In this document: positions 1 through 32,000 of the stretch, in pieces | How positions within the stretch are numbered: the first letter of the stretch is position 1 | Layout of the letters: each line of letters starts with the position of its first letter | Source: Microcystis aeruginosa NIES-2549 | Lineage (GTDB): Bacteria; Cyanobacteriota; Cyanobacteriia; Cyanobacteriales; Microcystaceae | Assembly: GCF_000981785.2 (NCBI RefSeq) | Contig: NZ_CP011304.1 | Coordinates: 3,330,001 to 3,362,000, forward strand | Direction: 5' to 3' | Length of the DNA stretch: 32,000 nt | Position numbers and translations under genes: made by a program | The notes under the pieces: generated by a model | Databases searched by the model: none | What the model saw: the letters and a program-made list of their open reading frames with translations, nothing else | Told to the model about the DNA's origin: nothing

Positions 1-1445
1 TCAAATTCACGAGTTTTTTGCTCTAAATCCGACCATTGCTCGTCAATAGTATCTCTGGTTTTTTGTAAATCCTCTTGTAGTCGCTTGATTTCTGCTGCTA
101 AACTTTGACTTTCTTGGAGATTATTTTGATAACTATCCCCCAGGAGAATTAACACTGGTTCAAAGCTACATTTTTGGTCATCTTCTGGGGATAAAATTCC
201 CTGTCTCTGGTGCAGAATTTTCAGATGTTGAGAGCGCATAGCTTGCCTTTCTCGAAGATTACGTCTTTGTCCGATCAAAGTTTCCTCCAGCATTCCTTTT
301 CTCTCCTGTTCCTCGGCTAATTCTTCTTCTAAATTAGCTCGCTCAAATTCATCTATTGTAGCCATTCTTGCTTCTAATTCTTCCACGGTTTGGCATTGGA
401 GAGTTAATTCTTCCTCTTGGTCGTTGACAAAAATTTCCCAGCGCTTGAGGTCTGTTTGTAAATTGTTAACTAAGCTCTCCAATTCTTCTAAAGGCATTTG
501 TTCAAGAGCTTCTAGATCGATTTTGCCATCAAAACCTAGTTCTTCCCCTCCGAGGAGACGAAGAAGCATTTGTCGAGTAGAATGAGTGGTTTGTAGGGTG
601 AGTTTAAGGCGCTCGAATAATTCCTGTTTTTGACTCAGAACAGTTTCTTGTATTTGTAGTTGTATTTTCGTTGTTTCCAAAGCACTGCGACTTATCTGTA
701 ATTCCCTGGCTCTTTGTTCGAGATGATTGAGCATTTGTTCGTTGGCGACCTGACGATTTTCTACAGCTTTTTTCTGCTCCTCTAAACTCTGCCAACAACT
801 ATTTAAAATTGTCTGTTGTCCCTGCACAGATTCAAGAGTTGAATAGAGAATTTGTGAGGGAGAATTGCCCAGATTGTGATTATTAGCTAAACTCTCCGCT
901 AGAGAGCGAATAAATTGTTGTTGTTCTGGGGAAAGATTGGGGGAGGAGTTGAAATTTATTTGTTCTTCTTCCAGGTGTCGCTGTTGCTCTGTTAATTGTT
1001 GTTTTAGGTTTTCCAGTTCTTGTCTTTTGCGCTCTAAATCATCGAATTCTGCTTCTATTCGCTCAATTTGCTCAATTCTTGCCTCCATTTCCATTTTCTG
1101 GCGGTTGAGAATCTCGCTTTGATAGGTGAGGGATTTTTTCCACTGATCGATTTTCTCTTGATCTTCCTTATTGCGCTCCATCAAACGGGAAATCTTTTGC
1201 AGTTGCCGCACCATCTCCGCTCCCGCTAATTCTGGGTTTCCTTGCAGTTGACGATTATCGCTCAAATTCACCAAGAGAAGCGCACCTTCACTTATGGGGT
1301 TAGTTTCGTCGTAGGTTAAGATATCGTTCCCCGCTATGGCACTCCACGTCTGATCTTTATGCTGACAGGCCAATAGTTTCAATTCGGTTTTGTAACCGCC
1401 GATAAAACCTTTAGTCTGTTTTTTTACTTCTGCAAGGTATAGCAC
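1..1445 (-). CDS. hmpF: Coiled-coil pilus motility/taxis protein, HmpF-like; N-terminal ~481 codons, and the gene continues past the left edge
   Basis: Absent from the ORF track because it has no stop in the window. Reverse-strand translation from GTG (1445-1443) reads MLYLAEVKKQTKGFIGGYKTELKLLACQHKDQTWSAIAGNDIL... It then continues as uninterrupted Q/E/L/K/R-rich heptad sequence (..EARIEQIERIEAEFDDLERKRQELENLKQQL..) down to nt 1. The MLYLAEV..ELKLLACQ N-terminus and the divergent position next to a pilG/H/I/J-type cluster fit HmpF as I remember it. Confidence 0.75.
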   Translation of the reverse strand, partial: MLYLAEVKKQTKGFIGGYKTELKLLACQHKDQTWSAIAGNDILTYDETNPISEGALLLVNLSDNRQLQGNPELAGAEMVRQLQKISRLMERNKEDQEKIDQWKKSLTYQSEILNRQKMEMEARIEQIERIEAEFDDLERKRQELENLKQQLTEQQRHLEEEQINFNSSPNLSPEQQQFIRSLAESLANNHNLGNSPSQILYSTLESVQGQQTILNSCWQSLEEQKKAVENRQVANEQMLNHLEQRARELQISRSALETTKIQLQIQETVLSQKQELFERLKLTLQTTHSTRQMLLRLLGGEELGFDGKIDLEALEQMPLEELESLVNNLQTDLKRWEIFVNDQEEELTLQCQTVEELEARMATIDEFERANLEEELAEEQERKGMLEETLIGQRRNLRERQAMRSQHLKILHQRQGILSPEDDQKCSFEPVLILLGDSYQNNLQESQSLAAEIKRLQEDLQKTRDTIDEQWSDLEQKTREF

Positions 1446-1994
1446 GAGTAGTCTTCCTCTGTGATGAAAGTTTTTGTAATCGGTTTTAGAGAGAGTTGGC
1501 GATCGAGGCTAGGAGCGGCCTGTCTATAGTTTCATTGTACCCATCGGCTGCCAAAAAATTTTTAGTTTCTATCATTCGAGTTTTTCTTTTTGAGACATAC
1601 ATTTGTTCTCAATTTTTACTCTTACCCACTGGAAAATTTTAAATTTTTGCAGATTTTTCAGCACCAATTTACTGACCTAGTCTCAAAAAATTCGGCAGTC
1701 AATCTCATAAATCGGCTCAGGTTTTCTCACCCCTTTTACCTCTGGCTGCAGTTTGAATAAGCTGACCACACATCTAAATGATTGGTTAAGACGGCGTGAG
1801 AGCGAGAGGCAAGGATAGAAAGCTAGACCTTTTGTACTGAAAATTTCCCAGCCTAGTTTAAATGCAGCAAAGCTTACTGAAAAATATCTCACATAATTAG
1901 CTTATCAGATTTATTATTAGTGACAAGAGGAAGGAAGACAGCGTTTCTCCTCAAGATGAAGTATGACGAGATTTGGCATCATCCCCAGACGACC

Positions 1995-2060
1995 AGCTAT
2001 CGTTCCAGTATTACCCAAAACCAGAGACTTCGCACCTCACCATTAAGATAACGGCTCTAA
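1995..2060 (+). repeat. Dispersed ~65-nt repeat, copy 1 (inverted copy at 26537-26600)
   Basis: The exact 26-nt core ACTTCGCACCTCACCATTAAGATAAC (2027-2052) recurs as its reverse complement near 26545-26572. Flanking bases (CGTTCC..CCC.AAAAC..) are also similar. Confidence 0.7.
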
Positions 2061-2112
2061 GTTCTTCTAGACTACAAGAAATAGCGTCTAGTGGGGGAAA
2101 TTCCGAGAAATT

Positions 2113-2485
2113 ATGCAAGGAAGCTTCAATGAGATTGACATTCCCAGTATTTTACAATTGATTGAATTAGGACAAAGAACAGGAGAACTATTGATGACGC
2201 TCTCAGTATTGGTGAAAAAGTCGGGAGTATTTTAGAAAATTCCAACTATTCCTGTGGTCTTTTCCCTGAGAAGCTCTCGCTCAGGCTATAGTGATCGAAC
2301 CTGCTTTCATTCTCTGGGATATCGCCCTACCAAAACTCGACGGTTTAACCGGTCAAGGGGGGCTGCTGGCAAGGGTAAAAGCCAAAATGGTCGGGGCAAC
2401 CGATTATTTAAACAAACCTTTGCGCGAAAATGAGTTATGACTGCTGTTGGAAAAATACGTTCAGGGGAATGGGGGAATGGGGTAA
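2113..2485 (+). pseudogene. pilG: Degraded PatA-type response regulator (pilG/hmpA remnant: PATAN/DUF4388 start plus receiver-domain tail)
   Basis: ATG 2113 gives MQGSFNEIDIPSILQLIELGQRTGELL, the characteristic start of a PATAN/DUF4388 domain, then stops at 2233-2235. A second frame (2270-2440) reads ..VIEPAFILWDIALPKLDGLTGQGGLLARVKAKMVGATDYLNKPLRENEL*, which carries receiver-domain motifs (D..LP..DG, AK.VGA.DYL.KP). A third frame continues LLLEKYVQG. Only about 370 nt is present where an intact gene of this type is roughly 1.2 kb. Confidence 0.6.
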
Positions 2486-2796
2486 TTAGCGTAATGACAG
2501 GATAGGGGAATTTCCACTAAAACCCTAAAACCCCAACATCCTCAAACCTGACACTAAACCCCAAACCCGAAAAAAAATCTCTTGGCTAGTCGTTTTTAAC
2601 AGTGGAATTGGGAACTATAGAGATAAAGCTTGAAAGGGGGAATGAATTCCTTCGTTGAGAGGGAAACCCCCGGATAAATTTCAGCGTGCGTTGGAGGCAA
2701 AAAATGGGAATAATTTCGGAGCATCGGGTCAAGGGGAACTATTATCGGGCATATTTGTTTATTGTTATCCTTGGCGGCCTAGCTAGGTAGGGAGTT

Positions 2797-3162
2797 ATGA
2801 GAGAAATATTGCTGGTAGAAGACAGCCAAGCGCAACGGGAACTGATCTGTGATCTGCTCCGCAATAGCGGCATTAAGGTCACGATCGCCAAAGATGGGGT
2901 GGAGGCCCTCGAACATATTCAGAGAGTCAATCCCGATCTCGTCGTCCTCGATATCGTCATGCCCCGCATCAATGGTTATGAGGTATGTCGTCGTCTCAAG
3001 TCGGATCCCAAAACCAAAAATATCCCCGTGATCATTTGTTCCTTGAAAGGGGAAGTCTTTGATCGCTATTGGGGCATGAAAATCGGAGCCGATGCCTACA
3101 TTGTCAAACCCTTTGAACCGATTGAGTTCATTTGCACTGTTAAACAACTGCTGCGCCGATAA
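2797..3162 (+). CDS. pilH: CheY-like single-domain response regulator (PilH/HmpB type)
   Basis: 121-aa ORF with a GGGAG Shine-Dalgarno upstream. Receiver motifs are LLVEDS, DLVVLDIVMP..NGYEV, ICS, and KIGADAYIVKPF. It lies in a pilG-H-I-J-type gene order. Confidence 0.85.
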   Translation: MREILLVEDSQAQRELICDLLRNSGIKVTIAKDGVEALEHIQRVNPDLVVLDIVMPRINGYEVCRRLKSDPKTKNIPVIICSLKGEVFDRYWGMKIGADAYIVKPFEPIEFICTVKQLLRR

Positions 3163-3344
3163 AATCGCCTTCACCGGTGACAGTCTAGCTATGGTATAGG
3201 TCAAGACAGCTAAAAAAGCTGACCGAAAATTTGGGTACAAGCCCCGCCATGCCCGCGCAGGGTCGGGCGGCTTTAAATAAATATGTATTGTCAACTTAAG
3301 GAATTTTGTGTTAAGATATTGATACTCGGTCAAGCAGTGTCAAA

Positions 3345-4568
3345 ATGTTTGTACTAGAATACAAAGTTAAGCCAAAACCTAATCAGATAGAAGCCATTAA
3401 TGAGGCAATACGGACAACTCAATTTGTTCGGAATAAAGTCCTGCGTTATTGGATGGATAATCGGGGTGTTGGCAAAACAGAGTTATTTCGGTACAACACA
3501 GCATTAAGGAAAGAGTTTAAATTTGTTGATGATTTAAACTCCCATGCTTGCCAGACTGCCGTAGAAAGAACCTTGCGGGCAATTACTCGGTTTTATGATA
3601 ATTGCCAAAATAAAGTTAAAGGAAAGAAGAACTACCCTAAGTTTAAAAAACATTCCCGTTCCGTTGAGTATAAAGTATCTGGATGGAAGCTATCAAAAGA
3701 TAAACGTCATATTACCTTTACAGATAAAAAAGGTATTGGCACTCTTAAACTGATTGGTTCTAGAGATATTAATTACTATCAACCAGACCAGATTAAACGG
3801 GTAAGAATCCTTAATCGTGCTGATGGTTATTATGTGCAGTTCTGCATTAAATTAGACCCCAGAGACAGGGTTAAACCTTTAACACCTTCCCAGAAAACCA
3901 CTGGGATTGATGTTGGATTAAAGTTTTTCTTAGTAGATAGCGAAGGCCATCAAATTGATTGTCCAAACTACTACAGAAAAGCTGAAAAACAACTAAACCG
4001 ATTAAACAGGAAAAAGTCAAAGAAATACCGTAAGGGTAAAAAACAATCTCGTAATTATCACAAGGCTAGAAAGCGATATGCTCGGAAACATTTAAGAGTA
4101 AGTAGGCAACGAGAAGAGTTTGTCAAGAGTGTGGCACTCCGTTTAGTTAAGTCTAACGACTTAATCGCCTATGAAAACTTAAATATCAAAGGCATGGTTA
4201 AGAATCGTCATTTAGCGAAGTCGATAACCGATGCAGGATGGTCTGTTTTTAGGCAATGGCTAGAGTATTTTGGGGACAAATACGGCAAGTTAACTATAGC
4301 TGTCTCACCTCATAATACGTCTCAAAATTGTTCTAATTGTGGACAAAAAGTCCAAAAGTCGCTATCTACTCGAACCCATGTTTGTCCTCATTGTGGATAT
4401 ACAGATTGTCGAGACAGAAACGCCGCTTTAAACATCTTGCAAAAGGGATTAAGTAGCGTGGGGCGCACGCAAACTTTAAACGCTTCGGGAGAGATTCCCT
4501 CTTGGTTGGTTGGAGAAATCCTGCTTGCTAACGGAGACTCAATGAACGAAGAATCCCCGTCTCTTTAG
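3345..4568 (+). CDS. tnpB: TnpB (OrfB_IS605) RNA-guided nuclease-type transposon protein
   Basis: 407-aa ORF with RuvC-like GIDVG, E in YENLNIKGM, and D in CRDRNAALNI. It has a zinc ribbon CSNCG..17 aa..CPHCG and a basic KKSKKYRKGKKQSR stretch typical of TnpB/OrfB. Confidence 0.9.
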   Translation: MFVLEYKVKPKPNQIEAINEAIRTTQFVRNKVLRYWMDNRGVGKTELFRYNTALRKEFKFVDDLNSHACQTAVERTLRAITRFYDNCQNKVKGKKNYPKFKKHSRSVEYKVSGWKLSKDKRHITFTDKKGIGTLKLIGSRDINYYQPDQIKRVRILNRADGYYVQFCIKLDPRDRVKPLTPSQKTTGIDVGLKFFLVDSEGHQIDCPNYYRKAEKQLNRLNRKKSKKYRKGKKQSRNYHKARKRYARKHLRVSRQREEFVKSVALRLVKSNDLIAYENLNIKGMVKNRHLAKSITDAGWSVFRQWLEYFGDKYGKLTIAVSPHNTSQNCSNCGQKVQKSLSTRTHVCPHCGYTDCRDRNAALNILQKGLSSVGRTQTLNASGEIPSWLVGEILLANGDSMNEESPSL

Positions 4569-4600
4569 AGCGGGGAGCGTCAACGAACTATTAGTTGCAA
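4420..4600 (+). ncRNA. Putative omega/right-end RNA of the TnpB element (position inferred, boundaries unknown)
   Basis: In characterised TnpB elements the guide RNA scaffold overlaps the 3' end of tnpB and the right-end hairpin. That hairpin is present here (4555-4575). No direct evidence of transcription is available. Confidence 0.3.
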
Positions 4601-4613
4601 GAGAACCAAACAA

Positions 4614-5144
4614 ATGCTTAACAACGCCGATTTTTTTGCTGGTGACGCTCAAAATATCACCCCCGACACTCAGGAATTACAAACTCCCGTCGGTGAACTG
4701 CACTTGCGATTTTATCTACCCTCTCAGGACGAGTTTGCCCTTAGTGCTGTGGGCATTTGCGAGGTAATACAGCAACCACTCGATCGCATTACCCCAATTC
4801 CCAATGCTTCACCCTTGCTCCTCGGTGCGATCAATCTCCGGGGTCAAGTGATCTGGGTGGCGGATCTCGGTCAATTTTTGGGGGATAAGAGCCGCTTAAA
4901 TACCGAACAAGCCGAAATTCCCGTAATTGTGATCGAAGAAGAGGAAACGATCCTCGGTTTAGGGGTGCAACGTTTGGGAGAGATGGAATGGCTCGACCTA
5001 GATCAACTAGGTAGTGCCGCCGGTATTCCCGATCAGATCGCCCCCTATGTGCAGGGAGAGTGGATTCTGGGCCAAGAATCAAAAAAAACCTTAAGACTAC
5101 TCGATCATCTGGCCATACTCCGTTCTGCCCGTTGGGCGGCTTAA
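4614..5144 (+). CDS. pilI: CheW-like coupling protein (PilI/HmpC type)
   Basis: 176-aa ORF. The stretch ..FALSAVGICEVIQQPLDRITPIPNASPLLLGAINLRGQVIWVADLGQFLG.. is a typical CheW domain core. It sits between pilH and an MCP gene. Confidence 0.85.
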   Translation: MLNNADFFAGDAQNITPDTQELQTPVGELHLRFYLPSQDEFALSAVGICEVIQQPLDRITPIPNASPLLLGAINLRGQVIWVADLGQFLGDKSRLNTEQAEIPVIVIEEEETILGLGVQRLGEMEWLDLDQLGSAAGIPDQIAPYVQGEWILGQESKKTLRLLDHLAILRSARWAA

Positions 5145-5237
5145 AAACCCAAAAAAATAGCAGAATAGCATTTATAGCAATTATTTCTTGAAACCACTAA
5201 CTACTTCACCACTTTATCTTTACTAGGGGAGGGGCAA

Positions 5238-7901
5238 ATGCCGTCAGGGAAAGAATACGCGAAACTCTATGGAAAGGCTAACACTGCCTATTGCCAGGGC
5301 AACCTCTCAGATGCCGCCGTCATTGTCAAAGACATGATCAGCAAGTATCCCGATGATGCCAATGTCATCCTTTTACAGGGACACATTTATCTAGGACTAG
5401 AACAATACAGCTTGGCAGAGAAACATTACGAAAAAGTGCTGGAATTGGCTAAAAATTCTCCCAATCGCTTTGATCTGGTGGATTATGCTCGACGGGGTCT
5501 CGATCAGATTCGGCAATTGCGTTTTGAACCCGAGGATGGAGATTTTACGATCGCTGTTACAGAAAGCATTGCCTACAGTGAGGCAGCTTTCGATCCCAGT
5601 CAAGGTTTCAGCAATTCTTTGTCTGGGCGGTCGCAAGGGGCTGATCCTGATCGGCAAAATGAGTCAATAGATTGGAATAGTGGTCTTTTCAATGAGGAGT
5701 ATCTCGGGGAGCCTACGGTGGGTACAGTCGATTCCTATGGCGATGATTTTGGGGAATCGGAGGAAACCGCCTTTGGTTCCCTTCCCCTGGCCAGTTCAGA
5801 CTCTCACGGTTCCCAGTGGTCTGGCGATTCTCCAGATGGAGAACTCCCTTTCCCCTTTTTAGAAGCAGCGGAGATTGACTCGCTGCCGGAAGGGTGGGGT
5901 GGTGGGTTAGGGTCAAGGGGAGAAGCCACTTTTATGACTTCCTCTAACTGGCGGGAAAATCCCGTCACTGGGAGAGATCAGGAGTTATCCTATCCCGATA
6001 CCCTAGAAACAAGCACTTTTGCCATTGACCCGAACCCGACCTACCGACAAGCGGCGAAAACTGGCCTTAATGAGGGCATAGTCACTCAAAAAAGATACGA
6101 GGAGGACCAAACCGGAGATTTTAGAGAACTAAAACTCAATGATGAGGATTTAGACGGTTTTTCCCCACTGCATCTGACGGATATAGCCGAAGAACTGGGG
6201 GAATCGGAGCTATTTACCCGTTCGGGAGAGGAAGCTTTAACTGCTGGTTTTGTCCCCGAACCCAGTGCGCGCCTTCATGCCAGTTCTGCTGTGGGAGAGT
6301 CTAGTTTTAATCCTTCTCGTCTAGAAATCCCCGATGACAAAAGAGATAGTCATCTTGGCCCTGTTTCCGAGCGCCTGCTCAAGCCAGTGGTGGAAGTCAA
6401 TCCGGGCAAATTAGCCTTTTTTGTCAATGCTTCTTTGGGCAAAAAACAACTAATCCTAGCGGCTTTAGCGGGTATTACCCCTGTAGTCTTGATTTTTGCC
6501 GTTAGTACCACCTCTTGGCTATTTTCTCTATCGGCTGCCAAACCGGGCCCGAATAGCAAGGAAAAAACCGAAAAAGTTGCCCCGAAACCGGCCCCAGCCA
6601 GCCTTTCCCTTTTTAGTCAACCGGTACTAACCATGATGTTATTAACCGGACTGGGAACCCTTGGCCTGACTTGGCTAGGTTTACAGTTGCTAATTAGTCA
6701 AATTAAGCGCAGTCTCAACGATCTGCAAAGCCAATTCGATCATCTCTCGGAAGGCAATTTTAACGCTAAAGCGACGATCTACTCGGAAGATGAATTCGGT
6801 CAACTGGCTAATCGTTTCAATCAGATGTACCGGGTGGTGCTAACTACCACCACGGAAGCCCAACGCCGCGCCGCCGAAACGGAACAGGAACGGGAAGATC
6901 TACAAAGGCAAGTGATTCGACTTCTCGATGATGTGGAAGGAGCGGCTCGGGGGGATCTGACCGTGGAGGCGGAGGTAAGTGCCGATGTGTTGGGGGCGGT
7001 GGCCGATGCTTTTAATTTGACTATCCAAAACCTGCGCGAAATTGTCCGACAGGTGAAAAAAGCGGCAAAACAGGTGAATCAAGCCAGTACCAATAGTGAA
7101 TCTTTCGCCCGCAATCAGTCTAGCGATGCCCTGCGGATGGCGGAGGAATTAGCAGTCACCCTTAATTCGGTACAGATGATGACCGACTCAATTCAACGGG
7201 TGGCAGAAAACGCCAGAGAAGCCGAAGAAGTCGCCCGCACTTCCTCGATTACCGCCCTGAAGGGGGGCGATTCCGTGGAAAGAACCGTGGCGGGAATTCT
7301 GCAAATCCGCGACACTGTATCAGAAACGGCGCGAAAAGTGAAGCGTTTGGCGGAAGCTTCCCAGGAAATCTCGAAAATTGTCGCAGTAGTCTCTCAGATT
7401 GCCTCGCGGACCAATTTATTGGCTCTTAATGCCTCGATTCAAGCAGCGCGAGCAGGAGATGCGGGCCGCGGTTTTGCAGTGGTGGCCGATGAGGTGCGTC
7501 AGTTGGCCGATAGAGCCGCTAAATCTCTTAAGGAAATTGAACAGATCGTTTTACAGATTCAATCGGAAACGGGTTCGGTAATGACGGCAATGGAGGAAGG
7601 GATTCAACAGGTTATCGATGTCACCGAGCGCTCGGAACAGGCCAAGAAGTCCCTAGAAGATATTATCCAAGTGTCTAACCGCATCGATACGCTGGTGCGC
7701 TCGATTACCGCCGATACGGTCAAACAACGGGAGAATTCTCTCAATGTCGCCCAAGTTATGCAGTCGGTGGAGTTAACCGCTCAGGAAACTTCCCAAGAAT
7801 CCCAACGGGTGGCCGGTTCTCTGCAAAAATTGGTTAGTATCTCCCGGGAGCTGCTGTCTTCGGTAGAACGGTTTAAGGTAGACTCAGAGGATGATCGATA
7901 A
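5238..7901 (+). CDS. pilJ: Methyl-accepting chemotaxis-like protein with N-terminal TPR, acidic low-complexity region, TM segments, HAMP and MA domains (PilJ/HmpD type)
   Basis: 887-aa ORF with a GGGGAGGGG Shine-Dalgarno. It has a TPR-like N-terminus, two hydrophobic segments (..[17 protein letters not shown].., ..[22 protein letters not shown]..) and a HAMP segment ([14 protein letters not shown]). It also has the MCP signalling hairpin [48 protein letters not shown]. Confidence 0.88.
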
Positions 7902-7974
7902 TCGGTGAGCGGTAATCACTGGGTTATTGATTAGCCGCTATCCCTCAAGATTGACCGCTAGAGTGAGTAAAGTT

Positions 7975-9186
7975 ATGCCTAAACTTAGTCTCTGTATGAT
8001 TGTCAAAAATGAAGCCGAAAATCTCCGGCGCTGTTTGGATAGCGTTAAAGGGGTGGTGGATGAGATGATCGTTATGGATACGGGTTCGACCGATGATACG
8101 ATTGCTATTGCTAAAAGTTACGGTGCCATAGTTCCTAGCTACGATTGGCGGGGTAATTTTTCCGATGCCAGAAATGAGGCTTTAAAATATGTTACTGGTG
8201 ATTGGATTTTAGTTCTTGATGCCGATGAGGAATTAAATCCCGCTATCGTACCGAAAATGCGTCGGACAATGGAAAAAGAGGAAAATTTAGTTATTAATTT
8301 AATCCGCCATGAAATCGGAGCCGTACAATCACCCTATTCTCTAATTTCGCGGCTATTTCGCCGACATCCTCAAGTTACTTTTACCCGACCCTATCACTCA
8401 ATTATTGATGATAATGTGGCTATTTTATTAAAAAAAGAACCTGGCTGGAAAATAGTTGAACTGCCAGAAATTTCTATCTTTCACTACGGTTACACCGTCG
8501 ATAAAATAGCCAGCTTAGATAAGTTTGAACGGGCAAGAAAAGCGATGGAGGGCTTTTATCAGCAACATCCCCACGATCCCTATGTGTGCAGTAAATTGGG
8601 AGGGTTATATCTAAAGATTGGCAGGGATAAAGAGGGTTTTAAGCTGCTCAAACACGGTTTAAAATGCCATGGCTCTAATCCGCATATTTTATACGAGTTA
8701 TATTATCATCTCGCTAATTATTATTATTCGGTGGAGGAATTTAAGCAATCAGCAGATCATTTTATGAAAGCGATTAAGCAGCCAATTTTAGATAAATTAA
8801 AACTGGCTGCTTATAATAATTTCGGTGGGTTATTATACGAAGCAGAAAACTACGAAACTGCCTTATCTATCTTTGAGAAAACCGTAGAAATTGATCCTAG
8901 TTATGCCGATGGTTACTATAATTTAGGACTGGTTCTCAAACAACTGCACCGGCTACCAGAATCGATTAAAGCTTATAAAAAAGCTCTCAAGTTAAACCCC
9001 GATAATCCCGCTATTTACCAAAATCTAGGGGTGGCTTATATAGCTTTCGGTAGTTATAATGAGGCGATCGAGATTTGGCAAAAAGGCCTACAATTATTGA
9101 AAGATCAGGGTAATGTCTCTCGGGCTGAAATGCTGCAAGAAACCCTCAAAGCTCTGGGAGCAAGTCTATTGAGGGATGAACAATAA
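7975..9186 (+). CDS. Family 2 glycosyltransferase fused to C-terminal TPR repeats
   Basis: LSLCMIVKNEAENLRRCLDSV..MIVMDTGSTDDT..ILVLDADEEL is a GT2 (DxD) fold signature. The C-terminal half has TPR-like repeats (..AENYETALSIFEKTVEIDPSYADGYYNLGLV..AYKKALKLNPDNPAIYQNLGVAY..). The track ORF starts at a TTG at 7927, but the ATG at 7975 directly precedes the conserved N-terminus. Confidence 0.8.
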   Translation: MPKLSLCMIVKNEAENLRRCLDSVKGVVDEMIVMDTGSTDDTIAIAKSYGAIVPSYDWRGNFSDARNEALKYVTGDWILVLDADEELNPAIVPKMRRTMEKEENLVINLIRHEIGAVQSPYSLISRLFRRHPQVTFTRPYHSIIDDNVAILLKKEPGWKIVELPEISIFHYGYTVDKIASLDKFERARKAMEGFYQQHPHDPYVCSKLGGLYLKIGRDKEGFKLLKHGLKCHGSNPHILYELYYHLANYYYSVEEFKQSADHFMKAIKQPILDKLKLAAYNNFGGLLYEAENYETALSIFEKTVEIDPSYADGYYNLGLVLKQLHRLPESIKAYKKALKLNPDNPAIYQNLGVAYIAFGSYNEAIEIWQKGLQLLKDQGNVSRAEMLQETLKALGASLLRDEQ

Positions 9187-9615
9187 CTGTTCACCGTTGT
9201 CGCGAAGATTGGGAGCAGCCACTGTACTAAAATTCTCAATAGGCAGTTGAAATGTAGTACATCTGATTGCTAAAACCCTGTCTAGTCAACTCCTGTGAGA
9301 ATTTTTCCGAACTAATTCTTAATAGGATTATCGAGGAGTTAGACGCTGAAGACTTAGGGTTTTGATAGAAATGATCAAGAGATAATTGCTGCCGTGTAAT
9401 TGACCTTGACAAGAAATGCTATAATTTCTTGGTAAGGGGAGAATTAATCCCTCTCGGTGTTGCCGTCGCACAATTTTGTCGGTTACTGGTTCTCGTCAGC
9501 TTGTTTGTCAAAAATATACCCATTCCGGTTTGAATCGGTGCTGTTATGTCAAGATTCAGGGTTTCTGGCTGCAACGGAACTGAAAAATTAAATAATCTAT
9601 CCTTAGACAAAAATA

Positions 9616-10953
9616 ATGAAATTCGAGGAAATCCAAGAGATTCTTAATGGGCAACTGCTCGAGCTTGAGAATCGCTCTCTCAATGACACAGAACAATTAT
9701 TATTGCGAGGACTTTGGCAGAAAAAGAGCTATCAAGAAATTGCCCAAGAAAATGGTTATAGTAGCAGCTATTTTGCCAATGTAGTTGCCCCAGGACTCTA
9801 TGATAGAGTCTCGCAACTGATCGGAGAACCGATCAATAAGAAAAATTTTTTATCTAGACTACAATCTCATTTTAGCAACTCCACGTCGTCTCAGTATCGC
9901 AGTCAGGAATATCTCCAAAATGAGCGTCCAGAATACCCCGATGCTCCTATTCCCTATAATTCTCCTTACTATCTGAAACAAAGAAACCTTGAAGCAAAAA
10001 TTATCGACGAAATCGGCCGAACTGGTTCGTTAGTCCGCATTAAAGCTCCCAAAAAATGGGGAAAAACGTCTTTATTATTAACAATTTTAGATGCTTGTCA
10101 ACAAAAATTCGGTTATCAAATTGTTAGTTTAGATTTACAAAAAGCAGACCAAAACATCATAGCCAATTTTAACAAGTTCTTACGCTGGATCTGCCGTAAT
10201 TGCGCTCGGCAGTTGAATTTAGAAGCCAAATTAGATGATTATTGGGATGAAGATATAGGAATTAAAATGAGTTGGACAATTTATTTTGAAGAGTATATTT
10301 TACGAGAAATAAAACAGCCACTGGTATTGGCTTTAGACGAAGTGCATCGAGTCTTTGAACATCCGAAAGTAGCGGAAGATTTTTTACCTTTAATCCGAGC
10401 TTGTTATGAAGAATCTAAGCGATCTTCTCTCTGGCAGAAATTACGTTTAATTATTGTTCAATCCACAGAATCTTATGTTTCTCTGCGATTAGAACAGTCT
10501 CCCTTTAATGTGGGATTACCCATAGAGTTACAGGGTTTTGATCAAGAACAAGTGGCAGAATTGGCAAAAAAATATCAATTAAATGAATTAGCAAACAACG
10601 AAATTCAACAGTTGATCGACTTAGTGGGGGGACATCCTGCCTTGATTCATTTAGCGATTTATCATCTTAGCCAAGAGCAAATCACGATGCCAGATTTAAT
10701 CAGATCAGCCATTACATCAACGGGAATTTATTCCTCTCATTTACAGCTGCACTGGGTCACTTTACAAAAACAACCTGAACTTGCCGGTATTTTTCAACAG
10801 ATTTGTCAAGGGAATCAACCAATGATAGTCGATCCAATTATTGCTTATAAACTTAATAGTATGGGTTTAATTAAACTCAGAGAAAATCAAGCAATTGTCA
10901 GCTGTCAGTTGTATCAAAAGTACTTTATAAGCCAATATACTGGTTCAGTATAA
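9616..10953 (+). CDS. HTH-like N-terminal domain fused to an AAA-like (AAA_35-type) P-loop NTPase
   Basis: 445-aa ORF. The N-terminus LNDTEQLLLRGLWQKKSYQEIAQENGYSSSYFANVV resembles a sigma-70 region 4/LuxR-like HTH common at the start of cyanobacterial STAND-like proteins. NTPase motifs are Walker A IKAPKKWGKTSLL, Walker B LVLALDEVH, then LRLIIVQSTE, SPFNVGLPIEL and VGGHPALIHLAIY, as in the AAA_35 family. Confidence 0.75.
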   Translation: MKFEEIQEILNGQLLELENRSLNDTEQLLLRGLWQKKSYQEIAQENGYSSSYFANVVAPGLYDRVSQLIGEPINKKNFLSRLQSHFSNSTSSQYRSQEYLQNERPEYPDAPIPYNSPYYLKQRNLEAKIIDEIGRTGSLVRIKAPKKWGKTSLLLTILDACQQKFGYQIVSLDLQKADQNIIANFNKFLRWICRNCARQLNLEAKLDDYWDEDIGIKMSWTIYFEEYILREIKQPLVLALDEVHRVFEHPKVAEDFLPLIRACYEESKRSSLWQKLRLIIVQSTESYVSLRLEQSPFNVGLPIELQGFDQEQVAELAKKYQLNELANNEIQQLIDLVGGHPALIHLAIYHLSQEQITMPDLIRSAITSTGIYSSHLQLHWVTLQKQPELAGIFQQICQGNQPMIVDPIIAYKLNSMGLIKLRENQAIVSCQLYQKYFISQYTGSV

Positions 10954-10974
10954 ATAAATTTTTGAACCATGGTG

Positions 10975-13900
10975 TTAAGACAGCGATCGCTCAAGCCAAT
11001 CAGTATTAAATATCGTCTGATAAATCCGATTATGAACGTCCATTTTCCCGTGACGCTTTACCACTAATCCAGATAAAAATAACTCAGGTAAATAGGGATT
11101 GTTATCAATCTGTATTGCTTTTTGATGGAGGATTTGTCGATACAAGGTTAATAATTGGGTTCGGTTTGGACTTTGAAGAAGGCGATCTTGAATAGTTTTT
11201 AAATGTTCGGGTTGATCCTGCATCTCCCAATCTTGAATAATTTTTTCTGCTACTAAGTTGGCCAACCATTGTTCTTCTTGATTAGAGGGTATTGGTTGCT
11301 CACTGTCCCGCATCAGTTGACAGAGTTTTTGAGTTAAGAAAGGTTGCCCTCCCGTCCAGCTTAAGACTTGTTTGAGCATGGTCTGAAGATTGCTGACTTT
11401 TTCTGTTAACCCATATAATAAAGGTTGGGCTTCGTGTTCCTTAAAACTTGCTAATTCAATAGCGTTACCAATATTAAAAGGTGTTTTCTGGGGGTCAGTA
11501 ATTAAAGCTGAAGGTGTGGTAGCACCAAAAAAGGCAAAAGTTAGCTCTTGAAATTGAGGTTGAATCGCTCTCTGGTTATAAAAAGAACGAATTAAAGCAA
11601 AAAAGTCAGAGACATCAAATTTTAACCCTAAAATGCTATCAATTTCATCAATAAATATAACAGTCGATTGTCTAGATTGCTGCTGATCAAAATCGTCATT
11701 AACTAGAAGAAACTCTTCCATAAATTCTCCTAATCGTTGTACAGGAGGCAGATCTAATTGTTCACTCCACCAAGCTTTAAAAGTTTTCAATTGTTTGATT
11801 AATCCAAAACTACGGAGCAGATCAACTGCTAATCCTTTATACCATTGTTCGGGGGTAATATTGTCTGTTCCTAGCCGAGTTAAGTCAATTACTGCACATC
11901 TAATTCCCTCCTTTTGTAATTGGCTCATCATCCGCACCATTAAGCTAGATTTTCCCATTTGACGTGCATTTAAAACATAGCAAAATAGACCTTGTTTGAG
12001 AGCTTTATAAAGATTGCGATCAGCTTGTCGAACCACATAATTTGGTGCATCCATCGGTAAACTTCCCCCCACTTGATAGACAAATTTGGGAGGTTGTTCA
12101 GAACTTTTAAGCAGGTCATTTTCAAAGATAAGTTCTGCTTGGGTTGCTTTCAGTACCTCTAAAGTATTTGTGAGTTCTTTTGTCCTTTCTTCTACTCTTT
12201 GTTCTAAGGTTTGATAGAGTCTTGAGTTATCAATAGAGATAGCAGCTTGAGCCACTAAAATATTTAACAGTTCAACTCTTTCTGAGGTAAATGCGCCTGT
12301 TGTTAAATTATTTTCTAAATAAACAATTCCTTTTAATTGACCTTGATTGAGTAAAGGAGTACAAAGAATAGATTTAGTTTTTTTAGCCACAATATAATAA
12401 TCGTTGGTAAATTGACCTTCAGATGTGGCATCATTTAAAACGATAGTTTCTTTTGTACGAGCGACATAATTAATAATGCTAGTGGGTAAAATGGGAATTG
12501 AGTTATTATGGTCGATAGATTCTATGGGAATTGATTGTAAGATATTCAGCGTTTCTTGATCAATTGTTCCTTGAGCTTCAATGACCAAATTTCCTTGCTG
12601 TTCTAAAATCAAATAACCTTTCTGCGCTCCTGCATTTTCAATAACAATTTTCATTAAGTTTGTTAGGAGATTTTCCAGTTTAATTTCTCCAGAAATCGCT
12701 TGCGAGGCTTTGAGAATAGTGTTTAAATCAAGAACTGCTCCGTCATTACCAGTGGTTGAAATAGTGGTACTCAGTCCTTTAGATTTGTTTTGATTGCTGA
12801 TACCTAATAAATATTGAGGGTATTCTTCTTCTAATTGTTTAACTTTGGCCTTTGCACCCCAACGAATGTAACAATGATAGGCATTTCTGAGGTATAATTT
12901 CCCGATTTCTTCTCTACCTAAAGTAAAATAAAATTCAGAGGCGCGTTCATAAGCTAAAGCCTCTTCATGGATAAATTCATACTTTTTTGCTCCTTGAATT
13001 GCTTTTTCATAAAATTCTTGAGCTTCCCAGTTTTGACCTAAGACTCTCGCTTTTTCTGCTTCGACTAAATAATATTTATGTTGAAAATTTGCTGGACAAT
13101 GACTTGCCCATTTTGCCATCTTCTGCTGGTTGTTATCTACTTGTTGTAGTAATTTTTCTTGCTGTTTTATATCACAATTATTGTGATGAGCTAAAAAAGA
13201 AAGAGAAGAATAAAAACTATGTTGAGGAGATGGTAAATACGAATCACTACTTTTTATGTATTGTTGTGTTTCCAGTCCATAATGACAAGCTTGATCATAA
13301 TCTTTTAAAAAATAACAAATCATTGTTTTGAGCAAATAAAAAATACACAATAACCATTCATTAGACTTGTCAAGCCAATTTTTAAGATGTTGATTTTCTT
13401 CTATCTGAGAACTACCAATAACTAATTTACTTGGGGCTTCATGAATCAGATTTAGAATAAAACTATAAGAAATTTCGAGATAAAAAATTGAATAGTCTTG
13501 TTGGGTTTTATAAATTAATTGTCTGTATTTTGTATAAGTTAGAGAAACCTCCTGCAAATTATATCCTCCAAAGCACTTGATAAAGCAATAAGTTATGGCT
13601 GCATAACTAGCAAATTCATTATCTCCGGTTTCTATTCCTTTCTGAATCCCTTGTAATAATTTTTCTTCTGTAACTATATTTCTAAGAGACTGTTTCCAGT
13701 GCCATATAAATCCATAGTACAGATGACTAACTTTGGCTTCTAATTTGGGAATATTCAATTGCTCTAGCAACTTTAAAGAAACTTTTCCAAATTCGTACCC
13801 CGAATCTATATCATTTAGAGTTCCACAGAGCATGATGCCATAAAATCCATAGATACCGGGAGATTGAGAAGGATTGCCATATTGAATGCAGAGATTGACT

Positions 13901-16752
13901 TGAATTAGAGTAATAAGAATACATAATAAAAAATTCGTTTGTATTGTTATACCAGAAATCTGTTGCAATATTAATATTACGGCTAATTTATAGGGATCAT
14001 TCATGGGAGAAAGATTAAGTAAACTTTCAATATTTTTTTCTTCTAGAAAAATTTGAATTTTTTCTTTTTCTTGCTTAATTTTTCTTTCGATCTCCTCTGT
14101 TTTTTGAGAAATATCTATTCCTAATTCAGCTAAAAAATTGAGACTAATATCGATTACTTTTTCTTGTTTAAATTTAGCAAAATATGATGAAATCATGTCT
14201 TGATATGCTGGCACTTTGTCAATGCTATTTTTAGCATTTTCAAGAACAATTTTATAAAAATATTCGACCTGCTCAAATTTGTTATTCAAATAGAGAGCTT
14301 CTATAAGTCCTAAATGAATTTCTAACGTTAACTTATAATGGGTTTTCCAACTATTAACGACTAGCAAATTTAAAGAAATTGTCATATATCTTAGATAGGC
14401 TTTATAAGCTGATGATGCTTTGGCTTTTTTCCCTGCTTGAAGATTTAATTTGGCTAACTTATCTTTTTCTAATTGTTCAGTAATTAATTCAGAACCTTCG
14501 TTCAGATGATTGACAATATCGAAAATATTTTTCTGCAACTCATCTTGTTTAATATTTTTCAGAAGTAGGCGACCAACTTGTAAATGAATCGGCTTCTTTT
14601 CTTCTTGTGGAATTAGAGAATAAGCTGCTTGTTGTACTCGGTCATGTAAAAATTTATAGGGAATATCTATGGAGGACTCAGGCTCGTTTTCTAAAAGTTT
14701 ACTCGATAATTCTTCGGAGTTCCATAAAAGAGGAACTTTATATTTATTATCTAAAGGAATTACCAGTCCTTCATCTAAAGCTGATTGTAGTTCTTGAGCA
14801 GTGATTTTTTGAGATTTATTATTTATAATTGCAATAATTTCTAAATTAAATTGGTTGCCAATACAAGCTGCTAGTTTAAGAATATTTTGAGTTTTATGAT
14901 TTAACTTTTTGATTTTATGAACCATCAAATCAACGACATTCTCAGTAATAGATACCCTTTCAACTTGTTCGATATCCCATTGCCAATAACCTCGTTCATT
15001 ATTTTCTGAATTAATCAAAGGAGATTGAGTAGGATTAAATATTAATAAATTATCTTGATACAAAGAATAGATAAGTTGAGTCAGAAAAAAAGGACTGCCA
15101 CCCGTTTTTTTAGCGATTAACTTAGCGAGCGGTTGAGAAATTTCTGTTGAACAATTAAGGGTATCAGCAATTAATTGATTAATGTGCTTAAGTTTTAAAG
15201 GGGAGAGGGTAATCTCCAAAATTGGGACTTGTGCTTGTTTAATATTCTCTAAAGTGTGTACTAGAGGATGGACAGGATTCACTTCATTATCTCGATAAGC
15301 TCCGAGCAGAAAAAAATATTTAATATCCGAATCTGATATTAATTGCTCAATTAAGTTCAGAGAAGGTAAATCAGCCCATTGCAAATCATCAATAAAGATC
15401 ACTAAAGGATATTCTTTTTGGCAAAAAACATTGAGAAATCGTTTAAAAAATAAATTAAAGCGATTTTGACTTTCTGTTCCCCCTAGTGATTCGGCTGGGG
15501 GCTGTTTGCTAATAATTTTCTCAAGTTCAGGAATAACATCGATAATAATTTGACCATTACTACCTAAGACTTCTAATATCTTCTTTTTCCAAGTTTGTAG
15601 AATTATTTCTGGTTCACTTAGCAGTTGACGAATTAAGTCTTGAAATGCTTGAGAAATAGCAGAATAGGGAATATTTCGCTGTAATTGATCGAATTTTCCC
15701 TTAATAAACCGTCCTCGGTGGCGTGTAATAGGTTTATGAATTTCATTAACTAATGCAGATTTGCCAATCCCTGAATAGCCGGAAATTAGAACGATTTCTG
15801 TTGTTCCTTGACTGACTCTCTCAAAAGCGGTGAGAAGTTGATTAATGTTCTGTTCTCGACCATAAAGTTTTTGCGGAATCTGAAATCTTTCCGCTATATC
15901 CTGACTTGCTAAAGGAAATTGTAAAATTTGTCTTTTCATCTTTAATTGATTCAGACAGTTTTCTAAGTCTGCTTTAATTCCCCACGCACTTTGATATCTT
16001 TCCTCTGGCGTTTTCGCTAATAATTTGCTAATGATATTAGAAACAGTTAAGGGAACATCTCGACTGAGTTCATGAACAGGTAAAGCTTGTTGGGCAATAT
16101 GACAATGAACCAACTCCATTGGGTCTGTAGTTTCAAAAGGAAGTCTGTGGGTTAACAGTTCATAAAAAGTTACACCAAGGGAATAAAAGTCACTACGATA
16201 ATCAAGTCCACGATTCATTCTCCCTGTTTGTTCTGGGGCAATATAAGCTAATGTTCCTTCTAATTGATGAGGGGGAACAAGCGTAATTAATTCTTGGGAT
16301 AAACGAGTAGAAATGCCAAAATCAATGATTTGAAGTTGTCCCGTTTTTGGGTTATAGACAATATTAGAAGGGTTAATATCTTTATGGATAATGTTAGCTT
16401 TATGGATGGCCGCTAATCCCTCAGTTATCTTAATGGCAATCATTAGAAATTCTTCTAAGCTTAATTTACTTTGGGAGAGTAATAATTTTAAAGATTGACC
16501 ACCACAATCTTCAAAAAGTATTACTAAGCTATTTTCATATCGCTGTAAGTCATAAGCTTTAACAATATTGTCTACCTTAAGAGAACGGGTAATTTCATAT
16601 TCTTGTTTATAACGAGTTAGCTCTGAGGGCGTAGGATAGTTTTCTTTGAGAATTTTGATAACAATCGGCTGATTATTTTGATTTAAAGTAGCACGGTAAA
16701 CCAATGAATTGGGACTTTCGTAAATTTTTTCGACGATTTGGTAGTCTTTCAT
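10975..16752 (-). CDS. Giant multidomain protein: Ser/Thr protein kinase - AAA_16/STAND-type ATPase - long helical (TPR-like) region - GAF - coiled coil - C-terminal AAA-like (AAA_35-type) NTPase
   Basis: 1925-aa ORF.
- Kinase core: [25 protein letters not shown] (aa ~1-270).
- First NTPase: Walker [15 protein letters not shown] (aa ~322-334) and Walker [12 protein letters not shown].
- GAF-like block: ..[18 protein letters not shown]...[38 protein letters not shown].. followed by a signalling-helix-like coiled coil.
- Last ~372 aa (nt 10978-12093): [63 protein letters not shown], an AAA_35-type module.
No H-box or HATPase motifs are seen. Confidence 0.85.
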
Positions 16753-16770
16753 AATGTTTTAACCCAGTAA

Positions 16771-16816
16771 GCCATAGGATAAACCCATGTTTAAATTTTA
16801 ACACTTATTCTATGGC
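16771..16816 (-). promoter_or_regulatory. Long-stem hairpin in the 87-nt spacer upstream of the giant kinase gene
   Basis: GCCATAGGATAA (16771-16782) pairs with TTATTCTATGGC (16805-16816) at 11 of 12 positions, with a 22-nt AT-rich loop. No U-run follows on the coding (minus) strand, so it is not a classic intrinsic terminator. Confidence 0.35.
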
Positions 16817-16839
16817 TAGGCTAGGTCTTAGGTATTTAA

Positions 16840-17154
16840 TTAGCTACAAGTTGTTGGAAGATAAGGAACCGGTGGAAAGGGATCGCTAACTATTTCGTTT
16901 GGGTTGTTCACATCTACCTTGCTTGTTAACCATGCACGCGGGACATCATCTAAATTAACATTCTCGTCACTGGGTTTGGGAGGATAGGGCAATGTCATAA
17001 TAAAGAAAGGCCCTTTTTGTTCTAGAGAAGGTTGAGGAATTTCTTGGAGACTTCCTTCAAAGGTATCCCATTTGACTTGGAGGAGAAAATAGTCGATTTC
17101 TTCCTGATCAAAAATTGCTCCAAAACTATTATCGGGAAACCAAGGTTCTAACAA
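16840..17154 (-). CDS. Downstream half of a split gene (hypothetical; possible nitrile-hydratase-alpha/NHLP-like C-terminal part)
   Basis: 104-aa ORF with only a TTG start. Its frame stays open upstream to 17217 and overlaps the previous ORF by 7 nt. It contains FFIMTLPYPPKPSDENVNLDD, reminiscent of the ..YLVLP.RP.. strand of NHase-alpha/NHLP domains, and ends in Pro-rich ..SDPFPPVPYLPTTCS. Confidence 0.5.
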   Translation of the reverse strand: MLEPWFPDNSFGAIFDQEEIDYFLLQVKWDTFEGSLQEIPQPSLEQKGPFFIMTLPYPPKPSDENVNLDDVPRAWLTSKVDVNNPNEIVSDPFPPVPYLPTTCS

Positions 17155-17444
17155 ATCTCCTTTTTTCCTGTTAGTAAATCTACCATATCTATATATGTCG
17201 GACTTTGGCGTTGAAAATCATTGTTCTTAAAGTCGAGAAATATCCGCCGTATTTGTTCGGCCTTTTCATGTTTTATCCAAGAAATAGCTACGAGTTGAGC
17301 CAATTTTTTGCACTGTTTTACAATTCGATTATAATAGTTATGTGTAGTCTTTAGACCATCTGAATCTGACGCACGGGAAGCTTTATTGGTATCGGTACTA
17401 ACAACAAAGCTGTGTAATTGCTTGAGACTTTGAGATGTAATCAT
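17148..17444 (-). CDS. Upstream half of the split gene (hypothetical; possible NHase-alpha/NHLP-like N-terminal part)
   Basis: The ATG at 17444 lies 9 nt after an AAGGAG Shine-Dalgarno, whereas the track start at 17483 is a TTG. The product MITSQSLKQLH...KKLAQLVAISWIKHEKAEQIRRIF... loosely resembles the A.VVAKAW.D..FK..L helix of NHase-alpha/NHLP. The ORF ends 4 codons after an A_AAA_AAG heptamer. Confidence 0.5.
   Translation of the reverse strand: MITSQSLKQLHSFVVSTDTNKASRASDSDGLKTTHNYYNRIVKQCKKLAQLVAISWIKHEKAEQIRRIFLDFKNNDFQRQSPTYIDMVDLLTGKKEIC
17160..17166 (-). promoter_or_regulatory. A_AAA_AAG slippery heptamer at the junction of the two half-ORFs (candidate -1 frameshift site, or the site of a 1-nt indel)
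   Basis: The minus strand reads ACA GGA AAA AAG GAG ATT TGT TAG in the upstream frame. A -1 slip on A_AAA_AAG continues as GGA GAT TTG TTA GAA CCT.. (GDLLEPWFPDNSF..), which is exactly the downstream ORF's frame. Confidence 0.45.
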
Positions 17445-17525
17445 GAGCAGAAACTCCTTTGATTTGAAGATTTGTTGAAACAATAGAGACGCTAAATGAT
17501 GGCTAAACTCCGTAAAAAAATTTCT

Positions 17526-18614
17526 TTAAGATGCTAAACCATAAAATCGTTGAGGATTTTCCCAAACGATTTTTTTAACTATCTCCTGAGATAAGTTGTC
17601 TTCAAGTCCTATAACTTTTTTTACCCCATCAGCCTGATGATCCATGTGAGGATAATCAGACCCGAAGATTAAGTTATCAGAACCGATAAAATCAATGACC
17701 TGAGCCAAACAGGGTTCCGAGGGTTCCACTGCAATGTAACACTGACGGCGAAAATACTCCGATGGTAGTAATTTTACCCGACCTTGGACTTCCCAATGTA
17801 AATTTTTATACTCTTCGTCAAGCTTCCATAACCAATAGGGAAGCCAACCACACCCTGATTCTAGAAACGCCACTCTCAGCCTCCGATGACGTTCTAAAAC
17901 CCCCCCTTCAATTAAGGCTAACAGTGCCATCATTTGTTCCATCGGGTGAGAACAAGCATGAAGCGCAAACCGACTATTAAATCGCTCTGCACCAGTGGTG
18001 GGTAAGCGGCTATGAGTGCCTTCATGAATTCCTACAGCCATGTCCAAATCCTCGCAGGCCGTCCAAAAGGGTTCATAGGCTGGATCGCTCAAAATTCTGC
18101 CTTTAACGGGGTTAGGGCGCAAAAAAACCGCCTTCCAGCCCAACTTTGCCATGCGGTGTAGCTCTTTGACCATATCTTCGGGATCGTGTTGATTGACTGC
18201 AGCGACTCCTTTCAGTCTAGCGGGGTCATAGCTACAAAATTCTTCCGATAACCATCTATTATAGGCACGGACAAAAGCCCCCATCACTTCGGCGGGTAGG
18301 CTATCAATGGCAAATAACCACAGTCCATAAGTAGGATAAATAAAAGCCACATCGACCCCCATTTGTACCATTGCTTGAACATGGGACTCTGGGTTATAGC
18401 GATTGAGATAAGCGTGGGGATGAGCTTGCATCATCTGCTTATTCCCTTCTGCTTGGACTTGTGGGGAGATTTTTTGACTAATCGGTTCTCCTTTGATTTT
18501 CATGTCAGCAGAAGGAGCAAATTCCCTAAATTTAGGTTCTAGGTATTGTCCCCACATTGCGGGGGGTTCAATGACGTGGGAATCAGCATCAATAATTTTG
18601 TACCCGTTGAGCAT
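17526..18614 (-). CDS. Metal-dependent TIM-barrel hydrolase/decarboxylase of the Amidohydro_2 (ACMSD-like) family
   Basis: 362-aa ORF. IIDADSHVIEP near the N-terminus is the HxH-type metal site. It also has ..GIHEGTH.., ..AFLESGCGWLPYWL.. and ..LIFGSDYPHMD.., the conserved His/Asp ligands of this family. Confidence 0.8.
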   Translation of the reverse strand: MLNGYKIIDADSHVIEPPAMWGQYLEPKFREFAPSADMKIKGEPISQKISPQVQAEGNKQMMQAHPHAYLNRYNPESHVQAMVQMGVDVAFIYPTYGLWLFAIDSLPAEVMGAFVRAYNRWLSEEFCSYDPARLKGVAAVNQHDPEDMVKELHRMAKLGWKAVFLRPNPVKGRILSDPAYEPFWTACEDLDMAVGIHEGTHSRLPTTGAERFNSRFALHACSHPMEQMMALLALIEGGVLERHRRLRVAFLESGCGWLPYWLWKLDEEYKNLHWEVQGRVKLLPSEYFRRQCYIAVEPSEPCLAQVIDFIGSDNLIFGSDYPHMDHQADGVKKVIGLEDNLSQEIVKKIVWENPQRFYGLAS

Positions 18615-19077
18615 AGCGATTTTTCGGCAATTTTCTACCTAAATTATATTTGATTGGGAAAAAGCGGTCCCTTTTTTTAGGCTTTTTTTTAATCCCCTGA
18701 AACCGCTACAAGTCAGAGGGTAAAAGGGTTTTGATGATTTTAGTCGCCCGATTAATTCATTAGTTCTACTTTCAGTGATGAGGTAGTCATACCATAAAGT
18801 GACCCTTTAAATCTAATACAAATCTAATATAAATCTCATATAAAAGTTAATATTCTGCTCAAAAAAACCTATTAGAAAAGTATTAACTTTAGAGATTGCC
18901 ATTACTCAAAATAAAACTTATTCTGGTATCAAAGGTCATTGAACAAATCACTTTTAACCCAAAAGACAAGGCATTTTGCTTAAGGCATTATGGCTAATCT
19001 AAAAAATTCAGAAATGGATTTTTTTGAGTGTCTTAAGATTTTTAGCCACTCACCTTATTATTTCAGGATAGATAATC

Positions 19078-19656
19078 ATGCAATTACTGTCTTCTTTTGA
19101 ATTACTGGTACAGCCGATCATTCCTAGCAATTTAGCTAAGATGCTTCAATTAGAATCTGTCGATCCTTTAGTGCTACAATCTTACTTTCTAATTCTTTCA
19201 AATGTTAGTTCCGAATCAGTTACAGCAATTCTAGAATTTACAGCAGACACTGGTGGGAATTCTACCTTCAAGGGTAGTCAGGACGGCAACTTTAAACCTG
19301 TCTCTGCTTTTCTGGATCTGACTGCCGCCATGCCATTGAGTGAACCTAACTTTGAAATTACTACCCCTTCTACAGCTAAAGCTATTCTGGCACTCGGTGC
19401 TAAATCTACTGCTACTTTTCTCCTTCAGCCCGATGTCATCCCTGTAGCTAAAGCTATTAAAGACCCTCAATCTCGTGATTTGAGCTTTGAACTACGAGGA
19501 GCAGTTGAAATTTCGGTATCAAGACCTCAATCACTTCTTGTTTCTCCTCAAACGCGGGGAACATTCTTTAAAACGGCTTCAGATACTAATATGCCTCTAG
19601 AAGTTTTTGCCGAACAAGCTTACGGTTTACCGACGGCTAATAGTAATTTCATCTAG
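19078..19656 (+). CDS. Hypothetical protein, no recognisable family
   Basis: 192-aa ORF with an ATG start and non-repetitive, plausible composition. It is preceded by a ~460-nt AT-rich intergenic region. No motif I recognise, and no signal peptide or TM segment. Confidence 0.5.
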   Translation: MQLLSSFELLVQPIIPSNLAKMLQLESVDPLVLQSYFLILSNVSSESVTAILEFTADTGGNSTFKGSQDGNFKPVSAFLDLTAAMPLSEPNFEITTPSTAKAILALGAKSTATFLLQPDVIPVAKAIKDPQSRDLSFELRGAVEISVSRPQSLLVSPQTRGTFFKTASDTNMPLEVFAEQAYGLPTANSNFI

Positions 19657-19793
19657 TATCACTGCTTGAGTTAGGGCAGACTTCTATTCTTTAGTCTTTG
19701 TTATTATTAAGCATTAATTCCTGCTTATCTAAAGATCAGATTGTTCTGTCCTAACCAATTAAATACTAAAAAACAACCAGAGGTCTTACAAGT

Positions 19794-20696
19794 ATGAATA
19801 CTAAGTTTAAATTTATCCCCTTAAGTTTCCATTGGTGCGCTATTCACCCTCAACCAATCGGCGTTGTTTATTTTATTGGTGGTGCATTTTTTGGAACTTT
19901 TCCTAATTTTTTCTATCGTTACCTTCTTCAAGAAGTGTTTGAACAAGGCTATACGATTGTCGCTATTCCCTATCGTTTCACTTTTGATCATTGGTCTGTA
20001 GCGATCAATATTTTTAAAGACTTAGAGGAAGTTAGGAAAAGTCTTTATCAAGAGGCTCTTTCTTTAAACTATACCACTAACATTGGAATCTACTTGGAAT
20101 CACCAATTGCTCAAAACTCTTATTATGTATGGATAGGACATAGCTTAGGTTGTAAATATATCCAACTTTTGGAAATCTTAACTGAGCTAGATTCTCCCGA
20201 TTTAGAGGATTTAAAGAAAAGTCCAATTTTAAGGCAATGTGGCATCCAAGAACAAGCAAAAAATATTAGAAAATCCCTGGATGGTATCACTCTAGCAGAT
20301 GTTTCACTCAAAAACCAGCCATCTATCTTTTTAGCTCCTGTGATTGCAGGAATTCAGAATGCTATCCCCATTCCTTTTTTAGCTAAATTGTTGCAGTATT
20401 TCGGTTTAGATGTACGACCTAGTGTAAAAGAGACGAAGTGCTTAATTAGTCAAAGTAGCTATTTTCAAATACTAGATATAATTGCTTTTAGCAAGGATAA
20501 ACAAGCCAGTAAAACAGTAGAATGGTTCGATCATATATTCGAGGCAAAAAAGCGGTTGAAGGCTTTAATTGTCTTACCTGATCGTATACATCTTGCTCCT
20601 CTTGGCTATCAAGACGGTGATCGAGAAGTTGCCAAAACAGTAATTTACGCTCTTGAAAAATTAAGAACGAAACTATCAATGGTTTTGTTTCAATAG
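19794..20696 (+). CDS. DUF1350-family (alpha/beta-hydrolase-like) protein
   Basis: 300-aa ORF. PIGVVYFIGGAFFGTFPNFFYRYLLQEVFEQGYTIVAIPYRFTFDHW matches the conserved N-terminal block of cyanobacterial/plant DUF1350 as I recall it. A GHSLG nucleophile-elbow-like motif is present. Confidence 0.65.
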   Translation: MNTKFKFIPLSFHWCAIHPQPIGVVYFIGGAFFGTFPNFFYRYLLQEVFEQGYTIVAIPYRFTFDHWSVAINIFKDLEEVRKSLYQEALSLNYTTNIGIYLESPIAQNSYYVWIGHSLGCKYIQLLEILTELDSPDLEDLKKSPILRQCGIQEQAKNIRKSLDGITLADVSLKNQPSIFLAPVIAGIQNAIPIPFLAKLLQYFGLDVRPSVKETKCLISQSSYFQILDIIAFSKDKQASKTVEWFDHIFEAKKRLKALIVLPDRIHLAPLGYQDGDREVAKTVIYALEKLRTKLSMVLFQ

Positions 20697-20771
20697 AAGT
20701 GCGCTCCTGAAAGCAATGCGTAGCAGTAAACTTATCTTGTGGCTTGGTTGACGAATGTAATGTTTTATCAC

Positions 20772-20880
20772 TGCGATCGCTCCTTCTTCTCGATTGGATT
20801 GAAATAACGAAACCCAACACTAATTAAGGTGTGTTACTGCGGTGACATACCTTTTACCTATCAGTTATAATGGAAAGGTT
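20772..20880 (+). repeat. ~105-nt dispersed element, copy A (HIP1 - CTTCTCGATTGG - TTGAAAYAACGAAACCCAAC - hairpin - ATCAGT)
   Basis: It aligns base-for-base with 22603-22626 plus 22869-22950: GCGATCGC..CTTCTCGATTGG / TTGAAA(T/C)AACGAAACCCAACA..TTAAGGTGTGTTACTGCGGTGACA(T/C)ACCTTTTAC..ATCAGT. Confidence 0.8.
20826..20855 (+). terminator. Terminator-like hairpin inside repeat copy A
   Basis: AAGGTGTGT-tactgcggtg-ACATACCTT followed by TTT. This is a 9-bp stem with one G-U pair, about 130 nt downstream of the DUF1350 stop. Confidence 0.4.
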
Positions 20881-21009
20881 TGAAGCCTAGACTTTCATCA
20901 AATGATGCTCATCTCTCTGAAAAATCCTGGTATCGTATCGTACATAGTGTAATGTCGTTGTCACTACATTATGTTAAAATAATTAAGTTTGGAATTACAC
21001 ACCCATCTT

Positions 21010-21300
21010 ATGAGTAGTAAAACAAAAAGTAAGACTCCGCGTAATACCCTAAATTTGCGAATTAAGCCAGAAGAACGCAATTTGATCGATATGGCAGCCA
21101 AAGTGCAAGGTAAGAATAGAACTGATTTTATTTTGGAAGCCGCGCGGAATGCTGCGGAGGAAACTTTGCTCGAACGTACTATTTTTTTGGCTAGTCCAGA
21201 GGCTTATGCAGAATTTATCGCACTTCTAGATGCACCACCTCAACCTAATGAACGTTTACGCAAAACCATGCAGACGCTCGCACCTTGGGAGAAGGAATGA
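21010..21300 (+). CDS. DUF1778 (TacA-like, RHH) antitoxin
   Basis: LNLRIKPEERNLIDMAAKVQGKNRTDFILEAARNAAEETLLE is the typical DUF1778 core. The ATG at 21010 is preferred over the track's TTG at 20989. Its stop overlaps the next gene's start (ATGA). Confidence 0.8.
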   Translation: MSSKTKSKTPRNTLNLRIKPEERNLIDMAAKVQGKNRTDFILEAARNAAEETLLERTIFLASPEAYAEFIALLDAPPQPNERLRKTMQTLAPWEKE

Positions 21301-21791
21301 ATTTGACACCACCTGAACCTCTGGCTAGTTATCACTCAATCACTGATTTTTCCTGCGGAATTACTTCTCTTGATGATTGGTTGAAGCGTCGAGCTTATGC
21401 TAATCAAGCCAGTGGTGCAACTAGAACTTTTGTTACCTGCGTTGACAATAGGGTAGTTGGGTATTACGCCTTTGCTTCCGGGGCGATTAGTATACAATCA
21501 GCTAATGGTAAATTTCGGCGGAATATGCCTAACCCAATTCCAGTGGTAATTTTGGCACGATTGGCAGTAGATACTTCTTACCAAGGTCAAGGTTTAGGAT
21601 GCGGTTTATTTCGTGATGGTGCGCTACGGGTTGTTAAAGCGGCTGATACCATTGGTAGTCGGGGAATTATTGTTCATGCTATTTCAGAAGAAGCTAAGAA
21701 TTTTTATTTGGCTTTAGGTTTTGATGTGTCTCCTCTTGAACCGATGACGTTGATGATTACTCTTAATGATTTACGCGCTTGTATTGCTTAG
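21297..21791 (+). CDS. GNAT-family acetyltransferase toxin (TacT-like)
   Basis: ~164 aa. RLAVDTSYQGQGLGCGLFRDGALRV is the GNAT acetyl-CoA motif (Q/RxxGxG). It is paired by a 4-nt overlap with the DUF1778 gene, which is the canonical arrangement. Confidence 0.8.
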   Translation: MNLTPPEPLASYHSITDFSCGITSLDDWLKRRAYANQASGATRTFVTCVDNRVVGYYAFASGAISIQSANGKFRRNMPNPIPVVILARLAVDTSYQGQGLGCGLFRDGALRVVKAADTIGSRGIIVHAISEEAKNFYLALGFDVSPLEPMTLMITLNDLRACIA

Positions 21792-21942
21792 TGCGCTACA
21801 GGGGCAACACGGGGTCAACCACAGGGGGTTTGCCCCTACAGGTACGTTTAAGTCCAGAATAACTTTGCTTATGGCCTCATGAACAAGATGTTTGCCCTGA
21901 TACACTTTACTTAGATTCAGTGCGATCACCAGTTATCTTTAA

Positions 21943-22173
21943 TTAAGTTTCTCCCTTACTTAAATTATTACAAAACAATTGAATTTCATTGATTATGGTT
22001 TGATAAGAATTAACAATTTGATGGGCGATGATTAAAACCTTTTCCTCTGCGTTTCGATACATGACATCCGATTGATTAGATAATTCTCTTAAAAATATCT
22101 CTAACTGTTGTAGGGCTTGGAGAATTTTATTGAGTTCTTGATTAATTCTATCTTGAATTGATAAATTAGTCAT
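21943..22173 (-). CDS. Small all-helical partner of the nucleotidyltransferase (toxin position, but not a canonical HEPN)
   Basis: 76-aa ORF whose ATG overlaps the MNT stop (ATGA at 22170-22173), indicating translational coupling. No Rx4-6H HEPN motif is visible. Confidence 0.5.
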   Translation of the reverse strand: MTNLSIQDRINQELNKILQALQQLEIFLRELSNQSDVMYRNAEEKVLIIAHQIVNSYQTIINEIQLFCNNLSKGET

Positions 22174-22544
22174 AATTCAACCCCCTGAGCAATTGCTTCT
22201 AAAATATAAGGATGAGCCTTTTGAACTTCTACTAAATCCACCTCAAAATCCTGTCCATTATCTAACTCTGCTATCGCCTTAAAATAATCTTTCTCTGGTA
22301 AATCCCAAACCGCTAAATCAAGATCAGAATGGGGAGTTATTTCTTCATAATTTAACAATGAACCAAATAAAACAACTTTCGTGACTCCATACTTCTCTTT
22401 AAGGAGACTAGCACATTTTTGAGCAATTTTTAACCCTGCTTGTTGCCGTTGTTTCATCTCTAATAGAAATTGTTCGCGGTTTGCTCTCGCTGCTAAAACT
22501 TCAGCAATAATCTCTTGTTTTCGTTCTTCAGTTAACTGTGTCAT
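22170..22544 (-). CDS. Minimal nucleotidyltransferase (MNT/MntA-like, Pol-beta superfamily)
   Basis: VVLFGSLLNYEEITPHSDLDLAVWDL is the GS..(D/E)xD signature. The ATG at 22544 (MTQLTEERKQ..) is preferred over the track's ATT start at 22574. Confidence 0.8.
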   Translation of the reverse strand: MTQLTEERKQEIIAEVLAARANREQFLLEMKQRQQAGLKIAQKCASLLKEKYGVTKVVLFGSLLNYEEITPHSDLDLAVWDLPEKDYFKAIAELDNGQDFEVDLVEVQKAHPYILEAIAQGVEL

Positions 22545-22626
22545 TATGATTACCCCTAAATCATTGAATATCAATAGTTTCTATGATAGCAATGGTTGTG
22601 ATAAGCGATCGCCGATCTTCTCGATT

Positions 22627-22868
22627 GGGCTTCGGCCGTGAGCTCAGGCTTCGACGGTGAGACTTCGGACGTTCGGTGAGACTTCGGACGTTCGGCGAGA
22701 CTTCGGACGTTCGGCGAGACTTCGGCGTGAGACTTCGGCGTGAGCTTTTGTCGAACGCTCAGTCGAACGCTCAGTCGAGCCGCGTGAGCTTTTGTCGAAC
22801 GCTCAGCCGAACCGCCTGTCGAACCGCCGCGTGAGCTTTTGTCGAACGCTCAGCCGAACCGCCGAACG
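22627..22868 (+). repeat. GC-rich compound tandem repeat
   Basis: Three 19-mers ACTTCGGACGTTCGG(T/C)GAG lie at 22661-22717. Two 13-mers ACTTCGGCGTGAG lie at 22718-22743. Three 34-47-nt units begin CTTTTGTCGAACGCTCAG(T/C)CGA.. at 22744, 22788 and 22835. Confidence 0.85.
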
Positions 22869-22900
22869 GTTGAAACAACGAAACCCAACAATATTTTATT

Positions 22901-22930
22901 TAAGGTGTGTTACTGCGGTGACACACCTTT
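22901..22930 (+). terminator. Terminator-like hairpin inside repeat copy B
   Basis: AAGGTGTGT-tactgcggtg-ACACACCTT followed by TT(AC). The stem is a perfect 9 bp, and the T/C difference from copy A keeps the pairing (G-U versus G-C). Confidence 0.4.
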
Positions 22931-23246
22931 TACTATCAGTCATCAGGAGAGCTTATTTATTTTGGTTCTTCGGTTTGTCTTATGCAATGGACGGGGTTAT
23001 AAGGAATGAAACCTTTATAGAGACAGACATTACCGCAATTTTTGTCAATTGTTTGCGATCTGGAGCGAACTAATCAATTAAATCTCTTGCCAGATAAAGA
23101 TTGAGTCGATTTATGCCCCCATATCGAACCATACCAAGTCCCGAAGAGCCTTTATTTTCTGCTTAGATCAGTTAAAATTGAGGAATGATCGGCCTAGAAA
23201 TTGGGTTTATCTTCGTACTTAACCTTAACATGAGAGGGAATCAAAG

Positions 23247-23399
23247 ATGCTGGCAATATCGATGTTCTATGGAATCATCGTTTATAGGTATTTTATAGAT
23301 AACAAACAACACCATATACGGCACATTAACGCTAGGTATCAAGAGGATGAAGTAATTGTCTCAATCCCTGATGGTGAAGTCCTTGAAGGTTCGAGTTAA
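23247..23399 (+). pseudogene. Truncated DUF4160-like ORF (50 codons)
   Basis: MLAISMFYGIIVYRYFIDNKQHHIRHINARYQEDEVIVSIPDGEVLEGSS* resembles the N-terminal two thirds of DUF4160 proteins (..FYGI.I.MY..D...HH.PH.HA.Y.E.EA...I..GEVL.G). The usual C-terminal part and the DUF2442 partner are missing. Confidence 0.4.
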
Positions 23400-23439
23400 A
23401 CTAAAATGATCATCATCTTGCTTGTTAACTAACGAACAA

Positions 23440-23468
23440 TTGACAAACTGATGATCCTGTTATACTAA
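23440..23468 (+). promoter_or_regulatory. Sigma-70-like promoter candidate for the Gp49/XRE operon
   Basis: TTGACA (23440-23445), a 17-nt spacer, then TACTAA (23463-23468). Alternatively TATACT at 23461-23466 with a 15-nt spacer. It lies ~35 nt upstream of the ATG at 23501. Confidence 0.35.
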
Positions 23469-23500
23469 ATTAGGTATAAACCTTAATCATTAACCCCAAC

Positions 23501-23845
23501 ATGGGAGATAAACCCATTTACTGGATTGGGACTTCAAGGGAAGATATTAGAGATTTTCCTGAAGACGCAAAGCGTAAAGCAGGTTTTCAACTGAGAGCTA
23601 TTCAACAAGGAGAGAAACCCAATGATTTTAAACCCATTCCCATTATTGGTCAAGGAACAGAAGAAATTAGAATTTGGACAGGAGAAACCTACAGAATCTT
23701 TTATGTAGCAAGGTTTAAAGAAGCGATTTATGTCCTTCATGCTTTCGGTAAAAAAACACAGAAAACCTCGAAAAAAGAAATTGAATTGGGACAAAAACGT
23801 TATCAACAAATGATTCAATTTAGACAACAATTACAGGAGGGATAA
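23501..23845 (+). CDS. Gp49-like / RelE-HigB family toxin
   Basis: 114-aa ORF. The stretches ..WIGTSREDIRDFPEDAKRKAGFQLRAIQQGEKPNDFKP... and ..YRIFYVARFKEAIYVLHAFGKKTQKTSKKEIELGQKRY are typical of phage Gp49-like (DUF891) toxins, with the toxin gene first as in higBA. Confidence 0.8.
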   Translation: MGDKPIYWIGTSREDIRDFPEDAKRKAGFQLRAIQQGEKPNDFKPIPIIGQGTEEIRIWTGETYRIFYVARFKEAIYVLHAFGKKTQKTSKKEIELGQKRYQQMIQFRQQLQEG

Positions 23846-23847
23846 CC

Positions 23848-24147
23848 ATGACACAATCTAACCCTATTGAGATCACTTTTGGTAGCGATAACATCTTTGA
23901 AGATTTAGGATTTAACAGTGAAGAAGCAACTAACTTAAAAATTAGAGCCGATTTGATGTTAACCTTGCGGTCTTTTATCCAAGAAAAAAGATGGACACAG
24001 CAAGAAGCCGCCACTTTTTTCGAGGAAACACAACCGAAAATTAGTGATTTGATGAATGGAGAAATTAGCCGTTTTACTGTTGATAAATTACTCAGTCTTT
24101 TAGATAAAACGGGAATGAAAGTTAAACTCGAAATCTTCACCAAGTAA
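23848..24147 (+). CDS. XRE-family HTH antitoxin (HigA-like)
   Basis: 99-aa ORF starting 2 nt after the toxin stop. SDNIFEDLGF..EATNLKIRADLM..I...RWTQQEAATFFEETQPKISDLMNGEISRFTVDKLLSLL is the usual partner family of Gp49-like toxins. Confidence 0.8.
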   Translation: MTQSNPIEITFGSDNIFEDLGFNSEEATNLKIRADLMLTLRSFIQEKRWTQQEAATFFEETQPKISDLMNGEISRFTVDKLLSLLDKTGMKVKLEIFTK

Positions 24148-24181
24148 CTTAAAATCATCAACAATTGACCATGAACAAGGG

Positions 24182-26479
24182 TTACATCCACATGGGAAAA
24201 GGATTTAATTCTTCTTCGGTTAAAGCTTCTTTTAACCATCCCATGCTAACAGGAACATCATACAATCTTCCTGCCCCTAAACGCTTCCACATATGACGCA
24301 TTCCGGGGACAATGACTTTAGCTACCCTTAAACCAATATCAGCACGAGTCTGATCTAATACTAACATTTCCATCCCCTTTGACTCAACAATTCGCTGACA
24401 CAATTTAACATCCTCTAATAAATCATCACTGGCTAATTGTAAATAATCATAACTTTTTTTCGGTATTATTTTACTATCGGGAACTAAATAAGATTGATTG
24501 CTTAACCTTGCCGTTTGCCACCATTTAACCGCCAAAGGATCAGCAGAGGGAGGATAAATCGTTGTCCCATCTTCCTTAAAAGATAACACATTCGGTAAGA
24601 TTTGATTAACCTCCGTTAACGCCCGACTAATAGCAATTTTCGGGTCAAAATGCGCCCCATATCCTAATAAAATATCCTCCACTTCCCGCCCCTTTCTCGG
24701 ACTAATAGCAGCAAAACAGGGAATATTCAAATCACTGGTAATATCTAACACCCATAGCTCCCGATTTAACCCCTCATAATATTGCTTTAATTGCTCAAAA
24801 TATGGCTCATTAAAGCTCTCTAAATTAACGGAAGGTTTAACTAATTGATTATACCACCATAAAGCCACACAATCTCGTTCCAATAACTCCATAAACCCTT
24901 GTAAAATCGCTTCCTCTATCGTATTTCCTGCGGCGCAGCCATTAGAATCAGCCCAACAATCTAAGGGTTCAGATTGAGAATAACCATAATAACAATATAC
25001 CGTCGGTAAATATTTAAAATCTTCAGCAGTTAAAGACCATACAGGAGTCCAATCAATGATTCTAGTTTCATCAAAAGGTTCAGGGACTTTTTGAAACCAT
25101 CCTTGATTATTCGCATTCCATTCTTCTCGATGTTGATATTGTTTTTCACTAAAATTCATACATTTGTTAGGATGAATAGCTTTATCTCCTAACTCTTGAT
25201 AACTGGCTTTTTCTCTGATTTCATTCCCTTGAAAAACCCCCGAATACCGCTCAATAGCTTCACAAAATCCACTTGCTTTTGCTTGACTATCTGTACGGCC
25301 TTTTCCCGCACTTCTACCTCCAATATTTTGCCGTAAACTGTCTAAATCATCAAAGACACTGCGAAAATGATGTTTAGCTACATAAGTATGAACTAAAGCA
25401 TTCCCTTGTATCTTATTTAATTCTCGCACAATTCCCGTAATATGACCGATATGATGTTGATAGGTTCTTAAGGTTTCTTCAGGAGAACAAAAACGATGTC
25501 CCCCATCATTGGTAAACGCCTTTTTCCGATGTCCCAAAACCACAGGTAAAGGTGTTTTATTCTGAGAATATCCACAACTAGGACAGTTCGGACGTTTAAC
25601 TAAAATATGCTCTTGAAATTGTAAATTTAAAGTATCATAAGTCATCAGCATTCCTTCTAAACGTTGATTTTTACCTTGAATAATCCACTTAAAAACCTCC
25701 ATAGCCGTCAGATTTAAAACCGTCTGTATTGTCGCTGAAGAAAACCCTAAAGGAGAAATTAAAGAAATCTTATTTTCTCTCTGTCTAATAATAAATTCCT
25801 CCACGGGACGATTATCTCGTAATCGTTGAGCCAAACAATGCCAACAACCAGTTTTATCGGGATCAAATAAGGGACCAATCCAGGCTAGGTTTCCCAGGGG
25901 ATTAACTAATAACCAAGGCTTGTGCGAGGCTAAAGCTTGTTGATTAATACTCTCTAAATCAGGATGAAGATAATTATCGGTTAAAATAATGGTTAAATCC
26001 CCTTCATCTGCGACTTGAACTTGCAAGGAATTTAAAATATTGATCAAATCTTGCTGGGGAATTGAGCCTAGGCTTTTAACCGTAACCTTCAGAGATTGTA
26101 ATCGTTCAAAAGCTTCGGACTGAGAAACCTGAAGATGATGGCATAAAATTGCTAAATTAGACGGCAATAATTCTTTTTTTTCTAATAAAAACCCTCGTTT
26201 ATATAACTGAAAAATTGCTTTTTGAATTGCCAGACTATAATTAATAATAACTGCAAGCGAATTAGGATTATTGGGATTAATTTCTTGATTTTGTAACAAT
26301 TCTAACTGAAGAATATCAATAATTTCATCAAAATTACGTTGACCATCGATTAATCTTACTAAACGATAATAAAGCGGCTCTTGAAAACAGATAGATTCTC
26401 GCTCAGATAGAAAAAATACCGTATTTGGTTCTAAGGTTTCAATTGAGTAGGCAGGATTCCAATCAAGCTGGTTAAACAC
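24182..26479 (-). CDS. Fused E1-like/RRE docking domain + YcaO cyclodehydratase (PatD/TruD/LynD-like azoline-forming heterocyclase)
   Basis: 765-aa ORF with a GTG start.
- The N-terminus ..IETLEPNTVFFLSERESICFQEPLYYRLVRLIDGQRNFDEIIDIL parallels the start of cyanobactin heterocyclases.
- Zinc cysteines are GCWHCL and CPSCG.
- YcaO core: GGRSAGKGRTDSQAKASGFCEAIERYSG, then ..SNGCAAGNTIEEAILQGFMELLERD...
- The C-terminal tail VPGMRHMWKRLGAGRLYDVPVSMGWL..EELNPFPMWM is a Pro-rich terminus, as in azoline-forming YcaOs. Confidence 0.9.
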   Translation of the reverse strand: MFNQLDWNPAYSIETLEPNTVFFLSERESICFQEPLYYRLVRLIDGQRNFDEIIDILQLELLQNQEINPNNPNSLAVIINYSLAIQKAIFQLYKRGFLLEKKELLPSNLAILCHHLQVSQSEAFERLQSLKVTVKSLGSIPQQDLINILNSLQVQVADEGDLTIILTDNYLHPDLESINQQALASHKPWLLVNPLGNLAWIGPLFDPDKTGCWHCLAQRLRDNRPVEEFIIRQRENKISLISPLGFSSATIQTVLNLTAMEVFKWIIQGKNQRLEGMLMTYDTLNLQFQEHILVKRPNCPSCGYSQNKTPLPVVLGHRKKAFTNDGGHRFCSPEETLRTYQHHIGHITGIVRELNKIQGNALVHTYVAKHHFRSVFDDLDSLRQNIGGRSAGKGRTDSQAKASGFCEAIERYSGVFQGNEIREKASYQELGDKAIHPNKCMNFSEKQYQHREEWNANNQGWFQKVPEPFDETRIIDWTPVWSLTAEDFKYLPTVYCYYGYSQSEPLDCWADSNGCAAGNTIEEAILQGFMELLERDCVALWWYNQLVKPSVNLESFNEPYFEQLKQYYEGLNRELWVLDITSDLNIPCFAAISPRKGREVEDILLGYGAHFDPKIAISRALTEVNQILPNVLSFKEDGTTIYPPSADPLAVKWWQTARLSNQSYLVPDSKIIPKKSYDYLQLASDDLLEDVKLCQRIVESKGMEMLVLDQTRADIGLRVAKVIVPGMRHMWKRLGAGRLYDVPVSMGWLKEALTEEELNPFPMWM

Positions 26480-26536
26480 AATTTTTACTCTCTTTTTAAG
26501 GGATGTTAAGGTTAATTATATACCTATAATATAAGG

Positions 26537-26600
26537 TTGATAGCAGTTATCTTAATGGTGAGGTGCGAAGTTTTCGTTTTCGGGAACAGGGAACGGCGAG
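26537..26600 (-). repeat. Dispersed ~65-nt repeat, copy 2 (inverted relative to 1995-2060)
   Basis: Its reverse complement contains ACTTCGCACCTCACCATTAAGATAAC plus similar flanks. It lies ~60 nt upstream of the heterocyclase start. Confidence 0.7.
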
Positions 26601-27039
26601 GGAGCAGCCCATTTATGCCAAAATATAAAAGCGATCGCTAAAATTGATTAAATTTATGCAATATGGAGACAAGTAATTTAGCTTCACTCTCGCCTCTAAG
26701 AAGAAATTAAGCTAGGGATTTAGTCAATTTGGTCAAGAATAATCGGTTAGAGGTGAGAAATCAGACCCCTAATTTCTTCCCTGCCTAAAATTTCTCAATT
26801 TTTCGGAATAAATTTGAGTACCAAAATCAGGGTAAATAACCCAAATATAAACTTAATAAAGTTTTAATAGACATTTAAGCCCTAATAGATCAATCTTACC
26901 TTTTTTAAAGCCGATATGCTGCCTCGATAATCCTTTTAAGACTTGAAAACTGGCTATTCTGTCAGGGGTTGGCCGTGAGAGAGGTCAATTTTCAAGGATA
27001 ATTTGTAACAGAGTGTTGAAAATTCCTTTAATCTTAGTT

Positions 27040-27387
27040 ATGAGCGATCGCCCACCAGAACTAACCCTAGCCGACCAGGCCCCTGCCAACTACGAATGTC
27101 GCTCCTGCGGCTACGTTTACGACCCCAGCAAGGGAGATAGTAAAACCAACACTCCCGCTGGAACCCCCTTCGAGGAATTACCAGAAACGTGGCGCTGTCC
27201 CGTGTGTGGTGTGCGTCGTTCCCAATTTATCAACATCGGAGCTAAAGATGCTCCTTCGGGATTCCAAGAAAATCTTAGCTATGGTTTTGGAGTCAACCGT
27301 CTCACTCCCGCACAAAAAAATATTTTGATTTTTGGGGCTTTAGCGCTAGGATTTGTTTTCTTTATTAGTTTATATGGTTTAAACTAA
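27040..27387 (+). CDS. rubA: Membrane-anchored rubredoxin (PSII-associated RubA)
   Basis: [26 protein letters not shown] carries two CxxC pairs, and a C-terminal hydrophobic anchor is present ([20 protein letters not shown]). It lies immediately upstream of ycf48-psbEFLJ, the conserved cyanobacterial arrangement. Confidence 0.9.
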
Positions 27388-27493
27388 CTCAAGCACTCAT
27401 TATCTTTAATCCAACGGCTCTTATGAGCCTGTTACCCATCGGCCACAAACCTTAATCTGTCCCGATTCCTTGACCAATACCTCTGAACCATTG

Positions 27494-28486
27494 ATGAGAA
27501 AACTGAAACAATTCGTAATAGTTCTAGCTGTAGCCTTTTTCTGCTTTAGCTGTAGTAATGTGCCATCCCTGAGCAGTAGTCCTTGGCAAATCCTCACCCT
27601 CGACACTGACTCTACTTTTGCCGATATCGCCTTTACCGACGACCCGCAGCACGGTTGGTTAGTGGGGACCAAATCTACCCTCTTTGAAACCACCGATGGA
27701 GGGGACAGTTGGCAGCAAAAAGTCCTCAACCTTGGCGACGAAAAAGTTAGCTTTAGCGCCGTCAGTTTCCACGACCAAGAGGGTTGGATTGTCGGTAAAC
27801 CCTCGATTCTTCTCCATAGCGAAGACGGGGGCAGCAGCTGGTCCCGTATACCCTTAAGTGAAAAATTACCCGGTTCCCCCTACGGAATTATCGCCCTCAA
27901 CGACAAAACCGCCGAAATGGTCACGGATTTAGGCGCTATCTACCGCACCAAAGACGGAGGCAAAACTTGGCAAGCTTTAGTGGAAGGTGCTGTGGGTGTG
28001 GCCCGGACAATTGTTCGTTCCCATGATGGTAAATATGTGGCCGTTTCCGCACGCGGTAACTTTTATTCCACCTGGGAACCGGGGTCAACAGAATGGCAAC
28101 CCCACAATCGTCTTTCCTCCCGCCGTTTACAAAAAGTCGGTTATGGTGAAAAAGGGGAACTGTGGGCCCTGGCCCGGGGTGGTCAACTACAATTTACTAG
28201 CCCTAATGATCTCGATACATGGGAAGATAAGGTATTCCCCGAGTTTTCCACCAGTTGGGGACTTTTGGACCTCAACTACCGCACCCCCGAAGAAATTTGG
28301 GTCGCTGGTGGTAGCGGCAATCTCTTGGTCAGTGATGACGGCGGCCAGTCTTGGCAAAAAGATCGCGCGGTGGAAAGTGTCCCCTCCAATCTCTATCGAA
28401 TTGTTTTTATCAATTCCGACAAGGGTTTTGTCTTGGGACAAGATGGGGTCTTACTGAAATATAATCCCCCCAGCGAACCGGCCTAA
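27494..28486 (+). CDS. ycf48: Photosystem II assembly factor Ycf48 (HCF136 homologue)
   Basis: The ATG at 27494 (MRKLKQFVIVLAVAFFCFSC) gives a lipoprotein-like signal. It is followed by beta-propeller repeats with recurring DGG.SW motifs (TTDGGDSWQ, SEDGGSSWS, TKDGGKTWQ, SDDGGQSWQ). It sits between rubA and psbE. Confidence 0.9.
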   Translation: MRKLKQFVIVLAVAFFCFSCSNVPSLSSSPWQILTLDTDSTFADIAFTDDPQHGWLVGTKSTLFETTDGGDSWQQKVLNLGDEKVSFSAVSFHDQEGWIVGKPSILLHSEDGGSSWSRIPLSEKLPGSPYGIIALNDKTAEMVTDLGAIYRTKDGGKTWQALVEGAVGVARTIVRSHDGKYVAVSARGNFYSTWEPGSTEWQPHNRLSSRRLQKVGYGEKGELWALARGGQLQFTSPNDLDTWEDKVFPEFSTSWGLLDLNYRTPEEIWVAGGSGNLLVSDDGGQSWQKDRAVESVPSNLYRIVFINSDKGFVLGQDGVLLKYNPPSEPA

Positions 28487-28564
28487 AACTTGTCTCAGGG
28501 TCAAGAAAGTCTCTATTATAGAGATTGAATTTTTCAAGTCCTATCATTCCGAGGAGAACCGTCC

Positions 28565-28810
28565 ATGTCAGGTAGTACCGGCGAACGTCCTTTTGGCGAT
28601 ATCGTTACCAGTATTCGTTACTGGATTATCCATAGCATCACCATCCCCATGCTGTTTATCGCAGGTTGGTTATTCGTGAGTACCGGTTTGGCTTACGATG
28701 TTTTTGGCACTCCCCGTCCCGATGAGTATTACACTCAAGAGCGTCAAGAATTACCGATCATTAATGATCGCTTTGAGGCCAAAAATCAAATCGAGCAGTT
28801 TAATCAGTAG
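28565..28810 (+). CDS. psbE: Cytochrome b559 alpha subunit
   Basis: The 81-aa product [55 protein letters not shown].. is unmistakably PsbE. Confidence 0.97.
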
Positions 28811-28835
28811 TTTACTTTAATTAAGGATAAAAACA

Positions 28836-28970
28836 ATGGCTAGTGGTAATCCCAATCAACCCATTTCTTACCCCATTTTCACCGTTCGCTGGTTGGCAGT
28901 TCATACCTTAGCTGTCCCCACTGTCTTCTTTATCGGTGCAATTGCGGCAATGCAGTTTATTCAACGCTAG
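28836..28970 (+). CDS. psbF: Cytochrome b559 beta subunit
   Basis: Too short for the ORF track. It translates to [44 protein letters not shown]. Confidence 0.95.
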
Positions 28971-28980
28971 GAGAACAATT

Positions 28981-29100
28981 ATGGAAAGAACACCTAATCC
29001 GAATCGGCAAGCCGTCGAGTTAAATCGTACTTCTCTTTATCTAGGTTTACTCCTAGTTGCTGTCTTGGGAATTTTATTTTCCAGCTATTTCTTTAACTAA
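28981..29100 (+). CDS. psbL: Photosystem II protein L
   Basis: It translates to [39 protein letters not shown]. Confidence 0.95.
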
Positions 29101-29142
29101 TTAGTCCCGATTTATTGTCATCGCAATTAGGAGGTGTTATTC

Positions 29143-29262
29143 ATGTTCGCAGAAGGTCGTATTCCTTTGTGGTTAGTCGCCACCATCGCCGGTCTAGGCG
29201 TTATCGCTGTGCTTGGTCTTTTCTTCTACGGAGCTTATGCCGGTTTAGGTTCCTCTATGTAA
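29143..29262 (+). CDS. psbJ: Photosystem II protein J
   Basis: It translates to [39 protein letters not shown], with a GGAGG Shine-Dalgarno upstream. Confidence 0.95.
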
Positions 29263-29293
29263 TTCCATTCCGGGTAATTTTCCCCAGCAAAAA

Positions 29294-29326
29294 GCCGTTA
29301 GTTATTTCTATAACTAGCGGTTTTTT
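29294..29326 (+). terminator. Intrinsic terminator of the psbEFLJ operon
   Basis: GCCGTTAGTTAT-ttct-ATAACTAGCGG forms an 11-bp stem with one G-U pair and is followed by TTTTTT. Confidence 0.7.
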
Positions 29327-29469
29327 CACTATTCGGTTAAAGGTAAAGCTCGATCGAACTTTATACTAATACTAAATCCCTTGAGTAACGCACAGAAAAA
29401 GGGGAGAATAAATAATCAGTTTTTAATAACCGGATTTAGGATAAATCCGTTTTTAATAGTGTGATTAAC

Positions 29470-29500
29470 AAAAAAAAGGAGTCAAAGACTTGACTCCTTT
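29470..29500 (-). terminator. Intrinsic terminator downstream of psbB
   Basis: On the minus strand AAGGAGTCAA-gtct-TTGACTCCTT is followed by a run of 7-8 U (plus-strand A-run 29470-29477). It lies ~25 nt after the psbB stop. Confidence 0.7.
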
Positions 29501-29525
29501 AGTTATAGGGATGATTTAGCTAAAA

Positions 29526-31052
29526 CTAAACTTCTTGTTTACGAGTGCTAAGATCACCCAATTTTTGGAATAAACCGAATTCCACTTGTTCTTCCAGATC
29601 TGGATCGACCCCGGCGAATACGTCGCGGTAGATGGTACGAGAACCGTGCCAGATGTGACCGAAGAAGAATAGTAAAGCAAAGACAGCATGACCGAAAGTA
29701 AACCAACCTCTTGGAGAAGTGCGGAATACCCCGTCAGACTTCAGGGTTTCGGTGTCAAACTCGAAAGCTTCACCGAGTTGCGCTCTACGCGCAAATTTCT
29801 TCACATCAGCAGGATCGCTGAACACCTGACCATCGAGAGAGCCACCGTAGAAAGAAACGGTAACACCACTTTGTTCGATACTCAGTTTCGATTCCGCACG
29901 ACGGAAAGGAATATCAGCGCGAACGATACCTTCCGAGTCAGTCAGGACAACGGGGAAGGTTTCAAAGAAGTTAGGCATCCGACGCACGCTAAGGACGCGA
30001 CCTTCGCCATCTTTGAAAACAGGGTGTCCTAACCAAGATTTAGCGATACCGTCACCGCTATCCATGGCACCAGTACGGAATAAACCACCTTTAGCGGGGC
30101 TATTACCGACATAATCATAGAAAGCCAGTTTTTCGGGGATTGCTTGGTAAGCTTCGGCGATGGTGGCCCCATTGGCGATGCTGGCCTCCACACGACGCTC
30201 AATTTCTTCTTGGAAATAGCCCTTATCCCATTGGTAACGGGTCGGGCCAAAGAGTTCTATCGGCGTGGTAGCATTACCGTACCACATGGTTCCAGCCACA
30301 ACGAAAGCGGCAAAGAAAACGGCGGCGATACTGCTAGAAAGCACCGTTTCGATATTACCCATTCTCAGGGCTTTATAGAGTCTTTCGGGGGGACGAACGG
30401 TTAAATGGAATAAACCGGCGATAATCCCAACGATACCCGCAGCAATGTGGTGAGCTACCACACCCCCGGGGTTAAAGGGGTTAAAACCAGCCGGTCCCCA
30501 TTCCGGAGCTACGGGCTGCACATGACCGGTTAAACCGTAGGCATCGGAAACCCACATCCCAGGACCCCAAAGGCCTGTTTGATGGAAAGCACCGAAACCA
30601 AAGCAAAGTAAACCGGATAAGAACAGGTGAATACCGAACATTTTCGGCAAATCGAGGGCAGATTCGCCCGTGCGGGGATCGACGAATAATTCTAAATCCC
30701 AGAAAACCCAGTGCCAAACGGCCGCTAGGAATAGCAGACCGGATAAGACGATATGAGCGGCGGCAACGCCTTCAAAAGACCAGAAACCGGGGTCAACACC
30801 AGTTTCGCCGGTGACGCTCCAGCCACCCCATGAACCGGTGACACCTAAACGGGCCATGAAGGGCAGCACGAACATTCCTTGCCGCCACATCGGGTTTAAT
30901 ACGGGGTCACTGGGGTCGAAAATAGCAAGCTCATAGAGGGCCATGGAGCCAGCCCAACCCGCTACCAGTGCGGTGTGCATCAGGTGAACGGAAATTAAAC
31001 GGCCCGGGTCGTTGAGAACGACTGTGTGTACTCGATACCAAGGTAGTCCCAT
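29526..31052 (-). CDS. psbB: Photosystem II CP47 chlorophyll apoprotein
   Basis: The 508-aa product [61 protein letters not shown].. is canonical CP47. A GGAGGAG Shine-Dalgarno lies upstream. Confidence 0.98.
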
Positions 31053-31266
31053 TGACTACGCTCCTCCTATTAACAATTTAGTGTCCACTTAGACGCTTTT
31101 TATATTCAGGGTCAAAATATAAGCCCAACAATCTCGACTGTTAAGTGCAAGAGTTAGCCAACCTACATTATCCCTTGAAAAGTGTATCTATTCTAAAGAA
31201 GTGTAACTATTGTTAGAACAGATTTCAAGTGCTTGCGATCGATCTTCCGCCAGAATATTCCAGATA

Positions 31267-31382
31267 GGGGTGTAGGGTGTGGGGTGTGGGGTGTGGGGTG
31301 TAGGGTGTGGGGTGTGGGGTGTGGGGTGTGGGGTGTGGGGTGTGGGGTGTGGGGTGTGGGGTGTGGGGTGTGGGGTGTGGGG
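31267..31382 (+). repeat. Octanucleotide microsatellite (GGGGTGTG)n, ~14.5 units with two GGGTGTAG variants
   Basis: Read directly from the sequence. It is G-rich on the plus strand, and the phantom ORFs over it translate as PHTPHPT / GVWGVGC. Confidence 0.95.
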
Positions 31383-31407
31383 AGAATAAATAAAAATAAT
31401 CTCCCGT

Positions 31408-31499
31408 CTCCTGAATCCTAACTCCTGAATCCTAACTCCTAACTCCTGAATCCTGATAACTGATAACTGATAACTGATAACTGATAACTGATAACTGAT
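31408..31499 (+). repeat. Adjacent microsatellites: (CTCCTGAATCCTAA)2 plus partial units, then (CTGATAA)6
   Basis: The CTCCTGAATCCTAA-derived units lie at 31408-31452. The six CTGATAA units lie at 31453-31494 and abut the stop codon of the ORF at 31499-31822. Confidence 0.95.
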
Positions 31500-31822
31500 C
31501 ACTTCCTCAGTAGTTCTTCGGCATTTTGCAGGATTTCGAGGACTTGTTCGGCACTAATCAAGCGTTTTAGCACCACTTGCCCGATGGTGGGGACAGTATC
31601 GGCAATTTCGGCACTCTTGGGGGCAACTTCCACCATAATCACGGCTTCTTCCACCTTATAAAGCCATAAAACCTGTTCTCCCTCTAAAATACCGATATTT
31701 AATCGCTCTATCTGCGGTGGTCGTCGCCAACTACTCGCATGGTCCCACAAACCGCCAAATTCCCACACCCGTCCTATTGTCCAACCTGCCGTTAAGAAAA
31801 AATATTTCACTTTGTTACTCAA
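31499..31822 (-). CDS. Small conserved-looking hypothetical protein
   Basis: 107-aa ORF with a TTG start in the track (a GTG at 31810 is also possible) and non-repetitive, globular-looking sequence (..YFFLTAGWTIGRVWEFGGLW..). I do not recognise the family with confidence. Confidence 0.5.
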   Translation of the reverse strand: MSNKVKYFFLTAGWTIGRVWEFGGLWDHASSWRRPPQIERLNIGILEGEQVLWLYKVEEAVIMVEVAPKSAEIADTVPTIGQVVLKRLISAEQVLEILQNAEELLRK

Positions 31823-31888
31823 TCTAGAATCAATCTCTAGCTTTCTGGCTTAATTAGTTTTCAGCCGTCAAATTTTATCAAAAAACTG

Positions 31889-32000
31889 CTAACGTCCCGT
31901 TAATTTCACCACCCCAATGCCCCCAAAGTATAGACCCAAGACCGCCCCTGCTAACAGGGATTGGGTGAGAGGATCTGTAGAAGGGGTTAAAATCGCGCCT
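31889..32000 (-). CDS. tatC: C-terminal end of Sec-independent translocase TatC (gene enters from the right edge)
   Basis: Reverse-strand translation reads ..[36 protein letters not shown] with a TAG at 31891-31889. The (I/L)LTP..D...Q.LLA.....LY pattern is the conserved last TM region of TatC. Confidence 0.6.

Follow-up and report, generated by a model that had tools for sequence, protein, structure and literature searches.

A giant HstK-related sensor protein and its HTH-AAA_35 neighbour in Microcystis: candidate halves of a split NTPase switch

Results

Organisation of the locus

The window analysed here is a 32,000-nucleotide stretch of the Microcystis aeruginosa NIES-2549 genome, within which two genes converge on a short gap (Table 1). 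The larger encodes a sensor protein of giant size carrying Pkinase, AAA_16, helical repeats, GAF and AAA_35 in that order, and the smaller encodes a partner composed of an HTH-type domain and a second AAA_35 module. A preliminary description of this locus, made from its sequence, had proposed the same domain order, a P-loop module of AAA_35 type in place of HisKA/HATPase domains, and an HTH-AAA_35 neighbour; Pfam searches and the annotation of orthologues agree on each point, and every motif that it quoted lies where it was placed. Upstream of the kinase gene are genes for an unannotated protein (here called X), an amidohydrolase and a fused TOMM-type cyclodehydratase, the last two separated by ~5.5 kb of other genes. 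A TnpB gene is found at 3345-4568, 5 kb from the pair.

Table 1. Features of the Microcystis locus, in window coordinates
Feature	Position	Strand	Basis
Partner gene, 445 aa, HTH_VMAP-M9 + A-type AAA_35	9616..10953	+	ORF, Pfam, orthologues
Partner N-terminal helical domain, aa 1-92, HTH_VMAP-M9 type	9616..9891	+	PF26355 on orthologues
A-type AAA_35 NTPase module, aa 107-437	9934..10926	+	AAA_35 E 7.7e-134 (Pfam)
Gap between convergent stop codons, 21 nt	10954..10974		ORF coordinates
Sensor protein gene, 1925 aa (Pkinase, AAA_16, helical repeats, GAF, B-type AAA_35)	10975..16752	-	ORF + Pfam
B-type AAA_35 NTPase module, aa 1541-1925	10978..12132	-	Pfam, type-B HMM, model
Linker helix GAF to AAA_35, aa 1508-1540	12133..12231	-	Read from sequence; low-confidence predicted helix
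GAF domain, aa 1359-1507	12232..12678	-	GAF E 2e-14, GAF_2 E 7e-10
Helical-repeat region, aa 480-1340	12733..15315	-	Weak TPR_CHK1 match aa 1109-1267 (Pfam)
AAA_16 P-loop module, aa 295-479; Walker A K331, Walker B D455	15316..15870	-	Pfam
Atypical Hanks-type kinase domain, aa 8-254	15991..16731	-	Pkinase E 8e-43 (Pfam)
Protein X gene, split into two ORFs	16840..17444	-	Homology to X of other genera
Amidohydro_2 gene	17526..18614	-	Pfam E 2.7e-34
Fused TOMM-type cyclodehydratase, leader-binding/E1-like domain + YcaO	24182..26479	-	YcaO E 2.8e-102

The giant kinase and its partner

In the giant protein the AAA_16 module was detected by Pfam at E 1.4e-45, together with weak nSTAND matches, and the C-terminal AAA_35 domain (aa 1563-1916) at E 2e-31 (109.5 bits, with the cut-off at 27); neither HisKA nor HATPase_c was found at E<0.01. 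The C-terminal module contains a Walker A lysine (K1601), a Walker B aspartate (D1702) and the motifs TPFNIG and TGGQPFL. Alignment of the kinase domain to StkP indicates that K33, D125, D144, DFG and APE are kept, that the glycine-rich loop reads YxSxxS and holds no glycine, and that the catalytic loop HRDLKPxN has become HKDINPSN, with asparagine replacing the lysine. Judged by these residues the Hanks core is not fully canonical, and to call it complete, as had been done, was an overstatement. Within the helical repeats, aa 801-1200 (nt 13153-14352) are hypervariable, with 21-64% identity in all comparisons, Microcystis included, and a GC content of 29-31%. Full-length orthologues at 60-97% identity, most of them from colonial or filamentous hosts, are spread over cyanobacterial orders under no database name other than 'AAA family ATPase'. 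The architecture is not rare: clustering at 90% identity gives at least 120 clusters, from many cyanobacterial orders.

Precomputed annotation of partner orthologues comprises PF26355 ('HTH_VMAP-M9') and PF14516, and the N-terminus of the partner itself matched no HTH family even at E<=10 in a Pfam copy that lacks PF26355. The domain has five predicted helices, among them 24-34, 39-46 and 50-69, and on our own reading seems to carry a LuxR-like pattern. HTH_VMAP-M9 was first described as a variable, all-helical 'middle' module of VMAP proteins and proposed as a sensing surface (PMC7159879), and for this reason the partner domain may bind protein instead of DNA. The AAA_35 module behind it contains Walker A K150, Walker B D241, SPFNVG and VGGHPAL, and ends in a winged helix.

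The AAA_35 module of the partner (hereafter A) and that of the kinase C-terminus (B) were told apart with subtype HMMs, the kinase C-terminus scoring 668 bits with the type-B model. By this measure the two modules of the pair represent distinct subtypes, each of which retains the Walker A Lys and the Walker B Asp-Glu.

Both modules are predicted to consist of a nucleotide-binding domain, a lid and a winged helix (pLDDT 78 for B and 85.5 for the whole partner model). For both, Foldseek ranked SSO1545/PABY2304 first, followed by Orc1/Cdc6 (including the 2qby heterodimer), NRC3/NRC4, CED-4, Apaf-1 and Avs3/4, with RuvB also among the top matches; taken singly, A matched 2qen, 2fna, NRC3/NRC4, CED-4, Orc/Cdc6 and Avs4, and the best matches of B were 2fna, Orc/Cdc6 and Avs3/4. 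These results agree with a P-loop ATPase assignment and place the fold in the Orc1/Cdc6-STAND class. Searched by sequence against the PDB, A had no match, and B matched only RecA, over short P-loop stretches.

An HstK relay bypassed by fusion

The N-terminal 1500 aa of the giant kinase have the domain order of the HstK family (Anabaena Alr2258 HstK, Pkn40/Pkn41), namely Pkinase, AAA_16, helical repeats, GAF and linker helix; HstK proteins then end in HisKA/HATPase_c, whereas the window protein has a B-type AAA_35 NTPase there. Proteins of the giant-kinase type were named HstK-like in the Microcystis genome paper. The dual Ser/Thr-His kinases that make up the HstK family in filamentous cyanobacteria have been grouped as 'cbSTKIII', and the same 2007 survey entered HisKA-less proteins of the giant-kinase type merely as 'GAF' kinases (Tery_3863) (PMC2176072).

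At the equivalent Nostoc locus (L038), genes for YcaO, Amidohydro_2, HstK, REC and REC-PAS-B follow one another in this order. This HstK is an 1817-aa Pkinase-AAA_16-GAF-HisKA-HATPase protein whose kinase part resembles the window protein as closely as the fused Nostoc orthologues do; identity between the kinase part of the window protein and true HstK proteins at the equivalent locus is 49-67%. Both here and in L021, HisKA comes after GAF at the place equivalent to the linker helix, and in L046 and L047 HK-REC(-PAS)-B is found in a single chain. An unfused relay from HstK through REC to REC-PAS-AAA_35 exists, then, at the corresponding Nostoc locus, bearing out the idea that the usual HstK output has been replaced, and the kinase-B fusion bypasses this phosphorelay.

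A and B modules travel together

In most loci with sufficient flank, the subtype HMMs place A next to B. The arrangements comprise coupled A-B operons, with overlapping start and stop codons in L055, L059, L064 and L072; a single A with 2-4 tandem B genes behind it (L060, L062, L067, L068); and B-A fusions in a single chain (L016, L033, L084, L086), and many proteins of the library contain 2-6 AAA_35 stretches per chain. Distance matrices for A and the adjacent B gave a Mantel r of 0.68, a value reached in none of 2000 permutations, showing that their divergence is correlated. Subtype A lies less than 10 kb from the giant kinase gene in eight of the nine genera examined; in the remaining context, from Leptolyngbya (L088), no A was found within 10 kb and only 1 kb of contig lies upstream of the cluster. 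When loci were centred on the B module, ~11 of 29 were without A, the kinase gene filling most of the upstream flank there. Together with the fusions, these patterns support a functional link between the kinase and partner genes, as the preliminary description had anticipated.

The accessory domains of the two subtypes differ. Among 45 A proteins the N-terminus is TIR in 8, CHAT in 4, trypsin in 2, guanylate cyclase in 2, HTH_26 in 2, GGDEF in 1 and Pkinase in 1, and an HMM built from the partner's own N-terminal domain (HTH_VMAP-M9 type) matches 17. C-terminal WD40 arrays are present in 27 of 50 non-kinase B proteins, and others are REC-PAS-B, PAS-GAF-B, dCache-HAMP-B, B-HisKA-HATPase and B-Peripla_BP_6. 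Because B precedes HisKA-HATPase in L055 and L059, it is not always the terminal output.

The convergent layout is restricted by lineage. A scan found no terminator-like site in the 21-nt gap, in keeping with the earlier remark that it leaves no room for one, and in other Microcystis the ORFs share 4 nt. Tail-to-tail order occurs only in Microcystis and one further locus, L076, the genes being co-directional or divergent elsewhere; the transcript overlap deduced from it is thus a matter of local layout and not a feature of the system. Being convergent, the kinase and partner genes of the window cannot form one operon.

Discussion

We consider there to be a somewhat better than even chance that the giant kinase and its partner each supply one half of a conserved, paired AAA_35 NTPase switch, split and NLR-like, with a transcriptional output. 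B would be the input half, receiving its signal at the C-terminus of the giant protein, where an HstK-type sensor (atypical Hanks kinase, AAA_16, helical repeats, GAF and linker helix) is joined directly to it; elsewhere B is an output domain, in REC-PAS response regulators whose genes come directly after those of true HstK kinases, or stands after PAS-GAF or Cache-HAMP inputs or before WD40 arrays. A would be the effector half, with HTH_VMAP-M9 in the N-terminal slot of the partner and TIR, CHAT, trypsin, nucleotide cyclases or a kinase in that of paralogous pairs. A signal perceived by the N-terminal 1500 aa would alter the nucleotide or oligomeric state of B, upon which B and A would assemble, a contact that we infer from adjacency and fusion. 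Assembly would bring the HTH domains of A subunits together to bind DNA and alter transcription, plausibly of the adjacent YcaO, amidohydrolase and X genes. Against this explanation stand the loss of the G-loop glycines and catalytic-loop Lys from the kinase, the occurrence of B ahead of HisKA-HATPase, the failure of Pfam to find the HTH at E<=10 and the lack of A in some loci.

The neighbouring genes raise the alternative, which we regard as unlikely, that the locus is primarily a YcaO (TOMM-like) peptide or protein maturation pathway with X as its substrate. The giant protein would then phosphorylate the Ser/Thr/Cys tail of X (compare the LanL/LanKC kinases) or bind the modified tail as a ligand, and the AAA_35 modules would serve as scaffold, chaperone or feedback regulator. 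The window cyclodehydratase exceeds the cut-offs of both TIGR03604 (260 bits against 219) and TIGR03882 (188 against 37), and TIGR03903, a large kinase fusion tied to TOMM clusters, provides a precedent. Amidohydro_2 lies upstream of orthologous kinase genes in many genera, and YcaO, Amidohydro_2, X and kinase remain clustered, with or without radical SAM/SPASM, in 7-8 of nine. Matches to X come from cyanobacteria only, on contigs of the same size as those of the kinase orthologues; its C-terminus is invariably PYPY[IL]PL-[ST][CTS][STC] (...PFPPVPYLPTTCS in the window), and within Microcystis X and the N-terminal region of the kinase covary as one cassette. Against this reading, the pair persists where members of the cluster are missing or damaged: Trichodesmium IMS101 has kinase and A with no YcaO, amidohydrolase or X found nearby, and the Microcystis allele L001 has intact kinase-B and A with a truncated amidohydrolase and no detectable X. 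In the window itself, where kinase and A are likewise intact, X is frameshifted by a 1-nt deletion in an A-run (relative to the intact L002 gene) and split into ORFs 17148-17483 and 16840-17154. NCBIfam recognised no leader or precursor family in X, an X orthologue giving no match and the window fragments one at chance level, and the kinase domain is catalytically atypical. The maturation pathway would be compatible with the paired switch if X or its product were the signal or the regulated target.

It is rather improbable, in our view, that the pair serves in NLR-like anti-phage defence or abortive infection, with the variable helical repeats sensing an invader and A/B assembly triggering a protective or suicidal response. 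The conflict-system flavour noted earlier is real for paralogous A/B pairs, where TIR, CHAT and trypsin effectors occur with WD40 arrays and several sensor paralogues (B) may accompany one effector chain (A); it does not extend to the present pair, in which the effector slot holds an HTH and no toxic enzyme. A resemblance to the nucleotide-binding domains of Avs and NLR proteins, an HTH_VMAP-M9 domain common to VMAP conflict systems, mostly colonial or filamentous hosts, the hypervariable stretch and an N-terminal 1200 aa that is mosaic between Microcystis strains would all suit immunity. Recombination with a paralogous, RPE65-linked HstK lineage accounts for at least part of the mosaicism, however, and orthologues from different orders are at least 60% identical over 1925 aa. 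PADLOC matched generic kinase models only and returned no defence-system match for either AAA_35 part. Location in a variable island had been raised as a point to check; the locus is syntenic on the Microcystis chromosome, its cluster with YcaO, amidohydrolase and X is conserved between genera, and we do not think that it is a defence island.

That the genes are independent neighbours by chance, or that the AAA_35 proteins are Orc1/Cdc6-like ATPases of DNA transactions (replication or transposition) with no signalling role, is very improbable: Orc1/Cdc6 and RuvB do rank high in Foldseek, the genes converge and TnpB is near, but A and B co-occur in dozens of loci of several layouts and in single chains, diverge in a correlated manner and are fused to signalling or effector domains and not to replication or transposition proteins, and in most other genera TnpB shows no synteny with the pair, the exception being Anabaena cylindrica (L086), with an IS605 pair ~7-9 kb from A.

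The preliminary description knew of no characterised example of the proposed paired switch, and none was found in the literature. In TIGR03903, the TOMM system kinase/cyclase fusion, a Ser/Thr kinase stands at the N-terminus of a large protein whose gene lies beside one for a TIGR03882-type fused cyclodehydratase. The window kinase is also N-terminal and encoded with such a cyclodehydratase, but with this model it reaches 135 bits where the cut-off is 705, over the kinase domain only; the output is a cyclase in one and AAA_35 in the other, and the hosts belong to different phyla. VMAP proteins of the MoxR-vWA ternary conflict systems (Kaur et al. 2020, PMC7159879) share HTH_VMAP-M9 with the partner and an enrichment in colonial or filamentous bacteria, whereas MoxR, vWA and VMAP-C are absent from the pair and the HTH_VMAP-M9 domain, central in VMAP, is N-terminal to an AAA_35 NTPase here.

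Structurally, A and B come closest to the archaeal AAA+ proteins (Arch_ATPase) SSO1545 (2fna) and PABY2304 (2qen) and to Orc1/Cdc6 (E 7e-10 to 1e-7, TM 0.4-0.6), not to NACHT or NB-ARC, and Pfam gives a weak ATPase_2 match; sequence identity to these proteins is 13-16%, and domain fusions and gene contexts differ. With STAND/NLR proteins (Apaf-1, CED-4, plant NLRs, Avs) the modules share the nucleotide-binding domain, helical lid and winged helix, and on our reading a GxP-like motif (VGGHPAL in A, TGGQPFL in B); the AAA_35 family also has effectors N-terminal and repeat sensors C-terminal. No Pfam STAND family scored above cut-off on the AAA_35 parts of either protein, and effector and sensor, which STAND/NLR proteins carry on one chain, are distributed here over two paralogous NTPase chains. 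Plants possess paired sensor and helper NLRs, such as the NRC network, in which both partners are full NLRs; the NRC3/NRC4 resistosomes are those that appear in the Foldseek results. Each A or B chain has one of the two accessory parts and lacks the other. The comparison is an analogy that does not imply common descent, and the likeness lies in the pairing of one effector-bearing chain with one to four adjoining sensor-bearing paralogues.

Domain organisation of the giant kinase and its convergent partner

Pfam searches of the 1925-aa giant protein recovered the set of Pkinase, AAA_16, GAF and AAA_35 domains that the preliminary description had anticipated, together with a weak TPR-like match across the long helical region. 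Neither HisKA nor HATPase_c was matched in this protein at E<0.01 by a Pfam search that did find both at the Nostoc (L038) and Scytonema (L021) HstK loci. In the 445-aa partner the AAA_35 match is very strong (E 8e-134) and is preceded by an N-terminal domain of ~100 aa; the PF14516 scores of the giant protein's C-terminus (109.5 bits) and of the partner (446.1 bits) both exceed the gathering threshold of 27 bits. The N-terminal domain of the partner is PF26355 'HTH_VMAP-M9' in the precomputed annotation of orthologues, while the Pfam release searched here, which is without PF26355, matched no HTH family at this terminus. An AlphaFold model predicts helices at residues 24-34, 39-46 and 50-69, and DNA binding by this domain is putative. 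Because the Pfam domains and the orthologue annotation agree with it, the anatomy first read for both proteins is correct.

The description of the kinase domain as a complete Hanks core requires qualification. Aligned to StkP, it keeps K33, D125, DFG and APE, but its G-loop is YxSxxS, without glycine, rather than the canonical GxGxxG, and its catalytic loop reads HKDINPSN rather than HRDLKPxN, with Lys replaced by Asn. Both deviations are kept across orthologues. The stop codons of the two genes lie 21 nt apart, and a terminator and promoter scan around this gap found no terminator-like element, with counts at chance level. The tail-to-tail arrangement holds in the window as proposed, but it is not a general layout, being confined to Microcystis and one other locus (L076). 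Because of this restriction, we rejected forced 3' transcript overlap as a general regulatory feature.

The closest match to the giant protein is a Microcystis aeruginosa protein that is 97% identical, and at least 120 clusters (90% identity) match it over its whole length at 60-75% identity with the same Pfam set. Full-length orthologues occur in Microcystis, Crocosphaera, Gloeothece, Aphanothece, Trichodesmium, Moorena, Okeania, Nostoc, Anabaena, Scytonema, Leptolyngbya and other genera, under database names limited to 'AAA family ATPase' or 'serine/threonine protein kinase'. A 2007 survey placed Trichodesmium Tery_3863 (GAF, no HisKA), possibly an orthologue of the giant protein, in the HstK clade, and the Microcystis PCC 7806 genome paper termed two such genes 'HstK-like'. 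Given the number of clusters, the generic names and mentions restricted to a survey and a genome paper, the architecture is common yet uncharacterised in all sources searched. The preliminary description likewise knew of no characterised example.

Paired AAA_35 subtypes

The two AAA_35 modules are only 22% identical and represent two subtypes, termed A (partner) and B (C-terminus of the giant protein, aa 1541-1925). A profile of the C-terminal module was run on one genome per species, 79 loci were taken from more than 595 matches, and HMMs built for A and B were used to classify every ORF within them. In most loci having enough flank A adjoins B, often with overlapping start and stop codons; some loci contain a single A with two to four B genes in tandem behind it, and several genomes encode B and A as one fused polypeptide. 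Moreover, distances among A modules correlate with those among the adjacent B modules (Mantel r 0.68, 0/2000 permutations). Adjacency, fusion and correlated divergence form the classical comparative signature of proteins that would work together. A phmmer search of the full library with the B module returned at least 4,200 representative clusters (50% identity) at E<=1e-30, many with two to six AAA_35 stretches. Tandem AAA_35 proteins of 730-790 aa are also encoded within ~10 kb of the kinase cluster at four loci; B precedes A on a single chain in those of L016 and L033, and those of L084 and L086 show just two AAA_35 stretches by Pfam.

The subtypes differ in the domains attached to them. Among 45 N-termini of A classified by Pfam and our own HMM, 17 carry an HTH_VMAP-M9-type domain (own HMM), eight TIR, four CHAT, two each Trypsin, Guanylate cyclase and HTH_26, and one each GGDEF and Pkinase. 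B proteins are of two kinds: those with C-terminal extensions, comprising WD40 propellers (27/50), HisKA-HATPase, a periplasmic-binding-protein domain or trypsin, and those located behind sensory inputs, comprising REC-PAS, PAS-GAF, dCache-HAMP, HK-REC-PAS or an HstK-type kinase. By these attachments, effectors are borne by A, and inputs or sensors by B.

Modelled with AlphaFold, both the partner (pLDDT 85.5) and the B module (pLDDT 78) combine a P-loop domain with a helical lid and a winged helix, in agreement with the P-loop modules initially proposed. Foldseek searches of the PDB with both models gave matches at E 1e-9 to 1e-5, headed by archaeal AAA+ proteins SSO1545 and PABY2304, followed by Orc1/Cdc6 (including the heterodimer on DNA) and then by the plant NRC3, NRC4, Sr35 and Roq1 resistosomes, CED-4, Apaf-1, Dark and bacterial Avs3/Avs4. 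When A and a B profile were searched against PDB sequences, no solved relative was found, RecA matching the P-loop only. Because both A and B keep the Walker A Lys and the Walker B Asp-Glu, both chains look nucleotide-competent. STAND NTPases sensu Leipe et al. (2004) combine a P-loop, a helical domain with GxP, a winged helix, and effector and repeat-sensor fusions. The predicted three-part fold of the AAA_35 modules is like that of NLR, Apaf-1, CED-4 and Avs structures, but they match archaeal AAA+ and Orc1/Cdc6 as well or better, a GxP-like motif is visible by eye only, and the effector and sensor fusions of the family are divided between two chains, unlike those of single-chain STAND proteins.

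Relationship to HstK kinases

The giant protein has the N-terminal part of an HstK kinase (Hanks kinase, AAA_16, helical region and GAF, ordered as in the HstK proteins of L038 and L021) but not its C-terminal HisKA and HATPase_c core. Nostoc L038 encodes, in order, YcaO, a small ORF, Amidohydro_2, a true HstK (Pkinase-AAA_16-GAF-HisKA-HATPase, 1817 aa), a single-domain REC and a 726-aa REC-PAS-B, and the kinase part of this HstK resembles the window protein as closely as the fused Nostoc orthologues do. The same order of HstK, REC and REC-PAS-B recurs in another HstK lineage, this one linked to an RPE65 oxygenase gene (L021), and other genomes encode Pkinase...GAF-PAS-B or HK-REC(-PAS)-B as a single chain. 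In light of this order and of the single-chain variants, the window protein is best read as an HstK sensor that would have been fused straight to the NTPase module downstream of it, losing the His-Asp relay; the unfused arrangement likewise supports the earlier proposal that the HstK output has been replaced. It further suggests that B-type AAA_35 NTPases are what HstK kinases signal to. The literature searched revealed no downstream partner of HstK kinases.

A conserved YcaO, amidohydrolase and X gene cluster

Flanks of 10 kb centred on B under-counted A partners, the upstream flank being mostly filled by the kinase gene, and were replaced by gene-centred look-ups in nine genera. An A-type gene was found near the kinase gene in eight of the nine; it may flank the cluster on either side or diverge from the kinase gene. 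Amidohydro_2 and an unannotated protein of 185-400 aa (X) were each found in 8/9 genera, a fused TOMM-type cyclodehydratase in 7/9, an ECF sigma factor in three and a radical SAM/SPASM enzyme in two. The window cyclodehydratase scored 260.4 with TIGR03604 (SagD-type YcaO; cut-off 219.25) and 188 with TIGR03882 (leader-binding/E1-like; cut-off 36.9). With TIGR03903 (TOMM kinase/cyclase fusion; cut-off 705.75) the giant protein reached 135 bits through its kinase domain only, without the cyclase domain that defines this fusion. Trichodesmium keeps the kinase and A with no YcaO genes; therefore, the pair can stand alone.

Protein X was found in cyanobacteria only and has no Pfam or NCBIfam match. 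Its C-terminus is almost invariably Y-F-x-P-P-Y-P-Y-[IL]-P-L-[ST]-[CTS]-[STC], ending in residues that would be exactly suited to a YcaO heterocyclase or a Ser/Thr kinase. We do not claim a resemblance to nitrile-hydratase-like leaders, which was seen by eye only and is not matched by NCBIfam. The window copy of X is split by the loss of a single nucleotide from a poly-A run (A6 versus A7 in the intact M. novacekii gene, L002); a pseudogene, a phase-variable tract or a sequencing error in the homopolymer could account for this. X is short (185-191 aa) in Trichormus and Leptolyngbya, with the tail NPYIPTTCT in Trichormus; a radical SAM/SPASM gene beside this short X would be consistent with a peptide-modification pathway. 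The ECF-type sigma-70 gene, absent from this window's flanks, is a possible extra regulatory component of the cluster.

The stretch of small ORFs between the cyclodehydratase and amidohydrolase genes looks like an insertion in an otherwise tight cluster. An MntA-type match within it points to a probable type VII toxin-antitoxin pair or its remnant.

Variation among Microcystis strains

At the DNA level, Microcystis strains share 92-93% identity in the flanks and across the final ~700 codons of the kinase gene, while positions 13089-17799 (X and the first ~1200 kinase codons) form a mosaic of ~64-78% identity or unalignable sequence; GC content falls to 29-31% at 13001-15000. In M. aeruginosa S464 (L001), a kinase N-terminal region of the kind found in Scytonema, from the RPE65-linked HstK lineage, precedes the conserved Microcystis C-terminus. 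This looks like a recombinant allele, and recombination among paralogues explains at least part of the mosaicism. Because in the L001 allele both the N-terminal region and the RPE65 gene are those of a paralogous HstK lineage, and X is missing, the idea that X and the kinase N-terminus form a ligand-receptor 'pherotype' cassette is weakened. The order of the CheW, MCP and glycosyltransferase genes is syntenic in L001. The TnpB-like gene upstream of them is apparently an IS605-family element.

Coordinates of features in the window, in the giant protein and at loci of other genomes
Location	Feature	Position	Strand	Remarks
Window	Giant protein, 1925 aa	10975-16752	-	ORF and translation
Window	Partner, 445 aa	9616-10953	+	convergent with giant-protein ORF
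Giant protein	Pkinase	aa 8-254		Pfam, above cut-off
Giant protein	AAA_16	aa 295-479		Pfam, above cut-off
Giant protein	GAF	aa 1359-1507		Pfam, above cut-off
Giant protein	AAA_35	aa 1563-1916		Pfam, E 2e-31
Window	TnpB-like gene	3345-4568	+	OrfB_IS605 and Cas12f1-like TNB domain; IS605 pair also near cluster in L086
Window	CheW	4614-5144	+	4614-9186 directly upstream of partner gene
Window	TPR-HAMP-MCP chemoreceptor, 887 aa	5238-7901	+	
Window	GT2-TPR glycosyltransferase	7927-9186	+	
Window	X gene	16840-17483	-	ORFs of 111 aa and 104 aa that overlap
Window	Small ORFs, ~5.5 kb	18615-24181		between cyclodehydratase and amidohydrolase
Window	DUF1350 gene	19794-20696		within 18615-24181; also near cluster in L086
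Window	134-aa ORF overlapping 76-aa ORF	21943-22574	-	MntA-type nucleotidyltransferase antitoxin match, E 1.4e-9, below cut-off
Window	Fused TOMM-type cyclodehydratase	24182-26479	-	TIGR03604 and TIGR03882
Window	124-aa ORF upstream of YcaO gene	27013-27387	+	rubredoxin-type match, E 6.6e-19, below curated cut-off
L084 (Gloeothece)	ECF-type sigma-70 gene	23232-24098		Sigma70_r2 and r4_2; beside cluster
L085 (Moorena)	ECF-type sigma-70 gene	264-1520		Sigma70_r2 and r4_2; beside cluster
L086 (Anabaena cylindrica)	ECF-type sigma-70 gene	17803-18399		Sigma70_r2 and r4_2; beside cluster
L083 (Trichormus)	Radical SAM/SPASM gene	8551-9957		between X and kinase gene
L088 (Leptolyngbya)	Radical SAM/SPASM gene	3012-4346		between X and kinase gene
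L001 (M. aeruginosa S464)	Truncated amidohydrolase (272 aa); RPE65-type oxygenase gene (700 aa)	2463-5459		oxygenase gene in place of X
L084	AAA_35 tandem protein	24436-25790		
L086	AAA_35 tandem protein	21794-24079		
L016	AAA_35 tandem protein	11219-13405		
L033	AAA_35 tandem protein	17020-19290		

Discussion

We favour, with moderate confidence, the interpretation that the giant protein and its partner constitute a split, NLR-like, ATP-dependent signalling switch. The sensor, composed of the atypical kinase, AAA_16, repeats and GAF, would drive the B module to assemble with A, thereby juxtaposing the HTH domains of A and altering transcription, plausibly of the adjacent cluster. Here we infer the physical contact between A and B, the direction of signalling, DNA binding and the targets.

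That the proteins act directly in a YcaO maturation pathway with X at its centre, a reading partly compatible with the signalling switch, seems unlikely. Somewhat more doubtful is a genuine defence system: while the AAA_35 family includes TIR, CHAT and WD40 members, the window locus has an HTH output, high conservation, fixed synteny and no specific PADLOC matches. PADLOC-DB v2 gave only generic kinase-domain matches (PD-T4-6, mad6 and MkoA) within aa 2-350 of the giant protein; neither AAA_35 module was matched, and the partner gave only a Csn2 fragment (E 2.6e-4). Because the matches are to a generic kinase only, no named defence system is supported. Chance adjacency, or a role in DNA transactions, we regard as highly improbable.

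Beyond the signalling switch at this locus, we offer a tentative generalisation. AAA_35 A/B pairs may represent an undescribed, mainly cyanobacterial class of 'split NLR', in which paralogous effector (A) and sensor or input (B) chains come together upon activation, a single A serving as many as four B, and which may also provide the missing HstK output via REC-PAS-B or fusion. At this locus the YcaO-modified tail of X, or a peptide freed from X by the amidohydrolase, might serve the giant sensor as ligand or substrate, with the HTH-bearing A regulating the cluster.

Looking forward, the B-type AAA_35 NTPase is a testable candidate for the HstK output, with a phosphorelay leading to it in some genomes and a direct fusion in the window. 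The switch is tied to a conserved, apparently unannotated cyanobacterial YcaO/amidohydrolase/X cluster and offers an entry to peptide or protein modification in bloom-forming Microcystis. The literature searched, including conflict-system papers and a STAND survey, does not describe the AAA_35/PF14516 family and makes no mention of the A/B pairing, the HstK link or the YcaO/amidohydrolase/X cluster. AAA_35 is a large unstudied family with NLR-like modularity on two paired chains. Hanks kinases, GAF domains and AAA+/STAND-like NTPases are of known kinds; the paired, split arrangement and the link to HstK look new. The tripartite logic is similar to that of STAND/NLR proteins, but in the AAA_35 family two paralogous NTPases divide it between them, and these paired chains, one for the sensor and one for the effector, parallel the sensor and helper NLRs of plants.

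What the first reader, a model, noticed from the sequence alone, without database searches (positions are those of the whole stretch)
24182..27012. Orphan cyanobactin-type (PatD/TruD/LynD-like) fused heterocyclase with no precursor, protease, oxidase or transporter nearby
Seen: a full-length 765-aa ORF with all hallmark blocks:
- an N-terminal RRE-like region;
- the GCWHCL/CPSCG zinc site;
- the AGKGRT..A.ASGFCEAIERYSG YcaO ATP-binding core;
- a Pro-containing C-terminal tail.
It is flanked on one side by a convergent TA module and on the other by 530 nt of non-coding DNA, then rubA.

I scanned 26480-27012 on both strands. I found only trivial ORFs of 21 codons or fewer, and the one Cys-containing ORF lies inside a dispersed repeat. 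No PatA/PatG-type protease, PatE-like precursor, SagB-type dehydrogenase or ABC exporter occurs in the 32 kb.

Established: these heterocyclases normally sit in compact RiPP clusters and recognise a leader on a co-encoded precursor.

Inference: there are three possibilities. It could be a trans-acting heterocyclase serving precursors encoded elsewhere, a relic of a degraded cluster that is still intact, or an enzyme acting on a non-canonical substrate. The only Cys/Ser/Thr-ending small product in the island is the split gene's ..PFPPVPYLPTTCS tail 7 kb away, and that link is pure speculation.
Basis: partly seen in the sequence, partly recalled or inferred. Interest (0 to 1): 0.7.

Follow-up and report, generated by a model that had tools for sequence, protein, structure and literature searches.

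The report
Heterocyclase with overlooked partner genes nearby
The "orphan" ring-forming enzyme belongs to a gene set conserved across cyanobacteria (heterocyclase, thiazole-forming di-iron oxygenase, an unnamed protein ending in Ser/Thr/Cys, a giant kinase); in this Microcystis strain an inserted toxin-antitoxin island splits the set and a frameshift breaks the likely substrate gene.

Summary
The 765-aa ORF at 24182-26479 (-) is real, intact and a true PatD/TruD/LynD/MusD-type fused heterocyclase. The window holds no canonical cyanobactin genes. The enzyme is nevertheless not orphan.

Its orthologues (56-96% identity, 79 species-level loci) nearly always sit beside three other genes:
- a BarH/LynB7-type di-iron oxygenase;
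- an unnamed protein family, here called "X";
- a ~1,930-aa kinase.

All three lie in the window at 10975-18614, 5.5 kb from the heterocyclase across a variable toxin-antitoxin island.

The oxygenase orthologue in Gloeothece PCC 7822 (E0U9F9) has been shown to convert thiazoline-4-carboxylates to thiazoles. Its natural substrate is unknown.

X has no Pfam or NCBIfam match and occurs only in cyanobacteria. It always ends ...PPYPY(I/L)P(L/M/V), followed by three or four variable residues that are almost all Ser/Thr/Cys. That is the free C-terminus both enzymes need.

A real 1-nt deletion in an A-run breaks it.

Best reading: this is an undescribed ribosomal pathway that makes C-terminal azoles, and in this strain it has lost its substrate gene. 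The enzyme pairing is well supported. X as the substrate is inferred.

The parts
24182..26479 (-). Fused RRE / E1-like / YcaO heterocyclase, 765 aa (AOC54136.1 in NIES-2481, AKE65732.1 in NIES-2549)
   Evidence: Seven Microcystis alleles are all intact and the same length, with dN/dS 0.09-0.23.
17526..18614 (-). BarH/LynB7/DolJ/E0U9F9-type amidohydrolase-related di-iron oxygenase (ARO), 362 aa; predicted azoline-4-carboxylate oxidative decarboxylase
   Evidence: PF04909. Best PDB match is PtmU3 6omp, 5.5e-42. 56% identical to BarH, 60% to LynB7 as rebuilt from the paper's supplement, and 78% to E0U9F9 by tblastn best segment. D11-x-H13 and D320-x-P-H323-x-D325 were found by script. H197 and E252 were read off the alignment numbering. 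These match the LynB7 ligand list in PMC10127204.
16840..17444 (-). Protein X, short subtype, candidate substrate. Would be 201 aa ending ..PFPPVPYLPTTCS; split here into 17148-17483 and 16840-17154.
   Evidence: Alignment with the long-type X proteins. hhalign of the C-terminal 83 residues against the X profile: probability 96.5%, E 9.7e-10. Intact 201-aa allele in Microcystis sp. M015S2 and in other strains.
17161..17166 (-). A6 run carrying the 1-nt deletion (A7 in intact alleles) that frameshifts X
   Evidence: blastn alignment of window against L079. The same 104-aa and 98-aa fragments occur in NIES-2549, NIES-2481 and several Logan assemblies.
10975..16752 (-). Giant protein, 1925 aa: Ser/Thr kinase, AAA_16 (STAND-like), TPR, GAF, AAA_35. 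A conserved neighbour of the cassette; role unknown.
   Evidence: Pfam. Present within 10 kb in 30 of 39 full-flank loci and.
9616..10953 (+). AAA_35 protein, 445 aa; relatives elsewhere also carry HTH_VMAP-M9. A frequent neighbour of the cassette.
   Evidence: PF14516, 7.7e-134. Found next to the cassette and in 14 of 39 full-flank loci.
18615..24181 (.). Strain-variable island inserted between heterocyclase and oxygenase: 192-aa ORF (19078-19656), DUF1350 (19794-20696), TacA/TacT (20989-21791), MNT-type nucleotidyltransferase pair (21943-22574), tandem repeats, DUF4160 (about 23260-23399), HigB/HigA (23501-24147)
   Evidence: Pfam calls. Mosaic conservation among Microcystis strains. In other genera the two genes are often 27-90 nt apart.
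26480..27012 (.). Intergenic region between the heterocyclase and divergent rubA; no credible precursor ORF
   Evidence: Only ORFs of 34 aa or fewer. No Rfam family. Small indels between strains.

Best explanation
The ORF is the cyclodehydratase of a conserved, cyanobacteria-specific cassette: heterocyclase, BarH-type di-iron oxygenase, protein X, then usually a giant STAND-type kinase.

Proposed mechanism:
1. The heterocyclase uses ATP to cyclodehydrate one or more of the last three Ser/Thr/Cys residues of X, which ends ...PP(Y/F)PY(I/L)P(L/M/V)-[ST][CTS][STC]-COOH. This leaves a C-terminal azoline-4-carboxylate.
2. The oxygenase then carries out an O2-dependent oxidative decarboxylation to a terminal thiazole or oxazole. 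This would be the ribosomal counterpart of the BarH/LynB7/DolJ step in barbamide, lyngbyapeptin and dolastatin 10.

In this Microcystis lineage (NIES-2481/NIES-2549) a toxin-antitoxin island of about 5.5 kb separates the heterocyclase from the rest, and X carries a real 1-nt frameshift. The enzyme here has probably just lost its cognate substrate.

Shown: homology, synteny, the motifs, the frameshift, and the oxygenase chemistry on a model compound in an orthologue. Inferred: that X is the substrate, which residues are cyclised, and whether the product stays on X or is released.
For: 1. Heterocyclase family membership.

2. Synteny.
- Of 39 species-level loci with at least 8 kb on both sides, 37 have the oxygenase, 30 the kinase and 29 an X detected by tblastn or motif.
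- Seven of the eight loci with the oxygenase but no detected X turned out to hold short-type X genes ending ..NPYIPTTCS..NPYIPATSS and similar. L041 was ambiguous and L080 has no gene in the gap.
- Starting instead from X, four of four look-ups found X directly downstream of the oxygenase. Three of these also had the heterocyclase just upstream, and three had the kinase.
- In compact operons the gaps are 27-140 nt, which leaves little room for another precursor gene.

3. The C-terminus of X.
- All 120 listed homologues end in Y(I/L/V)P, one hydrophobic residue, then three residues (four in three cases) drawn only from Ser, Thr and Cys. Among the 112 with the canonical PY(I/L)P motif there are 20 different tails.
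- X is often present in two copies.
- The family has no Pfam, NCBIfam or PDB match and no Pfam hit on record for any listed homologue.
- Only 116 representatives at 50% identity exist among 1.84 billion proteins.

4. The oxygenase.
- 56-60% identical to BarH and LynB7, with the LynB7 metal ligands at the same residue numbers.
- L002:8619-9701 is UniRef100_E0U9F9. It lies beside the heterocyclase orthologue P0037.
[quoted passage not shown] Its clade has a 'thiazoline synthase' neighbour in about 69% of cases and no known product (PMC13154177).
- LynB7 did not act on the 4-carboxamide analogue, so it needs the free 4-carboxylate (PMC10127204). That requires the heterocycle to be at a C-terminus.

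5. Selection. dN/dS is 0.09-0.23 for the heterocyclase and 0.11-0.23 for the oxygenase, against about 1.0 for X in this lineage on small counts (12 non-synonymous, 3 synonymous).

6. The frameshift is real and specific to this lineage.
Against: - There is no experiment on X or on this heterocyclase clade.
- X is 184-457 aa and is predicted to be a well-folded globular protein (pLDDT 84, pTM 0.89). That is unlike any known substrate of a PatD-type enzyme.
- In more divergent X relatives the last residue is often hydrophobic (L, V, I, F, W, G). A terminal azoline-4-carboxylate would then need an extra trimming step that no conserved gene obviously provides.
- The oxygenase chemistry has been shown only for thiazolines, while most tails end in Ser or Thr.
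- No protease or exporter is conserved, so the final product is undefined.
- The roles of the kinase and the AAA_35 protein are unexplained.
- The remainder of this genome could not be searched for other precursors.
Confidence: 0.6

Rival explanations
1. Trans-acting cyanobactin heterocyclase. The enzyme services PatE-type precursors of a canonical cyanobactin cluster (microcyclamide, aerucyclamide, aeruginosamide or piricyclamide type) encoded elsewhere in the Microcystis genome.
For: Collinear with LynD/TruD/MusD, with all motifs and the leader-binding domain intact. Heterocyclase and partners can be unlinked: in Symploca SIO2C1 they are on different contigs. Microcystis is known for cyanobactin clusters, some of which lack a D gene (PMC4663559).
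Against: The clade is defined by linkage to the oxygenase, X and the kinase, not to PatA/PatG/PatE. None of the eight loci with gene calls carry those genes next to it. All seven Microcystis loci (window plus six) place it next to rubA. The top 120 clade members score at least 1185 bits, against 640-705 bits for the characterised cyanobactin enzymes.
Confidence: 0.1
2. The heterocyclase and oxygenase do work together, but X is not the substrate. X would be a scaffold, chaperone or immunity protein. The true substrate would be a small unannotated peptide, a metabolite, or another protein such as the kinase.
For: X is large and confidently predicted to be folded, with no match to any solved fold. 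The invariant residues are mostly structural. No protease is conserved. In Desmonostoc the cassette lacks the kinase, so composition varies.
Against: X is the only conserved gene product with heterocyclisable residues at a free C-terminus. The tail is constrained to the Ser/Thr/Cys alphabet while its exact sequence varies. Gene duplication and subtype switching are typical of precursor genes. Operon gaps are too short for another gene.
Confidence: 0.2
3. Decaying relic. The heterocyclase is a functionless remnant in Microcystis, kept only by chance after the cluster was broken up.
For: The cluster is interrupted by a TA island in every Microcystis locus examined. X is frameshifted here. In strain S464 X is replaced by an RPE65-like gene.
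Against: Seven of seven alleles are full length with dN/dS of 0.09-0.23. The 90%-identity cluster has 383 members. The oxygenase is equally constrained. Intact X alleles exist in at least six other Microcystis strains.
Confidence: 0.1

Closest known systems
Cyanobactin heterocyclases PatD / TruD / LynD / MusD (PDB 4bs9, 4v1t, 7u58)
   Same: Same three-domain architecture (winged-helix RRE, E1-like domain with two CxxC pairs, YcaO). Collinear over 757 of 765 residues. Same ATP-site blocks and the same C-terminal NPxPM. From memory, not tested here: MusD acts on adjacent Thr residues at the end of a short core, which resembles the ..TTCS and ..LSTT tails.
   Different: No PatA/PatG proteases, PatE-type precursor, PatB/C, prenyltransferase or oxidase domain. 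The conserved partners are instead a di-iron oxygenase, protein X and a giant kinase. The candidate substrate is a 184-457-aa protein rather than a peptide of about 70-100 aa.
BarH / LynB7 / DolJ and E0U9F9: amidohydrolase-related di-iron oxidative decarboxylases that make C-terminal thiazoles (PMC10127204; PMC13154177)
   Same: The cassette oxygenase is 56-60% identical to BarH and LynB7 and carries the same ligand set. E0U9F9 is the direct orthologue, sits next to the heterocyclase orthologue in PCC 7822, and has the thiazoline-4-carboxylate to thiazole activity.
   Different: BarH, LynB7 and DolJ act after NRPS release of a thiazoline-4-carboxylic acid. Here the azoline would be made ribosomally by a YcaO enzyme. 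The published work notes the neighbouring 'thiazoline synthase' but names no substrate or product.
NHLP/Nif11-type azoline pathways with protein-like leaders (Haft 2010, PMC2887384; PMC12455567)
   Same: A fused, cyanobactin-related cyclodehydratase acts on the C-terminal end of an unusually long, structured precursor, with no PatA/G (PMC4603692). X has superficially NHLP-like motifs (..SQLIAKTW....IPYPPIP..).
   Different: X matched no NCBIfam model at all, so not the NHLP/Nif11 models either. The X profile finds no nitrile hydratase in the PDB. The confident model has no Foldseek match. X is about four times longer, and its 'core' is only three or four residues.
Pathways that build a small moiety on the C-terminal residues of a carrier peptide (mycofactocin MftA, PQQ PqqA, pearlins); comparison from general knowledge
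   Same: Only the last few residues of a ribosomal product are chemically transformed. A radical SAM/SPASM enzyme accompanies the short-type X in several loci.
   Different: The enzymes are unrelated (YcaO plus di-iron oxygenase), the carrier is a folded protein, and no releasing peptidase is conserved.

Membership tests
PatD/TruD/LynD-type fused heterocyclase (enzyme family) | Three domains: N-terminal RRE winged helix, E1/ThiF-like domain, YcaO domain | tested here: met
   PF21084 at residues 8-58, ThiF at 163-300, YcaO at 391-728. TIGR03882 at 188 bits and TIGR03604 at 260 bits. Full-length alignment to LynD and TruD.
PatD/TruD/LynD-type fused heterocyclase (enzyme family) | ATP/Mg-binding blocks of the YcaO domain and the C-terminal Pro-rich tail intact | tested here: met
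   The KASGFCEAIERYSG, QGFMELLERD, ISRALTEVNQ and NPFPM blocks align with the identical or near-identical blocks of MusD, LynD and TruD. Individual catalytic residues were not mapped on a structure.
PatD/TruD/LynD-type fused heterocyclase (enzyme family) | Structural zinc site of four cysteines (CxxC...CxxC) | tested here: met
   GCWHCL and CPSCG align with GCWDCL/CPTCG of LynD and GCWHCL/CPTCG of TruD. Metal binding itself is not testable here.
Cyanobactin biosynthetic gene cluster | PatA and PatG subtilisin-like proteases adjacent | tested here: not met
   None in the window or 10 kb beyond. None next to orthologues in seven other genomes.
Cyanobactin biosynthetic gene cluster | PatE-type precursor with leader and recognition sequences flanking the core | tested here: not met
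   No such ORF in 26480-27012 or elsewhere in the window. The remainder of the genome was not searchable.
BarH/LynB7/DolJ clade of amidohydrolase-related dinuclear oxygenases (partner gene 17526-18614) | N-terminal D-x-H and C-terminal D-x-P-H-x-D/E motifs on a PF04909 fold (definition in PMC13154177) | tested here: met
   D11-S-H13 and D320-Y-P-H323-M-D325. PF04909, 2.7e-34.
BarH/LynB7/DolJ clade of amidohydrolase-related dinuclear oxygenases (partner gene 17526-18614) | Close sequence relationship to characterised oxidative decarboxylases | tested here: met
   56% to BarH. 60% to LynB7, rebuilt from a machine-read supplement and therefore approximate. 78% to E0U9F9.
BarH/LynB7/DolJ clade of amidohydrolase-related dinuclear oxygenases (partner gene 17526-18614) | Oxidative decarboxylation of azoline-4-carboxylates | not testable with these tools
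   Shown for the orthologue E0U9F9 and for LynB7 in the literature. Not shown for the Microcystis protein or for oxazolines.
NHLP (nitrile-hydratase-like leader peptide) precursors | Match to the NHLP models or the nitrile hydratase alpha fold | tested here: not met
   No NCBIfam hit for five X proteins at E up to 5. No PDB profile hit. No Foldseek hit for a model with pTM 0.89.
Linear azol(in)e peptide / TOMM cluster in the classical sense | FMN-dependent SagB/McbC-type dehydrogenase and a short Cys/Ser/Thr-rich precursor | tested here: not met
   No such gene in the window or in the related loci that have gene calls.

The most novel reading that the evidence does not exclude
X is not a disposable leader. 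It is a folded protein with a previously unseen fold, and its own C-terminus is converted into one to three azol(in)es ending in a decarboxylated terminal azole. That would be the first ribosomal route to the barbamide/dolastatin-type C-terminal azole and the first protein-sized substrate of a cyanobactin-type heterocyclase. The modified protein, or a fragment released from it, would then act together with the co-conserved STAND-type kinase and the AAA_35/HTH proteins as a signalling or conflict module. The strain-to-strain swapping of X, the radical SAM gene and the kinase N-terminus in Microcystis would fit this.
Probability: 0.25. Interest if true: 0.85.

Novelty: new variant of a known kind. 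Interest (0 to 1): 0.62.

Why it matters
A 2026 biochemical study showed that E0U9F9-type oxygenases make thiazoles. It noted a neighbouring thiazoline synthase but left the natural substrate and product unknown. The present analysis names a concrete, testable candidate: a cyanobacteria-only protein family whose last three residues are Ser/Thr/Cys.

If this is right, three things follow.
- It defines a new class of ribosomal pathway, in which a YcaO enzyme and a di-iron oxygenase act on the extreme C-terminus of a protein-sized precursor.
- It explains hundreds of 'orphan TOMM/cyanobactin-like' annotations in cyanobacterial genomes, including bloom-forming Microcystis.
- It offers a stable enzyme pair for installing C-terminal azoles on proteins.

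For this window specifically, the heterocyclase is not a mystery singleton. It is one half of a cassette split by mobile toxin-antitoxin genes.

Tried and rejected
1. NHLP idea. From memory, the ..SQLIAKTW.. and ..IPYPPIP.. motifs of X looked like nitrile-hydratase-type leaders. Rejected as a membership claim: no NCBIfam hit, no PDB profile hit, no Foldseek hit.

2. Bottromycin analogy, with the amidohydrolase as a PurAH-like thiazoline-specific peptidase. Rejected: PurAH is not among the PDB matches. The protein has the oxygenase-specific D-x-H and D-x-P-H-x-D motifs. LynB7, its close relative, is only 14% identical to PurAH (PMC10127204).

3. Small precursor ORF in the 533-nt upstream region. 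Only ORFs of 34 aa or fewer, none conserved or Cys/Ser/Thr-rich in a meaningful way. No Rfam family anywhere in the window.

4. Frameshift as a sequencing error. Rejected: the same fragments occur in two independent complete genomes and in several read-based assemblies.

5. Promoter and terminator scan of 16700-27100: no more sites than in shuffled sequence, so uninformative.

6. Literature searches for the cassette: orphan heterocyclase; YcaO with amidohydrolase and kinase; Amidohydro_2 with YcaO; PF14516; Microcystis reviews; the 2015 TOMM landscape paper. None describes X or the kinase association. Only PMC13154177 mentions the oxygenase/thiazoline-synthase neighbourhood. The library holds open-access papers only, so a description in a subscription journal cannot be excluded.

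7. The second Amidohydro_2 gene in PCC 7822 (L002:13694-14809) is unrelated to BarH and is not part of the conserved core.
Full report
**Origin of the window.** The 765-aa protein maps exactly to CP012375.1, a 4.29-Mb chromosome of assembly GCA_001704955.2. The accessions tie it to Microcystis aeruginosa NIES-2481 and to the near-identical NIES-2549.

**The observation.** The ORF at 24182..26479 (-) exists as described.
- It has a YcaO domain (2.8e-102), an N-terminal winged helix and a ThiF-like middle region.
- It passes the curated NCBIfam cut-offs for the TOMM leader-binding domain (188 bits against 36.9) and the SagD-type domain (260 against 219).
- It aligns end to end with MusD, LynD and TruD. 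This includes both cysteine pairs, the ATP-site blocks and the C-terminal NPxPM.
- No PatA/G, PatE, SagB-type or exporter gene appears among the window ORFs scanned, nor in the gene kb beyond.

So the enzyme identification is right.

**Why it is not orphan.** The protein has a very large set of close relatives across Chroococcales, Nostocales, Oscillatoriales and Pleurocapsales. The top 120 are 60-96% identical and score at least 1185 bits. The characterised cyanobactin enzymes score 640-705 bits.

Gene calls around three orthologues (Gloeothece PCC 7822, Cylindrospermum PCC 7417, Scytonema PCC 7110) showed the same neighbours each time:
- an Amidohydro_2 protein of about 361 aa;
- one or two proteins of 347-385 aa with no Pfam domain;
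- a ~1,930-aa Pkinase / AAA_16 / GAF / AAA_35 protein.

I then fetched 79 species-level loci and scored them by tblastn. Among the 39 loci with at least 8 kb on both sides:
- 37 carry the Amidohydro_2 gene, often 27-90 nt downstream of the heterocyclase;
- 30 carry the kinase;
- 29 carry a detectable copy of the no-Pfam protein, which I call X.

Eight loci had the Amidohydro_2 gene but no detected X. Seven of them hold a shorter X subtype, one (L041) was ambiguous, and one (L080) has no gene in the gap.

Starting from X gave the same picture. In four of four look-ups X lies directly downstream of the oxygenase. In three of them the heterocyclase is just upstream.

The window contains the whole set on the heterocyclase's strand and in the usual order:
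- oxygenase at 17526-18614;
- X at 16840-17444;
- kinase at 10975-16752;
- the frequent AAA_35 neighbour at 9616-10953.

**What separates them here.** The 5.5 kb between heterocyclase and oxygenase holds HigBA, DUF4160, an MNT-type pair, TacAT, DUF1350 and a 192-aa ORF.
- Among six other Microcystis loci this stretch is a mosaic of shared and unshared pieces.
- The heterocyclase, oxygenase and rubA flanks stay 93-97% identical.
- All seven Microcystis loci keep the heterocyclase next to rubA.
- In Symploca SIO2C1 the heterocyclase and the oxygenase-X-kinase block lie on different contigs.

Physical linkage is therefore not required for the genes to coexist.

**The oxygenase.** The best solved relative of the Amidohydro_2 protein is PtmU3, a non-heme di-iron monooxygenase (5.5e-42). 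Next come SfbO-type proteins and DitZ, and only then the decarboxylases.
- Published work defines 'amidohydrolase-related dinuclear oxygenases' by an N-terminal D-x-H and a C-terminal D-x-P-H-x-D/E (PMC13154177). The window protein has D11-S-H13 and D320-Y-P-H323-M-D325.
- Together with H197 and E252 (read from the numbering), these are the ligand positions reported for LynB7 (PMC10127204).
- It is 56% identical to BarH. It is 60% identical to LynB7 as I rebuilt it from the machine-read synthetic gene in that paper's supplement, so this figure is approximate.
- LynB7 converts 2-substituted thiazoline-4-carboxylic acids to thiazoles and did not act on the 4-carboxamide analogue.
- The PCC 7822 protein next to the heterocyclase orthologue is exactly UniRef100_E0U9F9.
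- E0U9F9 was shown in 2026 to carry out the same reaction with a di-iron cofactor. The authors note that its clade has a 'thiazoline synthase' neighbour in about 69% of cases and no known natural product.

The heterocyclase/oxygenase pairing is therefore already noticed in the literature. The substrate is not.

**Protein X.**
- X has no Pfam, NCBIfam or PDB sequence match.
- Every listed homologue is annotated 'hypothetical' where a name exists. All named sources are cyanobacteria.
- An exhaustive profile search of 1.84 billion representatives finds only 116.
- An AlphaFold model of the Scytonema member is confident (pLDDT 84.3, pTM 0.89) and globular, with a less confident last five residues. 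It has no significant Foldseek match in the PDB.

The most striking feature is the C-terminus.
- All 120 listed homologues end in Y(I/L/V)P, one hydrophobic residue, then three residues (four in three cases) drawn only from Ser, Thr and Cys.
- Among the 112 with the canonical PY(I/L)P motif there are 20 different tails (LSCT, LSCS, LSTS, LSCC, LSSS and so on).
- In more divergent representatives the -3 and -2 positions stay Ser/Thr and Cys/Thr/Ser, but the last residue can be hydrophobic.
- Genes are often duplicated.
- A short subtype (184-245 aa..NPYIPTTC[ST]) usually comes with a radical SAM/SPASM gene.

A tail held to the heterocyclisable alphabet while its exact sequence drifts, placed at a free C-terminus next to an enzyme that needs an azoline-4-carboxylate, is what a substrate of this enzyme pair should look like. 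This remains an inference.

**The window's X.**
- Its C-terminal 83 residues match the long-type profile at 96.5% probability.
- The conserved ..KKLAQLVAISW.. and ..LPYPPKP.. motifs line up in the alignment.
- Compared with Microcystis sp. M015S2 the only indel is A6 against A7 at 17161-17166.
- The resulting 104-aa and 98-aa fragments are found in both NIES-2549 and NIES-2481 and in several read-based assemblies. Intact 201-aa alleles occur in at least six other strains. The frameshift is therefore real and lineage-specific.
- dN/dS between the repaired window allele and the intact allele is about 1.0 (12 non-synonymous, 3 synonymous; small numbers). It is 0.11-0.23 for the oxygenase and 0.09-0.23 for the heterocyclase.
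- Other Microcystis strains carry a different short X plus a radical SAM gene (LEGE 91341), or an RPE65-like gene in its place (S464). Their kinase 5' ends are only 67-80% identical to the window's.

**Mechanism proposed.**
1. The RRE/E1-like part of the heterocyclase docks on X.
2. The YcaO domain uses ATP to cyclodehydrate one or more of the last three residues.
3. The terminal azoline-4-carboxylate is oxidatively decarboxylated by the di-iron oxygenase to a terminal azole.

Steps 1 and 2 are inferred from family membership and synteny. The chemistry of step 3 is shown for the orthologous oxygenase on a model compound only. The data do not decide whether the modified tail stays on X or is released, nor what the kinase and the AAA_35/HTH proteins do.

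**Limits.**
- I could not search the remainder of this genome for PatE-like genes.
- I could not run a complex prediction.
- The paper library holds open-access papers only.
- The LynB7 sequence used is an approximate reconstruction. The BarH and E0U9F9 comparisons rest on database sequences.

**Verdict.** The ORF call is correct and 'orphan' is not. The finding is best filed as a member of a widespread, still uncharacterised heterocyclase/di-iron-oxygenase cassette with a newly proposed protein-sized substrate. In this strain the cassette is split by mobile genes and has lost that substrate gene to a frameshift.

Noticed in passing
window 20799-20857 and 22870-22933: Two direct repeats of about 60 nt (89-95% identical) bracket the TacAT and MNT-type modules, 2.07 kb apart. 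This suggests the pair arrived or was duplicated as a unit.
   Followed up: no
window 22622-22872: Two adjacent tandem-repeat arrays (units of about 19 nt and about 44 nt) lie between the MNT-type pair and DUF4160. The 52-93-aa ORFs listed there are probably artefacts of the repeats.
   Followed up: no
window 3345-4568: TnpB / IS605 OrfB-type gene (Cas12f1-like TNB plus OrfB_IS605), next to CheW, an MCP and a GT2-TPR gene.
   Followed up: no
L049:16771-18897 (Microcystis aeruginosa LEGE 91341): The same locus in another strain carries a different short X (220 aa..DNPYIPTTCS) plus a 459-aa radical SAM/SPASM gene absent from the window. The same pairing occurs in L033, L038, L043, L062 and L081.
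   Followed up: partly
L029:19048-21150 (Microcystis aeruginosa S464): X is replaced by a 700-aa RPE65-like (carotenoid-oxygenase family) ORF, and the oxygenase match is shorter there.
   Followed up: no
window 15986-16754 versus L049 and L029: The 5' end of the giant kinase gene is only 79.5% and 67% identical between Microcystis strains, while the heterocyclase and oxygenase are 93-97% identical. The distal half of the cassette appears to be exchanged or to diversify.
   Followed up: no
L020 and L090 (Symploca sp. SIO2C1); L089 (Caldora): The heterocyclase is unlinked from oxygenase-X-kinase and is instead preceded by an alpha/beta-hydrolase gene 40-60 nt upstream.
   Followed up: partly
L002:12358-14809 (Gloeothece PCC 7822); L006:12992-14614 (Scytonema PCC 7110): Lineage-specific extra genes lie directly after the heterocyclase: a glutamine-synthetase-like ligase plus an unrelated Amidohydro_2 in PCC 7822, and a flavin amine oxidase in Scytonema. 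These could be further tailoring enzymes.
   Followed up: no
   Followed up: no
window 17151-17160: An AGGAG lies 2 nt before the TTG that opens the downstream 104-aa X fragment. That fragment keeps the whole profile-matching C-terminal region and the TTCS tail, so residual expression cannot be excluded.
   Followed up: no
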